Positions 1 to 64,000 of a stretch of 64,000 nt of DNA are shown here, one piece after another. Position 1 is the stretch's first letter; every line of letters starts with the position of its first letter. The notes beneath the pieces are model-generated. The model was not told the origin of the DNA. It saw only the letters and a program-made list of their open reading frames with translations, and did not search any database. Origin of the DNA: Thermoprotei archaeon (GTDB lineage Archaea; Thermoproteota; Thermoprotei_A; Sulfolobales; Desulfurococcaceae); assembly GCA_040514375.1 (NCBI GenBank), contig JBEVCI010000010.1, forward strand, positions 27,163 through 91,162, read 5' to 3'. The position numbers were made by a program, and so were the translations under genes.

Positions 1-99
1 GGGGCCAACCACAGAAATGCTTTGGAGATTAGTAGTGAATAATGTATAGAGAGAATTTGGTAGTTTACCTTTATGGTTTGTGTTGTGTCTTCTACCTTT

Positions 100-381
100 T
101 TATTTATATGCTTTGCCTCTATAGTGAATGTGGTATACGTAAATTATCTTTGCATCGAAGTCTATTTTGAAGATTATACGTATGTCGCCGACCCGCATTC
201 TTAGAAAGCCTTTCCATTCTCCTCGTAGCTTTCGTATATCTAGCCTACGATACGGTAGTATACCACGTTCTAAGGCTTCCAAAAGCTCGCTAAGCCTTTC
301 TTCCACCAAGCTTCTCTTATCGCCGGGGATCTCCTCAAAGAATTTAAGAGCCTTGCGATGAATCCTTATCTTCCACTCCAC
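100..381 (-). CDS. RelE/ParE-family type II toxin
   Basis: 93-aa basic ORF. The C-terminal pattern GFLRMRVGDIRIIFKIDFDAKIIYVYHIHYRGKAY is typical of RelE/StbE-like toxins. It overlaps the upstream small acidic ORF by 16 nt. Confidence 0.7.
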   Translation of the reverse strand: MEWKIRIHRKALKFFEEIPGDKRSLVEERLSELLEALERGILPYRRLDIRKLRGEWKGFLRMRVGDIRIIFKIDFDAKIIYVYHIHYRGKAYK

Positions 382-551
382 TCTACAAAGTCCTCCTCTT
401 TATAATCGCTTGGCTTACCAGCAACCATCTCTATTTCCTTTTGTTCTTCTTCACTAACTTCCGGTAAGAGCTCCACGAGTGCTTCCAGTAATGCTCGTTT
501 TACCTCCTCTCGAACAATACGACGCAACACGTCAATACTAATTTGGGTCAT
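366..551 (-). CDS. putative antitoxin partner of the RelE-like toxin
   Basis: Internal ATG at 551 is preceded by GGTGGAGAG. The 61-aa acidic product starts MTQISIDVLRRIVREEV. The longer 102-aa ORF from 674 has a non-protein-like N-terminus. Confidence 0.5.
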   Translation of the reverse strand: MTQISIDVLRRIVREEVKRALLEALVELLPEVSEEEQKEIEMVAGKPSDYKEEDFVEWSGR

Positions 552-1049
552 AGTGCTCTCTCCACCTAGCAGTATATGGTCTTTAACCTTACTAAGCTTT
601 ACCTTAAACCAATAGCCCCGGCGAAACCCTAACCGGGGTTTTCCCCAACATATACTCTCTAAGCTCTCTCCCATCTCCTTCCTAATAGAGGGATTTAGGA
701 GTTGTTTCGGCTTCTATACTTAGTGGGATCTGTTTTCTACGAGTTTCCCCAAGGTTCATCTGGAGTATATCATCGGCTTCGCCTTCCTTTCAGGATAACC
801 CTACTCCTTGGAATCGAGGGAATCGTATCCTTTCAAACCTTTATAGAAGAAGGAAACTTCCAACTCCTAGCAAAATATTATTGTTAAACACTACTATCGA
901 TCATAGATAATAGCATGCCAAGACTAAGACCAGACCAAGCAATAGGATTTCTATGGAAATACCCATTACCACTAACGGTAATAGCACTAATAGCGGCGTG
1001 GATCGCGATCATCTAAACCACTTATACCCAGAGTTCCCTGCTTAGTAGT

Positions 1050-1982
1050 TCAGAACTCGATGATATAGGATACTGAGTTATTTATTATCGTAAATCCTCT
1101 CTCAAGATAGTACTTCTCGAGTCCTTCAACAGCATCTAGGTAGATATCTCTGATCCCGCTACTCAGTAGGTAATCAATAGCTTTGACTAGCAGAGCAGTA
1201 CCCACGCCCCGTCTCTGGTACTTCTTCTTAACAGCTAGTGTATAGATATACGCTATTCTCGAACCACTAATATTCTCGTAAACCCTGTAATCACAATACC
1301 CAATTGCTTCATCACTACTATACGCTATTATCGCGAAAATCTCGTTCTGGTATCTCTTATAGAATCTCTCAGCATCTTCCACACTCCATGGATAAAACCA
1401 TGGATAGATAGAGAAAGCATCATTGTATATCTCGACAATATCCTTTATACTCTCCAATCCTCTATGCCTAAACACCAGATCTCTCCGTTCCCCTAGCTTG
1501 CTTCGAAAGACTCGATAACGCTTAGTGTCTAGTTTCATTAGAGTAGCCGTATACTTTGCTATAACATGACTAAAGATGCTTCGATAAACCCTATCAAGTA
1601 AGCGGTACTCATAACTAGCCATTAACTGTACTAGTGGAGTAGTCATTCCATATGATAATAGCCTATGCCGAGAACACTCTAGTAAACCCGTAACTACGTT
1701 GGTGACAACACTATTGGATAGCCTCGGATCAAACCTAATTATTACACGTGGTGGAACTGTGTCTACTCGTACATATGAGTATCCATAAACGCTACCATTA
1801 CCCACTGCTAAACACATGTCAAGAGGGTTAAACCACGAAGCATTAAACCACGTATCATAGAGTTCACCGATATTGTACTCCTGTCCTACATCCGGATACT
1901 CTACCCTAACAAACTCGTTAAGCATTTCTACAAAACCACGGTCATAGATACCTCCGCGATAACCCCATACGATCCTAAACAA
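1050..1982 (-). CDS. GNAT-family N-acetyltransferase with a long N-terminal extension
   Basis: C-terminal acetyl-CoA binding motif QRRGVGTALLVKAIDYL, followed by YLDAVEGLEKYYLERGF. Confidence 0.7.
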   Translation of the reverse strand: MFRIVWGYRGGIYDRGFVEMLNEFVRVEYPDVGQEYNIGELYDTWFNASWFNPLDMCLAVGNGSVYGYSYVRVDTVPPRVIIRFDPRLSNSVVTNVVTGLLECSRHRLLSYGMTTPLVQLMASYEYRLLDRVYRSIFSHVIAKYTATLMKLDTKRYRVFRSKLGERRDLVFRHRGLESIKDIVEIYNDAFSIYPWFYPWSVEDAERFYKRYQNEIFAIIAYSSDEAIGYCDYRVYENISGSRIAYIYTLAVKKKYQRRGVGTALLVKAIDYLLSSGIRDIYLDAVEGLEKYYLERGFTIINNSVSYIIEF

Positions 1983-2167
1983 TGACCCTCACCCCAGAGC
2001 TACAGACTAAAACACGATATCACAACTCTTAGGATACGGCTTCTGCAGCGTTTATACAACCCATGTCTAACTATTAAACACTCATCCACATATCTGTATT
2101 CCACGAGATACCGGTACTGTGAACACATTTTACTAAGACATGGTATAGCCTATTATCGGGTGAAACC

Positions 2168-2779
2168 GTGAAAGTCATAGATAATATTCACTTGATTAAG
2201 GTAGACTTCGTAAACGTGTACTTACTAGTACACGGAGAGGGATTAGTACTAATTGATGCAGGACTCCCTGATCGCGGGAAAGAGGTAATAAGTTATATCG
2301 GGGAACTAGGCTATAGCCCAGGCGATCTAAAAGCCATCATCATAACTCACCACCACTACGACCATACCGGTGGACTGAGAGAGATTATCGAGAAAACAGG
2401 AGCTAAAACCTATGCTCACGGCGCTGAAAAAGACCTCATAAAAGAGAGAACCGGTATAGTGGTTGATAACGAGTTAAAGGACGGAGACACAATATATGGT
2501 TTAAGAGTCATACACACTCCAGGACACACACCTGGACACATATGTCTACTACACACTGATACGGGTAGTTTGTTTGTAGGAGACCTCATCTATGAAGAAA
2601 ATGGAGAACTCAAGGAAATCCCTCACAAATACTCTATGGACCCAATGAAAAACCGTGAAGCTATAAAGAAGCTTCTAGAAATAGAGTTTAAACACATACT
2701 ACCAAGTCATGGAAAACCCATACTCAATACCGGTAAACAAGAGCTAGAGAGACTAGTTAAGAAACTGGAAACCCCATAA
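2168..2779 (+). CDS. MBL-fold metallo-hydrolase
   Basis: HHHYDHTGG (HxHxDH) zinc motif, a later HTPGHTPGH, and a GTG start preceded by GGTGA. Confidence 0.85.
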   Translation: MKVIDNIHLIKVDFVNVYLLVHGEGLVLIDAGLPDRGKEVISYIGELGYSPGDLKAIIITHHHYDHTGGLREIIEKTGAKTYAHGAEKDLIKERTGIVVDNELKDGDTIYGLRVIHTPGHTPGHICLLHTDTGSLFVGDLIYEENGELKEIPHKYSMDPMKNREAIKKLLEIEFKHILPSHGKPILNTGKQELERLVKKLETP

Positions 2780-2905
2780 ACCTTGACTTACCTTTTTATC
2801 CACTAAATACCACATAGTTATATATTACCATAGTTTTGATCCGTGTTCATTCTTATTTTATCCTAGTCAACTCTTACACGATACAAGGGAGAGAAATGGG
2901 TTCTG

Positions 2906-3577
2906 TTAATAGGGTTTACCGTATAGTTTGCCATGTAGAACTTCTTGTAGTATGAGTTCGGTATTGATCATTTTCTTGTGAGCTTCTAGTTTTATGGTCT
3001 TATTCCTTACTAGTGCTCTGAATTCCTGTTTAGCTGGGTCTAGGCTGTATAGGATATAGGCGGGTTTTAGCTGAGCTCTTAACGTGTCTCTGAATCCGAG
3101 TCGTCCCACGAGATCCATTAGCATTTCCCTACGCAGTAATAATCCGCGGTAAATACCGCGTTTAACAGCTTTTTCTAATTGGAGCCAGAAAATCGATTTT
3201 ATCATATCGCGCTTAGTTATTGGTTTATAGTCTTTAGATGCTTCTTCGATCAGGGACTCAACAGCGTTAATCGCGTCTCTTATACAGGATTCTATGTCTT
3301 TTGCTGTACACGGTAGTTTTTTAGCGAGTACGTTAAATGTGTATTGTCCACCAAATACTAGGTGCTTTAGCGGTATAGGGATTTTGTATGATAATAGGAT
3401 CCTAGACTCTGGTTGTTCAGCATATTCTTTAAAAGCATATGCGTGGAGAGAACAGTCAAACACGTATACATCGCTAGTGTTTTCCGGTACTAAGAGACCC
3501 CCATATCCCCAGAAACAGATCTTGCCCTCGTAGCAGTACTTGTTTACAAGCCCCTTTTCTACTCCCAGGTAAAGCAT
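2906..3577 (-). CDS. hypothetical protein (223 aa), no recognisable motif
   Basis: Long ORF with protein-like composition. The antisense ORF 3294..3533 is Ser/Cys-rich and looks spurious. Confidence 0.5.
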   Translation of the reverse strand: MLYLGVEKGLVNKYCYEGKICFWGYGGLLVPENTSDVYVFDCSLHAYAFKEYAEQPESRILLSYKIPIPLKHLVFGGQYTFNVLAKKLPCTAKDIESCIRDAINAVESLIEEASKDYKPITKRDMIKSIFWLQLEKAVKRGIYRGLLLRREMLMDLVGRLGFRDTLRAQLKPAYILYSLDPAKQEFRALVRNKTIKLEAHKKMINTELILQEVLHGKLYGKPY

Positions 3578-3646
3578 AGCTTATAGCCCCATAAGGGGTA
3601 TCAGTATTATGTACTATATTACTTACTGTACGGTATATATCGTTAC

Positions 3647-3768
3647 TCATTCTATAGCTTGGTCGAGCAACTGTATCAGGTAGTAACCCCTAGGCAGCCG
3701 TGGATCAAACCTGGTTATTATACGTAGAGGAGTTGTATCACGATCTTCTATACCATGGTTATAGCGTT
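3647..3768 (-). pseudogene. fragment of a GNAT paralog (related to residues ~70-110 of the 1050..1982 gene)
   Basis: The minus-strand translation RYNHGIEDRDTTPLRIITRFDPRL aligns with YGYSYVRVDTVPPRVIIRFDPRL of the intact gene. The DNA block ggatcaaacctggttattatacgt matches ggatcaaacctaattattacacgt at about 1725-1750. Confidence 0.5.
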
Positions 3769-3874
3769 AAGTGTAATGTTGTTTAAAGTGTTGTTTAGCT
3801 AATGGATGTTAGGAAAAGCTTATAAGTAATTTTTTGATTACATATAATTTAGTGATTACAGTGGTGGTGAACTA

Positions 3875-4189
3875 GTGTGCATAGATGTAGAAAAACTCGC
3901 AGAGAAACTAGATGGGTTAGCACATCCGATCAGGCTGAGAATAGTCTATTTATTAGCACGTGAGGGGAGGAGCATGTATTTGAGCGAGATAGCTTCTCGA
4001 CTAGGTATTAGTCGTGCACTAGCTAAGATACATTTGAAGAAGCTCGAGAAAGCAGGTATTGTAAAGAGTAGCGTATACCTGCTGGAAGAAGAGGCTAGAG
4101 CACTGCGTTTTTATAAACTAGTTGATTTCCATATCGAGATATCGCCTAAGAAACTTGTTGAAGAGGGGATATGTAATGAGAGCCGCTAG
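3875..4189 (+). CDS. ArsR-family winged-helix transcriptional regulator
   Basis: LAHPIRLRIVYLLAREGRSMYLSEIASRLGISRALAKIHLKKLEKAGIV is a classic ArsR/SmtB HTH. Confidence 0.75.
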   Translation: MCIDVEKLAEKLDGLAHPIRLRIVYLLAREGRSMYLSEIASRLGISRALAKIHLKKLEKAGIVKSSVYLLEEEARALRFYKLVDFHIEISPKKLVEEGICNESR

Positions 4190-4457
4190 TCTACCTCTTG
4201 CACTCTACTGGGTTATGGTAGCTGTGGTACTAGGGCTTTATATCTGGGTATTGAAAACTGTCGACATAGGATTCTACATACTATTCGTAATACTGGTAAC
4301 ACTCGGCATCGGGTATAGTATCGTCTATGGGGGCTCCGAAGCAACATCTAGCATGTTCAGGATAACGAGTATCGATAAGAGAATAGATAAAATCGAGGAA
4401 AAACTAGACCAAATACTAAAATCAATTGAAGGATTAAAGAAGCTTCTCGAAGAATAG
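4176..4457 (+). CDS. small membrane protein with a C-terminal coiled-coil tail
   Basis: ATG at 4176 is preceded by GAGGGG and overlaps the ArsR stop. Two predicted TM helices are followed by IDKRIDKIEEKLDQILKSIEGLKKLLEE. Confidence 0.5.
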   Translation: MRAASLPLALYWVMVAVVLGLYIWVLKTVDIGFYILFVILVTLGIGYSIVYGGSEATSSMFRITSIDKRIDKIEEKLDQILKSIEGLKKLLEE

Positions 4458-4561
4458 GGCTTTTTCACATTTCTCGCATCTTTCTCCACGATTTTCTCGT
4501 TAACTCGGTTATCATAGTTTTTATAACGAGTTTATCATATACTCCTAGCGGGGTATCGTGG

Positions 4562-5977
4562 TTGATTAGAGCAGCTATTGAGAGAGCAGGCTATACTAGT
4601 GGGTCTACCATACTCAGTGATGTAAAAATAAGTGTTGAGCCGGGCGAGGTACTACTAGTTACTGGTGTTAGTGGTAGTGGTAAGACAACACTATTACTAA
4701 GTATTACTGGTGTCGTAAAACACCTGCTCTATGGCTTCGTAGAGGGTAGTATCGACATAAGTGGTGTTAATCCGCTTGATTACCAGGGTTTTCTCGAGAT
4801 ACCCCGTATTGCTGGCTTTGTACTACAGGATCCCGAGAAACAGATAGCAATGCCTACTCCATGGGATGAGGTAGCCTTTACATTAGAGAACCTCGGTTAT
4901 AGCGAAGAGGAGATCGGTAAGAGGACTAGACACTATCTCGAACGCTACGGATTACTGAGTAAAGCGTATAAGCATGTAGAAGAACTTAGTGGTGGCGAAA
5001 AGCGAAGACTAACTATTGCTGCAGCACTAGTACACGAACCCAGAGTAGTATTTCTAGATGAGCCAACAGCCTCTGTTGATCCCTGGGGTGTTAAGTGGGT
5101 TCGCGAAGAGATTAAGGAGTTCAAGAAAAGGGGATACATAGTCATCGTTATTGAGCACAAAGCTAAGTATTTCCTGGACCTAGCTGACCGCGTCATGGTT
5201 ATGGATAATGGTAGAGTTAGATCAATGTATGATACACCACTGAGCGAGAATGAGAGAGTACTCCTCGAGGAAATGGGTATTGATGCACGCCCTGTTCTCA
5301 GAATACGTGAAAAAAGGCAAGAGCTTGGTGAGGTAGTACTATCTACTCGCGGTCTTAGCGTAGGATATAGTGGTGAATCTGTTGTTGACTCGGTTGATCT
5401 AGAGGTTAGGAGAGGCGAAGTATTAGCTGTTATAGGACCCAATGGTTCTGGTAAAACAACTCTCTTGAAAACACTTGTAGGAGGATTGAAACCAGTTAGT
5501 GGAGAAATTATAAGGAGAGGCAGAATATTCTATGTTCCACAACAACCAGACTACTTGTTTATCAAGCTTAGTCTTGAGTCAGAAATTAGGGATACATCAC
5601 GTAAAACAGGAGTTTCTCTCAACGAGCTCGTAGAGCTAATACCATGGTATAGTAGTACTGCGAAGCAATCACCCTATAGACTTAGTCATGGTCAGAGGCG
5701 ATGGCTTTCAATAGTTATAGCATATGCTTACTCACGCGACGTAATACTATTGGATGAGCCTACTACTGGGCTCGATTATGGGCTTTTCAAAGAACTCGCT
5801 GAAATAATAGATAAACTACGCAGGAGAGGAACGGGTTTTATAATAGCTACTCACGATCCCCGTATAGTTGCTGAAATAGCTGATAATGTTCTCCTCATCG
5901 AGAAGGGTAGAGCTCGTTATGTTGATCGTGAATGGGCTTTGAGGTATCTCGAAGAAAGTAGTGGTGTAAAGCTATGA
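4562..5977 (+). CDS. ECF/ABC transporter ATP-binding protein, fused double ATPase (YkoD/CbiO-like)
   Basis: Two Walker A motifs (GVSGSGKT, GPNGSGKT), two signature-like motifs (LSGGEKRR, LSHGQRRW) and two Walker B motifs (VVFLDEPT, ILLDEPT). Confidence 0.85.
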   Translation: MIRAAIERAGYTSGSTILSDVKISVEPGEVLLVTGVSGSGKTTLLLSITGVVKHLLYGFVEGSIDISGVNPLDYQGFLEIPRIAGFVLQDPEKQIAMPTPWDEVAFTLENLGYSEEEIGKRTRHYLERYGLLSKAYKHVEELSGGEKRRLTIAAALVHEPRVVFLDEPTASVDPWGVKWVREEIKEFKKRGYIVIVIEHKAKYFLDLADRVMVMDNGRVRSMYDTPLSENERVLLEEMGIDARPVLRIREKRQELGEVVLSTRGLSVGYSGESVVDSVDLEVRRGEVLAVIGPNGSGKTTLLKTLVGGLKPVSGEIIRRGRIFYVPQQPDYLFIKLSLESEIRDTSRKTGVSLNELVELIPWYSSTAKQSPYRLSHGQRRWLSIVIAYAYSRDVILLDEPTTGLDYGLFKELAEIIDKLRRRGTGFIIATHDPRIVAEIADNVLLIEKGRARYVDREWALRYLEESSGVKL

Positions 5978-6669
5978 GGAAACCACATGTATCAATAGTA
6001 TTCATATACGCTCTAGTAGTTACGATACTAGCGTTTGTGTATAGATCGGGGTATCCATTACTAGTCTTAACTATTGTTAACCTATTACTAGGATTCCCCA
6101 TAGGAGCTCTTCGCCACAAGTTTATAACAGCTATGCTATTACTAGCGATTTGGGGAGTATTTCTAAATGCGCTAATAGTAGCTAATACTGGAGAAGTAGT
6201 AGCTGTTCTAGGACCACTAGTTATCCGTAGTGGTGTAGTAGAAGCTGTTTCACGTATTGGTGCTAGGTTAACAGCTATTGCTGGTGCAGCTCTATTCTTC
6301 ATATCTCTCTATAACCCCTACGAGATAATACGCGGACTCGAATCAGAGCTTGGATTACCAAAGATAATATCTTTTCCACTAGCATATGGTCTTAGACTAT
6401 TACCACTAGTATCTCGCGATTTCAAAGAAATAAGACTGTGTAGGCGTGAGAGAAGCTATAGAGTAGTACCAGTTACACCAGGTGATATAGCTAGTTATCT
6501 ACAGCCACTACTCAGTATATCTCTCGAGAGAGCACTATGGACTGGTATAGCTATAGAACTACGCGGATTCTATCACAGGAAAACACGCTACAAAGGGTTT
6601 AAACCAAATACTGCTGATTACCTAGTATTAGCTATACTACTTGTACAGCTACTGATCCCATTTCTATAA
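5974..6669 (+). CDS. ECF transporter transmembrane (T) component, CbiQ/EcfT-like
   Basis: 4-nt overlap with the ATPase gene, a multi-TM profile, and the AIELRGF coupling-helix (A-x-x-x-R-G) motif. Confidence 0.7.
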   Translation: MRKPHVSIVFIYALVVTILAFVYRSGYPLLVLTIVNLLLGFPIGALRHKFITAMLLLAIWGVFLNALIVANTGEVVAVLGPLVIRSGVVEAVSRIGARLTAIAGAALFFISLYNPYEIIRGLESELGLPKIISFPLAYGLRLLPLVSRDFKEIRLCRRERSYRVVPVTPGDIASYLQPLLSISLERALWTGIAIELRGFYHRKTRYKGFKPNTADYLVLAILLVQLLIPFL

Positions 6670-6719
6670 CCTGGTTATCAAAGTATTTATTACCCATTTA
6701 TCAGTCTTAGAGAGAATGG

Positions 6720-7265
6720 GTGATCATAGTGACTACTAGACCTCCCCTAAGATACACTGGCGTGGACCTAGCCTTCCTCGGAGTAGTAGCTATTGTAGCT
6801 GGTATAATATTCTATTCAGCATGGTACGTCTACGACTTCGGCAAGGCCATAGGCGGTATCTATGCTAGTAGAGTACTAGCTTATGGACTGTGGTTTATAG
6901 GTGCACCACTAGCAGCGACACTAATACGAAAACCCGGAGCAGCGTTTCTCGGCGAGTTCTTAGGAGCACTAGTAGAAACTATAGTACCTACTGTTGGTGG
7001 TTTTACAAACTTAATCTATGGTGCTGCACAGGGATTTGCTAGCGAGATAGGGTATATGATACTAGGTTATAGGAGATGGGGTGCAGGAGCAGCAGCACTA
7101 GCTGGTGCATTAGCTGCATTCCCATGTATAGCACTAGACGCAGTACTATTTGCAGAAATATATCCCGCACCAGTAATGCTCGGGTTACTAGTAGCGGCTA
7201 TCATTAGTGGAGCAGTCTATGGAGCAATAGCAGCACTAGTAGTTAAAGGAATAACGCGTAGATAA
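6720..7265 (+). CDS. ECF substrate-capture (S) component-like membrane protein, possibly YkoE-type
   Basis: 181 aa, about 6 TM helices, Gly/Ala-rich, positioned directly after the A and T components. Confidence 0.45.
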   Translation: MIIVTTRPPLRYTGVDLAFLGVVAIVAGIIFYSAWYVYDFGKAIGGIYASRVLAYGLWFIGAPLAATLIRKPGAAFLGEFLGALVETIVPTVGGFTNLIYGAAQGFASEIGYMILGYRRWGAGAAALAGALAAFPCIALDAVLFAEIYPAPVMLGLLVAAIISGAVYGAIAALVVKGITRR

Positions 7266-7560
7266 GGTATTAACTAGACAAACACGGGAATCACTAGAAT
7301 CACTATCTAAGAAGACGCTATTTTCCTAATTCTTCCCGTAGCTATAAGGTCTTTATCGCATATGTTTTTAACTATTACTTGCCCGATCTCTATTGGGCAT
7401 CTACCACGAGATCAGCTGTTACACGCATAATCTCTTCTATACACTTCTTCGGTACGAGTTTACACGTTATGACTGATGTTGCGGGTAAATCACTATTCCT
7501 AGTCTTGATAACAGTCGTTACATATTCGGGTTCAATCACTAAACATCGCTATTTCAAGAG

Positions 7561-8832
7561 CTACTTCTTATACTTAGGGTAGAGTCTTAGCATTAATATC
7601 CATATAACTAATGGTATTATCCATAGCAGTACTATGGAGGTTATCGCGTATCTAGAAGCACTCGATATATCTAGTCCCAGCACTTCATAAAATTCTGCTT
7701 TTAGGAGACCATATAGTGTTGGTCCAATACCCCATCCGAGGTTATTCAGTATATTGAATACCGCGAAAGCTGTTGCTCTATATTCTGGTTCTATTACTTC
7801 GCTAAACACCGAGCTAATATTTGGATAAGCAAATGTCGTGAACATCATACCAGCTAATGCTATTATAGCAGGTAGTAGTAGTGCTCGTAAACTCTCATCA
7901 CCATATGGATAGGGGTATAGTACAAAACCCAGCATAACAACTATGCCTATAGCTACACCAAATATACTAACTTTTACCCTACCCAGGGGATCCCCCTTTC
8001 TAACCCGTCTATCAGCTAATAATCCACCTAGTATATGACCAGCAATAATCGAAAGCGATCCCAGGACTACTATTAATGTAGCGATACCACGGCTCACGCC
8101 CCATGCATCACATATGAAGTTTACAGCATAGCGTGCAATAGCACCCCATGGCATACCCCAGAAGAATATCAGTATATAGAAAGCTATTGCTGGCGGTGTT
8201 AGTGTTGCTCTTAGCGCAGTCCCTATAACGTATTCTCTTCGAGTAATACCTACACCAGCCTTCTCATATGCTCTAGTTAGCGTGAACGATGTTATGAAAG
8301 TCAATAGTATAACTAGCAAACCAAGCGATAGGTAGCCTGTACGCCAGTATATGATCAAACCTATTATTAACCCCACTATGTTGCCTAAAACACTACTAGC
8401 ATAGTATGACGCGTACCCTATACCTCTCCTAGACTCTGGTAGTGTATCAGCTATAGCACCCATAATAGCGGGATAGATACCATGCATACCTATAGCGAAT
8501 AAGGTGAAACCAATAACGAGTATATAGAGATTCGGAGAACCGGAAATTATGAGTAATCCAGCGCCGATCAATAAGCCGGTTATTATTAGCATTTTAACTT
8601 TACCTATTTTATCGGCAAGCATCCCCATTGGAATAGAGAGTATTACTCCGATTACCGCTGGTATCGTTAATAGATAGAAACCTGCAATGGCTTCATAATT
8701 ATAGATCTCGCCTGGTATTACTCCTTCTTCCCACATGGGTTTAACAACGTTTGCATACATATAACTAGCAGAAAAATACGTTAGGATCAGTATAGCTAGA
8801 AATACGAGGTGTCTCATAGAATCACGCCTCAC
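7561..8832 (-). CDS. MFS transporter
   Basis: About 12 TM helices with an MFS loop motif (GMLADKIGKVK). The start overlaps the upstream hydrolase stop (GTGA). Confidence 0.8.
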   Translation of the reverse strand: MRRDSMRHLVFLAILILTYFSASYMYANVVKPMWEEGVIPGEIYNYEAIAGFYLLTIPAVIGVILSIPMGMLADKIGKVKMLIITGLLIGAGLLIISGSPNLYILVIGFTLFAIGMHGIYPAIMGAIADTLPESRRGIGYASYYASSVLGNIVGLIIGLIIYWRTGYLSLGLLVILLTFITSFTLTRAYEKAGVGITRREYVIGTALRATLTPPAIAFYILIFFWGMPWGAIARYAVNFICDAWGVSRGIATLIVVLGSLSIIAGHILGGLLADRRVRKGDPLGRVKVSIFGVAIGIVVMLGFVLYPYPYGDESLRALLLPAIIALAGMMFTTFAYPNISSVFSEVIEPEYRATAFAVFNILNNLGWGIGPTLYGLLKAEFYEVLGLDISSASRYAITSIVLLWIIPLVIWILMLRLYPKYKK

Positions 8833-9731
8833 AAGTGTTTTTGAAGAAAACCAAGTAGTTTCTCCTCGTATTCACTCCGGTAATCCTTCCATGCTCCAAC
8901 ATGTCTTGTTTCAACATACCATGTTTCAACAACAGGAGCATTTTTGCGGAGAACTTCTTCTAGCTTTTTATACTCATCAAGCGATATCAAGTCATCACGT
9001 GTGGGTGCTACTAGCATTACTGGTACATGTACTTTCTCGGCATATTTATACATTACTAGCTCCTCGGGATCGACACCAATCCTCCTCGAGGTAAAGAACA
9101 TTATTAGGGGATATGCCATTCTAAGCAGTAAACCCAGAACTCCAGGTATTCTCATAATCCATCTCTTACCAGAAGATCTCACGTCAACGTATGGGCTATC
9201 AAGTACAATAGCGTCAACACCCGTCTTTGCAGCTGTCATGATAGAAATAGCGCCGCCCATAGAGAAACCGTAAACACCTATTCTCCCATAGCCGTTTCTT
9301 CGTAGAAAATCAACGAGTTCAACGACATCATCTGATTCGCGATAACCAAGTGTTGTGTATTCTCCATCGCTTTCTCCATGACCTCTCATATCAACAACTA
9401 GTACTGTATACCCATTCTTACCTAGAACCTCAAGAGCGGGTTTCATATAGTCTTCATCCCATTTACTAGAGGTATACCCATGGATTAGAACAATTGCTTT
9501 ATCAGTACTACCCTTAACTAGCCATCCTCTTAGAACAATACCCTCTCTAGTCTTATACTCTATACGCTCATAACTCAAGCCCAGATCGCTGGGCGTCCAC
9601 TTACCTATTCTTCGCGGAGGACTAGCTAGTCTACGAGAAGCAGCCAGAGCCAATACTACTAGCACTGCGAAGAATAAAACAATAATTGCAACAACTACCG
9701 CAATAACTAGAAATAACAAGTGTTGTATCAC
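8829..9731 (-). CDS. membrane-anchored alpha/beta hydrolase
   Basis: N-terminal TM helix, an HG oxyanion region (VLIHGY), a GFSMGG nucleophile elbow, and late Asp and His candidates. Confidence 0.8.
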   Translation of the reverse strand: MIQHLLFLVIAVVVAIIVLFFAVLVVLALAASRRLASPPRRIGKWTPSDLGLSYERIEYKTREGIVLRGWLVKGSTDKAIVLIHGYTSSKWDEDYMKPALEVLGKNGYTVLVVDMRGHGESDGEYTTLGYRESDDVVELVDFLRRNGYGRIGVYGFSMGGAISIMTAAKTGVDAIVLDSPYVDVRSSGKRWIMRIPGVLGLLLRMAYPLIMFFTSRRIGVDPEELVMYKYAEKVHVPVMLVAPTRDDLISLDEYKKLEEVLRKNAPVVETWYVETRHVGAWKDYRSEYEEKLLGFLQKHL

Positions 9732-9847
9732 CCATGAGAAGCCAATGAACGCTAAATTATATGTAGAGACAGGTTTCAGATAAATATCCTACTCTTCACT
9801 GTTCATCACGAGTAATTCTCATAGTATTAGCTAGGAGATAGCTAGTT

Positions 9848-10630
9848 CTAAGTAAGTAGTATATCTAGCGATAACATTACTATGAATCCCAGGAAGAATC
9901 CTAATGTAGCGGGGTTGTCATGTCCATGACCATATATTTCTGGTATTAACTCGTGTACAACTACGTAGGTCATAGCACCAGCCGAGAATGCCATAAGGAA
10001 TGGTAATAGTATATAAGTGAGTTCTGGGAGTATGGTTATGAGTATCCATGGTATATAAGCAGCTAATAACTCCGTGAACCCGCTGAAAACACCTATACCG
10101 AGAGACTTGGATCTACTACGGGATACTGTATAATAGGGTAGTGCTACCGCGAAACCCTCTGGTACATCCTGGATTCCGATCGCTAGTGCTGTTGTAAACC
10201 CGAGTAATGTGTTCTCGATAATAGTTACTCCAACAGCCATACCCTCTGGGATATTATGGATTATGATAGCAAATACTGTTAATACCATGCGCTTAAACCT
10301 CTTAAACCCTTCTCGGGGACCCTCGTAACCCTTGATAAAATGCGTATGTGGTAAAAACTCGTTAAGCAAATGAATGACTATTACACCAGCTATAAACCCC
10401 GCGTATACGACGTAAAACATACCAGTCTCTAGTGCTGGTAATAATAGACTAGTAAATGTTGCAACAAGCATAACCCCCGCCGAGAAACCAAGTCCGATAT
10501 CGAGTCCCTTCTCACCAATCCTCTTACCTAAAATAACTGGTACTGCACCAAGTGATGTTAGTAGTGCTGGTATTAGTGATAATACTAGAATCCTCAGCGG
10601 TAAGCTAAGAGAGTCCAGATACTCGATCAT
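9848..10630 (-). CDS. zupT: ZIP-family divalent metal transporter (ZupT-like)
   Basis: HNIPEGMAVG and QDVPEGFAV motifs in an 8-TM protein of 260 aa. Confidence 0.8.
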   Translation of the reverse strand: MIEYLDSLSLPLRILVLSLIPALLTSLGAVPVILGKRIGEKGLDIGLGFSAGVMLVATFTSLLLPALETGMFYVVYAGFIAGVIVIHLLNEFLPHTHFIKGYEGPREGFKRFKRMVLTVFAIIIHNIPEGMAVGVTIIENTLLGFTTALAIGIQDVPEGFAVALPYYTVSRSRSKSLGIGVFSGFTELLAAYIPWILITILPELTYILLPFLMAFSAGAMTYVVVHELIPEIYGHGHDNPATLGFFLGFIVMLSLDILLT

Positions 10631-10718
10631 CTTGGTAAACCCGGCTATGATAGCTTAGCGTGTTAATACTCTATAAGCTACGCGCACGTTATTAAAGACA
10701 TGGTATTAGTTCTGGGAA

Positions 10719-11684
10719 TTGGTGTCTATCTTGACGCAAAGTTATAGGGTTTTATGTAGTGGAAGCATTGATGCAGGAGAAGTTGATCTAGGGCTAGTTC
10801 TTAGTGTCTATAACTTTGGTTTCTGGTTTAATGGAGAAACCGGGGTTTTACAGCTTGATATAGGTGGTAAAATCCTAGCTCTCATTGATAGAAACGGTTC
10901 TTACAAAATATACTCCAGCGGTAACGGTAGTGATTGTAGTATTTACGAGGATGAAATCGAGTACCTGCTTGGAATAAACGAGGATTTGAGTAGTTTCCAT
11001 GAAAGAGGTGCTAGTGATCCATTATTGGGTGCTTTTATTAGGAAGTATCGGGGTTGGAGAGTTAGGTCTACTAGTCTCTGGTGGGCACTAGTTATTGGAG
11101 TATGCCAGCAAAACGCTAGTTTTAGACAGGGCTGGACCACGCTATATAATATCGTTAAGGGATATGGCAAGCGCGTTGTATTAGATGGTTATGAGACATA
11201 CCTAGTACCGACACCGCGTGATATAGTTAATAACCCAGAAGTACTAGTGACTGCGAGAACGGGTTATAGGTATAAGACAATCATTGGTATTGCGGAGTGG
11301 TTTCTGGAAAATCCGGGTGTCGAGGAGAAGCTAGTAGATATGGGTTCTAGGAGTATTGAGGAAGAGTTGAAGAGTATTCGTGGAGTCGGATCATATACTG
11401 CGAGATTAGCGCTAATACTCGGTTTTCGCAGGTATGACTTACCACCTATTGATAGGTGGTTACGCAGAATAGCTAGTACGGTATACGGAGTTGACGAGAA
11501 GAGTGTTGAAGAAGAGTGGACTAGGAGGTGGAATAGGTATAGTGGGCTTGCAGCACTAGCAACTACTATAGCACTTGATGCCGAACCCCTCACAAAAGCT
11601 CTTCAACGCATTAGAGAGAATAGATTATTACCAGAAGATACTGGTAAACCAACACCACTCACGCTGTGGAAATACTATAAGTAG
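10719..11684 (+). CDS. HhH-GPD DNA glycosylase (AlkA/Ogg-like)
   Basis: Helix-hairpin-helix LKSIRGVGSYTARLALILGF, followed by PPIDRWLRRI with the expected catalytic Asp. Confidence 0.7.
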   Translation: MVSILTQSYRVLCSGSIDAGEVDLGLVLSVYNFGFWFNGETGVLQLDIGGKILALIDRNGSYKIYSSGNGSDCSIYEDEIEYLLGINEDLSSFHERGASDPLLGAFIRKYRGWRVRSTSLWWALVIGVCQQNASFRQGWTTLYNIVKGYGKRVVLDGYETYLVPTPRDIVNNPEVLVTARTGYRYKTIIGIAEWFLENPGVEEKLVDMGSRSIEEELKSIRGVGSYTARLALILGFRRYDLPPIDRWLRRIASTVYGVDEKSVEEEWTRRWNRYSGLAALATTIALDAEPLTKALQRIRENRLLPEDTGKPTPLTLWKYYK

Positions 11685-11721
11685 TAATATTAATATAGAG
11701 AGTATTATAGTGTGGTGATCC

Positions 11722-12252
11722 TTGACAACTTACTGGTTGTTCTCCGTAACGGAGGAGAACTGGTGGGTTAGCAGGCGCAAGGGTGTTTTCGGTGTACGTG
11801 ATACTTGGAAGTACAAGCCGGTGTACGAGTTAGTAAAACCGGGTGATGCTCTAGTACTATACGTTATCCGTAGAGGAGCTAGGAGATTTGGAGGTAAATT
11901 CGTTGGAATATACCACACAGTCTCGGAGTGGTATCGCGAAGATAGACTACTATGGCCCGACGAAGTTAGAGAAGCTCGCTTAATCTATCCCTGGAGAATA
12001 CGTATAAAAGCTGTTAAAGAAGGCATTGCTGATTACAGGGAGTTACTAGATAAGCTAAGCTTCGTAGCTGATAAGAAAAGACCGCAAATATACCTAATCG
12101 GTACACCAGCTAATGGCGGTAAACCAGTACCAGAGAGAGACGCTAAGACTATAGCGAGGTTTCTCAAACCAATGAAATTCACTAAGTGGGAGCTAGTATA
12201 CTCTCCGTTTAGGTGGTTTAGCGATATTAGAATACAAGCTATATCCTTATAA
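11722..12252 (+). CDS. PUA-like/EVE-domain protein (archaeal COG1673-type), tentative
   Basis: N-terminal YWLFSVTEENW ... GDALVLYV ... FVGIYHTVSEWY pattern is reminiscent of PUA-like EVE folds. No search was run. Confidence 0.4.
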   Translation: MTTYWLFSVTEENWWVSRRKGVFGVRDTWKYKPVYELVKPGDALVLYVIRRGARRFGGKFVGIYHTVSEWYREDRLLWPDEVREARLIYPWRIRIKAVKEGIADYRELLDKLSFVADKKRPQIYLIGTPANGGKPVPERDAKTIARFLKPMKFTKWELVYSPFRWFSDIRIQAISL

Positions 12253-12313
12253 ATATCCTTGTTATTAAGGGGGATTACATAGTAAACACGACTAAGCATG
12301 GTGTACTACTAGA

Positions 12314-13294
12314 GTGGCGCGCTGCAGTATTTGCGGAGAACCAGCAGTATATACTAATAGGCTAACGGGTAAATCCTATTGCAAGAAACACTTCCTAGAA
12401 TACTTTGATAGGAAGATTAGGCGAACTATTAGGAAGTACAAAATGTTCGGACCAAAAGAACACATCGTAGTAGCTACTTCTGGTGGTAAAGACTCTTTAT
12501 CACTACTATACTATCTATACCGTCTCTCACAAAAAGTACCTGGTTGGAGAGTATCAGCACTACTCATAGATGAGGGTATTAGGGGTTACCGAGAATACAC
12601 AATAACTGATTTCAAAAAACTAGTAGATAAACTGGGTATTCCCTATAGGATTGTTAGGTTTAAGGATGTATTCGGGTATACGCTAGACGAGATATTCAGA
12701 ATAGGGCGTGAAAAGGGATTACCATATCTACCGTGTAGTTACTGCGGTGTTTTCCGGAGATACCTCCTCAATAAAACTGCGCGAGAAATGAATGGAACCG
12801 TACTAGCTACTGCGCACAACCTAGACGATACTGTGCAGACATTCCTAATGAATGTTATACGTAACAGCTGGGATAGAGTAGTACGGCAGGGACCCGTAAC
12901 TGGCGTACTCGAACACCCAAAGTTCGTTAAACGTGTAAAACCATTTATAGAAGTCCCCGAGAAGGAAACAGCTACATATGCTCTCCTAAACGGGCTCGTG
13001 ACACCAGAATTTTACGAATGCCCCTATATACAGTATAACATGAGGATCTACATTAGGAGGTATGTAAACGAGCTTGAAGAGAAATACCCTGGTACGAAGT
13101 ACTCGCTACTACGCTCAATGCTGAGTATTATCGATATGTTAAAGGACAGGGTACAAGCTGGTGAGATACAGTCCTGTAAAATATGTGGAGAACCCTCTTC
13201 ACACCCAATATGTCGCACATGCTATTATCGATACAAGCTAGGATTACTAAAACCCGAGGAAGAAGAAATAGCTAGGAAATACATTAGGGAATAA
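12314..13294 (+). CDS. ttuA: tRNA 2-thiolation PP-loop ATPase (TtuA/NcsA/Ctu1 family)
   Basis: PP-loop SGGKDS, an N-terminal CSICG...CKKH zinc finger, a C-terminal CKICG...CRTC zinc finger, and central CSYCG plus a later Cys as Fe-S ligands. Confidence 0.8.
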   Translation: MARCSICGEPAVYTNRLTGKSYCKKHFLEYFDRKIRRTIRKYKMFGPKEHIVVATSGGKDSLSLLYYLYRLSQKVPGWRVSALLIDEGIRGYREYTITDFKKLVDKLGIPYRIVRFKDVFGYTLDEIFRIGREKGLPYLPCSYCGVFRRYLLNKTAREMNGTVLATAHNLDDTVQTFLMNVIRNSWDRVVRQGPVTGVLEHPKFVKRVKPFIEVPEKETATYALLNGLVTPEFYECPYIQYNMRIYIRRYVNELEEKYPGTKYSLLRSMLSIIDMLKDRVQAGEIQSCKICGEPSSHPICRTCYYRYKLGLLKPEEEEIARKYIRE

Positions 13295-13371
13295 CGCGAT
13301 CAGAGAATCGTTTTAAACCCTGAGGCACAAGATCTATTTTAGTTTAACCAAGTAGATCAGGGGCTTAAGGG

Positions 13372-14034
13372 TTGCAGCTAGCCCTTGAGTTCATGTATGC
13401 TACTGTACTCTTCTTCTGGGTTCTATTCATAGTATATCCGGTTACACGCTTTCTATATAACTGGATGGTTAAACGCGGTATTTCTCATGTTAAAGCCGTG
13501 TATTATAACCGGAAGATTATCCACATGGCTACTGGTGGATTCATAGCACTACTGGTACCGTTTCTATTTGAAACCCCATATGCGATCATACCCATGGTTG
13601 CTATACTCGCTGTTTTAACATACATACCGCATAGAACGGGTAAGTTGCTCTACTGGTTTCAGACAGAGGATAACATGTACGAAGTACACTTTATTATATC
13701 GTGGGGAGTAGTAATGACTCTCGCATGGCTATTATTCAATGGTAATTGGTGGTACGGAGTTATACCAGTAGCTTTTATGTCGTTTGGTGATGGAGTTACT
13801 GGTATTGTCCGCAACATCCTCTATAACAAGAGGACTAAAGCTTGGATCGGAAACCTAGCTATGGCTTGTGTAGCAATACCACTAGGATACGCAGTATTCG
13901 GAGTAATTGGTGGAATAGCGGGACTAGTAGCTAGTATAGTTGAACACTTCGAATCCAACCCAATAGACGATAATATAACAGTACCACTGATAAGCTTCCT
14001 AATAATAGTAATAGGTGAACACCTAATACCATAG
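13372..14034 (+). CDS. polytopic membrane protein, possibly CTP-dependent polyprenol (dolichol/phytol) kinase family
   Basis: About 6-7 TM helices. The FGDGVTGIVRN motif resembles the GDG(x)A/G(x)IVG motif of dolichol/phytol kinases. Confidence 0.35.
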   Translation: MQLALEFMYATVLFFWVLFIVYPVTRFLYNWMVKRGISHVKAVYYNRKIIHMATGGFIALLVPFLFETPYAIIPMVAILAVLTYIPHRTGKLLYWFQTEDNMYEVHFIISWGVVMTLAWLLFNGNWWYGVIPVAFMSFGDGVTGIVRNILYNKRTKAWIGNLAMACVAIPLGYAVFGVIGGIAGLVASIVEHFESNPIDDNITVPLISFLIIVIGEHLIP

Positions 14035-14335
14035 CCTGGGAGCCTATATAGCCAGCTATACTTTCTCCACACCCTTACAGATCTCCTTGATTATTAAGTC
14101 AGAGTCGAGCACTAAGTAAACAGCAAGAATAATACAAGTAGATTATTAAACCAACATGTTCCTTGAAAAAGGCTACACGGAGTATTATATATTCGGCGAG
14201 AGATTAGTGCTTGTGTATTTTATCCAGTAAATTAAACCTATCCCCCTAGCCAGCAAAATAGCCATTGGCATATCTGTTTTCTACGACACCATTTTCCCGT
14301 CTCACATATAGGCACCTATATTACTTGTTACTCCT

Positions 14336-14346
14336 AATATTATAAT
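14336..14346 (+). promoter_or_regulatory. TATA-box candidate for the subtilisin gene (probably a leaderless mRNA)
   Basis: AATATTATAAT is centred about 26 nt upstream of the ATG at 14367, the usual archaeal TATA-to-TSS spacing. Confidence 0.4.
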
Positions 14347-14366
14347 GTTAGAGGCGATTCTCAGCT

Positions 14367-15656
14367 ATGTGTAGATCTGGTATACTAGCCCTAATCCTAG
14401 TAGTCGCTATAATGCTGTCAATAACAACTGCTCTAGCCCACACGCCAGATACTACCAAGATTAGAGTAATTGTCGGTGTTAAGCACGACTACGACTTCGC
14501 TAAGGCTAGAGCAGAGCTTACAAAGCTCGGTACTGTGGTTAACGAGATATCCCAGATCAGAGCAATCGTTCTAGAAGTACCTAGGGTAGCTTTCGAGCAT
14601 ATCAAGAACATGCCGTTTGTGAGGTACGTCGAGGAGGACAAGATCGTTATAGCGTATCGGGGACCACCAATCACGCCACCGGGCAAATCCGGTGAATCAA
14701 CAACACAGAACTACGAGTTTGACTGGAACGAGAAGATGATAAATGCTACAGATGTATGGGCTGAGTACAATAGCACCTACGGTGATGCTGCTTACGGCTA
14801 TCACGCAGTAATACAGGTAGCTGTTGTCGATACCGGTATAGACTACGATCACCCAGACTTAGAGGGTGCTGTTACATGGTGTTTCACAACATACTACACT
14901 AGGGGGAAAGCAGCGTTCTACTCGATCTACGAAGGCACCGATGTTAGCAACTGTGATGATAAGAATGATCATGGAACACATGTTGCAGGCATAATCGCTG
15001 CTAGACTCAATGATGCTGGCGTCGCTGGTGTAGCACCCAAAGTAGTTCTCTACGCAATCAGAGTACTCCTACCAGATGGAACCGGCTACGTAAGCGACGT
15101 CGCTCAGGGCATCAGTGAGGCTGTTGATGGACCCGACAACACCCCCGGTACCGAGGACGACGCTGATGTAATCTCCATGTCTCTAGGAGGACCAGATAGC
15201 CAGACGCTCTACGAGGCAGTAAAGTACGCTTACAGCTACGGTGTTGTACTGGTGGCTGCTGCTGGTAACGAGGGTGCTGACCAACCATCCTATCCAGCAG
15301 CCTATTCAGAGGTCATAGCTGTTGGTGCGATCGACCAGAACTACCAGGTTCCCGATTGGAGCAACAGGAACCCAGATGTAGTAGCACCCGGAGTAGATGT
15401 GATGTCAACGATACCAGACGGTGGATACGATACTATGAGTGGTACTTCTATGGCTTGTCCACACGTATCGGGTACAGTAGCACTAATACAAGCACTCAGA
15501 CTAGCAGCGGGATTATCCAAGTTGACACCAGATGAGGTAATGCAGTTGCTCAGAAACACAGCAATAGACTTAGGAGACCCAGGGTACGACTCACTCTACG
15601 GCTACGGATTAGTAGACGCCTACGCAGCCGTTAAAGTAGCGCTAGGACAAGGGTAG
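14367..15656 (+). CDS. secreted subtilisin-like serine protease (peptidase S8) with an I9-type propeptide
   Basis: Signal peptide, a propeptide-like segment (KIRVIVGVKHDYDF...VRYVEEDKIV), and the catalytic triad motifs VVDTGID, HGTHVAG and GTSMACPHVSG. Confidence 0.9.
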   Translation: MCRSGILALILVVAIMLSITTALAHTPDTTKIRVIVGVKHDYDFAKARAELTKLGTVVNEISQIRAIVLEVPRVAFEHIKNMPFVRYVEEDKIVIAYRGPPITPPGKSGESTTQNYEFDWNEKMINATDVWAEYNSTYGDAAYGYHAVIQVAVVDTGIDYDHPDLEGAVTWCFTTYYTRGKAAFYSIYEGTDVSNCDDKNDHGTHVAGIIAARLNDAGVAGVAPKVVLYAIRVLLPDGTGYVSDVAQGISEAVDGPDNTPGTEDDADVISMSLGGPDSQTLYEAVKYAYSYGVVLVAAAGNEGADQPSYPAAYSEVIAVGAIDQNYQVPDWSNRNPDVVAPGVDVMSTIPDGGYDTMSGTSMACPHVSGTVALIQALRLAAGLSKLTPDEVMQLLRNTAIDLGDPGYDSLYGYGLVDAYAAVKVALGQG

Positions 15657-15846
15657 TAAATAGTGAACTAACCGGAAAGTAATCGCGTTCAACATAAATA
15701 TTGTTACAATATTTTTCCCTACCTCCTACTTCTGTTTTGATGGAAACGGGAAACTGCAAAGGAGATCCTCCTCTAAGTCTTAGTAGTATATATGGTTTGC
15801 GAATGCTAGTAAACCCATGATTATTCAGGTAGTGCTTTTCGCGGTT

Positions 15847-16461
15847 TCCCTGTGGATAGTGTTAGACTCGAACACGTGGTTAAAATTGTTGAAGAGTACA
15901 GCCCTAACTAAGTAGTTTACATCGAAATGCTGGACGACTACCCTCAGAGGCTTGTATATCAGCGCGATCACGTAGTTTTCCTCCTCCAGCTCTAGAAACC
16001 CCAGAAGGAAACATAACTATAGCGCTCATGGAAGACGGGATGTACTTCATAATGTTCGAGGATAAAGTCTCTGGATGAGACAACAAGATTCCTTCTACAG
16101 ATCTATGAGGAGCCCTCAATGCCGTCAGAAAATATATTGGTCGAGAGGACGTAGAAGCACCACTTCTTGTCAATCCCACGTTTAGCCTCCCTATATTGGA
16201 CCCTAGCGGTGAGATATACCTAGTGCTAAACCCCATAGAGGGAACCTTGGTGATACACCCCTGAACCACGTGCGTAGTATAGAGATCTCGAGGGGATCCT
16301 TCTTCTCTCCTACACCAAAGATGAGGATAGGGTATGTGGATCCAGCTACTGGTGAAGTACAACGTGTTGAGTATAGTAGGATACGCACTAAGGAGCTAGC
16401 CGAGAAGTTCTATAGAGCTTTAATCGAGGTTCTCGGAACTTCGAAGAAAAACAATCACTAA
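15847..16461 (+). pseudogene. possible decayed gene of unknown family (protein-like fragments spread over three frames)
   Basis: Same-strand fragments: FPVDSVRLEHVVKIVEEYSPN*, VYIEMLDDYPQRLVYQRDHVVFLLQL*, MEDGMYFIMFEDKVSG*, EDVEAPLLVNPTFSLPILDPSGEIYLVLNPIEGTLVIHP*, and RIGYVDPATGEVQRVEYSRIRTKELAEKFYRALIEVLG. Confidence 0.3.
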
Positions 16462-16595
16462 TTACTTTATCGATATTTTCGAAGTTCCGAGGCGAGATAC
16501 CGTATCCTATCATAGCCCATGTACCGTGAGTACTGTAACTCTAGAAACTGCTCATTAAAAATGTTGCTGAATCGAATAGAGCTCTGGAAATACAT

Positions 16596-17492
16596 TTATT
16601 GAAGTAATGAGTCTACGGATATCAGGTTCTTCGGTATTGATGCACGAACACCTTTAGCCGGATCAACAGCTTGGTTTATTCTTAGATCCACAGCTAGGCT
16701 TGCAAGCATGTATGCATCTTCAAAGCTTAGTGAGTGTTCTCTCATAAGTGCTTCCACAGCTACTTCTGTAGCTTTACGAGCAGCTTCATCGAGATCCTCG
16801 CCGTAACCGATTACATGTATATGGCTCGAAGTCTCGACTATTGGAAGCATAGGCTTCTTTCTCTTGATTAGCCCCAGCCTAACGGTGACACGACCTGAAA
16901 CCTCTGCAGCTGCTACGCAGATTTCTCCATCTGCTTGAAGTGCATGGAGATCCCCAATCGCTAGCAATGCACCCTCTACGAATACCGGTAGGTATACTCG
17001 TGCACCCTTCGTGATCTCGGCAACATCCATGTTTCCACCATGGGCTCCCGAGGTACCCGTCGGTATAGTACCGCTCTGTGGCGAAACACCTATCACTCCT
17101 ATCATCGGCTTGATCACAAGTTTAATCCCATTGAACACTATACAGCCTCTGGATATAGGTAGGATCCTTATCCTAGGTCTGAACTCTCTATGACCTAGAA
17201 CTCCCGCACCCGGAATCGTGGCTATGACTGCACGCTCACCAACCTCTATATCGAGTATGTCTACAACTAGTGTATCTCCAGGCTCAGCGCCTTCAACATA
17301 GAGTGGCCCCGTAGCTGGATTCACGCGACTCCAGTCTATACTCGATAGAGGTGTATCCTCGTTCTTTACTTGGCCTCCAAACGCATCTAGGGTCTCGAAG
17401 ACCACTATCTCTCCTGGAGAAGCTCTTTCAACGGGCTCGTTATCGGGACTGAAGCTATAGATAACACGGCTACTCGGAATCTTCTTGATCAT
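16596..17492 (-). CDS. acetamidase/formamidase-family amidohydrolase
   Basis: 298 aa. The blocks GEIVVFETLDAFGGQ, GPLYVEGAEPGDTLVVDILDIEV and GGNMDV are typical of the FmdA/AmdA family. Confidence 0.75.
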   Translation of the reverse strand: MIKKIPSSRVIYSFSPDNEPVERASPGEIVVFETLDAFGGQVKNEDTPLSSIDWSRVNPATGPLYVEGAEPGDTLVVDILDIEVGERAVIATIPGAGVLGHREFRPRIRILPISRGCIVFNGIKLVIKPMIGVIGVSPQSGTIPTGTSGAHGGNMDVAEITKGARVYLPVFVEGALLAIGDLHALQADGEICVAAAEVSGRVTVRLGLIKRKKPMLPIVETSSHIHVIGYGEDLDEAARKATEVAVEALMREHSLSFEDAYMLASLAVDLRINQAVDPAKGVRASIPKNLISVDSLLQ

Positions 17493-17583
17493 AGCTAACC
17501 CCCAGAATAGCGATTATATCGTATAGAGTTTAAATTATGTGTCTCATAAGTATCGTAAAGAAGTGGAAAATAGAGTGTTCCAG

Positions 17584-17790
17584 CTAGAACCTCACGAACT
17601 TCTCTCTAGGTAGTCCACAGATCGGATAGCGCTCTGGTGCTTCCTTACCTACATGAGTATAGCCACATACCGGGCATACCCATACATCGCCTTCAATCTA
17701 CCAACCCTTGCCCTCATTTACAGACTTCTTCGCCTCTATGAGAACAGTTTACGTGACAGCTTGGACTCTTCATCTATCAAGGTTTTGAAG
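17584..17790 (-). pseudogene. rubrerythrin C-terminal remnant (rubredoxin-like domain) with an in-frame stop and frameshift
   Basis: The minus-strand translation reads LIDEESKLSRKLFS* / [53 protein letters not shown]. The second CxxC pair is degraded to YPIC. No upstream diiron domain ORF exists. Confidence 0.6.
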
Positions 17791-18422
17791 TTATATATGT
17801 ATAGATTGTTGATCGTCATAGACTGAACGCCTACTACCACCATTGCTAAATACGTTTAGCATAGCCTTAATGTCTTTACAAAATAACCCCCAATGTGTAT
17901 TATGATATTAACCGTGTATAGTTCTCGCACTATGTAGATAAGTTAGTCCGTTACGAGATAATGAAAATTGTCGACTACTTGGAGGAAGGTTATTCCACGG
18001 GCTTCCTATGTTGCTAAAGCTTTATTTTAACGGTGTTGGGGAAACATATTAGAACAAGTAGCTTACGGGAAGGAATAGATGAGCGGCTATGTAACGAACT
18101 TCGTTAAGGTACTTCCTAGTAAAGATACTATTGCAGCCTATAGGATAACGGGTAAAGTGAATCTAGGAGTATTAGCTGGGATAATTAATAGGTATGCTGA
18201 AGGTTTAGTAGCTTCATTCCTATCCACAGACTATGGAGGAGGCTTGAGAGCAGGAAAGTAGATCTGCTCGTAGTGTTTCGGTAGGATTAAATGCTCTTAA
18301 TATAGAGTATTATCAAATTGATGATCCATGTTTCATGTTTCCGCGTATCTTCATAAAACACGATTCTATAGTGTAATAAGCCCGTTAAGCCGGTATTTTA
18401 CAAAACTCTTTACGAAGCTGTT

Positions 18423-19355
18423 TTATAGTCCTAGTATTGCTTTTATTAGTGCCATTCTCATGTATAGTCCGTTTCTTGTTTGTTCGAAGTATATTGCTTG
18501 TGGTAATACATCAACGTCTGGCGTTAATTCCCATACACGTGGTAGTGGATGCATTATAAGTGGTATTCTCTTGAATTGTTTGAGGTATTCGTAGGTGATC
18601 TTATAGCTACCTTTTAGTCTCTCGTAATCTTCTGGTTTCATTCTCTCTTTCTGTAGTCTCGTCACATATAATACGTCTAGCTTCTCAATAACTTTCTCGG
18701 GTTTCTCGTGTAACTCATACTTGACTTTCCTCTGATCAAGGACTTTTAATACCTCTTCACGGGGACTGAGGTCTTTTGGCGAAATATAGTGTATCTCTAT
18801 GTCGTAGAAGTTCGATAATAGGTATGAGAGGCTTGAAATAGTTCTACCATACCTGAGATCACCCATTATACCAATACGTAGTCCATCGATCCTACCGAGT
18901 GCTCTCCATATAGTATAGACATCTAGGAGTGCTTGTGTCGGGTGTTCGTTATACCCATCACCAGCATTTATAACTGGAGCTCTACAGATCTCGGCAGCTT
19001 TCTTAGCAAATCCTGGTTCGCGGTGTCTAACAACTATGAGGTCAGGATCATAGCTATCAATAGTCCTGAGCGTATCCTCCGGTGTCTCGCCCTTAGCTAT
19101 ACTAGTAACCGCTTCGGGCCCCAGATCGATCACAGAGCCTCCCAGCTTAGTCATTGCAAACTGGAAACTAAGCCTAGTCCTAGTACTTGGTTCGAAGAAC
19201 GCTGTAAACATGATCCTGCCGCGAGCAATATCTAGTCTCTCGCCCTTCTCATATATTCGCCTAAGCTCTTCAGCAAGAGAGATAAGATACTCTATATCAC
19301 TCCGTTTAAACTGGAGAGCAGATACTATATCCATACCCTTAAGCAAACCAAACAC
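18423..19355 (-). CDS. pyrB: aspartate carbamoyltransferase catalytic subunit
   Basis: STRTRLSF carbamoyl-phosphate motif, HPTQALLD, and the HPLPR motif, in a 310-aa protein. Confidence 0.9.
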   Translation of the reverse strand: MFGLLKGMDIVSALQFKRSDIEYLISLAEELRRIYEKGERLDIARGRIMFTAFFEPSTRTRLSFQFAMTKLGGSVIDLGPEAVTSIAKGETPEDTLRTIDSYDPDLIVVRHREPGFAKKAAEICRAPVINAGDGYNEHPTQALLDVYTIWRALGRIDGLRIGIMGDLRYGRTISSLSYLLSNFYDIEIHYISPKDLSPREEVLKVLDQRKVKYELHEKPEKVIEKLDVLYVTRLQKERMKPEDYERLKGSYKITYEYLKQFKRIPLIMHPLPRVWELTPDVDVLPQAIYFEQTRNGLYMRMALIKAILGL

Positions 19356-19511
19356 CCCAGGAATGCTTCAACACAGTACTATATACTCTTCTCGATATAA
19401 ATACACACTATTTGGTAGTAGTAATGAAAAGAAATCCTCCAAAGTTTTCGTAGAAAACACTTGTTGGAACCCTGCTTGAAGTAAAGCTAAGAATATAACT
19501 AATGAAAGAGA

Positions 19512-21662
19512 CTAGATATCCACAATCTTACCCTGTTCTACTACTATTTCCCTAAACTCGCCGTCTGCATAGTATAGGAGCGTGCCTTTAGCTCTAACAA
19601 CTACTCTATTGGGTTCTACCATGTCTACTGGATATGGTGGTAATAGGTATTCTCTCAAACCTATTACAGCTTTCCCGCTTCTAACCGGTGCTAGGATCAC
19701 TATATCGGCTTCGAGCTCGGATAACTCGATAACTATTCTGTCTCCGCGTCCAAGTATACCCTTTTCCCCGCTATTGACTAGATAGTAAGCATACTCCTCA
19801 TACCCTAGATCGTGTGGAAGAATCTCTAGTGATATAGTATCTCTAATAGTTTTTCCATCTCTATGTACATTGATAACTCCTACAGCATAAGCCCACTTAA
19901 CTGGCGCAGCGATCTTCAAGAGCTTCTCCTCAGTATAGGGGTCTCTGAAGAGTATGTCTCTAGTAGGTACTCCGGGCTCATCTACTGTAACGACTTCTCC
20001 GCCGGGAAGCACTATCCTCTTTAATAGCTCCACGTTGGTCTTGCGCGGGTCTCTATCGGTTATGTATATGGGTCCACCACTCATTACCCGTGCTACTGCA
20101 TGCGCCATGGCATAGGGGTCGTAGCTCATCCACATATCGTAGTCTGGATAAGCAATGTGTGCAAAGAATAAGGAGTTGTACACGCTGAAGAGTATGTGTA
20201 GTTTTGCATCAACTCTCCAAAACGGTATATAGTCTATTGAAACCCTCATAACATTACTTAGCACGAAGTTACTATAGTTTTCTGGAGCCATAGACATGCA
20301 GTTTAGTATCTCTATACCGCTATTCTGTGCACTAGTTTGAAGTGCTAATTCAACGTTTTTAGCGATTCTCCCCACTGTTTCTTCGCCTTGATAAAGAGCA
20401 TGGATAACCCATTGATTATCCACTTTTACGAAGTTAAAGCCGCTTTCCCTAATCCATTTATAGAATCTCGTGTAGAGACCTAGTGCTTTCTCCACATCAT
20501 AATGGGGTACATAAGTCCCGAGTAAGGGGACTCTATAAGCCTCCCCACCAAGCTGTTCAACTACTCGTTTCTGAACTCCTCCCCAGTGAATATTAATAGT
20601 GTGCCACAACCCAGTCTTCTCGATACCCATGCTCTTTAGCTCACTTACTAGAGGATCTAGGCCTTTTGGAAACTTCTCACTATCTACGCCTAGTTCTTTC
20701 ATTACTCTAACTTCTAGTCCTGGAAGACTTAGTCTATCCTCGATTTGCCACCCATCATCTACTATAACCCACTTGATCGGGATACCGCGCTCTACTAATC
20801 CCCTAATAATCGCAGTAATGTTTTTGTGGCTTAAGTCAGAAGTTAGTAAGGCATTCCAGCTACACCATCCAAGTTTTCCGAGAATACCGGGTCTGGGCTT
20901 ATCTTTTCTCAGCTTAATAATACCAGTAGTAGCAGCTGCTTGTACCATTTTCTTAACTGCTTCGTAGGGATCACCCGCTACTGCTAGAGCCATTACCCGG
21001 CTCTTATCTATACGCTTAACACTCTTCCCTACGAAAACCTTGAGAGTAGGGCCTGGGCCTATGTATCCCGTAGCGTCTCCATTAGTGAAAGTTGCTATTG
21101 CTAAGTATTCTTCACCGTGATCCGTGAGGCTGAAAACCGTGTATTGTATGAGGTCTTTAAAGTCTCTACCAAAATAGTGATATGTCCAGCAGGGATATCC
21201 TCTTATAAACTCTCTATACCCGATCTCTCTAATTCTCGGTGGATAATCAACTGTATCTGGGGGTTTTGGACCCTGTGGTTCTTTATCGATTGCTACGTAG
21301 TTGTAGTATTTAAAAGCGGGTCCGTAGATCATTCCAGCGATTCCAGGATGTAGAGTAAGCCCTAAAAGCCCGTGTGCGCTCTGGTGTTGAAACTCTACTT
21401 TAACGGGTTCTAGGGGATCTAGTAGAGTAAGTGATTCAACTTCTACGCCTAGGGCATAGGATTCTTTACCAATAATTCCTACATAGAGATTGACACGAGC
21501 TTCTCCACAGTTATAGATTAGTTCTCTCTCCCAGACATCATCTAGCAACTGATAACCAGGACTACAAATAGTAGAGGATCCATCCGCGAATTTTAGCTCT
21601 ACTCTCTCTATACGGAGAAACTTCGAAAGAGACTCGTCTACACTCATGGTAGTGAATACCAC
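19512..21662 (-). CDS. GH36 alpha-galactosidase (raffinose-synthase/Sip1-like)
   Basis: GWCSWNA, VIVDDGWQ and VKVDNQ blocks are characteristic of the plant-type/Sulfolobus GalS-like GH36 clade. Confidence 0.7.
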   Translation of the reverse strand: MVFTTMSVDESLSKFLRIERVELKFADGSSTICSPGYQLLDDVWERELIYNCGEARVNLYVGIIGKESYALGVEVESLTLLDPLEPVKVEFQHQSAHGLLGLTLHPGIAGMIYGPAFKYYNYVAIDKEPQGPKPPDTVDYPPRIREIGYREFIRGYPCWTYHYFGRDFKDLIQYTVFSLTDHGEEYLAIATFTNGDATGYIGPGPTLKVFVGKSVKRIDKSRVMALAVAGDPYEAVKKMVQAAATTGIIKLRKDKPRPGILGKLGWCSWNALLTSDLSHKNITAIIRGLVERGIPIKWVIVDDGWQIEDRLSLPGLEVRVMKELGVDSEKFPKGLDPLVSELKSMGIEKTGLWHTINIHWGGVQKRVVEQLGGEAYRVPLLGTYVPHYDVEKALGLYTRFYKWIRESGFNFVKVDNQWVIHALYQGEETVGRIAKNVELALQTSAQNSGIEILNCMSMAPENYSNFVLSNVMRVSIDYIPFWRVDAKLHILFSVYNSLFFAHIAYPDYDMWMSYDPYAMAHAVARVMSGGPIYITDRDPRKTNVELLKRIVLPGGEVVTVDEPGVPTRDILFRDPYTEEKLLKIAAPVKWAYAVGVINVHRDGKTIRDTISLEILPHDLGYEEYAYYLVNSGEKGILGRGDRIVIELSELEADIVILAPVRSGKAVIGLREYLLPPYPVDMVEPNRVVVRAKGTLLYYADGEFREIVVEQGKIVDI

Positions 21663-21766
21663 CTAATACAGATACGACTATATAATACTATTCACTAGCA
21701 TACTCGATAAAAAACTCGCTTACTAGATATGTAACCATGTATTCAATACTAGGGGTACCGGGGTTT

Positions 21767-23116
21767 TCAACTCCCTCCGCCACTATGGGGTTTGATCCAC
21801 TTACCTATCCTAATCCCTGTTAATTCTCCGTTTCTAACTACGAGGTGTCCTCTGAGTATAACGTGTTTTATTCTACCACGCAGTTTCCACCCTATGAATG
21901 GGGATAGCTTGTGTTTATACTCGAGCCATTCACTCGTAACAATTGTTTCTCCACTGGGATCCACTATTACGAGGTCTCCACTAGCACCCGGTAGTAGTGA
22001 TCCCTTATATGGCCATAGCTTGAATAGTTTAGCGGGGTTTTCTGATAATAGCCTTGGTATACTAGTTAGTGGTATTAGTTCTCTCAGTGCTAGATCTAGC
22101 ATTATGGGAAGTAGTGTTTGTACACCAGCAAAACCCGATGCTGCTTCCCATATACTCTTGCTCTTCTCCTCGGGAGCGTGTGGAGCGTGATCAGAGCCTA
22201 TTGCGTCAAATAACCCCTTTCTAACAGCTTCTAATAGGTATTCACGGTGTTCTCTACTACGTATTGGTGGATTAACCTTTATCAGCGAACCATACTTAGC
22301 ATAATCGCTCTTATCGAGTACTAGGTAGTGTGGACAAGTCTCAGCAGTAATATCTACATCGGCTTCCCGAGCTCTCAGTACTGTTTCTAGAGCATCACGT
22401 GATGATATGTGAACTATGTGTGGCTTGCCGTGGGTATACTTAGCTATAACAGCTATGCGTGCAATACTGTATGCCTCAGCTAGTGGTGGTCGAGCATCAT
22501 CGTGGAGAGAGGGATCACTACCCCTTTTCCTCGCTTTCTCGGTAAAGTATTTTACTAGAGAATACTCCTCAGCATGAAACATTACACGTGTCCCGGTTTT
22601 ACCGGATTTCTCGAGTATCTCGTATAGAGCGGGATCGCCAGGTGCTGGTAAATTACCAGTAGTTGGTCCCAGGAAAACCTTGAAACCAACAGCTCCTGCT
22701 TCAAGCATATCCTCGAATTCGTGTAGATTACCATCGTGTAAGACACCTGTTAGAGCAAAATCCACGTATGCTTTTGATTCAAGTAGCTTAGCCTTAGATA
22801 ATAGCTTGGTAGAACCCTCTACTGGCGGCAATGTATTCGGATGATCTATAACGGTTGTAACACCACCTTTAATAGCTGCTCGCGAACCGTGTTCAAAATC
22901 ACCCTTATACTCTAGCCCGGGTTCGCGCATGTGAACGTGTTCATCCACTACTCCAGGTAATACGTAGTGTTTACTAGCATCAATTACTTCTTCGACACCA
23001 TTCCTAGATAGATCCCTACCGATCTCTTCTATCGTGCCATCCAAGATCTTGATGTCTAGTTTGTAGATACCAGTACTAGTTACTACGAGACCGTTTTTAA
23101 CGAGAATACTAGACAA
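21767..23116 (-). CDS. pyrC: dihydroorotase-type cyclic amidohydrolase
   Basis: DEHVHMREPG ... AAIKGGVTTVIDHPNT fits the HVHxREPG / MPNT pattern of type I dihydroorotases better than allantoinase or hydantoinase patterns. A later HAE and SDHAPH follow. Confidence 0.6.
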   Translation of the reverse strand: MSSILVKNGLVVTSTGIYKLDIKILDGTIEEIGRDLSRNGVEEVIDASKHYVLPGVVDEHVHMREPGLEYKGDFEHGSRAAIKGGVTTVIDHPNTLPPVEGSTKLLSKAKLLESKAYVDFALTGVLHDGNLHEFEDMLEAGAVGFKVFLGPTTGNLPAPGDPALYEILEKSGKTGTRVMFHAEEYSLVKYFTEKARKRGSDPSLHDDARPPLAEAYSIARIAVIAKYTHGKPHIVHISSRDALETVLRAREADVDITAETCPHYLVLDKSDYAKYGSLIKVNPPIRSREHREYLLEAVRKGLFDAIGSDHAPHAPEEKSKSIWEAASGFAGVQTLLPIMLDLALRELIPLTSIPRLLSENPAKLFKLWPYKGSLLPGASGDLVIVDPSGETIVTSEWLEYKHKLSPFIGWKLRGRIKHVILRGHLVVRNGELTGIRIGKWIKPHSGGGS

Positions 23117-23193
23117 GATATTCCCCCATCCTAGTTATACACTATTTATACTACGTGCACGGATAATAATCTATGGATTAGCTCTCCTCTACC

Positions 23194-25569
23194 ATGTGGT
23201 GGTTATTTGTGGAAGACCCATATAGGCTTGTGGAGAAATGGTTTTCCGCTAAATCCTATCTAGTTGTTGGTAAGAGCATAAAGCGTGTTGATGCACTAGA
23301 TAAGGCACTTGGTAAAGCACTCTTCACCGAGGATTACTTTATAGACTATGTACTCGGTAACGCATTGTTTATTAAGCAGGTTTTGAGTACAGAGCCTCAT
23401 GCACGGATTAAGCGTATAGATGCTTCTAGAGCTCTCTCGATAAATGGAATTGCTGGTGTATTTACGGCTAGGGATATACCGGGCGAGAACCAGGTTGGAT
23501 ATGCTATACCGGATCAGCCCTTAATAGCTGAGGGGAAAGTTAGGTATGTTGGTGAACTAGTAGCATTAGTAGCTGCTAATGACCCGGATAAAGCAATCAT
23601 GGGTGCTGAGGAAGTAGTTGTAGAGTATGAACCACTACCGTATATTCTCGATCCACTCGAAGCTATGAGGAGAACAGATGTACTAATACATGAGGAGAGA
23701 GGTTCTAATATAGCGTTTACAACAAGGGTTCGTAAGGGTAATGTTGAAGAGGGTTTTTCGAGAGCACATGCTGTTGTTGAAAACGAGTATAGGCTTCACC
23801 ACCAAGAGCACGCCTATTTAGAAACAGAGGCTGCACTAGCTATACCAGAAGCCGAGGGTAGAATCACGGTTATCGGGGCATTACAGTATCCACATCTTGG
23901 CCAGAAAATAGTTGCTCGTGTACTAGGATTACCGATGAGTAAGGTAAAGATCGTTGCACCATATATTGGTGGGGGTTTTGGCGGTAAAGACGATGAAGGA
24001 CCACTAACATGTGCTAAAGCCGCACTAGTAGCTTATCTAACTCGTAAACCAGCTCTAATAGTGTATAGTCGTGAGGATTCTATAAAGGTTCACCCCAAGC
24101 GCGAGGCAGCTATTATTCGTTATAAGAGCGGTGCAGATGCTGAGGGTAGGCTAACAGCTATCGATGTAACGATCATACACGATACGGGAGCATATGCTAA
24201 CCGCGGCCCATTTATACTGTGGAGAGCAACAATGCATGCTTCCGGCCCCTACGTAGTACCAAATGCAAAAGTTGATGGCTACGCAGTGTATACGAATAAG
24301 GTTTACCAGGGATCATTTAGAGGCTTCGGTAACTTGTCTATACAATTCGCTGTTGAGAGACAAATGGACTTACTCGCTGAGAAGCTTGGCATGGACCCTG
24401 TTGAGTTTAGGCTTAAGAATATCCTACGCGAGGGCTCATACACGCTGACTAACCAGTTACTAGACCACTCGGTAGGAGTCGGTGATGCATTAAAACTAGT
24501 TGCTGAAAAAGCTGATTGGTGGAGGAAACGGAGAGAGTATACCGAGTTTAACAAGAAGAGCCCTAGGTATAAACGGGGTATTGGTGTTGCTATTGCATGG
24601 CACGGTATTAGTACTTCTAGAGCAGTACCAGACTGGTCTAATGCTTATGTAAAAATCGAGCTTGACGGATCAGTCACCGTATACACTGGAATAGTTGAGA
24701 TTGGACAGGGCTCGCCCACTTCGTCACATGTCCAAATAGTATCAGAAGTTCTCGGAGTACCGCCCGACTGGGTTAAAGTAGTGTTTGCTACTACTGATGC
24801 ACCGGATGGTGGTGCTACACATGCTTCTCGTGGTACTGGTATTGGTGGTCTTGGAGTACTAGTTGTAGCTGCTAAGCTTAGAGAGAGATTAGCTAGACTA
24901 GCATCTGATATGTTAGGAGCCGATCCCGAGGAGATAGAGTTTAGAGATGGTAAAGTATACTGGAGGAAAGACCCGAGTAAAAGTATCTCGTGGAGAGCAC
25001 TAGTGCGTGAAGCATATGCTCGCGGTGTAGAAATGAGTGCTACTGGTTACTACTATTTACCTAAAGGAAAATTCGATGACCGAGTTGGACAGGGCTTCGC
25101 ATATCCTGCTTATAGCTTCCTAGTATTGATTACAGAAGCCGAGGTTGATACATGGACTGGTTTTGTAAGGGTTACCCGTGTTTATCCAGCACTAGCAACT
25201 GGTAAGATCATTAACCCGCAGCAGGTCGAGGGACAGATCGAGGGCGCGGTTTCACAAGCAATAGGTTATACTCTAATGGAGAAACTATACTTTGGTAGTA
25301 AGGGCGAGATCCTTAACCCCAATTTCACAGACTATGTTATACCAACAGCGCGTGATATCCCCGTGGTTGAGAAGCCGATCTATGTCGAAGACAAGTTTAG
25401 GCATGGAGCATTTGGTGCTAAAGGTGTTGGTGAAATGGCGCTAATACCCGGTCCTGCATCAATAGCTAATGCTGTATCACACGCACTTGGAGTAAATATT
25501 ACTGAGACCCCACTTACACCGTGGAAGATCCTAGAGTATCTCGGAAAACTACGTGTGGGTGGGAAATAA
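23194..25569 (+). CDS. xanthine-oxidase-family molybdopterin-binding large subunit, copy 1
   Basis: 791 aa. N-terminal VGKSIKRVDALDKALGKALFTEDY (a/b hammerhead), GGGFGGK, and C-terminal FGAKGVGE with the family catalytic Glu. Confidence 0.9.
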   Translation: MWWLFVEDPYRLVEKWFSAKSYLVVGKSIKRVDALDKALGKALFTEDYFIDYVLGNALFIKQVLSTEPHARIKRIDASRALSINGIAGVFTARDIPGENQVGYAIPDQPLIAEGKVRYVGELVALVAANDPDKAIMGAEEVVVEYEPLPYILDPLEAMRRTDVLIHEERGSNIAFTTRVRKGNVEEGFSRAHAVVENEYRLHHQEHAYLETEAALAIPEAEGRITVIGALQYPHLGQKIVARVLGLPMSKVKIVAPYIGGGFGGKDDEGPLTCAKAALVAYLTRKPALIVYSREDSIKVHPKREAAIIRYKSGADAEGRLTAIDVTIIHDTGAYANRGPFILWRATMHASGPYVVPNAKVDGYAVYTNKVYQGSFRGFGNLSIQFAVERQMDLLAEKLGMDPVEFRLKNILREGSYTLTNQLLDHSVGVGDALKLVAEKADWWRKRREYTEFNKKSPRYKRGIGVAIAWHGISTSRAVPDWSNAYVKIELDGSVTVYTGIVEIGQGSPTSSHVQIVSEVLGVPPDWVKVVFATTDAPDGGATHASRGTGIGGLGVLVVAAKLRERLARLASDMLGADPEEIEFRDGKVYWRKDPSKSISWRALVREAYARGVEMSATGYYYLPKGKFDDRVGQGFAYPAYSFLVLITEAEVDTWTGFVRVTRVYPALATGKIINPQQVEGQIEGAVSQAIGYTLMEKLYFGSKGEILNPNFTDYVIPTARDIPVVEKPIYVEDKFRHGAFGAKGVGEMALIPGPASIANAVSHALGVNITETPLTPWKILEYLGKLRVGGK

Positions 25570-26444
25570 TGTTCTATAGATTACCCGATTTCGAGTATAG
25601 GAGAGCTAGTAGTGTTGAAGAAGCTGTAAAACTTCTAAACGAGCTAGAGAACGCCAAGATACTGGCTGGCGGTACTGATCTACTGCTCGATATGAAAATT
25701 GGTAGGTATAAGCCCAAGTACGTAATCGACATCAGCGGTATTAGAGAACTAAAATACATCAGAGATACTGGTGAAGAGCTCAGAATCGGTGCTCTAACAA
25801 CTATTCAGGAAATACTCGATTCACCCATAGTACGCGAAAAAACACCACTACTCTACTTAGCAGCTCGCGAATTCGGTTACTGGCAAATACGCAACATGGG
25901 TACTATAGGTGGTAACCTCTGCAACGCTTCTCCCGCAGCAGATACAGCTCCACCATTACTAGTATACGAAGCTATTATTAGAGCACGCAGTATCGAGGGC
26001 GAGAGACTGATCCCCATAACGGAGTTTTTCCACGGACCCCGACAAATAGAGCTTAAGAACAACGAGTTGCTAGTCGAGGTTATAGTACCGTATAAGAAGC
26101 TAGAAGATTATGGATACTCCTACGCCAAGATCGGTAGGAGGAGGGGACACGATATCTCAGTAGTAGCAGTTGCTACGGCTATCAAGATCGAGGATGGTGT
26201 AGTAGCTGATGCTAGAATAGCTCTTAACTCAGTTGCACCGAAGCCTATTAGAGCACGTAGTGCAGAGAAAGTGCTGATTGATAAGAAACCCAGTGACGAG
26301 TTGTTTGAAGAAGCAGCTAATGCTGTTACGAAAGACATATCGCCTATTAGTGATGTCAGAGCTCCAGCCGAGTATAGATTGTATATGTCTAGGCTCCTCG
26401 TTAGAGAAACTCTGCGTGAAGCATTCGAGAAAGCTATGGGGTGA
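25569..26444 (+). CDS. FAD-binding medium subunit (CoxM/XdhB-like), copy 1
   Basis: The ATG overlaps the L1 stop (TAATG). ILAGGTDLL and IRNMGTIGGNLCNASPAADTAPPLLVY FAD-binding blocks are present. Confidence 0.85.
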   Translation: MFYRLPDFEYRRASSVEEAVKLLNELENAKILAGGTDLLLDMKIGRYKPKYVIDISGIRELKYIRDTGEELRIGALTTIQEILDSPIVREKTPLLYLAAREFGYWQIRNMGTIGGNLCNASPAADTAPPLLVYEAIIRARSIEGERLIPITEFFHGPRQIELKNNELLVEVIVPYKKLEDYGYSYAKIGRRRGHDISVVAVATAIKIEDGVVADARIALNSVAPKPIRARSAEKVLIDKKPSDELFEEAANAVTKDISPISDVRAPAEYRLYMSRLLVRETLREAFEKAMG

Positions 26445-26450
26445 TCACGC

Positions 26451-26912
26451 GTGATCGTCGAGTTTAAATTGAATGGTAAACCCGTAAAAGTAGATGTTGA
26501 TCCACGCGAAATACTACTAGATACACTAAGATTTAAGCTGAGAGTTAAGAGCGTTAAACGCGGATGTGAGAGAGGCGAGTGTGGTTCTTGCACCGTACTC
26601 GTTGATGGTAAACCAGTAGTTTCGTGTATGGTCTTAACAACACAGGTTATGGGTCGTGAAGTAATCACGGTTGAGGGCCTTGAGAAAGATGAGCTTTTCC
26701 AGAAACTTGTTAATAGCTTTGTCGAGAACGGTGCTATACAGTGTGGTTTCTGTACACCGGGTATGCTACTAGTAGCTTGGGCTGGTATTCGCGAGGGTAA
26801 GATGAGGGATCCAGAGAGTATTAAGGAATACTTGGGTAATCTCTGTAGATGCACTGGTTACGTCAAGATCATCGAGGCTATACACAAGGTTGCCGAGGGT
26901 GTCTATAAGTGA
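26451..26912 (+). CDS. [2Fe-2S] small subunit (CoxS/XdhC-iron-sulfur-like), copy 1
   Basis: CERGECGSCTV (plant-type cluster), then CGFCTPG and CRCTGY (second cluster). Confidence 0.9.
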   Translation: MIVEFKLNGKPVKVDVDPREILLDTLRFKLRVKSVKRGCERGECGSCTVLVDGKPVVSCMVLTTQVMGREVITVEGLEKDELFQKLVNSFVENGAIQCGFCTPGMLLVAWAGIREGKMRDPESIKEYLGNLCRCTGYVKIIEAIHKVAEGVYK

Positions 26913-29266
26913 ATACCTCCTATCGCTATATTGGTAAGAGACTACCACGTAAAGACGCTATTCCAAAAGTCACTGGTACTCTCAAGTATACTAATGACTT
27001 AGAAGTACCCGGTATGCTCATCGGCAAGATCGTTAGAAGCCCCTATGCATTCGCTGATATTAAGAGAATAGATGTTAGCGAAGCTGTTAGAATGGGTGCT
27101 GTCGTAATAACACCAGATGATGTACCACAGAAACCCTTTAATCCAAGACTCGTGAGTATTAATGAGGTTACCTATAAGGATACCTATATACTAACCTATA
27201 AGCCGCGATACCTAGGTGAACCAGTAGCCGCTGTAGCCGCTCCATCTGAAGAGCTTGCTCAGAGAGCTGCTGAAGCTGTAAAGATAGAGTTTGAGAGAAT
27301 ATACAAGCCTATACTAGACCCCTATGAGGCTATGAAACCCGATACACCACTCATACACGAGAAGATCATGAAGGGCGATGAGTGGATAGAGGTTAAAAAC
27401 AATATTGCTGCCCGCCTTGATTACGAAGAGGGAGATGTTGAGAAGGGATTTAGCGAAGCGGATGTTATTATTGAGCGCTCCTTCAAGACCGGTAAGAGGT
27501 ATCACATGCAGTTAGAACCAAAAGCTGTTCTAGTAGTTCCAGAACCCGGTGGCAAGTTAACAATATATACTACTACTCAGACAATCCACAATACCCGGAT
27601 ACTGATAAGCCAGTTATTCGATATACCCGAGAGCAGGATCAGCGTTGTACGAGTACCTATTGGTGGTTCATTTGGTTCTAGTATTCAGACAAACTACTTG
27701 GTACCAATAGCGGTTGCACTAGCTCTCAAGGCTAAGAAGCCAGTCAAGATCGCCTATACTAGAGAAGAGGATATGCTCGATCACTCTAACTTCGTATTCC
27801 ACTTCAAGATAAAAGTAGGTGCTCGAAAAGACGGGGTATTCACAGCTGCAGAGTTTACGAATATCCTTGACGTAGGTGCTCACCAAGTACAGCCTTACCC
27901 ACTACTAGGTACTAGTCTAGGCTGGTTTGTCTCGATGTATAAGTGGAGAAACCTCCGGTACCACGGTATAGCAGTCTATACCAATAAAGTACCGGGTTGT
28001 GCCCTACGCGGCTATGGTGCTCCAGAGGTACAATGGGCTGTTGAAACCGTAGTCGACGAGATAGCCGAGAAACTGGGCATAGACCCGATCGAGCTGCGGC
28101 TCAAGAACTACGTTGGTAAAGGCGATATATTCTGGGGACAGGGTCCCACGGTTAAATCCGTTATCAAATCAGATGGTGTACCAGAGCTATTGTTAAAGGG
28201 CAAGGAACTAATTGGTTGGGATAAGCGCGGTCATCCAAGCGAGAAAAAGGGTAGGTTTAGACGCGGTATCGGTGTGGGTAGGGGATTCCACACATCTGGT
28301 GCTGGCGGTCCTATTAGCGGCGAAGTCATAGACTATACTGGCTGTATACTAAAGCTAAACGAGGATGGAACACTAGACTATATAACAGCTTTACAAGACC
28401 ACGGTGGTGGTAGCTTAGACGCGCACGTCAAGATTATCGCTGAAGAGCTAGGAGTGCCACCAGATCTTATAAACATAGCTACAGCAACAACCGAGAACAC
28501 GCTATACGATGTCTGTACACATGCTTCTCGTGGAACATATGTTGGTGGAGAGTGTGCTAGAAGAGCTGCGCAGATCCTTAAGCAGAGGATATTCGAGACA
28601 GCTATACGTATTCTTGGTAAAGTCGTTAATCCCGAGGCTTTGAAAATAGGCTATGACGAAGAGCTGGGTGAAGTAGTTGTCTACGTAGAAGGCACTGATC
28701 TAAAGGTTACTCTCAGAGAACTAGCGTGGACTGCATGGCAGAGAAACTGGGGTACACTAACAGCTGTAGTATCCTATAGATCAACGTCTGCACCGCCGAG
28801 CTTTACAGTATACTTCGTCGAAGTAGAGGTTGATACATGGACTGGTAAGGTTAGACCAGTTAGAGTAGTTGCTGGTGCTGATGTTGGTACACCTATTAAC
28901 CCCGACATGGTTGAGGGCCAACTACACGGTGGTTTTGCAATGGCTTGGGGCATGGCTTTTAGCGAAGATACAAAGTATGATCCGAGAACCGGAGAGATTA
29001 TGGGTAGAATGCTCATTACAGACTACAAGATACCGACAGCGGAGGATGTACTAGAACCAGAGAATTTCAAGGTAATACTAGCAAATACCTATGAACCAAC
29101 AGGGCCCTTTGGTGCTAAGGGGTTAGGAGAAGCTGCTATGAATCCAGCTGTTGGTGCTATACTCAATGCGGTCTACAACGCTATTGGTGTTAGATTCTAC
29201 GAGTTACCGGTTACACCGGATAAGATAATTAAGGCTCTAAGAGAAAGAGGTGAAACCCCATGGTAG
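26909..29266 (+). CDS. xanthine-oxidase-family molybdopterin-binding large subunit, copy 2
   Basis: 785 aa. The GTG start overlaps the S1 stop (GTGA). IGKRLPRKDAIPKVTGTLKYTND, GGSFGS and C-terminal FGAKGLGE are present. Confidence 0.9.
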   Translation: MNTSYRYIGKRLPRKDAIPKVTGTLKYTNDLEVPGMLIGKIVRSPYAFADIKRIDVSEAVRMGAVVITPDDVPQKPFNPRLVSINEVTYKDTYILTYKPRYLGEPVAAVAAPSEELAQRAAEAVKIEFERIYKPILDPYEAMKPDTPLIHEKIMKGDEWIEVKNNIAARLDYEEGDVEKGFSEADVIIERSFKTGKRYHMQLEPKAVLVVPEPGGKLTIYTTTQTIHNTRILISQLFDIPESRISVVRVPIGGSFGSSIQTNYLVPIAVALALKAKKPVKIAYTREEDMLDHSNFVFHFKIKVGARKDGVFTAAEFTNILDVGAHQVQPYPLLGTSLGWFVSMYKWRNLRYHGIAVYTNKVPGCALRGYGAPEVQWAVETVVDEIAEKLGIDPIELRLKNYVGKGDIFWGQGPTVKSVIKSDGVPELLLKGKELIGWDKRGHPSEKKGRFRRGIGVGRGFHTSGAGGPISGEVIDYTGCILKLNEDGTLDYITALQDHGGGSLDAHVKIIAEELGVPPDLINIATATTENTLYDVCTHASRGTYVGGECARRAAQILKQRIFETAIRILGKVVNPEALKIGYDEELGEVVVYVEGTDLKVTLRELAWTAWQRNWGTLTAVVSYRSTSAPPSFTVYFVEVEVDTWTGKVRPVRVVAGADVGTPINPDMVEGQLHGGFAMAWGMAFSEDTKYDPRTGEIMGRMLITDYKIPTAEDVLEPENFKVILANTYEPTGPFGAKGLGEAAMNPAVGAILNAVYNAIGVRFYELPVTPDKIIKALRERGETPW

Positions 29267-30192
29267 GTAATGGCGAGATCCCCCCTGTAAATGTCACAGC
29301 TATGAATACTAGGATTATACCAATAGAGTTTGATTACTATGAACCAAAGACGCTGGATGAAGCACTAGAATTACTAGATAAGTTTGGAGAAAAAGCCAAG
29401 ATACTAGCAGGTGGTACAGACCTCCTCGTCAAGATCAAGGCCCGGATCATAGAACCTCGCGTTATAATTAATATCAAGAAAATACTAGGTCTAAGGTATA
29501 TTCGAGAAGAGGAAAAGGTAATCCGTATAGGTGCGCTTACACGGTTAAGGGATTTAGAGAGATCAGATATTATTAAGAAGTACTTGCCAGCACTCTACGA
29601 CGCTGTTAAGGTTATGGGTAGTATTCAGATACGTAACATGGGTACTATTGGAGGAAATCTCTGTAATGCGTCACCAGCAGCTGATACGGCTCCACCACTA
29701 CTAGTATATGATGCGAGAGCAGTAATAGCTAGTGTTGATGGTGAGAGAGTAGTTCCTCTTGAGGAGTTCTTCGTAGGGCCTGGCAAAACGGTGCTGAAGC
29801 CTAACGAGATGCTTAAGGAAATAATTGTTGAGAAACCAAGCAGGGGTTCCTCAGCGTTTAAGAAAGTTTCGAGAGTAGCTGTTGATCTCGCTATAGCTAG
29901 TTCTGCTGTATACCTTGTAGTAGAGGACGGTGTTATTAAAGAAGCTAGGATAGCGCTTGGATCTGTTGCTCCTAAGCCAGTTAGAGCACGTAAGACAGAG
30001 AATGCCGTTAAAGGACTTAGAGTAGGGTCTGAAGAACTACGGAGTGCACTCAATAAGCTCGAGGAGGAAATATCCCCTATCACAGACGTTAGATCTACTG
30101 CTGAGTATAGGAGGTATGTTGTTAAGGTGTTAACTTGGGATTCTCTTCACAAAGCATATGAGCGATTGAGTCGAGGTGGTGTATATGGTTAG
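29260..30192 (+). CDS. FAD-binding medium subunit, copy 2
   Basis: Same FAD blocks as copy 1. The start is either ATG 29260 (overlapping the L2 stop) or ATG 29302 (MNTRIIPIEFDYYEP aligns with the copy 1 N-terminus). Confidence 0.85.
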   Translation: MVGNGEIPPVNVTAMNTRIIPIEFDYYEPKTLDEALELLDKFGEKAKILAGGTDLLVKIKARIIEPRVIINIKKILGLRYIREEEKVIRIGALTRLRDLERSDIIKKYLPALYDAVKVMGSIQIRNMGTIGGNLCNASPAADTAPPLLVYDARAVIASVDGERVVPLEEFFVGPGKTVLKPNEMLKEIIVEKPSRGSSAFKKVSRVAVDLAIASSAVYLVVEDGVIKEARIALGSVAPKPVRARKTENAVKGLRVGSEELRSALNKLEEEISPITDVRSTAEYRRYVVKVLTWDSLHKAYERLSRGGVYG

Positions 30193-30646
30193 AGTATCCC
30201 TTAGGGTTAATGGCGAGAAAGTAGAACTCGATGTTAAGCCTAATGAACTGTTGATCAATACTCTTAGAGAGAAGCTTGGTTTAACGAGTGTTAAGTATGG
30301 TTGTGGTATTGGCGAGTGTGGTAACTGTACAGTACTAGTTAATGGTGAACCAGTACTAGCTTGTCTTACTCTAACGGTTGACGTAGATGGAGCCGAGATC
30401 ACTACTGTTGAGGGGTTATCTAAGGAAGAGCTCACAGAGATACAGAAAGCATTTATCGAAGAAGGAGCTTTCCAGTGTGGTTACTGCACGCCAGCATTCA
30501 TTATAATGTCTGAGTACCTATTACGCGAGAAAGAGAAACCCTCACTCAATGATGTGAAAGAGTATTTAAAGGGAGTGCTGTGTCGTTGTACTGGCTATAT
30601 AAACATATTCAGAGCAGTACTTAGAGCCGCCAGTAGGAAGCACTGA
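30185..30646 (+). CDS. [2Fe-2S] small subunit, copy 2
   Basis: CGIGECGNCTV, CGYCTP and CRCTGY. ATG 30185 is preceded by GAGGTGGTG and overlaps the M2 stop (ATGGTTAG). Confidence 0.9.
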   Translation: MVRVSLRVNGEKVELDVKPNELLINTLREKLGLTSVKYGCGIGECGNCTVLVNGEPVLACLTLTVDVDGAEITTVEGLSKEELTEIQKAFIEEGAFQCGYCTPAFIIMSEYLLREKEKPSLNDVKEYLKGVLCRCTGYINIFRAVLRAASRKH

Positions 30647-30909
30647 TGAAGATCACCATTATATACTCTGGTTTTTTATCACAAATAACCGGTATTAAAC
30701 GCGAAGAAATAGACATCGAAGAGAATACTACGCTAGAAGAACTCCTCAACACAATCTATAGTAAACACCATAGACTAAGTGAATGGGTTAATAGAATCCC
30801 CCTCATAGAAGTCATGGTTAACGGCGAACCCGTATACAACCCGAGAAAACACGTACTTAGAGAAGGAGACGAAGTAGTTCTTGCACCAGTACTCTACGAA
30901 GGCGGTTGA
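30646..30909 (+). CDS. MoaD/ThiS-family beta-grasp (ubiquitin-like) protein with a C-terminal diglycine
   Basis: 87 aa ending ...VVLAPVLYEGG*. The ATG overlaps the S2 stop (TGATG). Confidence 0.75.
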   Translation: MKITIIYSGFLSQITGIKREEIDIEENTTLEELLNTIYSKHHRLSEWVNRIPLIEVMVNGEPVYNPRKHVLREGDEVVLAPVLYEGG

Positions 30910-31226
30910 TTTTAAAGACATATATAACAAGCCCGTGTATTTGAACCACGTCTACAAGCTTTAGGAGAATATTCCTCACCTGATTCCATTCCGGGATAAT
31001 AACTATTGCTAGGATTCCAGCAAATGAATACTCCTTATCATAAACACATGATATCCCCTAATAATTTCCTAGTTCATCGAAGACTCCAACTTTATTTTAG
31101 AAAATATTCCTGGTAAACAGCTGTACATTTCATGGTTTCCGGCATACTACAAACCTCTTTCATCAGCGTAGAGGCCATTGTTTAATGGTTCCTCATAAGG
31201 GTTAAACCACTATTCATAACCATGTT

Positions 31227-31643
31227 TTATGGGTGTGTTATTATATTATGTTTCATTGCTATCTCGGCTATTTTCTTGTCAAAGGTTGCTAGACCTGCTC
31301 CGGTAGATTTAGCGAGTTGAATGTATAGAGCATCGTATACAGTGATGTCTTCGTCTAATGCAAGTTTAAAGGCTTCCTCTGCAATCTCCTTTGAGGAATG
31401 TATTCTTAGTTTTGTCCATAATTTTAAGAGATCCTTGACGGCCTCTATTGCTTCTCCCTTATCTATGTCATGTATTTTTAATGCATGCTTCCATACAGCA
31501 TTTAGGGCTTCGGGAAGGGCTAAATCTATTGTTAATAACATCTCACCCTTTCTAATCCATAAACGTGTAAGATCACGCGCTTTCCTAGACCCCTCTTCGC
31601 TGAGTATGAGTTTTACTAGAAATGATGCATCGAGTACTATCAA
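31227..31643 (-). CDS. vapC: PIN-domain toxin (VapC)
   Basis: MIVLDASFLVKL (first acidic residue), later EA, DALY and FD acidic positions, and a 4-nt overlap with the upstream small ORF. Confidence 0.8.
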   Translation of the reverse strand: MIVLDASFLVKLILSEEGSRKARDLTRLWIRKGEMLLTIDLALPEALNAVWKHALKIHDIDKGEAIEAVKDLLKLWTKLRIHSSKEIAEEAFKLALDEDITVYDALYIQLAKSTGAGLATFDKKIAEIAMKHNIITHP

Positions 31644-31891
31644 TGCTCTTCCCTAGTCTCCCTAATGAGTTTTGTTGAATCCACTCTTGTTCTTCTTCTT
31701 CCTGCCCTCTCCTCGATCTCGTCTAGTATTTCGAGGAGCTCCAACGACTTGATACGTTCCTCGATAAATCTCCTAATCTCACTACTCCAATCAATACGGT
31801 ACTTCTTCATCTTCTCCTTTAACTCCCTCGGTACCCTGACCGATACAACTTCAGACAACAGTATACACCAAGTAATACATATTGTATACAC
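31640..31891 (-). CDS. vapB: VapB-type antitoxin
   Basis: VSVRVPRELKEKMKKYRIDWSSEIRRFIEERI is a typical archaeal VapB N-terminus. The true start is probably TTG at 31858, because an ATATAAATAG TATA-like box sits at about 31895-31910, too close to the ATG at 31891. Confidence 0.55.
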   Translation of the reverse strand: MYTICITWCILLSEVVSVRVPRELKEKMKKYRIDWSSEIRRFIEERIKSLELLEILDEIEERAGRRRTRVDSTKLIRETREEH

Positions 31892-32301
31892 ATCTATTTA
31901 TATGTTATTAGATATTACGCATTGCAATAAAATAATAAGTCTAATACAGTACTGTTTCACGCCCTCTAAAAGAAATAGCAAAGACCCTAGCACAGTTATC
32001 CCCGAAAACATGAAGTGAAGCTATTAAACGAGAAACACGGGAGATGCGAATATTTCACTACTATATAGGTTGGCAGTAATTACTGGGAAAGTATTTGTCT
32101 TTTCAAAGATAATAATTAATCGCAGTTATTGAAGACGTAAGGGAATTCGCTGTAACTATGCGATTCCCAGCGTTTTTGGCGACATCATAGGAGGGCGGCA
32201 TGCTAGGAAATCAGGAAACACTTTAGTTTACCCATACACAGTACTGATTTGAGGGGTGAAAAGCATTTAGATATGTTTATGCTGGAAGCAGAGGAATAGT
32301 A

Positions 32302-32769
32302 ATGGTTTTCCTAGACACTAATCCTATATAATCTACTATCTACTATCTGCATAATGTAGAGCCATATTCTCGAAGAGTAGAAGAACTATTATCAGAAGGG
32401 GACAGGCTCTATACAAGCATAAAAATACTAGATGAGGCCTTCTTCACAATAGCGAGAACAAAGGCATAGATGCAATTAGAAGTAAGACGCGTAGAAAAGC
32501 TTAGAGACTATATACGGAAACATAGATATGGATTCTTCGAGGAGGAAATAAATAAGCTATACAGCTTCCTGGAGGATATGGATATAACTGTATTAGAAGA
32601 CAAAGCTACGCCCCGGAGATAATAGATGTTACTAAGAAGTATCATCTACTGCCAGCAGATGCTATTGTAGCGATTAATACGTAAACACTACGAGATAAAT
32701 ATCATAGCAATCCTAGATGAAGACTTCAGAAGAGTACCGGGGCTAAAAAGCTATTCCACAGCATTTTGA
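32302..32769 (+). pseudogene. decayed PIN-domain (VapC-like) gene
   Basis: Fragments read MVFLDTNPI* / STIYYLHNVEPYSRRVEELLSEGDRLYTSIKILDEAFFTIARTKA* / MQLEVRRVEKLRDYIRKHRYGFFEEEINKLYSFLEDMDITVLEDKATP.. / ..KKYHLLPADAIVAINT*..INIIAILDEDFRRVPGL. PIN signature positions are spread over three frames with several stops. Confidence 0.6.
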
Positions 32770-33413
32770 GGAATATAAATCCGTGGAAAGCTGGAGAGTA
32801 CTAAGAGAAAAACAGTGGCGGGAGTACTCTTGCACAGGGATGCAACCAATATATTCTCTGCAATATATGCTATCAACTCATTGACGGAATCCTATATAAC
32901 AAGTTTTTATCAAGAGAATAGGAGCACGCTATAGGTGAACCGGAGACGTTGAAGATAAACCCAGAGCAACTAGAAACTCGTATCATAAAGCCGATCAAGA
33001 AGAGACTGATAAGGATAAGACCAGCAATAAGGGTAAACTCCAGCTCTAAGCCCTAGAGGAACAATAGGATACGTAAACCCGGCATTAACAATACATAGTA
33101 GTATTTATTAAGTTATCCGTTGAAGAATAAGTAGGTCATTGTCTGCCACCAAGTAGTAGCTGTTCATCGGGATCCTCTAATCCTTCGCCGTGGGATCTCC
33201 GTCACTCTAGGTAATAGATGTCTGCATCACACAGTAAATATCTGCTTAACACGATTAACTGCTTATGCGTTATCACTAACTATTCGTAATGCATTTTGCT
33301 CCATTTCTATGATACTGCTGAGATCGAGTTGTTGCGGTTTATGGCTGGTCTATATCTTGCAAACGTATTGGTATAGTAAAAGCTATAGCTCGCTAGAATA
33401 GTACTTATTGTTG

Positions 33414-33611
33414 ATGGATATCTTTATGGTTCTTTTACCAGGATACAAACGGCTAGAAGTTGTTCCGGGTAGACGGGGTGGTAGACCCACTATCAAAGGG
33501 ACGCGGATAACGGTAGATGATATTCTAGAAGCATTAGCTAGTGGGTGGAGTGTAGAAGAAACTGCTAACAATTATCGTATACCAGTAGAAGCGATCTACG
33601 AGGCTCTATGA
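33414..33611 (+). CDS. DUF433-domain protein (antitoxin-like)
   Basis: VVPGRRGGRPTIKGTRITVDDILEALASGWSVEETANNY matches the DUF433 core (GxP-x-I-x-GTRI). Confidence 0.7.
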   Translation: MDIFMVLLPGYKRLEVVPGRRGGRPTIKGTRITVDDILEALASGWSVEETANNYRIPVEAIYEAL

Positions 33612-33636
33612 TACGCGCTAGAAACCCTAAGAAAGG

Positions 33637-34011
33637 TTGAGGTGGTCGCTATCGAAAGTACTAGCTGACGAGAATATACCCTGGCCCCTAGTAAAACTCC
33701 TTAGAGATATGGGCCTCGATGTGAAGTGGATACCAGACACGAATCACCGGGGTATTAGCGACAGGGAGGTAGTACGTCTAGCAAATTCCAGTGGAAGAAT
33801 AGTATTAACGAGAGACAATAACTTCTTATTAGAAATAACTTTAAGAAAGGATGCTCAATATGGTATAATTTATATAGCTGAACCAGTAAGGAAGGACAAT
33901 GTAGATAAACTAGATAGAAACATCGTGAGAGCCTTAGAAGTACTAGAAGAGAAACCCCGTCTCGTGGTAATTATGGCAAACACTATAGAATTATATCCAC
34001 TCATACCATGA
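33637..34011 (+). CDS. DUF5615-type PIN-like protein (Mut7-C-related), partner of DUF433
   Basis: N-terminal LADENIPWPLVKLLRDMGLDV, then ISDREVVRLANSSGRIVLTRDNNF. TTG start 25 nt after the DUF433 stop. Confidence 0.6.
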   Translation: MRWSLSKVLADENIPWPLVKLLRDMGLDVKWIPDTNHRGISDREVVRLANSSGRIVLTRDNNFLLEITLRKDAQYGIIYIAEPVRKDNVDKLDRNIVRALEVLEEKPRLVVIMANTIELYPLIP

Positions 34012-34259
34012 TATTTATCCGTTTTTAAGCGTAAAGTACAACTAACTCAATAAATTGACGTATTAGGGTATTAGTCACTAGCCTTAATGAAGATGAAGAC
34101 TAGAGTACGTTTAGACCTCGTTCATTGGTATATTTCCCTTAATAGTTAGCAATTATTTGAAAGAACACTATGTCTCCTCGTTTTTCTTGAAAAATGTACA
34201 ACACCCTTTGGTTTTTCCTTAGCTCGTTTTCGTCTAGGTTAATTACGCTGGATTTTCTT

Positions 34260-36395
34260 CTAAAAACCCAGTAGTGAACCTACGTAGTATGTCGTTATCA
34301 TTGCTAGGTATCCTATACTCATCATTATAGCTACTGCTAGTAGTGTGTATTTGATGCTACGGGTCTCGCTGTAGATTACGGCTATTGTTGCTAGACATGG
34401 TACGTATAGTACTGTGAACAAAGCTATACTGGTTACTTGCGCATCCGTTAAACCAAGTGATATAATGGCTTCTCTAGCACTACTAGCACCAGTAGCTACT
34501 ATAAGCGTACTAACCACTACCTCTTTAGCTATAAAGCCCATGAGTAGAGCTAGTGCTACTATCCATGCTGGGTCACCGCTTAATCCTATGGGTTCTAGTA
34601 GTGGTGAGAATATCTTTGCTAACCCGAATGCTATGCTCTCACTCGGTTCCTCGGTATATGCTAGTCCTGGTGTATAGCTCGTCATAAACCACACTATGAT
34701 GCTTAACGTGAATATAACGATACCAGCTTTTACTAGGAAGTGTTTCGTATTACTCCATGTAAGCCACCACACAACCTTACCTACCGGTTTATGTACTGGC
34801 GGAAGCTCTATCAGTATCTCTGGTGATACAGCTCTACCCCTACGCCTATCTATCTCGTATAAAACCTTGTTCACGATAGCAAATACCACGAAAGCTACTA
34901 GGTAACCAAGCAGTATTAGTACTCCACCAGGTAGCCTTTGTAGTGCAGTAGCTAGTGCTAGCAATACTACTAGTCTTGCTTGACATGGTATGAATGCTAG
35001 TGTTAGTATGAGTCTAAGTCTTTCAAGTGGATCCGGTGTTCCACGTGTTGCTAGTATAGCTGGTACGTTACAGCCCAGTCCGAGCATCATCGGGAATACC
35101 GCGTGTCCCGAGATACCTATACGTGATAGCGTCGAGTGTAATCCAACAGCTATCCGCGGAGCTATACCCGAGTCTTCGAGTATTGCTAGCGCTAGTGCTA
35201 CTATGAATACGAGTGGAAGAAATACAAGTATTGCTCCAACACCACCTAGTATTCCATCAACGATGAGATGAGTCGTTGGTGTATCACCTAGTGCTGAGTA
35301 TATAGAGCCACCAATTAGTGTAAACGCTGTATCTACTAATCCGCTCAAACTATATTCCTCAACTAATGCTGCATACTCGCTCATACCCATATACTCGAGA
35401 ATAACATTGAGTGGGAAACCCGTGTTGATAGTAAATACTGCGATGAATACTAGTGTTAGAAAGACTATACTCGCTACAGAGCCCCATAACGGGTTATATA
35501 GGATCTTCGCTATTCTAGTAAGGCGGGGATACTCTACACGAGACCTTATCACAACACCATCGAGTAGCTTAAATATGTATTCAAATCGTTTACTAGCAGC
35601 TAGCTCAGCTAGATCTCTCTTAATCATTATGGATGCTTCTTCACGTATTCTCAGAATCTCTTTTAAAACCTCTTCTCCAAGCTTTTCCTTGATAAGTACT
35701 TCTAGCTCGTGATCCCCCTCTATCAGCCTAACAGCAGCCCATCTAACTGGTAGTTTTAAGCCGTCTACGTGTTTCGCGAGTATCTCCTCAATTGATTTAA
35801 TGAATGGTTCTAGTTCTCCATAATCTATTCTAAGGGGTTCACCGTCTCCTCTAGTAGCTCTATCTATAATGGTATCGAGTAGTTCCTCGATACCAATATT
35901 GTGAACAGCTGATACGGGTATTACTGGAGCTTTCAGCCTCTTACTGAGGAGATCCGCGTTTATGTGTATTCCATGGGGGTGCGCAGCATCTATCTTCGTT
36001 AACGCTATTACTACTCTTGGTGTTAATTCTAGTGTTTGTATAGCTAGATACATTGTTCTCTCTGGGTTTAGAGAATCAACTAGAACTAGTACCACGTCTG
36101 GTTCTCCGCTGAGAATATAGTTTCTAGCGATTCTCTCCTCGATCGTTAGTGATGAGAAACCATAAGTTCCCGGTAGGTCTACGAACTCGATCTCGTAGTC
36201 TCTGTGTTTCCGCTTTCCATAGTGTTTCTCAACGGTAACACCTGGCCAGTTGGCTACGAGTACCCGGTTATTAGTTAATACATTAAATAGTGTTGATTTA
36301 CCAACATTTGGTTGTCCAGCAACAGCTACGCGTATAGTCTTCTTCCCGGGGTTTACCTGGGGTTTTTGCTGAGTAGCCATAGTAGAACCGCCCAC
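34260..36395 (-). CDS. feoB: ferrous iron transporter FeoB
   Basis: N-terminal G-domain (GQPNVGKSTLFN, DLPG, TKID) followed by a polytopic membrane domain. The start overlaps the feoA stop. Confidence 0.9.
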   Translation of the reverse strand: MGGSTMATQQKPQVNPGKKTIRVAVAGQPNVGKSTLFNVLTNNRVLVANWPGVTVEKHYGKRKHRDYEIEFVDLPGTYGFSSLTIEERIARNYILSGEPDVVLVLVDSLNPERTMYLAIQTLELTPRVVIALTKIDAAHPHGIHINADLLSKRLKAPVIPVSAVHNIGIEELLDTIIDRATRGDGEPLRIDYGELEPFIKSIEEILAKHVDGLKLPVRWAAVRLIEGDHELEVLIKEKLGEEVLKEILRIREEASIMIKRDLAELAASKRFEYIFKLLDGVVIRSRVEYPRLTRIAKILYNPLWGSVASIVFLTLVFIAVFTINTGFPLNVILEYMGMSEYAALVEEYSLSGLVDTAFTLIGGSIYSALGDTPTTHLIVDGILGGVGAILVFLPLVFIVALALAILEDSGIAPRIAVGLHSTLSRIGISGHAVFPMMLGLGCNVPAILATRGTPDPLERLRLILTLAFIPCQARLVVLLALATALQRLPGGVLILLGYLVAFVVFAIVNKVLYEIDRRRGRAVSPEILIELPPVHKPVGKVVWWLTWSNTKHFLVKAGIVIFTLSIIVWFMTSYTPGLAYTEEPSESIAFGLAKIFSPLLEPIGLSGDPAWIVALALLMGFIAKEVVVSTLIVATGASSAREAIISLGLTDAQVTSIALFTVLYVPCLATIAVIYSETRSIKYTLLAVAIMMSIGYLAMITTYYVGSLLGF

Positions 36396-36622
36396 TAGGC
36401 GGGTTCTACTAGTATTTTACGAGCTATACCCCTTCCTATAGCGATCTCGACACCCATTACTCTCAGTACTATTGGTCCTCTACCATAGTTTGATACTACC
36501 TCTACCAATGCTCCTGGTGTTAACCCCATTTGGTATAGTCTATGAACAATACCATGACCACCAATTACCTGTATTATCTTAGCACGTGCTCCGGGTGGCA
36601 GCGTTTCTAGTGGTACTGGCAT
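36395..36622 (-). CDS. feoA: FeoA (SH3-like) iron transport accessory protein
   Basis: 75 aa. LRLYQMGLTPGALVEVV-type FeoA motif, AGGAGG 8 nt upstream of the ATG. Confidence 0.85.
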   Translation of the reverse strand: MPVPLETLPPGARAKIIQVIGGHGIVHRLYQMGLTPGALVEVVSNYGRGPIVLRVMGVEIAIGRGIARKILVEPA

Positions 36623-36635
36623 AGAACATCCTCCT

Positions 36636-36651
36636 GTTAGGGTAGCCTAAC
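36636..36651. promoter_or_regulatory. palindromic operator candidate (DtxR/IdeR-box-like) in the feoAB promoter
   Basis: GTTAGG-GTAG-CCTAAC lies 14-29 nt upstream of the feoA ATG. The 19-mer TTAGGGTAGCCTAACAACC (36637-36655) matches 14 of 19 positions of TTAGGTTAGCCTAACCTAA. An AT-rich TATA-like stretch lies about 25 bp further upstream. Confidence 0.4.
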
Positions 36652-36755
36652 AACCGGCTGATTAAACTATAATAACTTACCGAGGCTAAAATACCTTATT
36701 ATTTGAAACACCGGTATAGTTGAAATAGAACCAACTCGGGTGTGGAGTACTAGTA

Positions 36756-37454
36756 TTGAGTATAGAGGAATGGCTCGAGATATTCATAGAAAGGTATGGT
36801 CTGCTCGGTATATTCCTAGTTTCATTCATAGGTAATGCTATACCCTATTCGACTATACCATACTTGTTACTCATCATACTGTATTCCGGATTACTTAGCG
36901 ATTCTCTACAACAAGCGCTTCTCGTGATAATTTCTGGGTTTGGAGCTGCTATGGGTAAGCTTGTAGTCTACATGTTTGGTTATGGAATAAGTAGAGTATT
37001 ACCCGAGAAAACTAGGAAAAACCTAGAGCTGTTCACCGAGGTTTTCCGGAAATCAACATTTATAGCTGTATACTTATTCGCTGCACTTCCACTACCCGAT
37101 GATATATTATACGTGCCACTAGGAGCAACTAGGTATAGCGTCGTTAAGTACTTCATAGCCCTCGTGCTAGGTAAGATAACCATTACAGCATTAGCAGTAT
37201 TCTTTGGCTCAGCCACTACCAGTTACCTTAGAGAAGCAATGGGTTTACCACCATATATCTCGATACCAATACTACTAGTTATAACACTATACATAATGTA
37301 CCTCGTAGCTGTTATAGACTGGAATAAAGCAACGAGCATAGCTATGAAGAAGGGACTAGCTGAGACAATAAGCTATGTTCTAAGAAGCGCGTGGAAAGCA
37401 ACACGCGAAATACCAGCCAGGACAGCTGGGTTTCTAAGGAGAGTCGTTAAATAA
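36756..37454 (+). CDS. DedA/VTT (SNARE-associated)-family membrane protein
   Basis: YGLLGIFLVSFIGNAIPYSTIPY N-terminal motif and 5-6 TM helices. Confidence 0.5.
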   Translation: MSIEEWLEIFIERYGLLGIFLVSFIGNAIPYSTIPYLLLIILYSGLLSDSLQQALLVIISGFGAAMGKLVVYMFGYGISRVLPEKTRKNLELFTEVFRKSTFIAVYLFAALPLPDDILYVPLGATRYSVVKYFIALVLGKITITALAVFFGSATTSYLREAMGLPPYISIPILLVITLYIMYLVAVIDWNKATSIAMKKGLAETISYVLRSAWKATREIPARTAGFLRRVVK

Positions 37455-37761
37455 CCCATTACACAAATAAACACGTTATGGGATGACGAGGAACCCGGGA
37501 AAACAGCCCCCTCCAAAGGGGGCTATGACTGTATAAGCTATTGTGAGCGGGCTCTGACCAACCAACTATTATGGCTATGCCTTCTCATGTGTCTATCCAG
37601 CAAATAAAAAGTAGTAACAAGTACTCGTTTTCCATAATACTTATGCTTAAACACTTATTTTCTCTCTACATGTATATCTTATACTGTACACTCTGATCTC
37701 TATGATAGCCGGTTCAGAGCTTGACTTGGTCTAGTACTAGCAGTAAATAAAGGGATAACCG

Positions 37762-39090
37762 GTGAGTATTCGTAGAAGAGTATCTCTAGTATTGCTCATC
37801 TTGATCTCTGCTCTCTTCATGGCTGATCAGAATCTTTTACCGCCAAACTACCAGTTAATTATGAAAGAATTCGGTATTACAGAGTCTCAGATCGGGCTTG
37901 TATCATCGGCTTTCGTTGCTACCAGTGCTCTAATAACCATTCTCTGGGGCTTCCTCTCAGATATCTATACTAGGAAGAAGCTCCTACTAGTAGGTGTATT
38001 AGTTGGAGAAGTCCCCTGTTTCCTCACAGCATTCGTAACGAGTTATTGGCAACTACTATTACTGAGAATCTTCACGGGTATAGGAATAGGTTCTATCATA
38101 CCAATAGCATATACGCTAATTGCCGACCTCTTCGAGGAAGCGAAAAGGGGTAGGGGGTACTCGTATATTGAAGCAAGCTTCGGTGTTGGCACGCTCTTTG
38201 GCATGATATTAGCAGGAATAATTGCTGATTGGAGACCACCATTTATCTATGTCTCAGTTCCAAACTGGTTCCTTGCGCCATTATTCTACGTAGTATTTGA
38301 TGAGCCGAAGAGAGGAGCTGGAGAATCAGCTCTACGAAAACTCTACGAAGCCGGTCTAGAATACCGGTATAGACTCTCATGGGATGCTGTTAAGAAGAGC
38401 TTCAAGACCAAGACAAACATCCTGATCTTTGCACAGGGGATGATCGGGACTGTTCCATGGGGTGTATTACTGTACTGGCTTGTATCCTTCTTTATGGTTA
38501 CACGTGGTATGTCTAAGGATACTGCGACAATGGTGTTACTAGTACTTGGTATAACATCTATACTTGGTTCGCTTTTAGGAGGTATTCTCGGCGATATTGC
38601 TGAAAAGCGAAAACGCGGTGGGAGAGCAATACTAACGGGTTTAGCGATCTTTATAGGCATGATCGCCTCGATCTACCTCTTACTATATCCCCTACCAAGC
38701 GAGCTAGGACTATGGGACTGGGTATTCATAGTACTATATAGCCTAGCACTCATCCAGTTTGTGAGTTACGCCGGTCCTAACGTAAGAGCAATTATATCAC
38801 AGGTAAACCTGCCAGAGGATCGTGGAACTGTGTTTGGAGTATTTAACATTATGGATAATATTGGTAAAGCGATAGGGCCTTTCCTAGGAGGCGTGCTCAT
38901 CGAGTATTTAAAGAGTATAGGATATAGTGAGCCATCTGCTTATCAATGGGCGTTGATCATCGCGTGTCTTACGTGGATTCCATGTGCACTGGTATGGTTG
39001 TGGATATATAAGCAATACCCCGTTGATAGAGATGAAATCGAGAATATCTTAAGGGAGAGAGCAGAAAAACTACTGGGTAGAACCGAGTAG
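37762..39090 (+). CDS. MFS transporter
   Basis: 12 TM helices and a GFLSDIYTRKK loop 2-3 motif. Confidence 0.8.
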   Translation: MSIRRRVSLVLLILISALFMADQNLLPPNYQLIMKEFGITESQIGLVSSAFVATSALITILWGFLSDIYTRKKLLLVGVLVGEVPCFLTAFVTSYWQLLLLRIFTGIGIGSIIPIAYTLIADLFEEAKRGRGYSYIEASFGVGTLFGMILAGIIADWRPPFIYVSVPNWFLAPLFYVVFDEPKRGAGESALRKLYEAGLEYRYRLSWDAVKKSFKTKTNILIFAQGMIGTVPWGVLLYWLVSFFMVTRGMSKDTATMVLLVLGITSILGSLLGGILGDIAEKRKRGGRAILTGLAIFIGMIASIYLLLYPLPSELGLWDWVFIVLYSLALIQFVSYAGPNVRAIISQVNLPEDRGTVFGVFNIMDNIGKAIGPFLGGVLIEYLKSIGYSEPSAYQWALIIACLTWIPCALVWLWIYKQYPVDRDEIENILRERAEKLLGRTE

Positions 39091-40362
39091 TCTTCTATAC
39101 GAGTCGTTTTCGCCATACTTCCCTAGTAGCTCATCACTTATAGTATGTGTCTTCGCGATCTCCCCGTATATGTACGCGCTTTTTCTGGGTTTTCTCTCGA
39201 ATGTGTTGTAGTCTACCTCTACTAGTCCAAAGCGCTGTTCAAATCCTTTATCCCATTCATAGTTATCGATGAAACTCCAGTAATAGTAGCCCTCTACGGG
39301 GATTTTCTCACTAATTGCTTTGTATACGTATTGTAGATGCCTAATAATAGACAGTATTCTCAGTTCATCATCGTCAACCGATACACCATTCTCTGTAATG
39401 ATTACCCGCTTACCAGTTTCTCTATAGGCTGCTTCCAAAACCTCGTATATACCTCTCGGGTAGATACAATAACCCATCTTAGTCCACAGACCCGTATCTA
39501 GGGGCTTGATATCTACAAAGAACTTGAATGGATTCCACGAGTGCTTAACAACCCACGCAGAGTAGTAGTTAATACCCATAAAGTCTAGATCACTACTAAC
39601 TACTCTATACTTTTTCCCAAATACCTCCATTGTACCCTTGAGTATTCCCTCGGGAAAAGCCCAGTTATAGAACTTGTCTACCTGTCTTGTTTTCTCTATA
39701 TCGCGTGTTTTGTTAGAATAGGGTTTAAACGGGATCATGTTATGAGCTATACCAACTTTAACGCCTCTCCTATGGAGTATACTATACGCTTCTGCATGAG
39801 CTTCTACGAGGTTCTTCAGAGCCTCAACTCCCTTATTTAAACCCTTATACCTGGGTGGCCACACTCCCTGGATAAAACCCATTAGCGTATATACATTTGC
39901 TTCATTGAATGTGATCCAGTACTCTACCCCCCTAAGACTATCAACTACTACTTCAACAAATTTCGTAAAATACCTAATGTTTTCCCTCTTAAGCCAAGAA
40001 CCCCTTCTATTAAACCATACCGGGTTAGTGAAGTGGTGAAGAGTTATCATAGGCTTAATATTATGCTTATGTAGCAACTCCACTATCTCACCGTACCTGT
40101 TGAGCGCATTCTCGTCTATCTTGTCCTCTTCGGGGAAAACCCTGCTCCACTCTATTGAGAATCTATATGCTTCATACCCGAGCTTAGCCATGAGCTCTAT
40201 ATCTTCTCGATAGAGTTTCCAGTGATTAGCCGCTTTACCAGACTTATACGGTAGCTTACCCGTAATCTCCCATTCCCACCAGTCATTATACTTGTTATCT
40301 CCCTCAATCTGGTGAGCAGACGTAGATGTTCCAAAAACAAACTCCTTGGGAAAAACAAGCAA
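39070..40362 (-). CDS. GH1 beta-glycosidase (beta-glucosidase/galactosidase)
   Basis: FGTSTSAHQIEG, TFNEANVY (acid/base Glu) and ITENGVS (nucleophile Glu). Confidence 0.9.
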   Translation of the reverse strand: MLVFPKEFVFGTSTSAHQIEGDNKYNDWWEWEITGKLPYKSGKAANHWKLYREDIELMAKLGYEAYRFSIEWSRVFPEEDKIDENALNRYGEIVELLHKHNIKPMITLHHFTNPVWFNRRGSWLKRENIRYFTKFVEVVVDSLRGVEYWITFNEANVYTLMGFIQGVWPPRYKGLNKGVEALKNLVEAHAEAYSILHRRGVKVGIAHNMIPFKPYSNKTRDIEKTRQVDKFYNWAFPEGILKGTMEVFGKKYRVVSSDLDFMGINYYSAWVVKHSWNPFKFFVDIKPLDTGLWTKMGYCIYPRGIYEVLEAAYRETGKRVIITENGVSVDDDELRILSIIRHLQYVYKAISEKIPVEGYYYWSFIDNYEWDKGFEQRFGLVEVDYNTFERKPRKSAYIYGEIAKTHTISDELLGKYGENDSYRRLLGSTQ

Positions 40363-40522
40363 TACTATACACCCCCCTACACAATAATAGTACGATCCTG
40401 TGGAAAGCTTATTTTACATTATCGCGGACTCCGCCATAGCTATTTCTAATTGCAACACAGAGTGTTTAGACTCGTGTCAAAATATGAAAGGAGGATCAGG
40501 CAATCAGATAATCCATATCTAT

Positions 40523-41773
40523 TCAGGTTTTCCCAGCATTTCTTATCAATGCTAGTAGTATTAGTGTTGAGAGAACAGCTACTACTAGTATAGCTGGTAC
40601 GCCTAGCATTATGTATAGTAGCCCGGATGTCAGCGACCCCATGAATCCGCTGATCTCGTTTACTAATGAGTAGTAACCCGTCTTATACCCGTAGGTAGAT
40701 TCTATGTAGAGGCTATAGAGAAGCGTGTCTAGCAATGTATTTGTGAACAGGATGGGAACTAGTAGTAAAACCGCGTGTACTTCAGTACTTGCTAATAAAT
40801 ACATAATTATTGCTGCGGCTAGCCTAGTGAATAGTGTAACCACGTAATATCCTTTAGCGGCTCCTCTGTAGGGTACTAGTATTAGGAGTAGAGGAGCTAG
40901 TAGCTTTGCCAGACCATATACTAATATGACTCCGTTTATGGATAAGTATAGGTGGTTTAAGAGATAGTAGGGTAGTGGTGTTAACAAATACTCGTTACTA
41001 ATTCTGAGAAACACAAGCGCTATTATTACTAGCCCGGTACTGACCTTATAACCACTTACTACCCGTGTAGCTATACTGAGTTTATCAGGTATCGTGATCG
41101 AGTAGTAATCGAGCGCTAGTAGTGCTCTAACTGGTAATAGCATTCGTGTCAAGCTCTTCTCGATCCTATACATGATCCTCTCAATCATGAATACAGGCTG
41201 CGGCGTAACGATAAAAGCCAGTATACCGATTAGTGTAGCAAGTACTGCTAGTAGAGAATAGTTGGCTAGTAAGTTAGAGAAACCAGTTAGAGATATCCCA
41301 GTTAGGAATAATCCCTCAATTATGAGAACCAATACTAGAAATCCCCTATTAGCACGGCTCCAAACACTACTATCGTATCCCTCGAGTATCGATGTTAGAG
41401 CTGATACTCTAATACACGATACTGCTACTGCATGTAGTGCATAGGAAGTGTAGAGTAGTGGTTTAATCCCGCTATTCAGGGCTATCCCGAATAGTATTAG
41501 TGATGGTATTAGCGCTAGTATCGACGATAGTGAATTAGCTCGGAAAGCACCACGATCAGCAGTATGCGTAGCCATTCTTATAGAAAACGCGTATATTAGT
41601 GTCCACATAGCATTAAATACTCCAAGCTCTACGACTGTAAAACCAAAAACAACTAAACCAGAGACGTTATAGACTAGATCAAGTACTCCAAGCAACGCTA
41701 TATAAACAGCGAATACTAAAAGCCACAACTTGGTAAAACCCTCTAATCTCTTATAGTTATTTCTACAACACAC
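40523..41773 (-). CDS. polytopic membrane protein (MFS-like topology), function unknown
   Basis: 416 aa with about 12 hydrophobic segments. No diagnostic motif recognised. Confidence 0.5.
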   Translation of the reverse strand: MCCRNNYKRLEGFTKLWLLVFAVYIALLGVLDLVYNVSGLVVFGFTVVELGVFNAMWTLIYAFSIRMATHTADRGAFRANSLSSILALIPSLILFGIALNSGIKPLLYTSYALHAVAVSCIRVSALTSILEGYDSSVWSRANRGFLVLVLIIEGLFLTGISLTGFSNLLANYSLLAVLATLIGILAFIVTPQPVFMIERIMYRIEKSLTRMLLPVRALLALDYYSITIPDKLSIATRVVSGYKVSTGLVIIALVFLRISNEYLLTPLPYYLLNHLYLSINGVILVYGLAKLLAPLLLILVPYRGAAKGYYVVTLFTRLAAAIIMYLLASTEVHAVLLLVPILFTNTLLDTLLYSLYIESTYGYKTGYYSLVNEISGFMGSLTSGLLYIMLGVPAILVVAVLSTLILLALIRNAGKT

Positions 41774-41910
41774 ATTACTGGAGACGAGGGTTTAAGAAGA
41801 AGAGGGGCCGCGTACTAGGATCGCTTCTGGTATCTTGATCCGGGTGATGCAACGTATTTAGTTCTCTATTCATATTATTGCTAGACGTAACAAGGCTCTC
41901 AGTGTATAGT

Positions 41911-42444
41911 ATGAGCAAGCGAGTTGTCTATACACTGGGTTATGGTGGTAGGAGTTTAGAGGAGTTTATCGGGCTGATTAGAGGATACCGTATTGAGCGC
42001 GTTGTCGATGTTCGTAGATGGGTTAAGAGCCTGAAGTTTCCCGAGTATTCCGGCAAGAATTTGTCGTATAAGCTTATGAGTATGGGGATAGACTATATGT
42101 GGATACCAGAACTAGGTGGTTATCGCCGCTTCAGCGTTGATGTCAGAGACTATGGAATAGCTACTTGTTTTAAATCACAGGGTTTTAGAGCATATGCAAC
42201 ATACATAACTAGATCTCCCAGTGCAAAACCCCATCTCGAGAAACTAGTTAGACTAGTTAGTGAAAAAACTAGTGTGCTCGTCTGTCGCGAGAGAATACCG
42301 TGGAGATGCCATAGAAAAATACTATCAGACTACCTAGTAGCTAAGGGATTTAAAGTAATCCATATACTAGACCCTGGCAAAACCGTTGAACACAAGCTCA
42401 GCAAATGCGCTATAGTAGTAGATGGAGAACTAGACTATAAATAG
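41911..42444 (+). CDS. DUF488-family protein
   Basis: VYTLGYGGRSLEEFIGLI...VVDVRR ... CRERIPWRCHR is the DUF488 signature. ATG 41911 is preferred over TTG 41878. Confidence 0.7.
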   Translation: MSKRVVYTLGYGGRSLEEFIGLIRGYRIERVVDVRRWVKSLKFPEYSGKNLSYKLMSMGIDYMWIPELGGYRRFSVDVRDYGIATCFKSQGFRAYATYITRSPSAKPHLEKLVRLVSEKTSVLVCRERIPWRCHRKILSDYLVAKGFKVIHILDPGKTVEHKLSKCAIVVDGELDYK

Positions 42445-42907
42445 TACCTAAGTACCAGAGATCAGAGATGGGACTCTTCATCATCAATACAGCAACCTAC
42501 CCTCTCATCACCACTATCCTAATACACCAAGTAGCCCCCTTTTCTACTTAATAGAAGTAGTGTTTTACCAGAATACTACCGGCTGCTACTGAGTATACTA
42601 TGCAGAGAACAGCTCCTAAGGTATAGCTGAGTTAACGGATAGTAATTATCGAACAATACTTTGAGACCTAACCATACGAGTTATCAAGTAACAAATAAAC
42701 ATATCTTAGATCATCCAAGAATAGATATCTATGCATGTTAGAGCATGGATCTAATGTTACGTACATTGCAGCCTATGTTTAATTCTATACAGCAGCTTAA
42801 TACGGGTTTTGGAGTCCGGAGACAGTGATTCCAGGTCCTAATCTCAAGCAAGTTACTACATAGTATTGTGTTATCGTCTGTTTCGGGATAAAATAGAGTA
42901 AGCGATT

Positions 42908-43282
42908 TCAAGTAGAGCGTTTGTGTAGGATCTGCCTAACAGCATTTAGGAATTTTTCTAGTGATGGATCTCGTAGGGGTTGTACTTTTTCTCCTAGATG
43001 TTTGTGATGCGGGTGTGTTTGGATCTCTGGGTGATGAGGCCTATTATCCCACCATTCCTCATGATCATAAGCTCTCAAGTAGTAACCATAAGCCACAAGA
43101 CTGTCTCTTTGCCAATACTCACGTATTGCCACTACTGTATTACCGTGAGGAATATTTATTTTTACGTTTAAATACTCTACATCTCCTTCATTAGCAACAT
43201 AATGTTCGACAACTCTAACCACAGGATTATATTCGCCTAAAAGCCTATTGATTAGATCTAACACACGGTATAACTTCGTCAA
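42908..43282 (-). CDS. DUF6516/TumE-like putative toxin
   Basis: WWDNRPHHPEIQTHPHHKHLGEKV matches my recollection of the DNxPHHP...PHHKH core of that family. Confidence 0.5.
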   Translation of the reverse strand: MTKLYRVLDLINRLLGEYNPVVRVVEHYVANEGDVEYLNVKINIPHGNTVVAIREYWQRDSLVAYGYYLRAYDHEEWWDNRPHHPEIQTHPHHKHLGEKVQPLRDPSLEKFLNAVRQILHKRST

Positions 43283-43288
43283 ACCTCT

Positions 43289-43615
43289 TTATCCCTTAAG
43301 CATTGCTAGTACACGTTTTTTCCTCTCTTCTAGCTCTCTAAGTCTTCTCTTCAAATAGAGATATTCTGGCCAGAGAAGGTCTACCTCCGGGTTATCAATG
43401 CCTCTACTGGTAAGCAGTTTTTCTAGCTCCTTCCAGTTCTCGACACCTAGCCTTACAGCTATTCTCTGAAGCCTAGCTTCGATTACTGCAGCCTCTCTAT
43501 TAATCCTCCTTAACATGACCTCTAGGCTCTCACGTACAATCGACTCCAAGATCCAGTCACCAACATGTAGATAAACATTGACAAAATCAGTTAAAACATT
43601 GATGGAGACACTCAT
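43289..43615 (-). CDS. small helical protein, putative cognate partner of the TumE-like gene
   Basis: 108 aa, 6-nt gap to the downstream gene, C-terminal coiled coil LKRRLRELEERKKRVLAMLKG. No recognisable DNA-binding motif. Confidence 0.4.
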   Translation of the reverse strand: MSVSINVLTDFVNVYLHVGDWILESIVRESLEVMLRRINREAAVIEARLQRIAVRLGVENWKELEKLLTSRGIDNPEVDLLWPEYLYLKRRLRELEERKKRVLAMLKG

Positions 43616-43701
43616 AGTAAGAACTTTGAAACAGCTTCAATCTAGTTCACAATTAACATGATAGATGCTCTCCCAAGTATAAGTTATACGACTACTGTTT
43701 T

Positions 43702-44905
43702 CTAAGCTAGGCTTACTAGATATGGTAGTGTGGGTTTTATTGTTGCTAGGAATCCCCCGATTGCTGGTGAGAACAAAGCTATTAGTTTTCTATAGCTTGA
43801 TAGCGCTGATAGTATTCTACTTGCTTTCTCCTTGGGTATCTTGCTGAAAATCCATGATCTATAGAATGGAAATGCTAGTACATCGCCGAATCTAGCCATG
43901 AGATACGACAATACTACAGTGATGAATGGCGGATTCATATACATTATTAGAGCCCATAGTGAGATCAATACATAGCCTATAGAAATTGCTTCAAATCTGT
44001 GGCTTCGACCTATTCTCTCAGAAACATATGTAGCCGCTATAGCTCCTACGGATATTGCTGCTTCAACAACCATGGCCTCAAACAGTGTTAGGCCAAGAAC
44101 ATTGACTATGTAGTTCAGTAATACGATCTCGGGTGCCATAGACCACGCGAGAGTTATTAAGGCCTCAATTAGCAGTATTAATTTAAACTCTTTATCTATC
44201 CTAAATACGAGCTTCTCAACACCGATCCTCTCCTCAACATCTAGTCTGGGTAAGAATCTTAGCAGATATATAATAGTAAACACGGATGTTAAGCCAAAAC
44301 GCTATGAAGCCTAATCTATAATGATGTGGAGTATCGAATACATAGCCAAACAAATATCCTAGTACTAGGAATCCTATGAGCTGGCTCAGCTCCGGTAGCC
44401 TCATATGCCATGCAAACACTTCTTCCATCCTATCCTCGGGATATAGGATCCTCTCAGCTGCCTGGTAAAGTGGATAGAATATCCTCGTTATATCCTCTAT
44501 GAACAATCCCAGAAACAGCATCAACGGCGCTATGGGTCCATAAGCTGAACCGTAGAGTATTGATGAAGCCCCTTCAAGAGCATCTATGAGTACTAGGCCG
44601 TGTCTAATAGCGATCCTATCAAATAACTTCCCAACAATATACGTTGCTGGTATAGAGAGTATGTGTACAAGTGTAAAGATAATACCGACTTCCAATACAC
44701 TATAGCCCGTCATAAACATATACATGGGTAGCATATACCAAGTAATTAACAACGGTGACACAATAGTATGATAAACAATGTAGCGACGAGCCCCTATGGG
44801 GATCTCGTGCCACCTCACGATTCTCCACCTAGCACCGTTGCTAACGTTACTCATACCGGATATCGCGCTGGCTACAGAGACATAATTAAATAGGTACACA
44901 ACCAC
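43702..44905 (-). pseudogene. MFS transporter split by a single frameshift
   Basis: The N-terminal six-TM half (44234..44905) and C-terminal six-TM half (43702..44283) overlap by 50 nt in different frames. The shift lies in the central-loop region around tttactattatatat (about 44270-44290). Confidence 0.55.
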
Positions 44906-44962
44906 TATATATCATGTTATAGAATCAAGTATTGAAAGTAAAATACTGGGGGTTAAATCTAT

Positions 44963-45760
44963 ATGTTGAAGAATCTAAGGGAATTATGTTATACAGTATA
45001 CAGGTCTATTATTTCACTATATCGTCGTAATCCCTTCGATCACGCCTATCTACTCTACGATCTCCTATACCAACTGGATAATACAGACTTATACATGGAT
45101 ATAGATGATGAAGATAAGATTAAGGCATATATGCTGATATGGAGTGGACCCCGCTATTTTGCTGTTCACTTATGGGGTTACAGTAGTCTCTTCGAACAAG
45201 TTCTCGAAGAAATAATCGCTAGGGGGGAAAAGACTGTTATACAACTATATTATTCCCGGTATTTAGACGAGATCACCGATTTGCTGAAGAAATTAGGTAT
45301 TAGGTTCAGAGTCGAGACTTATCTTGACATGCTTGTTGATGAGGAACATTATAAGCCTTATAATCCGCATGAGGCTGTAAGACTCGATCCTAAACAGCAT
45401 GTAGATCAATTTATCGAGTTGAAGAAATCTCAGGGGGTTAGGATGAGTAGAGAATATGCAGAAGAGATCATCAGGAAAAACAGGTACTATGGAGTTTTCA
45501 GAGATTCGAAACTTGTTGCGGTTGCGGGTAGATATATAGCATTACCTGAGGTATGGGTTATAGGTGATGTCTTCACCCATCCCGAGTACCGGGGTCTCGG
45601 TTACGGAAAAATAGTTACGTCAGCAATAACTAGAGACGCAATTACCTCTGGTGCATATGCGTATCTTCACGTTAACAAGGAGAACACCATCGCTGTAAAA
45701 GTCTATGAAAAACTAGGATACGTTGTTCTAAGAGAAAGACCATGGATCTTCGTTAATTAG
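44963..45760 (+). CDS. GNAT-family N-acetyltransferase
   Basis: The C-terminal domain carries HPEYRGLGYGKIVTSAI (motif A). Confidence 0.7.
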   Translation: MLKNLRELCYTVYRSIISLYRRNPFDHAYLLYDLLYQLDNTDLYMDIDDEDKIKAYMLIWSGPRYFAVHLWGYSSLFEQVLEEIIARGEKTVIQLYYSRYLDEITDLLKKLGIRFRVETYLDMLVDEEHYKPYNPHEAVRLDPKQHVDQFIELKKSQGVRMSREYAEEIIRKNRYYGVFRDSKLVAVAGRYIALPEVWVIGDVFTHPEYRGLGYGKIVTSAITRDAITSGAYAYLHVNKENTIAVKVYEKLGYVVLRERPWIFVN

Positions 45761-45873
45761 ATCTCCTATGATTATTCTTGCTTAGTCTATGGGAATAACT
45801 GTTAATACATGCATATACAAGCTTTTCGGATATTGTGTTTTAGCTATCAATCATATATTGGAGTTTTGACGTG

Positions 45874-46881
45874 TCATCTCCTGTCCCATTCCTTGAATTG
45901 ATCCCATACACTTATTAGATCGTCGACAACCTGGTCTCCTAGGTATAGGTGTGGAGGCTTATCCTCGACGCGACCAATTATTTGAGCTGGTACTTCTAGT
46001 TTTAACAGGTACTCGTATATTGTTTCAGCGTGTTGAGGTGAAACAATAGCTACTACGCCATACTCTTCCCCGCCATTGAGTATGTGTTTCCATATACAGT
46101 TCTCGCTATCACATATCTTGTCTAGTTCTCCGTGATACCGTGGTTTCTCAGTCAATACTATTCCCTTACCCATTCTACGAGCTAGCTCTAACAGAGTATA
46201 TCCAAGTCCATCACTAACATCCATTGAAGCATGTACGGATTTATAATAAGATGAGAGAACTACAGCTGTTTCTACGTAGGGCTTAGGTCTACGCGTAGCT
46301 TCTACAACCCATTTCTCTTTCGCTGCGTCTTCAATGCCTCTTAATACCACGTATCCCATAGCACCATACACACCAGTAACTATGACTAGATCGCCGGGTT
46401 TACCACAACACCTACCAGGTGGTTTCTTAGCAGATGTATATCCTATTACAGCAACACTAACCCAGGGTTCGCGGGATTCATTGAGATCTCCTCCGAGTAG
46501 TCTCAGGTTATAATACTGAATAGCTTCTCTAACGCCATTCATAAAATCTATGAGATCATCTACTGGGGTATCTCGTGGTAATCCAAGCGATATGACGACA
46601 TCGCGTGGTATACCGGTTTTAGCTATGTGATCACTGATAGCACCGACAATAGAGCACCAGCCGAGATCACTCATTCCTCTCCACGGTAACTTTGCTTTCT
46701 CGAGTGAATACCCGTCAATACTAAATAGGATGCGTGGACCAGCTGGTAGTATATCACGTGCATCATCCAGTGGTTCTAGGTGTTCTTCCCACGAGGGGCT
46801 GGTAATGTACTTAGCAATTATTTCTTCGATAATCTTCTTTTCCCCGAGATCTCCTAGTTTCAAGGTATTATAACACCACAT
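45874..46881 (-). CDS. thiL: thiamine-monophosphate kinase (AIR-synthase-like fold)
   Basis: LGEKKIIEEII ... DDA ... LLGGDLN ... DVSDGL blocks are typical of ThiL. Confidence 0.7.
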   Translation of the reverse strand: MWCYNTLKLGDLGEKKIIEEIIAKYITSPSWEEHLEPLDDARDILPAGPRILFSIDGYSLEKAKLPWRGMSDLGWCSIVGAISDHIAKTGIPRDVVISLGLPRDTPVDDLIDFMNGVREAIQYYNLRLLGGDLNESREPWVSVAVIGYTSAKKPPGRCCGKPGDLVIVTGVYGAMGYVVLRGIEDAAKEKWVVEATRRPKPYVETAVVLSSYYKSVHASMDVSDGLGYTLLELARRMGKGIVLTEKPRYHGELDKICDSENCIWKHILNGGEEYGVVAIVSPQHAETIYEYLLKLEVPAQIIGRVEDKPPHLYLGDQVVDDLISVWDQFKEWDRR

Positions 46882-46926
46882 AGAGAAATAGTATTATGTG
46901 AGGTTAAAACGCTGTGGTGTTTACTC

Positions 46927-47277
46927 ATGCAGCCTCGTATAAATAGCTATAGATTTGGATACATTGTTGTAGATAAAGAAGAGTATACTCGTGACTTAAT
47001 AATCACGCCAAGCGATGTAAAGCCTAATTGGTGGAGAATAGAAGGTCATAGACTACAACTAGATGATATACGTGAGTACCTAGATATTGATGTAGACGCA
47101 GTCGTTATAGGTACTGGTTACGATGGCTTAATGCGTGTTGACGAAGAAGTTATTGAGCACTATAGGAAGCGTGGAATAGAAGTATATGTATCTAATACGC
47201 GTGAAGCAGTAAATAAGTATAACGAGTTAGTTGAGAAGGGAAAGCGCGTACTCGGAATGTTTCACCTGACCTGTTAA
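46927..47277 (+). CDS. Mth938-domain (DUF498) protein
   Basis: 116 aa. INSYRFGYIVVDKEEYTRDLII ... VVIGTG pattern. Confidence 0.6.
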   Translation: MQPRINSYRFGYIVVDKEEYTRDLIITPSDVKPNWWRIEGHRLQLDDIREYLDIDVDAVVIGTGYDGLMRVDEEVIEHYRKRGIEVYVSNTREAVNKYNELVEKGKRVLGMFHLTC

Positions 47278-47426
47278 CACCAAGGAGATACCGCTAGAAT
47301 ATCTCTCCAAGAATATTACAGAGCTTCTATATAGACATACCTATAAGTAGTAAATATAGCTACTATACTATTGATGAGCAGGGAGAATACAAATATTTTC
47401 TATAAAAATCTATTGGAGGGGTTCTT

Positions 47427-47837
47427 TTGAGAAATGAGGCATTACGATGGCTTGGTGAGGCAGAGTGGGATTACGAAACAGCATTAATTCTTCATCGAGA
47501 GAAGAGATATAATGCATCTGCATTCTATGCTCATCAAGCAGCTGAGAAAGCTGTTAAAGCACTGCTTTATAGTATAAACGAAGCACCGTGGGGTCATAGT
47601 ATAAGAGTTTTATTAGAGAGATATTTTAAAGCAAGTGGCAAGGATATTGATGAGAAGCTTTTAAGCTATGCTAGAGAATTGGATAGACACTACATACCAT
47701 CAAGATATCCAAACGCGCATCCTGAGGGTACACCGCATGAAGCATATGATGAGGAAACTTCTCGAAGAGCTCTTCAAGCCGCGAAAACTATACTCGATTT
47801 TGTAAAGGAAATAATTAGTGAGAAAAGAGGGACTTAG
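47427..47837 (+). CDS. HEPN-domain protein
   Basis: A four-helix profile with AFYAHQAAEKAVKALL and the RxxxH-like region ELDRHYIPSRY. TTG start preceded by GGAGGGG. Confidence 0.75.
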   Translation: MRNEALRWLGEAEWDYETALILHREKRYNASAFYAHQAAEKAVKALLYSINEAPWGHSIRVLLERYFKASGKDIDEKLLSYARELDRHYIPSRYPNAHPEGTPHEAYDEETSRRALQAAKTILDFVKEIISEKRGT

Positions 47838-48247
47838 TGCTTATGAGATATAAGGAGCTGGATAGGATAGTAGAGGTTTTGAAATCAAGGTTTAGAGTTA
47901 GAGCCGTTATCTTATTTGGTTCTAGAGCTCGTGGAGATTGGGGTCCTTGGAGTGATTATGACTTATTAATTATTGGCGACTTTAAAGAAAAATATCTTGA
48001 TAGAATTAAAAACATACTTGATACATTGAAGGATACTCCATTACCTATAGAGCCTCACCCTTATACTCTTAGTGAAGCAGTAAATATGCTTAGAAGGGGT
48101 AATCCATTAATAATTGATGCCTTAGAAGAAGGCGTTGTGCTCTATGACCGGGGTAACACAGTAAGGGTTCTGAAAGAAATACTCGAGGAATTGAAGAAGA
48201 GAGGCTTAAGGAGAACAAATACTTCAATAATTGTTCCTAAGCTATAG
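47837..48247 (+). CDS. minimal nucleotidyltransferase (MNT) partner of the HEPN protein
   Basis: VILFGSRARGD...DYDLLII (GSxxRG ... DxD) motif. The start overlaps the HEPN stop. Confidence 0.8.
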   Translation: MLMRYKELDRIVEVLKSRFRVRAVILFGSRARGDWGPWSDYDLLIIGDFKEKYLDRIKNILDTLKDTPLPIEPHPYTLSEAVNMLRRGNPLIIDALEEGVVLYDRGNTVRVLKEILEELKKRGLRRTNTSIIVPKL

Positions 48248-48321
48248 CGTTAAGAAAATACACATAAGTAGCTCAACACAAGTTTCCCTAGTTTATCCCA
48301 TATGTAGTAATTACTTAGTGC

Positions 48322-49560
48322 TTATTTTACTAGTTTTACTCCGAGAATCCAACACAGTAGCTCGAGCATGGTTTCCGCACCATTTCTATACGGTACTAAT
48401 ACGTGGTGATTACCAGCTGCTTTCCGTATAAACTCTATGGGGCTATATCCGTGTATTTTTACTAGTGCTTGTGTTCTACAATATGGTTTCTCTAAATAGC
48501 CGGAGCTTGATACCTCGCCCCTATATACGTGTAGTTCTTTAAAGCCTAGCGAAAACCTCATAATTAGCATGTCTTTGTATCGGAGCTTACAAGTTACAGC
48601 AGCTGGTCTACCAGTCTCGAAGTGATCTACTAGCTTACAACCACTTCCCAGCGTGTGAGCTATTGTACAGTGTGCGAATCTTACTTGGTCTTTACCAGTA
48701 TACCCTGCTATATTAGCTATCCACCCTGGTAATTCAAAGAGTTCTTGTGCAATAACTAGTAGTGGTAAGCTGTAGTAGTCAGCTTCACAAACAGCTGGTA
48801 TACCTCTTGAAAGAAGCATTGATATTGCTAGACACGGTGTTACACCGGTTTCCATGATGAATGCGAAACAATCGAAGAGAACAGCATTATATCCTTTATC
48901 TTCTATTATTTTCTTGAGTCCGTGGTATATGCGAATAATCCTCTCGTAATCATTATTACTTATATCACCCCGTTTAATATTAGATTCGACTTCCCATACA
49001 CTATTTTTTAACTCCCATATACTTGCTTCTTCTAGTTTCTCTAGTAGCTCCTTATACGATATAGCGTGTACTTCTCCACCAAAAAACCCAGTATATTCAC
49101 GAGATTCTGGTGAGGGTTCACCTGTTTTATTAATCTCTAGTATTCTAAGACTCCTGATCTTATCTATTGCCTTAACTACGCGGTATAGTTGCTTGAGCTT
49201 TATAGTGAAATCCTCTACTCCATTATATGGTAAAACCAGTGTTTTATAACCAGATCGCCTAAATCTGTTACGGGCTGATAGTGCTGATGCTAGTGCATTG
49301 TGTTCACCGCTTGCAATTAATACTATGGGACCGGTAATCTTTGTTGATGACTGATACGATAATTTACTAGTACCGCCAGTAAGGTATATGTAGACGTAGA
49401 GATCGTAATTAGGCGGTATCTCGGTAGCACTAGTAACCGGATCCTCTACTATATCCACACTCTCTAAACCCTTAATACGTTCTATTAGTTCTCTATATAG
49501 ACCCGTATAGTATTCCTCGCTATGAACAGGGCTAGCAAAACCTACTACAAGGATCTTCAA
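48322..49560 (-). CDS. L-fucose/L-arabinose-isomerase-like protein (COG2407-like), tentative
   Basis: 412 aa with an N-terminal Rossmann-like MKILVVGF, a CEADYYS block and a C-terminal GNHHVLV. This is a resemblance only. Confidence 0.35.
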   Translation of the reverse strand: MKILVVGFASPVHSEEYYTGLYRELIERIKGLESVDIVEDPVTSATEIPPNYDLYVYIYLTGGTSKLSYQSSTKITGPIVLIASGEHNALASALSARNRFRRSGYKTLVLPYNGVEDFTIKLKQLYRVVKAIDKIRSLRILEINKTGEPSPESREYTGFFGGEVHAISYKELLEKLEEASIWELKNSVWEVESNIKRGDISNNDYERIIRIYHGLKKIIEDKGYNAVLFDCFAFIMETGVTPCLAISMLLSRGIPAVCEADYYSLPLLVIAQELFELPGWIANIAGYTGKDQVRFAHCTIAHTLGSGCKLVDHFETGRPAAVTCKLRYKDMLIMRFSLGFKELHVYRGEVSSSGYLEKPYCRTQALVKIHGYSPIEFIRKAAGNHHVLVPYRNGAETMLELLCWILGVKLVK

Positions 49561-49915
49561 TTAAAACACACCATGCTCTTACTAGTACCATATAATAAGA
49601 CCTTATAAGTAATAAATGTGTAAGACCCCAACCACTATAAAATTACTTATTGAGTAAGTTTCACCCTAGCCTGTACCGGGGAGATCGGATAGATCAATGA
49701 ATGTTTTCTAGGACGCCGATCAAGATCCATGGTTACGGAGAAGATGTTATTGTGATGTTAGAAGATTAAAGCATGTTAGTGATCGCTGGCTTAGAGATTT
49801 CTGAGTGCCCTAAATTACTTCTGAGAGAAGACGTAGACTTATTTATATAATGGTGGAGTAAAACGATTTGCTAATACCGTTCTCTGGTTTCTAGTCCCGT
49901 GGCCGTCTTTATTAG

Positions 49916-51829
49916 TTATTTCTTATCGAATTTGAATGGTGATACCTGGGGTCCGTATTTGTGTAGTGTTTCTTCTAGTCTTCTCTTCTCCGCTAATAGT
50001 ATGTCGAAGAACTTCTTAGGCGTTGTTGGTATATTCTCGTATATCTTCCATATCCTCTCTGTTTTCTCTAGCATTTTCTTAACTCTAATCATGAATTGTT
50101 TCTCGTAATCTTCCTCCCTGTACTCTTTATCTAGTTCCTGTTTGAATAGCTTTACCAAATCGGTATAGACTGGGATATAGCCTGTTGGGGTCTCTACTGC
50201 ATCTACTTCATTGTGTACTCTTAGTTCTATCCACTTGATCCAGACGCGCTTATCTACTTTACTGTTAAGATAACGCCCATGCTCATCTACTAGAAAGTAG
50301 TTTACACCATAGATACGTGGTACAATATCGACTTTCTTCTCGAATTCGAAATGTAGTTTTATGAATTCACCCAGATCTACTGAGAGGAAATCGAGTATTG
50401 CGAATGGGTTAAACTCTCTCCTACCAGCTTTACCTAGTACTGCGAATGTTCTCTGAGACTCTAAAGCTGCACCCTTAGTAACTATTCCATGAGACCAATC
50501 GAAAGCTTCTTGTACTGGTACCCATGTATCGGGGTCTCTTCCACCAAATACCATTGCTCTAATAGGTACTCCATATGGATCGTCCATGCGTGGATCGGCC
50601 TTCTCTATAGCGCTCAGCATCATGGTAAACCTAGCATTGGGATGACTAGGCCTTATCTCGTTACCCTCGCTATCTCGCTTACCAGGCCACCACTTACCAG
50701 CATAGTTTATACCTGGCTTTGGTGGTTCTGGTCTACCATTCCACCATACACTACCATCTTCTTGTAGGAGCACGTTTGAGAATATGATCTCGTTCTCTGG
50801 GTTATTGAGAGCACTGTAGAGTATTGGGTCATCCTCTGGATTAACACCATCAATTATACCAAACATGCCGATCTCGGGGTTAACGCCGCGTGCTTCACCA
50901 TTATATGGCCGGATAATAGCTAAGTCATCACCAACAATCGTATCTGCTATGAATGCTGTAGAGGTTTTACCACAACCAGCTGGGTAAGCCCCTGTTATAT
51001 AGGTTATACGATCGCCAGGCCCTTTTACGCCAACTATGAACATATGTTCACAAAGCCATCCTTCGCGATAACCCTTGTGTATACAGAATCTGAACATGAT
51101 CTTCTTGAGACCAATAGTGTTACCACCATACTGTGTATTAGTGCTATAGGCTGTATAGGTATCTAAGTCAAGGTATATTCTGCGCTTATCAATATCAATA
51201 ACCCATCCGTTCTCGTCAAGCCTACCAGTAGCGTGTACGAACCGCGCATACTCTATATCTGGGGCTTTCTCGACAAACTCGTCGTAGCATACACGGTATA
51301 GTAGTAGCTCGTTGTGGACAACATAAGCTGAGTCTGTAAGCTGTACCGCGTGCATTGTAAACGGCGATTTCTTCGGACCAAAACAGAAGAATCCTATGAA
51401 TAGCTCGCGTCCACGCATCATACCCTTTAATATCTCGCGTATTTCGCGTAGACCCTTCTCACGCTCAAGTGTATTGATATACGGCATTTTAACACCGGGT
51501 GGTACTAGTATTTTGGTGTTCTCCCTATCACGCGCTAAGTCGTGTGGTCCATCGAAGTGTACCGTGTGCTTTGGATACTTAGTTGGTAGCTCTTCTCTAC
51601 GCTCTAGTGCGCGTTTACGCACATACTCATGATCACTACTAGCACCGGTTATAACATAAACTCTATCCGGCTCGAGTAAGTAAAGCATATCAACAAGCCA
51701 CTCGTGAAGACGGGGATCACGTATTCTTAGGATATGATCAGCCATATCACTAGACATGTACTTTAGAAGTGATTTACGTATACTCTCAGTCTTATCCACT
51801 CTAGAGCCACCAGTAATTAACAATAACAT
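49916..51829 (-). CDS. pckG: phosphoenolpyruvate carboxykinase (GTP)
   Basis: YGGNTIGLKK, CEHMF, the kinase-1a loop YPAGCGKTS, HPNARFT and VFGGRD blocks of GTP-dependent PEPCK. Confidence 0.85.
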   Translation of the reverse strand: MLLLITGGSRVDKTESIRKSLLKYMSSDMADHILRIRDPRLHEWLVDMLYLLEPDRVYVITGASSDHEYVRKRALERREELPTKYPKHTVHFDGPHDLARDRENTKILVPPGVKMPYINTLEREKGLREIREILKGMMRGRELFIGFFCFGPKKSPFTMHAVQLTDSAYVVHNELLLYRVCYDEFVEKAPDIEYARFVHATGRLDENGWVIDIDKRRIYLDLDTYTAYSTNTQYGGNTIGLKKIMFRFCIHKGYREGWLCEHMFIVGVKGPGDRITYITGAYPAGCGKTSTAFIADTIVGDDLAIIRPYNGEARGVNPEIGMFGIIDGVNPEDDPILYSALNNPENEIIFSNVLLQEDGSVWWNGRPEPPKPGINYAGKWWPGKRDSEGNEIRPSHPNARFTMMLSAIEKADPRMDDPYGVPIRAMVFGGRDPDTWVPVQEAFDWSHGIVTKGAALESQRTFAVLGKAGRREFNPFAILDFLSVDLGEFIKLHFEFEKKVDIVPRIYGVNYFLVDEHGRYLNSKVDKRVWIKWIELRVHNEVDAVETPTGYIPVYTDLVKLFKQELDKEYREEDYEKQFMIRVKKMLEKTERIWKIYENIPTTPKKFFDILLAEKRRLEETLHKYGPQVSPFKFDKK

Positions 51830-51853
51830 TAACTAGAATATAAAGCATATATC

Positions 51854-52243
51854 CTAGAGATGATTGTGAGAGAATATATCAGGAGTATTTGGAACGTGAT
51901 CTTGGGGGTGATCTAGAGAAACAATATAGCTAACTCGTTGCCAATATGGCGAGCTCTTGAGTAGCACTCGTACTAGTCTAACAGGGTTTATCGATCCGCG
52001 TATTACGGCTACTCTATGTGTATACATTTTTAGTAGTTCACGCCTTAGACGGGGTGGTGTATGGTTTATCCATAGCGTATACCTTAGCCTTAGTTTATAA
52101 TACGTTGTTTTTAGCACGAACACGACGTATAGCATTGTTAATTCGAAGAATATTTTCACAACATAGAATACAAGCCTAGCTATAATAGCTGAGACTAGTA
52201 GGAGTGTTCTTATAACACGTTTCCTCTTAATGTTGTTCACCAA
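51854..52243 (-). CDS. hypothetical basic membrane protein
   Basis: 129 aa, 2 TM helices, Arg/Lys-rich. Overlaps the upstream gene by 17 nt. Confidence 0.4.
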   Translation of the reverse strand: MVNNIKRKRVIRTLLLVSAIIARLVFYVVKIFFELTMLYVVFVLKTTYYKLRLRYTLWINHTPPRLRRELLKMYTHRVAVIRGSINPVRLVRVLLKSSPYWQRVSYIVSLDHPQDHVPNTPDIFSHNHL

Positions 52244-52703
52244 TACACGCTTTTAAAGTATATTGTGGTCTCCTATCACTACCAGTATTAACTACGTAAC
52301 CCTTATTCTCAAGAAGTGCTAGTCTTTCACGAATAACTCTACGCGAAGCACTACCGCGCAGGTTTCTCACACGCCTGGTGATTTCGGAGACAGATAGTTT
52401 TTCACAAGTAGATAGAATCTTGATAATATCCCTGCTTATGGGGTCTAAACCCTGTGTGCCGAGAACTACTTTGAAAAATCTCTGAGTAGCCTCTATTGCT
52501 AAGTGAACTGGGATAGAGAATATAGTAGCTAGTTCAGCAGCTGTATGTAACTCCTCGCTTGTAAATCCCAGCTTTTTCAACAACCCCTCGATCTCTTCGA
52601 TCTTCTTCAAAGCTTTTTCAACAAGTTTTTCAAGTCTATAGAGCCTATCCTCAATACTGCTCAACAAATAACCACCACTAAGTATAACAGGATACGTAAA
52701 CAA
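52227..52703 (-). CDS. coiled-coil plus winged-helix DNA-binding protein
   Basis: N-terminal IEDRLYRLEKLVEKALKKIEEIEGLLKK and a C-terminal wHTH LSVSEITRRVRNLRGSASRRVIRERLALLENKGYVV. Confidence 0.5.
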   Translation of the reverse strand: MFTYPVILSGGYLLSSIEDRLYRLEKLVEKALKKIEEIEGLLKKLGFTSEELHTAAELATIFSIPVHLAIEATQRFFKVVLGTQGLDPISRDIIKILSTCEKLSVSEITRRVRNLRGSASRRVIRERLALLENKGYVVNTGSDRRPQYTLKACIGEQH

Positions 52704-52754
52704 GGGAATAAGAGCTGTGGAAACAAAAACTATGGATTTTCTAGTAACTAGTGT

Positions 52755-53156
52755 TTATTCTTCTTCTTTCCTCTTCTTCTCTTTTTCTACCTCTAATCTT
52801 ACCTTACTACTGGCTATTTCTCGTGCAATACTCCTTAACAACTCGTCTATAGATGGTATTAGCGATAACTTGCGGTTGTAGTAGTCTTTTACGATATCAT
52901 TTACAAGCTCTTCCGGCATTCCGGCTTCCTTCAACTGTTTATACATAGACGCTATTTCTTCTCCGAGCTTCTTACCATCAAGACTTGTTAATGCGGTCGA
53001 CAATATATCTCTAACAGCATCTTTAACCCTATCGATCAGGGTGCCTATGGACTCGATTACTTCCTTAGCGGCTCTAATCTCCTCCACCTCGCTAGCGCGC
53101 TCTTCTCTTGTCTCTTCTTCCCTTTCTCCAGTTATCTTCTCTTTCTCACTACTCAT
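52755..53156 (-). CDS. hypothetical acidic coiled-coil protein
   Basis: 133 aa with Glu/Lys-rich termini and a helical core. GGTGAG is upstream of the ATG. Confidence 0.45.
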   Translation of the reverse strand: MSSEKEKITGEREEETREERASEVEEIRAAKEVIESIGTLIDRVKDAVRDILSTALTSLDGKKLGEEIASMYKQLKEAGMPEELVNDIVKDYYNRKLSLIPSIDELLRSIAREIASSKVRLEVEKEKKRKEEE

Positions 53157-53213
53157 AATGACTCACCGAGTAACTACTCTGTATGCTCTAGTATTAACAC
53201 TTTATTAATCACT

Positions 53214-53231
53214 AGTGAACACTTGTTCACT
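53214..53231. promoter_or_regulatory. perfect palindrome AGTGAACA-CT-TGTTCACT upstream of the 53156 operon
   Basis: 8-bp perfect arms with a 2-nt spacer, 58-75 nt upstream of the ATG at 53156. It abuts a TTAATAAAG TATA-like element on the coding (minus) strand. Confidence 0.45.
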
Positions 53232-53338
53232 TAGAAGTGGTCAAACGAGGATCGCATGGGAATAGTGTTCCCAATAAAACCGGATCAGAGTTTTGTACTA
53301 GGTAATAGAAAATTGATTACGAATAAATATGGCTGGAG

Positions 53339-54070
53339 TTAGAGAGTTTTTACGAGATATAATATTAGAAGTGTGAGTACTACGAGCTCCGTATATAGTA
53401 GCAAATCTTTCTTCTCAAACCATTTAGTTGTAGTATTAATATTTGAGTATCCGTACAGCATATATGATTCAATTAAACTCTGAGAAGTATGTACTATTAA
53501 AAGTACCAGCGGTATTGCTATGCGATATAGCCTCTTACCCCTATACTTGAGCCTAATAGTAATACTAGATTCAGACAAGTAGTAGAATACTAGTGGTAAT
53601 TGCATAAAAACCATTGAAAATAACTGTGATAGAGTTCTCAGCCCTAGTTTGTTAAAGAAGCTTCTAATCTCGCTAACAGCTAGTAACTGGAAGAAGAGCG
53701 AGAATACGAGAAAGAATACCACAAGCCTAACTGCACCCACAACTATATCCACGGGCTTGGGGCCTGGCAATCCCGTTAAAGTGCTTACAAGGAATATTAG
53801 TGCTCCAAGAACCGTGAATAATAGTACTAGCTTGAGACCCGATACAACACTTCTAAATCCCTTGAAATAAGACGATACCAGTAATGTATAAGCTAGGAGA
53901 AGAACTAGTATACCCGTCTCTACAACCGGATTTGTAGTAGTTAATCTCGTGTATACTAGTAGAGCTAGTACTGTGAGCGGAATTAGTATTCTCAGTAACA
54001 TACCGTGTTCACGGCTTTTTCTAGAAGATGTCAATAGATATGAAAACTCTCTAAGCAAGATCTCCACCAT
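53339..54070 (-). CDS. ECF transporter T component (CbiQ/EcfT-like)
   Basis: 243 aa, multi-TM, overlapping the upstream ATPase gene by 20 nt. Confidence 0.65.
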   Translation of the reverse strand: MVEILLREFSYLLTSSRKSREHGMLLRILIPLTVLALLVYTRLTTTNPVVETGILVLLLAYTLLVSSYFKGFRSVVSGLKLVLLFTVLGALIFLVSTLTGLPGPKPVDIVVGAVRLVVFFLVFSLFFQLLAVSEIRSFFNKLGLRTLSQLFSMVFMQLPLVFYYLSESSITIRLKYRGKRLYRIAIPLVLLIVHTSQSLIESYMLYGYSNINTTTKWFEKKDLLLYTELVVLTLLILYLVKTL

Positions 54071-55487
54071 ACAAGCTCTTATAAATCTCGGCGATCTCGA
54101 CTATACTTGTCGAATCCACTACCTCGAGTTCGTATAAAACACCGTTTTCTAGCAAGTACTTCTTGTCCCATATACCCATAGTAGCTGGTTCAACCCAGCT
54201 AGAAGATACGATTACCGATGCTTTAGATGATGCTATCTTATTCAATAGCTCTACACGATCATGGTAGCTTATACCCGAGAAGGGCTCATCTACGAGTATA
54301 ATATCCGCTCCAGATACTAGTGCGAGTTCTAGTGCGAGTTTAATCATTTGTCCATGACTAAGTGTAAACGGAGAATCACGGGGATCTATGCCATAGCTTT
54401 TAGCCCGCTTCAGTCCATCCTCAATACACTCCTTACCCTTGCCTCTACTCTTACACAGTTCTATAACTTCACGCTCTACAGTATCCTCTGTATAGAAGAG
54501 CAGAACATTCTGCGGCACATAGATCACATCACCATGCTTTTTAACAAAGCCTCTATCTGGTTTCAGGTAGCCAGACAGGATCTTTAGGAGAGTCGTTTTA
54601 CCAGAACCATTAGCGCCGTAAATAAACACTTTATCGCCGTACCCGATAGTAATGGATACTCCATTAAGTACTCTCTTATCGCTATAGCTAAAGTATATAC
54701 TTCTTGCAAACACTACGTAGTCTCTACCCTCACTAATCGGTGAAGAGGGCTTAGTTCGTATACTGGCTTCACGATAACGTGGAAACTTCTTTCTAAGATT
54801 AGGTGCTATCTCTACTAATTTACCATTACATAATAGGAAAACTCTATCAACCCGATCTACTAGGGGTAGAAACCTGTGCTCGAATATAATTACTGTTTTA
54901 CCCAGTCTCCGTAGAATGTGCAGTACCGCGATAATATCTCTAACACCGTATTCGTCTAGCCACATGAGGGGCTCGTCGAATAACAGGATTTCAGGGTCTC
55001 CTATAAGGGCTTTAGCTACTAATACTCGCTTTGCTTCTCCACCAGATAATTCAAAGAAGTACTTATCGAGTAGCCTATGTATTGAAAAAGCTTCTACGAC
55101 TTTTGATAGAGCTCTATGCGCCTTGTCTTTATCACCATATATGCTTAGTGCATAGTTATATAAGTCGTCGTAGACGAGCATTTCGGTAAAATATAGGTAG
55201 GGGTTTTGACCAATAACATGGATTCTTCGTGGAAGCTCTGTTAGTGAGTACTCTTCAATATTCTTCCCGAGAACGCGTATGACGCCTTTAAGCTCACCAC
55301 CATAAATCGGGATTGCTATACCAGATAATATTCTACAAAGAGTTGTTTTACCAGAACCAGTTTCTCCAATGACTAGTACTTGCTCACCCCGTTCTATGGA
55401 GAGGTCTACTCCACGGATGATCCAGTCTCTATTCGGATACCTATAGTATAGATTGTTAACCTCTAGTGCTTTGTAAATACTGTTCAT
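54051..55487 (-). CDS. ECF/ABC ATP-binding protein, fused double ATPase
   Basis: Walker A GETGSGKT and GANGSGKT, signatures LSGGEAKR and LSHGQMIK, Walker B LLFDEPL and ILVDEPF. Confidence 0.85.
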   Translation of the reverse strand: MNSIYKALEVNNLYYRYPNRDWIIRGVDLSIERGEQVLVIGETGSGKTTLCRILSGIAIPIYGGELKGVIRVLGKNIEEYSLTELPRRIHVIGQNPYLYFTEMLVYDDLYNYALSIYGDKDKAHRALSKVVEAFSIHRLLDKYFFELSGGEAKRVLVAKALIGDPEILLFDEPLMWLDEYGVRDIIAVLHILRRLGKTVIIFEHRFLPLVDRVDRVFLLCNGKLVEIAPNLRKKFPRYREASIRTKPSSPISEGRDYVVFARSIYFSYSDKRVLNGVSITIGYGDKVFIYGANGSGKTTLLKILSGYLKPDRGFVKKHGDVIYVPQNVLLFYTEDTVEREVIELCKSRGKGKECIEDGLKRAKSYGIDPRDSPFTLSHGQMIKLALELALVSGADIILVDEPFSGISYHDRVELLNKIASSKASVIVSSSWVEPATMGIWDKKYLLENGVLYELEVVDSTSIVEIAEIYKSLYGGDLA

Positions 55488-56065
55488 CCTATAATGTACC
55501 CTGTTCTCTTGAGTACTGCTATACTCGCTAAAGCTACTGGACCTATTATAATTACTATTGTTGCATTAAATATTGTTATGTGTGGTATATAGAATAATAA
55601 GTAACTATAAGCCTCGTTAAGAGACTTGGCCCATCCAGCCCATAGTAGCCAGTAGGGTGTTATAACATAGTTTGCTAGAAGCATTACTAATACACGTGAT
55701 ACAGCCGCTAAACCAATCGAGATACCAGCCGCTATAGCGGGTTTTCGCTTCATTAGTTTCTTGTACGCTATTACTAGTGGTGTAAAGGTTGAGAACTCGG
55801 CTAAAACCTTCATAGCCATGCCGATAGGGTCTGAGGCTAGTAGAGTTGTTGAAACGAGATAGTATACCGGTAGCGATATGTAGGCGTATTTCAGCGATAT
55901 GTAGGCTATTACTATTAGTGGTACACCTGATAGATCGTATTTCAGGAAAGGAGCTGGTGGATAAGGTATTTCGAAAAACCTAAGTATTATAGCAAGAGCT
56001 ATGAGACCAGACACTAATAGGAGATCCTTAAGCCTACGAACCTCACTAATAGAGCTACTTGACAA
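55484..56065 (-). CDS. ECF transporter S component-like membrane protein
   Basis: 193 aa, 6 TM helices, 4-nt overlap with the ATPase gene. Confidence 0.55.
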   Translation of the reverse strand: MSSSSISEVRRLKDLLLVSGLIALAIILRFFEIPYPPAPFLKYDLSGVPLIVIAYISLKYAYISLPVYYLVSTTLLASDPIGMAMKVLAEFSTFTPLVIAYKKLMKRKPAIAAGISIGLAAVSRVLVMLLANYVITPYWLLWAGWAKSLNEAYSYLLFYIPHITIFNATIVIIIGPVALASIAVLKRTGYIIG

Positions 56066-56152
56066 ATCTATTTCCCTCTCTTCCTATTAACTTACTTCAT
56101 GTATAGATACGCGTGAAGTTAATATAGTTAAGTACTCCAAGGGGGTAGCGAG

Positions 56153-57397
56153 CTAAGATAATGTATGTAGTACTATGTCTACTTCATCTCCCTTCTCAAA
56201 ACCCTCGTTATCCTCCGGTATTACTAGATAGCCATTTGTTTTAACGAGACTAGATAATACTCCACTACCTCTCAGCATATAGGGTTCTGCATAGTAATTA
56301 CCGTTTTCTCTCCATACACGTACACGGATATAGCTACGATACCCTATTACATTAGGTGTTCTACGCGTTAATACTGCTCTAATAGTAGGCTTTACTGGGG
56401 GGTTTAAGCCCATTAGCCTATACAGTATTGGAGTAACTAGTGCCTCGAGACCTGTCCACGCAGCAACAGGGAACCCGGATAAGAGAAATACTGGTTTATT
56501 ATCTACCAGTGCTAAGCTAGTTGGACGACCCGGCCTCATAGCAACACCGCGGAAAACCCATGTACCGTGCTTTTCGACAACATCTTGTATAACGTCTTGT
56601 CCACTAATACCAGCACCACCAGTAACCACTACTACGTGGTGATCCTCTATAAGCCTTAGTAGAACATTCTCGAGAATACTTTTCTTATCGGGATAAACCC
56701 CGTAGTAAAGGGGTTTAGCAAAAGGTATCTCCTCCAGATAGTTTTTAACTAGTACACCAGTAGAGTTGTAGAGTTTTCCAGCTACACGTCTATAGCCCGG
56801 TTCTACAACTTCATCGCCTGTTGTGAATATAGCTATTCTTATCTTCTCGTATACTTTCACTTTATCGACACCGGTGCTAGCAATAATGCCGAGATGCCAG
56901 GGACGAAGCAGTGTATTCTTACTGACAAGTACTTCTCCTTTAGTATAATCCTCTCCACGACGCGAGACATTAGCATATGGTGCTACTTGCCTGTAGATAT
57001 CAACGTATTCCCCATCTCTACTAGTATCCTCTGCCATAACAACAGCGTTTGCACCACGCGGTAACGGAGCACCAGTAGATACTTCAACAGCTTCTCCGTG
57101 ACCAATACTATGCTTATTGGGAGTATCGCCGGGCCTTAATATACCAACAACCCTTAGTCTTACCGGATTTAATGGTGATGCTCCATACGTATCCTCGGCA
57201 ATAACAGCGTACCCATCAACAGCAGAGCGATCGTATTCGGGGTGATCAAAACCGGCAATAATGTCCTCGGCTAATACATGTCCACAAGCACTCCACACAC
57301 TCTCTTCTACAACCCCTAGCTCGAGCCCTCCTAGCATATTAACAGCTTTCTCAATAGCTTCATCCACACTAACTAGTTCACCAAGAAACCTATACAA
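56153..57397 (-). CDS. moeA: molybdopterin molybdotransferase MoeA
   Basis: 414 aa. SAVDGYAV, a central MoCF-biosynthesis domain (VVVTGGAGISGQD) and a C-terminal beta-barrel. Confidence 0.85.
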   Translation of the reverse strand: MYRFLGELVSVDEAIEKAVNMLGGLELGVVEESVWSACGHVLAEDIIAGFDHPEYDRSAVDGYAVIAEDTYGASPLNPVRLRVVGILRPGDTPNKHSIGHGEAVEVSTGAPLPRGANAVVMAEDTSRDGEYVDIYRQVAPYANVSRRGEDYTKGEVLVSKNTLLRPWHLGIIASTGVDKVKVYEKIRIAIFTTGDEVVEPGYRRVAGKLYNSTGVLVKNYLEEIPFAKPLYYGVYPDKKSILENVLLRLIEDHHVVVVTGGAGISGQDVIQDVVEKHGTWVFRGVAMRPGRPTSLALVDNKPVFLLSGFPVAAWTGLEALVTPILYRLMGLNPPVKPTIRAVLTRRTPNVIGYRSYIRVRVWRENGNYYAEPYMLRGSGVLSSLVKTNGYLVIPEDNEGFEKGDEVDIVLHTLS

Positions 57398-57574
57398 TCA
57401 ACTACACCCCACTACCAGAAAACCCTATAAACACTCCATCTCCCGAGTTATTACGTAATTAATCACAACGTATAGAATGTGTTAAAGCTACTAAAATAAT
57501 AACTTGTTAGAGCCGGGAGAGGAATAGCGAATTATAGGGTTTTACGAGAATAGCTCAAGTATGGTGCTAATAGA

Positions 57575-57976
57575 ATGGTTTTAGTAAAAGCATGTGTAAA
57601 AATACGTGGTTTTAGGAAAGAGTATTCTACTAAATCAGCACTCGTAGATACCGGGACACGTATAACAGTACTCGATGAAACCAAGGCCGAGGAAATTGGC
57701 GTAGAATATACTGGGAGAGAGCTTGGTCTTATCTCTATATCAGGACATAGAGTTAAAGCAAGAGAAGCAATTGTTAATGAACTAGTTATTGAGGATGAAA
57801 CGCTAAAATACGAGGCATTAGCAGTAGCCAAGATACCAGATAATGTAAAACGTGTACTATCCTCGAACAATCTAGATACCAATATTATAATAGGCTTACT
57901 TACTCTTGAAAGAGCCAACTTAGTACCAGATACTACTAGAGGCTACCTAAGAAAAGCTGAGGGATTTATACTATAA
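57575..57976 (+). CDS. retropepsin-like clan AA aspartic protease (archaeal AF_0612-type)
   Basis: 133 aa with ALVDTGT (the D-T-G active-site motif) and IIIGLLTLE (flap/dimer region). Confidence 0.65.
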   Translation: MVLVKACVKIRGFRKEYSTKSALVDTGTRITVLDETKAEEIGVEYTGRELGLISISGHRVKAREAIVNELVIEDETLKYEALAVAKIPDNVKRVLSSNNLDTNIIIGLLTLERANLVPDTTRGYLRKAEGFIL

Positions 57977-58080
57977 GTGCGCGGCGTATTACGTATTTCC
58001 TACGAGTATCACAAAGTTGTTCCACGTAGTCGTGACACTTCTATATTTTATCTAGGACTATCACAATCACTACTGAATAG

Positions 58081-58857
58081 GTGTTGTGTTTGCGTTATGA
58101 ACTATACATTATGACCGCGCTACTATTTGTAATACTAGCTTCGTTAACTAGTGTCTCGAATAATTCCGGGTATGTACACGGTATTGTTTCTCTCCTCATA
58201 TGCGGAGATCTATACTGTGATGTGGATGCTTTAAGAGAATTATTCAGTGGTATAAAGTTCTATTGGTTCAAAGACAGAGAGCTAATTCCTACTATACCTC
58301 GTGACAACTATATTGGTTTATTCGAACTACGAGATGCTATAGAAGCATATGTTGCTATAGGTAGAGTATCGAGAAATAATACACGCTGTTTATTTATCGA
58401 GCTAATAGCTCGGGATCCCGACGTATCCGAGGAAGAGCTGTATACGCTACTACTACGAGTATACAGTGTATTAGTTACTAAACAGGTTGTACAGCCTCTC
58501 ACAGCCCTCATGTATAGTAATATAAAAATATACTGGAAACCTCTATCAAGCATAATGGAGTTACCTTATTACGAAGATGAGCTAGATAGGCTAGATCTCT
58601 ATACGTGGTCTTTTGAAGCACTAGGAAAACCTCTCTCATATGGAGCTGAGAGAGCATTGCAATCAACGGCAACGTCTATAAAAAGTAGTGGGGCTCGCAT
58701 TTACTCTATTGAAGCCGTGTATAATAACGTGACAGAAGCTAGTAATCTCGCACTAGCGTCCACTAGTAGTAGGCTTATCTATGTACTCATAGGATTCGTA
58801 GCGGCAACTATATCATCTATCATAGCTTATATTGTTATACGAATACATCGTGATTGA
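58081..58857 (+). CDS. bitopic surface protein (N-terminal signal/anchor, C-terminal TM), function unknown
   Basis: N-terminal hydrophobic MTALLFVILASLTSV and a C-terminal TM LIYVLIGFVAATISSIIAYIVI, followed by RIHRD. Confidence 0.5.
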   Translation: MLCLRYELYIMTALLFVILASLTSVSNNSGYVHGIVSLLICGDLYCDVDALRELFSGIKFYWFKDRELIPTIPRDNYIGLFELRDAIEAYVAIGRVSRNNTRCLFIELIARDPDVSEEELYTLLLRVYSVLVTKQVVQPLTALMYSNIKIYWKPLSSIMELPYYEDELDRLDLYTWSFEALGKPLSYGAERALQSTATSIKSSGARIYSIEAVYNNVTEASNLALASTSSRLIYVLIGFVAATISSIIAYIVIRIHRD

Positions 58858-59251
58858 TAAGGAGATACTAAGGTATTACATCGAGCTACGTAGTCGTGAA
58901 CAACCACTTGGTGTACGCGAAGTTCAGAGAATACTAGGTTTCAATAGCCCGGGTAAAGCACATAGACTTCTAAAGAAACTCGTTAGATATGGGCTTGCAG
59001 AGAGATTACCGGGTGGTAAATACCGTATCATCCCGGATCCCCCTCCAGAGCTTATCGGTAAAATAATTATCCGGGGCCGAGTTTTACCTAAGATACTAGT
59101 TATAGGAGTCTATGTAACAGTTTTAACAACAACATATATACTATTAGCAAATCCCCCAATAGACGTCATACTATTACTCATACTCGTTAATACCCCCATA
59201 TGGATCGAGGCTTTAAACGAGTATAGAGAGTTAAAGCGTAAACTAGCTTAG
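58832..59251 (+). CDS. membrane-tethered winged-helix DNA-binding protein
   Basis: wHTH LGVREVQRILGFNSPGKAHRLLKKLVRYGLAE followed by two TM helices. The TTG 58832 or GTG 58850 start overlaps the upstream stop. Confidence 0.5.
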   Translation: MLYEYIVIDKEILRYYIELRSREQPLGVREVQRILGFNSPGKAHRLLKKLVRYGLAERLPGGKYRIIPDPPPELIGKIIIRGRVLPKILVIGVYVTVLTTTYILLANPPIDVILLLILVNTPIWIEALNEYRELKRKLA

Positions 59252-59310
59252 ATAACCGTTGGTTAAACCCTATCAACAGTATTTGTCACGGAATCCTTGA
59301 CATGATACAC

Positions 59311-59318
59311 TATATAAG
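59311..59318 (+). promoter_or_regulatory. TATA-box candidate for the serpin gene
   Basis: TATATAAG lies about 45-52 nt upstream of ATG 59363, which is itself preceded by GAGGTGGAG. This argues against the ORF-track start at 59324. Confidence 0.4.
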
Positions 59319-59362
59319 AACCGGTGATGAAAAGCGTATTTGGTTTGGTAGAGGTGGAGTTA

Positions 59363-60658
59363 ATGAATAAAACACTCGCAATAGCACTAATAGCGACTAT
59401 TACAGTTGTAACCGCTATACTAGCTACTAATATTGCGTTTCTAATACCCATTAACCAGAGTAGCCTAGAAAACACTAATACGTATACGAGCCCAGTTAAA
59501 CCACCATATAGTGATCCGAGGTATTGCCACAACTGGTTAGGCATAGAAGTACTCAAGCGCTTGTTTAATGAAAGAGAGGAGAATACTATTGTATCGCCTC
59601 TGTCAATATACTCTGCTCTAGCAATGGTTTACGAAGCCTCTACTGATGAATCACGGGAGATACTTGCTTCGCTACTATGTGCTAATAATGGGTTAGGAGA
59701 GTTCTACTGGGAAAACATAGCAGAGCTCGAAAATAAGAGTAAACCAGCAGTACTAGATATCTCTAACTCTATATGGGTCGACTCAGAGCTATACAAATAC
59801 GTGCTCGAGAACTACACAGACTACGTTACTAGGTATTATGATGCAGAGATAACGAGTATTCCGCTTGGAAACGATCCAAGAATTTTACGCGAGTCGTTTA
59901 AGATCATAAATAAGTGGGTTGAAAACAGAACTAGAGGGCTGATCGATAAGATCATCCCGGATGATTACATACCCGAAAACCCTCTAGCGGCAATATTCAT
60001 TAACACTGTTTACCTCAAAGCTAACTGGACTATAGGATTTATAGAATACGGTGAAAAACCCTTCTACACATTAGATGGAGTTATTAACGTGACTATGATC
60101 GGATATGATAACATGGAAATAGCAAAAGCAGTACTCTACAACTGGTTTAAAGTAGTTAAAATACCGCTAAAAACACCCGAGCTATCCTACATAATACTAG
60201 TTCCAGATAAACCCGAGGATATCTATAGGCTCATAGACTCTCTAGATCCCCGTTTACTCGAAGACATACTCGCTGATCTAGAGAAAAGAGGACAAGACGT
60301 GACTAAGTTGTTAATGCCAAAACTAGACCTTGATACCGGGATATACTCGCTCAAAGAAATACTAAGCGATATGGGTGCTAAGTCCCTATTCGAGTACATT
60401 GCTCTCTGGAGAATGTTTGATAAAGAAGAGTTCCTCAGAGTTGCGGGCCCTACTTACATAGATGACGTGTTTCACAGAGTTAGGTTTAGAGCTGATACAA
60501 GCGGTATAGAAGCAGCTGCAGCCACTGCTGTAACTATAGTATATACAGCGCTTATCGAGGGATTAGAAATAACTATTGATAAGCCCTTCGTATTCCTAGT
60601 AACTAGTAGTAATGGATTAGTAATCTTTATTGGAGTAGTGGTTAACCCGCTAGGCTAG
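59363..60658 (+). CDS. serpin-family protease inhibitor with an N-terminal membrane anchor
   Basis: IVSPLSIYSALAMVYEAS (serpin N-terminal block), the hinge/reactive-centre loop SGIEAAAATAVTIVYTALIEG, then KPFVFLV and NPL at the C-terminus. N-terminal TM LAIALIATITVVTAILATNIAFLI. Confidence 0.85.
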   Translation: MNKTLAIALIATITVVTAILATNIAFLIPINQSSLENTNTYTSPVKPPYSDPRYCHNWLGIEVLKRLFNEREENTIVSPLSIYSALAMVYEASTDESREILASLLCANNGLGEFYWENIAELENKSKPAVLDISNSIWVDSELYKYVLENYTDYVTRYYDAEITSIPLGNDPRILRESFKIINKWVENRTRGLIDKIIPDDYIPENPLAAIFINTVYLKANWTIGFIEYGEKPFYTLDGVINVTMIGYDNMEIAKAVLYNWFKVVKIPLKTPELSYIILVPDKPEDIYRLIDSLDPRLLEDILADLEKRGQDVTKLLMPKLDLDTGIYSLKEILSDMGAKSLFEYIALWRMFDKEEFLRVAGPTYIDDVFHRVRFRADTSGIEAAAATAVTIVYTALIEGLEITIDKPFVFLVTSSNGLVIFIGVVVNPLG

Positions 60659-60701
60659 CTATAGAAATAGAAAGACACGTTAGTGTTTCTTGCTATATGT
60701 G

Positions 60702-62405
60702 TTAAGATGATAGGTTTGCTTTTCTAAAAACAAGCCATCCTAGTGTATATGGTATTGCTATCCACGACGCTGTAGATACTCCTGCTAGAACGGGGTTAAA
60801 TACCGAGTCGAAAACCTCGATTATCTGTGGCGATAGTATTTCGAGTTGTTTCTGCACATAGTATTGCATTAAGTTGAATATACCATCTGGTTTGAAGTAG
60901 TATGAGACTAGCTGTATCTTGAAATACCGCTCGAAGAAGCCAGGGCCTATACCGCCAATGAGGAATGCTACTAGTGATACTATTAATTGGAAGAACATTA
61001 CGAATACGAAGAACAACAGTATTGATACGACTAAATACCTAGTACCACTAGTAAGGGCTGAGAAGAAGTAGAATAGGGAATAGAAAGCTACTAGTGATAA
61101 TAGTGATCCCATGAAAAGTAGTAGATAGTTGTTCGGGTCTAGCATTATGCCTAGTAATGAGTAGTTTGATGCGTATAGCGAGGCGTAAAATACCGTTGTT
61201 AACACTATAGCAACGAGTACTCCAGCTAAGAACCTAGTATTGTATAGTTCAAACCTAGTTATTGGACGTGCAAGTACGAATTCTAGAGCGCCCTGAGACC
61301 GGGGTTTAGCTATATACACGTACGCGAGATACAGTAGCACTATTGGAGAGAACGTTGCGAATAAGCTGGGCCCGATACTAATCAGAACCGGGAATACTTG
61401 TCTCTCGACCTGTGATCCCTTTGTAACGTATGGGATTCCTTGGAAGACAATATATGACTTGTCATCACTCGAAGAGTCTAGGAGTAGTACGTAGAGATCC
61501 TTAGTTTTAAGCTCTTCTAGGTCGCCAGTATAGTTGATGCTCTTTGTTAACATGTTTACTCCTTCGTAGATCCTACCAATATATACGAAGTACTCTCCTA
61601 GCTCATTAACTCCTATTTTAGCCGGTAAGGTAGAGCTATTGATACTCGGATTGAGAACGTATACGTCATACCCCGTTCTATTAATGCTGAAGAAAGAAGC
61701 TATAACTACTAGTTCTAATTCGCTAGTATTTTCTTTCGGTATCTTAGCACACACTGCTAGGGCATGTATTTCGTCACGTGGATGAGTAAGATGTACATAT
61801 GAACCTGCTTCATCGGGTTTCAAAACCACGGTGTCATTAACTACGCGATAGTATAGTATTGGGAAAGAACTGGGTATACCAAAAATGTGGGCTTGAGCAT
61901 AGATCGCCTTGTTAGCACTAACTAGTTGCAAATAACCCGCTCTATAGCCAGACATTCCAAAAGCCGTGGTTATCGTGATATCGAGCATGTATTGTGCTTC
62001 TTCACCACTAGGTAGTGATTTATCAACTCTCTCCACCTTGGCTCCTTTCCCGTCAGGCCCGATTTCAAGTACTCCACTAATAATTACTTCCTCCTCTCCA
62101 GAAGAACGTACTATTTTCCCGGAATCCGTTTCAACGACTACCTGTTTAATATAGCTTATCTCATAACTTATTGCTCCCCTTACAGGCCTTAGATCAGAGT
62201 CTAGGAGAAGCACTTCTATACCATATTCCTGTTCCTCGGGATCTACATAGGAGTAGACAGCAGTTATACCGCCTCCCGGTCTCGTCATTAGAGTAGCTCC
62301 TATGAGATAAGATGACCCAATACCAGCTAATACGAATATAGCTAGTGCTATCAATGCCGCTGGTCTTAGGAATCCTCTTTTAAAATCGTAGAGAACCGGG
62401 TTCAC
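60702..62405 (-). CDS. ABC-2-type permease with a large (~330 aa) extracytoplasmic domain
   Basis: One N-terminal TM, a long soluble segment, then 5-6 C-terminal TM helices. 4-nt overlap with the upstream ATPase gene. Confidence 0.65.
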   Translation of the reverse strand: MNPVLYDFKRGFLRPAALIALAIFVLAGIGSSYLIGATLMTRPGGGITAVYSYVDPEEQEYGIEVLLLDSDLRPVRGAISYEISYIKQVVVETDSGKIVRSSGEEEVIISGVLEIGPDGKGAKVERVDKSLPSGEEAQYMLDITITTAFGMSGYRAGYLQLVSANKAIYAQAHIFGIPSSFPILYYRVVNDTVVLKPDEAGSYVHLTHPRDEIHALAVCAKIPKENTSELELVVIASFFSINRTGYDVYVLNPSINSSTLPAKIGVNELGEYFVYIGRIYEGVNMLTKSINYTGDLEELKTKDLYVLLLDSSSDDKSYIVFQGIPYVTKGSQVERQVFPVLISIGPSLFATFSPIVLLYLAYVYIAKPRSQGALEFVLARPITRFELYNTRFLAGVLVAIVLTTVFYASLYASNYSLLGIMLDPNNYLLLFMGSLLSLVAFYSLFYFFSALTSGTRYLVVSILLFFVFVMFFQLIVSLVAFLIGGIGPGFFERYFKIQLVSYYFKPDGIFNLMQYYVQKQLEILSPQIIEVFDSVFNPVLAGVSTASWIAIPYTLGWLVFRKANLSS

Positions 62406-63346
62406 TTAATACCAGCCTCCGCCTTTTTTATTAATTCAAAGAAAAAGTTTTCTAAACTCCTCTCCTCTCTCTTAACTTCGCCTACACGAACTCCTATCTT
62501 AACAAGCTCAGCGATAAGGTCTTCGGCCTCGATACCGGGATTCCTTAGAATAACTCTATTCTTTTCTCCTATAACCGGTTCACCGTATCTACCCAAGAGC
62601 TTTAGCACACTATCGTTTACAGGGTTAACGCTTAGTATTATGGCTGGTTTAGCCATACTCTTGATCTCCTCCATAGTATAAGAACCAATAATTCTGCCTC
62701 TGTGTATGAATACTACTCTATCGGCTATACCCTCGACTTCGCTTAGAATATGTGATGAGAAAAGCACGGATCTACCCTCTCTCTTAAATTCTCTAACGAG
62801 TTCTCTGAAAAACGCTATACCGCTAGGATCTAGTCCGTTGAGAACCTCATCAAATAACAGGTTCGGGGGCTCTGATATCATTGATACAGCTAGTGCAAAC
62901 CTCTTCTTCATACCCAGTGAGTACTCGGACAGCTTCTTATACAGCGCATCTCCTAAGCCAAACCTCTCGAGCAGCTCCCTACCTATTCTCTTAGCTTCAC
63001 TACTCGGTATTCCATAGTAGCCAGCAAGGTAAACAAAGTAGTCAAGCGCTCTAAACTCGGATTCAAAAATAGGTAGTTCAGGAACCCAACCAACTAGTTT
63101 CGAAGCCTCTTTCTTTCTACGCGTAATCGAGAATCCATCAATATACACGTCTCCCGAATCCGGTACTAGTACTCCAGCAATAATCCTAATAGTAGTTGTT
63201 TTACCAGCACCATTTAATCCAACATATCCTACAACCTCGCTCTCATCAACTTTAAAAGAAACACTATCAAGCGCTTTTACTTTCCCAAACCTCTTCGAAA
63301 TCCCTACAACCTCTATTACCACGAAGAAACACCAAATACGTATCAT
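62402..63346 (-). CDS. ABC transporter ATP-binding protein (ABC-2/CcmA-like)
   Basis: Walker A GLNGAGKTT, signature LSLGMKKR-like (YSLGMKKR), Walker B LLFDEVL. The likely true start is GTG at 63322 (VVIEVVGISKRFG). Confidence 0.85.
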   Translation of the reverse strand: MIRIWCFFVVIEVVGISKRFGKVKALDSVSFKVDESEVVGYVGLNGAGKTTTIRIIAGVLVPDSGDVYIDGFSITRRKKEASKLVGWVPELPIFESEFRALDYFVYLAGYYGIPSSEAKRIGRELLERFGLGDALYKKLSEYSLGMKKRFALAVSMISEPPNLLFDEVLNGLDPSGIAFFRELVREFKREGRSVLFSSHILSEVEGIADRVVFIHRGRIIGSYTMEEIKSMAKPAIILSVNPVNDSVLKLLGRYGEPVIGEKNRVILRNPGIEAEDLIAELVKIGVRVGEVKREERSLENFFFELIKKAEAGIK

Positions 63347-63451
63347 ACACTACGTATGTAGTCATAATTCGATGCTAAGAGAATTATTTAAAGATTCCTA
63401 TCCTCTTCTACGAAGTAATGTAATAGAAGCAGGTAGTTAGCTAGTAAGAAG

Positions 63452-63928
63452 CTAGATGAGATCTTTGAGATAAGACTTTAGAATATGTTTTATCGCCGAT
63501 AAAACACATGTACTTACGATTAGTGTTACTAGTACTTCCCAACTAAAACCGTTAACTACTGTAGCTAGTGCTGTCCCCGAAGCTGGGGGATGCTCTGTAT
63601 CTGTTATCACCATTAGCAGTATCGATAACCCTACAGCTAGAGAATATAAAACTAGTTTAGCTAATGGCTCAATACTATATAGCCACGTCTCATAGATAAA
63701 CCAGCACAGCGTTCCGCTCGTGAAGCCTATAACATGACCTCCAATAACGTTTCTAGGCTTAGCTGTTATGCTACTAGGCATCGTGAATACTATAAATGCC
63801 GAAGCACCTATCGAAGCCACTACAACTAGGTTCTGCAAACTAAGTATTATCAAAACTACGAGTATTGCTAGTGTAGCTAGAAAGCTTTGGACAAAATAGT
63901 GTATCCAGAGCCTAGTACTCATTCTCAA
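63452..63928 (-). CDS. HPP-family membrane protein
   Basis: 158 aa, 4-5 TM helices, with the diagnostic HPPASGTA motif. Confidence 0.75.
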   Translation of the reverse strand: MRMSTRLWIHYFVQSFLATLAILVVLIILSLQNLVVVASIGASAFIVFTMPSSITAKPRNVIGGHVIGFTSGTLCWFIYETWLYSIEPLAKLVLYSLAVGLSILLMVITDTEHPPASGTALATVVNGFSWEVLVTLIVSTCVLSAIKHILKSYLKDLI

Positions 63929-64000
63929 AAACCCTCTTTGGGTAGAAATTCTTCTCCCAAGCTTAAATACTTCCTCCCAGCTAGTACGCTAAACCAGGTG

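Follow-up and report, generated by a model that had tools for sequence, protein, structure and literature searches.

MoaD paralogues are commonly encoded beside aldehyde:ferredoxin oxidoreductase (AOR) genes in archaea (PMC2948915), and the tie between such paralogues and pterin-enzyme genes is well known and partly characterised (PMC11323500). For example, deletion of UblC (TK1065) in Thermococcus kodakarensis lowered the molybdopterin content and the activities of both AOR and formaldehyde:ferredoxin oxidoreductase (FOR) (PMC11323500). XOR-family enzymes are matured by XdhC together with a cysteine desulfurase, as with XdhC/NifS4 of R. capsulatus (PMC13653126, PMC2997495). Finally, a purine catabolism module comprising allantoinase and a pseudo-ATCase (ureidoglycine carbamoyltransferase) was described by Barba et al. 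2013 (PMC4016543).

The window, meaning the whole 64-kb stretch of DNA that was analysed, comes from a hot-spring archaeon. Seven tightly coupled genes occupy positions 23194-30909 of its forward strand in the order L1-M1-S1-L2-M2-S2-beta-grasp, and an ORF check found all seven on this strand where an earlier, sequence-only reading had placed them. Each cassette encodes a molybdopterin-binding large subunit (L1, 23194..25569, with an XDH/nicotinate-dehydrogenase-like active site; L2, 26909..29266, of a second, different type; Pfam Ald_Xan_dh_C + MoCoBD_1 + MoCoBD_2), an FAD-binding medium subunit (M1, 25569..26444, 291 aa from ATG 25569; M2, 29260..30192; FAD_binding_5 + CO_deh_flav_C), and a subunit with two [2Fe-2S] clusters (S1, 26451..26912, with both Cys motifs in the translation; S2, 30185..30646; Fer2 + Fer2_2). 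The last gene (30646..30909; Pfam ThiS), translationally coupled to S2, encodes a MoaD/ThiS-family beta-grasp protein of 87 aa, hereafter YEGG. Pfam domain content is consistent with the L/M/S/ThiS assignment, and an independent gene caller (Logan assembly, same sequence) predicts the same seven genes, including the M1 start given above. The junctions named in the sequence-only reading can be read directly from the DNA: TAATG at 25567-25571, where the M1 ATG shares 1 nt with the L1 stop; the TGA stop of M1 (to 26444), a 6-nt gap and GTG 26451; GTGA at 26909-26912 between S1 and L2; ATGGTAG at 29260-29266 between L2 and M2; ATGGTTAG at 30185-30192 between M2 and S2; and TGATG at 30644-30648 between S2 and the beta-grasp gene. 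An alternative S2 start exists at GTG 30176, upstream of ATG 30185, the start taken in the Logan call. A 77-bp, A/T-rich intergenic region with a TTTATA-like element (23117..23193) presumably forms a promoter region shared with a divergently transcribed amidohydrolase gene.

The preferred explanation, with a probability of roughly 45%, is that one operon joins two xanthine-oxidase-family hydroxylases of an N-heterocycle module to an extra MoaD-family sulfur carrier for cofactor supply. The seven genes would yield two different heterotrimeric (Mo-pterin / FAD / 2x[2Fe-2S]) hydroxylases, working within a widely distributed module for the catabolism of purine- or pyrimidine-type N-heterocycles that would also take in a cyclic amidohydrolase and an aspartate-carbamoyltransferase-like enzyme. 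The 87-aa protein would be an additional, lineage-specific carrier, most simply one that can take the place of the usual small subunit beside the single MoaE; its C-terminal Gly-Gly would be adenylated and thiocarboxylated by the cell's E1-like MoeB/UbaA, and the thiocarboxylate sulfur would pass into synthesis of the pterin cofactor for the two co-translated enzymes. Because carrier and enzymes share an operon, cofactor supply would rise with apo-enzyme synthesis. Translational coupling and domain content support this explanation, as does a MoeA molybdenum insertase encoded 25 kb away, outside the operon (56153..57397, reverse strand; Pfam MoeA_N + MoCF_biosynth + MoeA_C, with NCBIfam matches), which indicates that the organism makes Moco. 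Counting against it, Pfam/NCBIfam scans covering almost every ORF of 100 aa or more found neither MoaE nor an E1-like enzyme nor any further gene for sulfur transfer in the operon or window.

Like NdhL/M, XDH, HcrA, CoxL-like proteins and the Sulfolobus GAOR isozymes (PMC4726530), the L1 and L2 enzymes have a three-subunit L/M/S architecture. Pairwise identity is 34% for L1/L2, 46% for M1/M2 and 49% for S1/S2, and the neighbourhood survey found the L1 and L2 cassette types together, each as its own lineage, across archaea and bacteria; judged by these comparisons, the cassettes are two different enzyme types that parted long ago, in keeping with the old duplication proposed earlier. A 27-aa block, IRNMGTIGGNLCNASPAADTAPPLLVY, is identical in M1 (25887-25967) and M2 (29629-29709), while in the DNA 14 of the 81 nt have changed between them, always synonymously, much as the sequence-only reading had noticed. 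Since this block is a conserved FAD-subunit motif of the family that hardly varies among orthologues of many phyla, its identity reflects purifying selection and not recent gene conversion. Both large subunits carry the anticipated GAKG(V/L)GE motif (GAKGVGE at residue 741 of L1, GAKGLGE at residue 735 of L2) and share the catalytic Glu and Mo=O-binding Gln of characterised XOR-family enzymes. L1, matched most closely in the PDB by NdhL (3hrd), R. capsulatus XdhB (1jro) and bovine XDH, keeps Gln231, Glu747 and Arg344, the equivalent of Arg880, but has Asp266 at the position of bovine Glu802, and its orthologues conserve these residues. L2 is matched most closely by the alpha subunit of 4-hydroxybenzoyl-CoA reductase (1rm6) and by a CoxL-like chain (8uem). 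It carries Ile where bovine XDH has Glu802 and Thr where it has Arg880, and both replacements are conserved in most orthologues compared, which come from several phyla; in all, the orthologues of L2 number more than 100 (58-90% identity). Every NCBIfam equivalog score of L1 and L2 lies far under its cut-off, the nearest characterised enzymes being nicotinate dehydrogenase (NdhL/M) and XDH for L1, and HcrA and CoxL-like proteins for L2.

The gene neighbourhood places these enzymes in a wider setting. The divergent gene (21767..23116, reverse strand; Pfam Amidohydro_1) encodes a 449-aa, allantoinase/dihydroorotase-like cyclic amidohydrolase that scores 357.8 against the allantoinase cut-off of 357.85 (TIGR03178) and 335.6 with pyrC_multi, above the cut-off of 279. 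Homologues adjoin L1/L2 clusters in Desulfurococcales, a Thermococci MAG, Firmicutes and Chloroflexi, and by this gene-order evidence the association of the amidohydrolase with the two cassettes is conserved. Further along, an aspartate-carbamoyltransferase-like gene (18423..19355, reverse strand; TIGR00670 score 330.6, above the cut-off of 237) has no PyrI (regulatory chain) ORF downstream. In other lineages such a gene is a conserved part of the L1/L2 cluster: homologues sit immediately behind S2 or L1, or a few kb off, in Fervidicoccaceae, ex4484_58, Thermogladius, D. mucosus, a Thermococci MAG, Chloroflexi, Thermoleophilia and Eubacteriales. Both cassettes and these two genes co-occur in many archaeal and bacterial lineages. 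A formamidase/acetamidase-family gene (16596..17492, reverse strand; Pfam FmdA_AmdA) may be an accessory gene of this catabolic island, and in Zestosphaera a 433-aa FmdA_AmdA gene adjoins S1. Like the module of Barba et al. (PMC4016543), the window clusters a cyclic amidohydrolase and an ATCase-annotated carbamoyltransferase with XDH-type genes, which suggests a route in which the ring is opened first and phosphorolysis then yields carbamoyl phosphate. Unlike the pseudo-ATCase, the carbamoyltransferase of the window keeps classical ATCase motifs (by eye) and passes the ATCase equivalog cut-off, and neither carbamate kinase nor uricase was seen; assignment to a purine-catabolism-type pathway is speculative.

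The 87-aa protein ends in YEGG, as expected of a last gene said to finish in GG, and belongs to a small, narrow subfamily with a (Y/F)EGG tail and an invariant EGG terminus. It resembles canonical MoaD (E. coli 1fm0, human MOCS2A 5mpo) in its GG terminus, its Pfam ThiS/MoaD match (ThiS score 34.1, gathering threshold 22.5) and its fold: the AF2 model (pLDDT 91) is a beta-grasp with SAMP1, MOCS2A and MoaD as best Foldseek matches (TM about 0.8). Unlike canonical MoaD, it scores below the TIGR01687/TIGR01682 cut-offs (37.4 against 49.5 for TIGR01687, moaD_arch), is not encoded beside moaE, and has an L-Y-E-G-G tail, with conserved Tyr/Phe-Glu, that is one residue longer and bulkier than the canonical P-P-x-S/A-G-G of weaker matches in the same search. 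The MoaD/SAMP1-like fold with a free GG tail argues for the preferred explanation, as does a dN/dS ratio of about 0.1 in comparisons with unsaturated synonymous sites, which marks the gene as being under purifying selection; the tail argues against it, since its length and bulk might not fit the MoaE pocket. A SAMP/Urm1-like protein modifier, with its GG tail attached to lysines of hydroxylase subunits or other targets for regulation or turnover, would agree with H. volcanii SAMP1 as best structural match, with the exposed, unextended diglycine terminus, and with the conjugates formed by all three Thermococcus Ubls (PMC11323500). Such a role is nevertheless quite improbable: the SAMP1 equivalog score is 24 against a cut-off of 60, Logan calls and Pfam/NCBIfam models revealed no JAMM/Rpn11-type isopeptidase, E1 or proteasome-related gene near the operon, and conjugation, being compatible with sulfur carriage, is not a clean alternative.

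The YEGG gene follows S2 in seven sequences (the window, L053, L010, L092, D. mucosus L002, Thermogladius L037 and D. kamchatkensis), all labelled ones being Desulfurococcaceae, and the neighbourhood survey found it behind S2 only in this Desulfurococcus/Thermogladius-type group. As far as the sources name their sequences, the arrangement thus appears confined to one archaeal family. Its retention in seven diverged sequences supports the preferred explanation, as do the MoaA-like radical-SAM and MoCF_biosynth genes within 8 kb in L092. In Desulfurococcus kamchatkensis, an 86-aa MoaD-family gene lies directly behind 780/301/153-aa L-M-S genes, a 78-aa MoaD adjoins MoaE/MoaC, and the genome holds five MoaD-family genes and one MoaE (Makarova & Koonin 2010, PMC2948915, supplement). 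Because this relative keeps a separate canonical MoaD-MoaE pair, the YEGG cap is an extra paralogue and not the housekeeping MoaD, which again favours the preferred explanation and contradicts, for D. kamchatkensis, the worry that it might be the only MoaD in the genome. The earlier view that no coupled beta-grasp gene was known needs qualification: published genomes and a supplementary table of 2010 (PMC2948915) already contain the L-M-S-MoaD arrangement, though they pass over it in silence, and MoaD paralogues tied to AOR genes are familiar.

Two cassettes occur without a YEGG gene in Zestosphaera, Fervidicoccaceae, Desulfurococcales ex4484_58, Bathyarchaeia, Caldarchaeales, a Thermococci MAG, Clostridia and Chloroflexi. 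That most orthologous clusters do without it counts against the preferred explanation and also weakens the dedicated maturation role proposed in the sequence-only reading. Four Zestosphaera/TW002-type contigs (labelled where named) instead carry the gene elsewhere, behind TldD/PmbA genes and with ThiI four genes downstream, and the sequence divergence of the protein far outpaces that of its operon partners (36-48% identity in comparisons that give 85-88% for L2); both facts again count against the preferred explanation. They would suit a general-purpose, redundant Ubl sulfur carrier, serving for example tRNA thiolation or general molybdopterin synthesis, whose position behind S2 is a clade-specific accident of gene order. 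The narrowness of the family, the TtuA/NcsA-like tRNA thiolase encoded in the window and the functional redundancy of Thermococcus Ubls (PMC11323500) point the same way. Even so, this alternative is unlikely, as the S2 stop and YEGG start have stayed overlapping or nearly abutting (17-nt overlap to 23-nt gap) in all seven sequences despite only 25-48% identity among the small proteins. Moreover, the separated gene still lies about 3 kb from the carbamoyltransferase-like gene, a member of the L1/L2 cluster in other genomes, and the Thermogladius order is S2-YEGG-PyrB-like, which points to an ancestral link.

The supposed lack of an XdhC-type maturase near the operon was upheld across the 64-kb window: Pfam/NCBIfam scans of almost every ORF of 100 aa or more, Logan calls and tblastn found no XdhC/MocA homologue in the operon or elsewhere, archaeal XdhC and MocA queries giving chance matches only (E > 0.7). 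Neither was detected by tblastn in 15 Desulfurococcales loci (+/-10 kb). XdhC (XdhC_CoxI + XdhC_C) and a MocA-like cytidylyltransferase are, however, encoded inside the orthologous cluster at four Bathyarchaeia loci and one Caldarchaeales locus (Pfam), and XdhC at one Aigarchaeota locus, L015 (tblastn). Although XdhC and YEGG proteins are unrelated, the XdhC route and the proposed YEGG role share a need, namely delivery of sulfurated Moco to an XOR-family large subunit. One possibility is that in Desulfurococcaceae the thiocarboxylated YEGG protein would replace XdhC and cysteine desulfurase, either giving the terminal Mo=S ligand or chaperoning the sulfurated cofactor into L1/L2. In its favour, both large subunits have the Glu and Gln typical of sulfido-dependent hydroxylases, and the unusual, conserved tail suggests a partner other than MoaE. 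This is, however, somewhat less probable still than a general carrier: neither XdhC nor an adjacent YEGG gene occurs in the clusters of Fervidicoccaceae, ex4484_58 and Zestosphaera, the role is without precedent, MoaD going wholly unmentioned in a 2026 review of the Moco sulfido ligand (PMC13653126), and the absence of XdhC, which concerns gene neighbourhoods, is weak as evidence.

The preferred explanation finds its parallel in the AOR-linked UblC of T. kodakarensis, to which YEGG may be regarded as analogous. No radical-SAM gene adjoins YEGG in the window, unlike the AOR-linked MoaD genes, and YEGG forms a distinct (Y/F)EGG-tailed subfamily limited, as far as named, to Desulfurococcaceae. 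The partners differ as well, being xanthine-oxidase-family enzymes (mono-pterin Mo, FAD, 2Fe-2S) for YEGG and the tungsten bis-pterin AOR family for UblC. Like UblC, which is involved in molybdopterin cofactor supply for specific enzymes, YEGG is a small MoaD-family beta-grasp protein with a GG terminus, an extra paralogue beside the housekeeping carrier, and the product of a gene directly beside that of a pterin-cofactor oxidoreductase.

The seven co-directional open reading frames at 23194-30909, with hardly any intergenic DNA between them, were confirmed in the sequence, and the junctions quoted in the sequence-only reading are all present as written (TAATG, the 6-nt gap before GTG 26451, GTGA, ATGGTAG, ATGGTTAG, and TGATG). 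An independent gene caller returned the same seven genes from a Logan assembly of this stretch and placed a PIN/RHH toxin-antitoxin pair downstream on the opposite strand, which makes the small gene (30646-30909, +) the last of the operon. Pfam searches of the operon proteins fit the proposed order of two large-medium-small (L-M-S) cassettes followed by a ThiS/MoaD gene. Specifically, the large subunits L1 and L2 match the a/b-hammerhead domain Ald_Xan_dh_C (PF01315) and two Moco-binding domains, MoCoBD_1 (PF02738) and MoCoBD_2 (PF20256), with E = 1e-21 to 1e-83, the FAD subunits M1 and M2 match FAD_binding_5 and CO_deh_flav_C, and the two-[2Fe-2S]-cluster subunits S1 and S2 match Fer2 and Fer2_2, with their Cys motifs visible in the translations. 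The GAKG(V/L)GE motif ascribed to both large subunits is likewise found in their translations. With large-subunit domains, catalytic residues, and FAD and FeS subunits all in place, both cassettes belong to the xanthine-oxidase-family L/M/S molybdo-hydroxylases.

The surroundings of the operon hold several other features. Toxin-antitoxin-type modules comprise the PIN and RHH genes directly downstream (31227-31891, -), a TumE-family toxin (42908-43282, -), and a HEPN and nucleotidyltransferase pair (47427-48247, +). The ~1.3 kb at 32019-33382 contain no ORF of at least 60 aa on either strand; Rfam and tRNA scans gave no match anywhere in the window, this stretch included, and a terminator scan of the window likewise added nothing. 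A 444-aa serpin-family protein (59324-60658, +; Pfam Serpin E = 2e-60) is encoded in this archaeal MAG, as is a subtilase (14367-15656). Finally, two overlapping ORFs (43702-44283 and 44234-44905, -) match one half of the MFS_1 profile apiece, which has the appearance of an MFS transporter gene that is split or carries a frameshift, or of an error in the assembly.

The earlier view that the cassette duplication is old is supported by pairwise identities of 34% for L1/L2, 46% for M1/M2, and 49% for S1/S2. Judged by their sequences, the two cassettes are different kinds of enzyme and not recent duplicates. The identical block shared by the FAD subunits, reported with many synonymous differences, spans 27 residues (M1, 25887-25967; M2, 29629-29709); between the two copies, 14 of the 81 nucleotides differ, each change being synonymous. 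Since FAD subunits throughout the family conserve this motif, its identity reflects selection; recent gene conversion was rejected on the 14 synonymous differences together with the family-wide conservation of the motif. L1 most resembles nicotinate dehydrogenase NdhL, R. capsulatus XdhB, and bovine XDH, and carries Gln231, Asp266, Arg344, and Glu747 at the positions of bovine Gln767, Glu802, Arg880, and Glu1261, respectively. L2 most resembles 4-hydroxybenzoyl-CoA reductase and a CoxL-like protein, has Ile/Thr at the Glu802/Arg880 positions, and keeps the equivalents of Gln767, which contacts Mo=O, and of the catalytic Glu1261; its closest relatives are from Desulfurococcaceae. The Gln767 and Glu1261 equivalents are conserved in all aligned orthologues of L1 and L2; most orthologues, from different phyla, also keep the signature of their type, L1 or L2, at the Glu802/Arg880 positions.

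Neither large subunit is recognised by a model for a named enzyme, as the NCBIfam equivalogs for XdhA, PucD, HcrA, glyceraldehyde dehydrogenase, and CoxL all score far under their cut-offs for L1 and L2. A bona fide xanthine dehydrogenase of the XdhA/PucD type was rejected on the best XdhA scores (482-502 bits against cut-offs of 780-916) and on the lack of an intact substrate-binding Glu802/Arg880 pair in either subunit. A selenium-dependent Mo hydroxylase system (SelD with YqeB/YqeC) was also rejected for the window, where the sole AIR-synthase-like gene (45874-46881) is ThiL-like, scoring 149.7 with thiL and 29 with selD against a selD cut-off of 125.

The genomic context of the cassettes was compared across lineages by searching species-representative genomes with an alignment of L2, which matched at least 600 stretches, from which 80 loci were taken (D. 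mucosus not among them), and by look-ups of individual orthologues. Among the matches listed and these look-ups, L1-type and L2-type cassettes occur together in Desulfurococcaceae, Zestosphaera, Fervidicoccaceae, and Desulfurococcales ex4484_58, as well as in Bathyarchaeia, a Thermococci MAG, Firmicutes/Clostridia, Chloroflexi, and Thermoleophilia, and very often have a cyclic amidohydrolase and an aspartate-carbamoyltransferase (ATCase)-like gene beside them. In the window, the divergent neighbour of the operon is such an amidohydrolase (21767-23116), which passes pyrC_multi and, at 357.8, falls marginally short of the allantoinase cut-off of 357.85. The ATCase-like gene (18423-19355, -) passes the ATCase model, with no PyrI gene downstream, and is accompanied by a formamidase-family gene of 298 aa (16596-17492, -); a raffinose-synthase-like gene (19512-21662, -) lies between these two and the amidohydrolase. 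The ATCase-like gene of other lineages either shows translational coupling to S2 or comes after L1. Clusters of Fervidicoccaceae add a xanthine/uracil permease, and in a Eubacteriales locus (L028) the carbamoyltransferase/amidohydrolase pair is separated from L2 by permease genes of branched-chain-type ABC transporters.

From this recurrence we infer a conserved module for N-heterocycle catabolism, in which the ring would first be hydroxylated and then opened, with phosphorolysis of a carbamoyl group as the next step. The allantoinase/pseudo-ATCase module (Barba et al., PMC4016543) is a loose precedent for the proposed pathway. The gut-bacterial 2,8-dioxopurine/reductive urate cluster (XdhD, YgfK, SsnA, HyuA, YgeW, YgeX, YgeY, YqeA) was considered and rejected, as Pfam scans found no YgfK-, YgeX-, or carbamate-kinase-type gene, and the window’s carbamoyltransferase is of ATCase type and not YgeW (27 bits). 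Nothing specific on an orotate/XDH-family pathway was found in the literature searched. With its two hydroxylases of distinct type, its cyclic amidohydrolase, and its ATCase-like transferase, the four-part module spans archaeal and bacterial anaerobes, and may be a so far uncharacterised route of nucleobase fermentation with carbamoyl phosphate as a product.

The 87-aa product of the last gene was said to end in GG, and it does end in LYEGG followed directly by the stop codon, with no extension. It matches PF02597 (ThiS/MoaD) with 34.1 bits against a gathering threshold of 22.5, and its AF2 model (pLDDT 91) is a beta-grasp fold whose top Foldseek matches are SAMP1, human MOCS2A, and the mycobacterial, Pyrococcus, and E. 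coli MoaD proteins (probability 1.0, TM 0.78-0.84). All 16 aligned subfamily members have the GG terminus, and in one of them (P0133) six further residues follow it. Fold, sequence similarity, and C-terminal GG thus all place the protein in the MoaD/ThiS superfamily. It does not score as a housekeeping MoaD sensu stricto, reaching 37.4 against 49.5 with TIGR01687 (moaD_arch) and 23.3 against 66 with TIGR01682 (moaD), and no moaE lies in the window. Nor does it score as the SAMP1 equivalog (NF041918, 24.2 against a cut-off of 60), and a SAMP-like role, in which the protein would serve as a modifier, appears very improbable to us, SAMP1 standing among the top structural matches notwithstanding.

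Proteins of this kind are rare. A word-index homology search returned only the protein itself, and exhaustive HMMER against 1.84 billion representatives gave just 27 matches at E <= 1e-3, about fourteen of which form a tight subfamily with an invariant (L/F)(Y/F)EGG end, here called YEGG; the weaker matches are ordinary MoaD proteins ending in PPxSGG or PPxAGG. A profile search recovered 31 clusters; those that carry a name belong to Desulfurococcus mucosus, Desulfurococcaceae, Zestosphaera, and “Thermoprotei”. The YEGG gene is under purifying selection (dN/dS ~0.1 in the one pair without saturation), and alignments of the family lack any conserved stretch of 7-10 columns. Between the window and two related loci (L053 and L092), the YEGG protein is 36-48% identical where L2 is 85-88% identical, a rate gap that is unusually large for genes of one operon.

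In seven sequences the YEGG gene directly follows S2, overlapping it by as much as 17 nt or standing up to 23 nt away. These are the window, Desulfurococcaceae KM4337-20 (L053), an ENA metagenome contig (L010), a JGI metagenome contig (L092), D. mucosus (L002), Thermogladius (L037; order S2-YEGG-PyrB-like), and D. kamchatkensis (PMC2948915 supplement). Among the loci listed, no other L2-orthologous locus has the gene. The sequence-only reading had set beforehand, as a point on which it could fail, that the beta-grasp cap should be a general feature of orthologous operons, and on this point it did fail, since the orthologues generally lack it. Taken as a whole its interpretation is partly supported, with the operon itself, the ancient split of the cassettes, the status as an additional paralogue, and the lack of a nearby XdhC all upheld. 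In place of YEGG, a canonical MoaD with FPPVSGG is found ~7 kb upstream of L2 in three Bathyarchaeia loci and in one Thermococci MAG locus, and two of these three Bathyarchaeia loci have MoeA there as well.

The YEGG gene is found at another locus, with identical synteny, in four sequences (L008, L009, L011, and L093; Zestosphaera/TW002 where labelled), where the order is a TldD/PmbA pair, YEGG, a 398-aa MFS-like gene, OAD_beta, an ATCase (PyrB)-like gene, and ThiI with a rhodanese domain. Even there it lies ~3 kb from the PyrB-like gene, which elsewhere is a member of the L1/L2 cluster. That YEGG is a general-purpose carrier, linked to the operon by accident, strikes us as unlikely, and it is the relocated and the S2-adjacent genes that bear on this from opposite sides. 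A TtuA/NcsA-like PP-loop tRNA 2-thiolation enzyme (12314-13294, +; TtuA_LIM_N and ATP_bind_3) is encoded 17 kb from the operon, its best NCBIfam match being the Pyrococcus-type TtuA at 217 bits, under the cut-off. Because this enzyme class works with ubiquitin-like carriers of thiocarboxylate, the thiolation enzyme may be an alternative client for the YEGG protein.

Maturation genes were surveyed by Pfam on 148 neighbouring ORFs of 16 non-Desulfurococcales loci. The genes met most often were a MobA/MocA-like NTP transferase, in 8 loci, and XdhC, in 5 (four Bathyarchaeia and one Caldarchaeales). XdhC, which tblastn also located in one Aigarchaeota locus (L015), typically lies between the two cassettes, as it does in Bathyarchaeia. 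Double-cassette clusters of Caldarchaeales, Aigarchaeota, and Bathyarchaeia (L014, L015, L018, L019, L020, and L022) have both a MocA-like cytidylyltransferase and XdhC, the MocA-like gene lying directly after S2 in Bathyarchaeia and directly upstream of L2 in L014 and L015. Some Bathyarchaeia loci also have a ModC-like ABC/TOBE gene, MoeA, and a canonical MoaD a few kb upstream. The statement that the operon has no XdhC-type maturase holds for the window and 15 Desulfurococcales loci, in which tblastn with those XdhC and MocA sequences found neither (E > 0.7); Pfam scans of the window also gave no XdhC (PF02625 and PF13478) and no MocA. Pfam/NCBIfam scans of the window found no MoaE or E1-like enzyme either; MoeA (56153-57397) is present. 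Clusters of the Bathyarchaeia/Caldarchaeales type thus contain a full local maturation kit, which Desulfurococcales lack locally. On XdhC in Crenarchaeota, nothing specific was found in the literature searched.

One enzyme cluster therefore comes in two versions, with XdhC and MocA in Bathyarchaeia and Caldarchaeales versus a dedicated-looking MoaD paralogue, and neither of the two nearby, in Desulfurococcaceae. [quoted passage not shown] The contrast between phyla is what speaks for YEGG as an XdhC substitute in Desulfurococcaceae, its thiocarboxylate supplying the terminal sulfido ligand or the protein escorting sulfurated cofactor into both enzymes. We regard this as quite unlikely, since clusters of Fervidicoccaceae, ex4484_58, and Zestosphaera show no XdhC and no adjacent YEGG gene, and it has no precedent, a 2026 review of the sulfido ligand being silent on MoaD. 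If true, it would be a ubiquitin-like-protein-dependent Moco sulfuration, described in no organism so far; an undescribed maturation route for these enzymes, as first proposed, is accordingly put forward as a hypothesis.

By analogy with other pterin enzymes, we tentatively favour, at a probability of roughly 0.45, YEGG as an enzyme-linked extra sulfur carrier of the MoaD family. Co-translated with the two apo-enzymes, it would boost pterin-cofactor supply or channel it to them. An extra paralogue agrees with the gene table of D. kamchatkensis, which lists five arCOG00536 (MoaD) genes and one MoaE (Makarova & Koonin 2010, supplementary tables, PMC2948915). These encode a 78-aa protein by MoaE/MoaC, one of 91 aa by AOR (aldehyde:ferredoxin oxidoreductase) and a radical-SAM gene, one of 106 aa by an E1-like gene, one of 90 aa elsewhere, and one of 86 aa directly behind the 780-, 301-, and 153-aa arCOG01167/01926/01925 genes, i.e., an L-M-S cassette (PMC2948915). 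For the genus, this table rejects the cap as the organism’s only MoaD, and the separate 78-aa MoaD by MoaE/MoaC upholds its distinctness from a lone housekeeping MoaD. The L-M-S-MoaD arrangement has thus been publicly tabulated since 2010, where it was counted as a single occurrence, the main text being silent on xanthine dehydrogenase (PMC2948915). The locus is a compact, testable, and lineage-restricted case that is already present in public genomes.

Among proteins that have been studied, the nearest analogue of YEGG is UblC (TK1065), a paralogue of MoaD whose gene adjoins that of AOR in Thermococcus kodakarensis (PMC11323500). Its deletion about halved molybdopterin content and AOR activity and abolished the activity of formaldehyde:ferredoxin oxidoreductase (FOR) under low sulfur; UblB and its E1 partner serve GAPOR (PMC11323500). 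If YEGG is specific for the two hydroxylases, dedicated Ubl sulfur carriers would extend from the tungsten AORs to the xanthine-oxidase family. The YEGG case differs from the known MoaD paralogues linked to pterin enzymes in that its neighbours are of the xanthine-oxidase family and its tail is the distinctive YEGG.

Follow-up and report, generated by a model that had tools for sequence, protein, structure and literature searches.

The window analyzed here, a 64,000-nucleotide stretch of DNA from a Thermoprotei archaeon of the family Desulfurococcaceae, carries six consecutive genes that constitute a mosaic rather than a single module. Comparative data indicate that the sole conserved functional unit in the region is a two-gene cassette (58081-59251), which appears to pair a fast-evolving surface protein with a wHTH protein that we predict to be a minimal transmembrane transcription regulator (TTR). 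A palindrome normally found upstream of such cassettes now lies on the promoter of the adjacent serpin gene, and therefore the regulator may control the serpin. We judge the chances that the tethered TTR controls the serpin in the source genome to be about even, and we propose that in this lineage the regulator controls transcription of envelope proteolysis genes.

A conserved gene pair within a mosaic region

The features of the region are as follows (aa, amino acids; nt, nucleotides).

57575-57976, plus strand: open reading frame (ORF) for a DTG aspartic protease of 133 aa, matching Asp_protease_2
58042-58049, plus strand: TATA-like box TATATTTT, about 30 nt upstream of the gene for the 258-aa protein, read from the sequence
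58081-58857, plus strand: ORF for a bitopic surface protein of 258 aa, matched by none of the family models
58832-59251, plus strand: ORF for a wHTH protein with two transmembrane helices, 139 aa from TTG 58832 or 133 aa from GTG 58850
59284-59302, no strand: inverted repeat TGTCA-N9-TGACA, TGTCACGGAATCCTTGACA, candidate TTR operator
59311-59318, plus strand: TATA box of the serpin promoter, TATATAAG, read from the sequence
59324-60658, plus strand: ORF for a serpin, 444 aa as an open frame or 431 aa from ATG 59363
60702-62405, minus strand: ABC-2 permease of 567 aa, matching ABC2_membrane_2
62402-63346, minus strand: ABC ATPase of 314 aa, matching ABC_tran

The initial annotation had placed six ORFs at these coordinates and on these strands, with a stop-to-stop gap of 43 nt between the serpin and permease genes, and the sequence confirms this layout; the permease and ATPase genes overlap by 4 nt. 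Its assignments of a DTG aspartic protease, a bitopic 258-aa protein and a membrane-anchored serpin are likewise borne out by Pfam matches and transmembrane segments. The further proposal that four or six of these genes form a conserved module is contradicted because synteny, the test named in advance, is broken in relatives. Among 41 genomes of the Desulfurococcaceae and its order, gene order is disrupted at each junction except the one between the genes for the 258-aa and wHTH proteins. Because the six-gene adjacency is not conserved, it carries no weight beyond chance outside this pair, genuine as it is in the source genome.

Homologues of the gene for the wHTH protein with two transmembrane helices are present in 34 of the 41 relatives, the ABC-2 permease in 26, the serpin in 8 (and in 24 of 301 genomes of the class) and the DTG protease in 3. 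The permease occurs independently of the serpin and adjoins one in none of the relatives. Serpin neighbourhoods vary among relatives, and no neighbour gene was common to the 22 serpin loci compared. A same-genus genome has, at the corresponding locus, neither the protease nor the 258-aa gene, and the serpin and both ABC-2 genes are missing there as well.

The 133-aa protein matches Asp_protease_2 (PF13650) with an E value of 3.7e-7, scoring 31.2 bits (cut-off 24.3). It carries the motifs ALVDTGT and IIIGLLTLE, including the D-T/S-G signature of clan AA, and the DTG motif is kept in its homologues. A transmembrane segment was looked for in this protein and none was predicted. One of the three homologues in relatives is broken, none adjoins a wHTH gene or a serpin, and at three loci (L021, L023 and L024) the protease is missing between moeA and the cassette. 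The protein is a soluble retropepsin-like clan AA enzyme, put between moeA and the cassette in the source lineage only, and its gene is a lineage-specific neighbour outside the conserved unit. Beyond the serpin, the permease match (ABC2_membrane_2, E 2e-16; with a large extracytoplasmic domain) and the adjacent ATPase (ABC_tran, E 9e-23; DrrA/GldA-like NCBIfam matches all below their cut-offs) identify an ABC-2 exporter. This pair is a widespread transporter, an unrelated neighbour that merely converges on the serpin.

A surface protein paired with a predicted membrane-tethered regulator

The 258-aa protein has hydrophobic segments at its N terminus (residues 1-27) and C terminus (223-256), and is ordered as a signal or anchor, an ectodomain, a Ser/Thr-rich stalk, a C-terminal transmembrane helix and a short basic tail. 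It is a sequence orphan in searches of 5.8e9 clusters and 1.84e9 representatives, and comparison of its ectodomain with the partner family did not demonstrate homology. Its position and topology match those of the partner proteins in all Desulfurococcales cassettes: every locus examined in this order has an ORF of 226-461 aa with N- and C-terminal transmembrane segments, a gap of 2-48 nt, and then the wHTH gene, whereas in the source genome the two genes overlap. The partner subfamilies are mutually homologous (hhalign, 97.7%), and a fold search with a partner model returned no informative analogue. The cassette partner looks to be a fast-evolving surface protein. The TATA-like box at 58042-58049, which is probably the promoter of the two-gene cassette, is near-identical to the TATA element of a C25 peptidase promoter (TATATTTTATC).

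The putative DNA-binding domain of the second protein, comprising approximately the first 75 residues, gives two sub-threshold matches, to HTH_IclR (21.7 bits, cut-off 22) and LexA_DNA_bind (19.6 bits, cut-off 23.7). Such wHTH signatures recur through the family; a Bathyarchaeia homologue exceeds the LexA_DNA_bind cut-off of 23.7 with 26.4 bits, and the family profile matches ArsR 6j0e at E 0.016. From about residue 81 there follow two adjacent transmembrane helices with a short Pro-containing loop, which are kept across 15 aligned homologues; an SPGK motif is conserved in the alignment, and the external loop is short. TTRs, which are widespread (PMC10269533), combine a DNA-binding domain with one or more transmembrane regions in a single polypeptide. 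The two-helix hairpin would make this protein a minimal member of that class.

We consider GTG 58850 a more likely start for the wHTH gene than TTG 58832, because orthologues begin with M-I/T-D-K/R-E and the protein is 133 aa long in its database entry. From this start, the overlap with the 258-aa gene would be 8 nt (GTGATTGA) rather than 26 nt. Of the earlier description of this gene, the two transmembrane helices and the overlap with the previous stop codon hold, whereas the 139-aa start probably gives way to the 133-aa one.

A palindrome associated with cassette promoters

The strict motif TGTC-N10/11-GACA is present in 8 of 17 cassette upstream regions, and a loose version of it in 13. Within 163 kb of the relatives' loci, all eight strict copies fall in the 4.2 kb that is cassette upstream sequence, and the spacers of these eight palindromes are unrelated to one another. 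An independent new locus (L182) also carries the palindrome, and a palindrome of another sequence occupies this promoter position in distant homologues from Bathyarchaeia. The motif is rare, with 2-35 copies per genome, and is often depleted relative to a reversed control. Autoregulated DNA-binding proteins typically show a promoter-proximal palindrome that co-varies with their family. Its placement upstream of the cassette promoter in most Desulfurococcales implies autoregulation, and from the association of palindrome and cassette we infer sequence-specific DNA binding by the wHTH protein, with the palindrome as the probable operator of the TTR. Another transcription factor could be the binder.

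Autoregulation would not be universal, because the cassettes of the window, of its closest relatives (L071 and L076) and of L035b have no site upstream. The cassette promoter of the source genome seems to have lost its palindrome. This genome (1.46 Mb) contains nine strict copies, two of them intergenic. One is the repeat at 59284-59302, with perfect 5-nt arms, located 33 nt past the wHTH stop codon, with 8 nt between it and the serpin TATA box that follows; the chance expectation for a strict copy in 300 nt is about 0.002. The other resides on another contig, C49, where 9-10 nt separate it from the downstream TATA box of a gene for a surface-anchored C25 cysteine peptidase (Peptidase_C25, E 9e-42). 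The serpin promoter, three C25 promoters and several cassette promoters all have 7-10 nt between site and TATA box.

One C25 orthologue has a loose site at -64 (G003) and another a one-mismatch site at -75 (G016); most C25 orthologues have no site. Five unnamed genes behind strict sites in relatives all encode products with a signal or anchor. Seven genomes hold ten intergenic copies away from cassettes, several of them upstream of genes for cytoplasmic enzymes. Only eight bases are specified in the motif, about 1.4 intergenic strict copies per genome are expected by chance, and the two found in the source genome are near this level.

An inhibitory-type serpin behind the candidate operator

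The serpin matches PF00079 at model positions 6-370 of 370 (E 2.1e-60, 205 bits) and aligns end to end with antithrombin and conserpin, hinge included. The hinge GIEAAAAT, which aligns with GSEAAAST of antithrombin and is GTEAAAAT in relatives, has the small residues at P12-P9 and the uncharged P14 of the inhibitory class; the P2-P1|P1' residues are predicted to be Tyr-Thr|Ala (approximately 60503-60550). A transmembrane segment occupies residues 1-31. Among 20 homologues from the class, 19 have an N-terminal anchor, and 18 carry the strict hinge and two close variants of it. We predict an N-terminally anchored or secreted serpin of the inhibitory type. Translation more likely begins at ATG 59363, preceded by GAGGTGGAG, than at GTG 59324; the TATA box at 59311-59318 lies about 45 nt before this ATG and upstream of the GTG. 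Two S8 subtilases encoded in the source genome are candidate targets; in relatives, the serpin and the 429-aa subtilase show no co-occurrence.

A second serpin, from another genus (G110), has a strict site at -55 together with a promoter segment common to the cassette promoters of its genus, and that genome encodes the regulator. Of the 20 homologues, 18 have no site, including that of G130, which does have the regulator. Strict sites within 150 nt upstream of approximately 21 serpin genes number two, against about 0.03-0.04 expected. We know of no prokaryotic serpin that is linked to a tethered regulator by a promoter palindrome.

A proposed mechanism and its alternatives

Gene content, conservation patterns and motif distribution are observed; from them we infer an operator, a direction of regulation and a coupling to the partner. 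The surface partner, translationally coupled to the wHTH protein, would act as the sensor, a likely role because the wHTH protein has no sensor domain of its own. The hairpin would leave a loop of about six residues outside and the wHTH domain in the cytoplasm, helix-helix contacts in the membrane would couple partner to regulator, and the tethered wHTH domain would bind DNA as a dimer. The operator would be TGTC-N10/11-GACA, mostly at the cassette's own promoter in Desulfurococcales, giving autoregulation; in the source genome, a perfect copy lies at the serpin promoter and the other intergenic copy at the C25 peptidase promoter. In a bolder version, which we regard as a long shot, the cassette is a protease-sensing switch, wherein extracellular proteases cleave or unfold the partner and its Ser/Thr-rich stalk as bait, and a signal passing through the shared membrane helices leads the TTR to turn on the serpin and adjust the C25 peptidase. 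If true, this would be a feedback loop protecting an archaeal envelope, from a regulator family with no described member.

Another account, possible though somewhat doubtful, is that only the cassette is functional, that the serpin adjacency and the promoter palindrome are coincidental or belong to another regulator, and that nothing links the wHTH protein to a protease or inhibitor. The patchy occurrence and variable neighbourhoods of the serpin fit this account, as do the 18 homologues lacking a site and the chance frequency of so short a motif. Against it stand the position of a site improbable by chance within 35 nt of the regulator's own stop codon, with perfect arms and the 8-nt TATA spacing of cassette sites, the motif and cassette-type promoter segment on the serpin of a second genus, and the excess of strict sites upstream of serpin genes over expectation. 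We consider it quite unlikely that the wHTH protein is no regulator at all and instead builds, with its partner, an envelope complex of structural or protective function, such as a tether between DNA and membrane or a chaperone for surface proteins, the palindrome being another factor's. The weakly detected DNA-binding domain, the surface-antigen pace at which partners evolve and the uninformative fold search are compatible with such a complex, but the recurrent wHTH signatures, with one homologue above its Pfam cut-off, and the promoter-proximal palindromes that co-vary with the family in two phyla argue for a regulator.

The original reading, wherein four or six genes form one proteolysis-control module and the DTG protease frees or destroys the regulator while the serpin modulates, now seems highly improbable. 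The genes to the serpin share a strand and have short gaps, and regulated proteolysis of membrane-tethered regulators is established in bacteria. Nevertheless, the one protease next to the cassette is a soluble cytoplasmic enzyme, on the other side of the membrane from the serpin; this protease occurs in few relatives and beside a cassette or serpin in none, and the same-genus locus lacks most of the supposed module. Serpins act on serine and some cysteine proteases and, to our knowledge, do not inhibit aspartic ones. Furthermore, the 258-aa gene and the serpin each have a TATA-like box of their own upstream, and the ABC-2 genes run in the convergent direction and are conserved independently. 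What survives of the suggested link between regulator and envelope proteolysis is the palindromes on the serpin and C25 promoters, which point to transcriptional control of envelope proteolysis genes and not to regulated proteolysis of the regulator.

Comparison with known systems

A membrane-tethered transcription factor near protease-related genes recalls regulated intramembrane proteolysis of the RseA/RseP type. Unlike that system, the locus lacks a site-1 or site-2 protease, and its retropepsin-like protease is soluble and does not accompany the regulator in relatives. Neither a rhomboid nor a site-2 protease was found near the cassette, nor was any sign of regulator processing. The serpin resembles aeropin, Pnserpin and Tk-serpin (PMC5297747) in its alanine-rich inhibitory hinge, full fold and hyperthermophile origin, and chymotrypsin- or subtilisin-like serine proteases are the expected targets, as for those proteins. 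It differs from the characterised archaeal serpins in having Ile instead of Thr at P14 and a predicted P1 Thr, and its best identity to any relative found is 34%.

The cassette is analogous, and only analogous, to Vibrio ToxR/ToxS and TcpP/TcpH (class reviewed in PMC10269533), in which a tethered wHTH protein is encoded in a two-gene operon with a bitopic extracytoplasmic partner that probably modulates it. ToxR and TcpP have a single transmembrane helix, a periplasmic domain of their own and a downstream partner gene, whereas the archaeal regulator has a hairpin, no external domain, an upstream partner gene and a wHTH domain of a different subfamily. There is also a likeness to ArnR and ArnR1 of Sulfolobus acidocaldarius, one-component activators of the archaellum with an N-terminal HTH, two C-terminal transmembrane helices and cell-surface targets; ArnR, a membrane-bound archaeal regulator, binds inverted repeats upstream of BRE/TATA (PMC6396743). 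In ArnR, HAMP-like and sensor domains separate the HTH from the helices; the window protein, at about 135 aa, has no room for such domains, and none was detected in it. The ArnR box is TCGAC-N5-GTCGA (PMC6396743) as opposed to TGTC-N10/11-GACA at the cassettes. ArnR also has no co-transcribed bitopic partner, whereas the window regulator probably has one. The likeness is one of architecture, and the window protein would be ArnR-like in its working rather than a member of the ArnR family.

Gene content and start sites

The initial annotation placed six genes in a candidate control module for envelope proteolysis, and an ORF check of the window finds all six where they were claimed to be (listed here with the starts of the wHTH and serpin genes as revised below):

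57575-57976, +, DTG aspartic protease
58081-58857, +, 258-aa bitopic surface protein
58850-59251, +, wHTH protein with two C-terminal TM helices (the putative regulator)
59363-60658, +, serpin
60702-62405, -, ABC-2 permease
62402-63346, -, ABC ATPase

Hydropathy confirms the membrane and soluble topologies assigned to the products. The DTG protease and the ABC ATPase are soluble, the 258-aa protein has hydrophobic segments at both its N- and C-terminus, the wHTH protein ends in two adjacent helices, and the serpin has an anchor at its N-terminus. Family scans identify the protease as a clan AA aspartic protease (Asp_protease_2 above cut-off), the serpin by a strong Serpin match (E 2e-60), and the two convergent genes as an ABC-2 permease and an ABC ATPase. 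The wHTH matches of the protein annotated as 139 aa are all sub-threshold in these scans, and no Pfam or NCBIfam family matched the 258-aa protein.

Because both the orthologues and the database copy favor GTG 58850, we moved the probable start of the wHTH gene to this codon, giving an overlap of 8 nt (GTGATTGA) with the preceding gene. The probable serpin start was set at ATG 59363 because sequence reading reveals a promoter box, TATATAAG, at 59311-59318 (+) and a GAGGTGGAG element immediately ahead of this ATG. Operon structure was judged throughout from TATA and SD elements in the sequence. A Ser/Leu-rich antisense ORF of 128 aa (57532-57918, -) lies wholly within the protease gene; it matched no family and is most likely a shadow ORF.

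Synteny of the proposed module

The window comes from a 1.46-Mb MAG of the Desulfurococcaceae, and we counted each gene among 41 genomes of that family and its order:

wHTH protein with two TM helices, 34 of 41 genomes
ABC-2 permease, 26 of 41 genomes
Serpin, 8 of 41 genomes (24 of 301 across the class; best identity 34%)
DTG protease, 3 of 41 genomes (one copy with stop codons)

Protease and serpin occur together in the window's genome and in no other. According to ORF maps of 20 fetched loci, the only other gene of the window that adjoins wHTH orthologues is moeA, which in the closest relatives is divergent from and upstream of the surface-protein/wHTH pair, with no protease gene between. 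Neighbor clustering found no gene shared among 22 serpin loci, and the candidates considered (PIN, DUF234/ATPase_2, MacB/FtsX with CARDB, HAD, NikR and GlnA) are not consistent over these loci. The S8 subtilase encoded in the window was also rejected as a serpin partner, since its orthologues occur in nine relatives and none of the nine has the serpin. Relatives of the DTG protease occur in unrelated gene contexts. Therefore, the four- or six-gene module fails the synteny test that the initial annotation had itself named as a refutation, and the model should no longer include the DTG protease or the ABC-2 pair. A search of metagenome contigs found no close relatives of the serpin.

A genome of the same genus (G001) has a wHTH gene truncated at moeA, and the genes downstream match other contigs of the window's genome. 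At this locus (L028, 3-770) only residues 52-137 of the wHTH protein are left, abutting the moeA start; the protease gene, the 258-aa gene and the regulator's first third are absent, through either a deletion or an artefact of MAG assembly.

A conserved surface-protein/wHTH pair

At every Desulfurococcales locus examined, the wHTH gene lies 2-48 nt after an ORF of 226-461 aa on the same strand, whose product (the partner) consists of a hydrophobic segment at the N-terminus, an ectodomain, a stalk rich in Ser and Thr, a C-terminal TM helix and a short basic tail. We refer to this two-gene unit as the cassette. Partner proteins diverge very fast, and their two subfamilies are nonetheless homologous (hhalign, 97.7%). 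Local duplication occurs in the family, and 2-4 copies are present in several genomes.

The 258-aa protein of the window has the position and architecture of a partner, yet it is a sequence orphan. A word-based search returns only the protein itself, an exhaustive HMMER search yields three weak partial matches to long proteins, and hhalign against the partner family matches the TM anchor alone, at 37%. For the ectodomain, the best pairwise local alignment with partners has z = 4.1, on a Y.V.IG motif, and the partner-family HMM gives a score of -1.0, which 261 of 1000 shuffles also reached. Homology of this ectodomain to the partner family is thus unproven. A single-sequence AF2 model of the 258-aa protein (pLDDT 39) was set aside; for the partner in the closest relative, a model built from 11 sequences reached pLDDT 60 overall and 72-85 in the ectodomain. 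That the first, low-confidence model and the second, moderate one have the same order of secondary structures is a hint only. A Foldseek search of the PDB with the relative's model returned YwmB alone (TM 0.27-0.34), which is uninformative.

Two loci merit separate mention. At L182, the partner (3853-4938) has a precomputed match to PF27854 (Heavy_Cys_CGP), a recent Pfam family that may already cover one partner subfamily. At L035 in G002 (6977-11044), tandem cassettes encode a 256-aa partner with a 145-aa wHTH protein, a 386-aa multi-TM protein, and a 385-aa partner with a 137-aa wHTH protein.

An alignment of the regulator family reveals a conserved N-terminal domain with wHTH signatures, a basic stretch, and two helices with a Pro-containing loop of about six residues between them. 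The family has no match in the libraries searched. Judging from this layout, both termini would be cytoplasmic, and the regulator would have no exposed part able to sense.

The homologous wHTH gene of Bathyarchaeia and other phyla, which encodes 148 aa, instead precedes a secreted Beta_propel protein; on the Bathyarchaeia contigs L085-L107, this protein (PF09826) is about 670 aa long and begins about 75 nt after the wHTH gene. The common rule, as read from these gene orders, is that a predicted tethered wHTH protein is paired with an extracytoplasmic protein. Seven of these Bathyarchaeia loci (L088, L090, L091, L094, L098, L100 and L102) also carry a nearly invariant TGTCACTAAACTTYGACA at a variable distance, 0.2-2.3 kb upstream of the wHTH gene; this sequence probably belongs to a conserved gene or RNA of the neighborhood.

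A candidate operator upstream of the cassette

On reading the upstream regions of cassettes, we recognized an inverted repeat, TGTC-N10/11-GACA, most often in the form TGTCA-N9-TGACA. This palindrome is strict in 8 of 17 upstream regions, and in 13 of 17 if one arm variant is permitted. All eight strict copies in 163 kb of cassette loci fall within 4.2 kb of upstream sequence, and their spacers are unrelated. In whole genomes the palindrome is rare (2-35 copies) and often depleted relative to a reversed control; in G020, one of only five copies lies 90 nt ahead of the cassette. Complete site lists cover eight genomes. The new and independent locus L182 carries the palindrome as well. As a rule, 7-10 nt separate the end of the palindrome from a TATA-like element downstream, with a second class at 18-23 nt.

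The Bathyarchaeia homologues have a different palindrome, AGAACA-N3-5-TGTTCT, in the same promoter-proximal position, as co-evolution of the operator with the DNA-binding domain would predict. On L085-L107, it lies at about -60 to -30 from the start of the wHTH gene, and a CTTATAT box follows after about 14 nt.

Palindromes at the serpin and C25 peptidase genes

The window's own cassette promoter has a half-site only and no full palindrome. Its genome contains nine strict copies, seven of them within genes, and the other two precede the serpin gene and a peptidase gene on another contig, C49:

59284-59302, intergenic palindrome with perfect 5-nt arms, between the wHTH stop (33 nt upstream) and the serpin TATA box (8 nt downstream)
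C49 56914-56932, second intergenic palindrome, 9-10 nt before the TATA box of the C25 peptidase gene
C49 53508-56864, -, 1118-aa Peptidase_C25 protein (E 9e-42)

The C25 protein has a signal peptide, Propeptide_C25, a Filamin-like repeat, a coiled coil and a C-terminal TM anchor; at the expected positions of the catalytic His and Cys it carries the motifs AHGDG and VACIN. Since chance gives about 1.4 intergenic strict copies per genome, the number of such copies proves nothing. The location of one beside the regulator gene is unlikely by chance (about 0.002 expected), and the shared geometry of the sites adds weight.

A strict site is present at one of 20 serpin homologues, at -55 in G110, a genome of a different family that encodes the regulator on a separate contig; its serpin promoter includes the segment GTCA-N5-AGTAGGTAC-TATAAA common to the cassette promoters of its genus and L182. 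C25 orthologues have a loose site at -64 in G003 and a one-mismatch site at -75 in G016. Other C25 orthologues have none, including that of G130, where the regulator is present, and we therefore rejected the rule that a site occurs wherever the regulator does. Seven low-copy genomes have their intergenic sites before cytoplasmic enzymes or before five proteins without an assigned identity. Each of the five carries a signal or anchor, and one of them shows the complete architecture of a partner. Half of these intergenic sites lie before cytoplasmic enzymes, probably by chance, and a regulon definition from these genomes was abandoned. Targets therefore appear lineage-specific and biased to surface proteins.

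Two further observations concern individual genomes. The 15 kb around the G110 serpin (L113) contain three strict palindromes, versus none in about 214 kb of other serpin loci, and this serpin adjoins a MacB/FtsX permease, a CARDB protein and an ABC ATPase. In G016, an identical 18-nt palindrome, TGTCTAAAGCAATTGACA, occurs three times, on contigs C23 (3249 and 3404) and C170 (5); the C23 copies are separated by 155 nt, one lying just ahead of a SIS-domain gene and the other inside its start, and the sequence looks like a short repeated element rather than a chance match.

Proposed mechanism and comparison with known systems

We propose that the partner ectodomain senses an envelope condition and that its C-terminal helix contacts the hairpin of the regulator, whose tethered wHTH dimer would bind the palindrome upstream of BRE/TATA. 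In most relatives the regulator would control its own operon, and in the window's genome it would control the serpin and probably the C25 peptidase too. The predicted targets are all secreted or anchored proteins, and we speculate that coupled transcription, translation and membrane insertion would draw target loci to the membrane, within reach of the tethered factor. The model allows either activation or repression. The link between a tethered regulator and envelope proteolysis, as originally suggested, is partly supported as putative transcriptional control and not as regulated proteolysis of the regulator; all of these regulatory claims are inferred from comparative sequence evidence.

Membrane-tethered transcription factors are common in archaea, although very few have been studied, with ArnR foremost among those of crenarchaea. 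The present family bears on how a regulator lacking a sensor domain receives its signal. Our analysis defines a widespread family with a conserved partner and a candidate operator, whose predicted targets include a serpin, a C25 peptidase and several secreted proteins. If true, this would for the first time place a prokaryotic serpin, a member of a class whose physiological roles are little understood, in a regulatory context. Should the operator assignment prove wrong, the locus would reduce to a conserved pair without an assigned function, set in an ordinary mosaic of accessory genes.

The wHTH protein would fit the class of transmembrane transcription regulators (PMC10269533), and its family, together with partner and operator, appears uncharacterised. 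Its layout is similar to that of ArnR. However, ArnR has HAMP and sensor domains (PMC6396743), and because these are absent from the wHTH protein, we did not file it in the ArnR family. The candidate operator lies upstream of BRE, as do the ArnR boxes.
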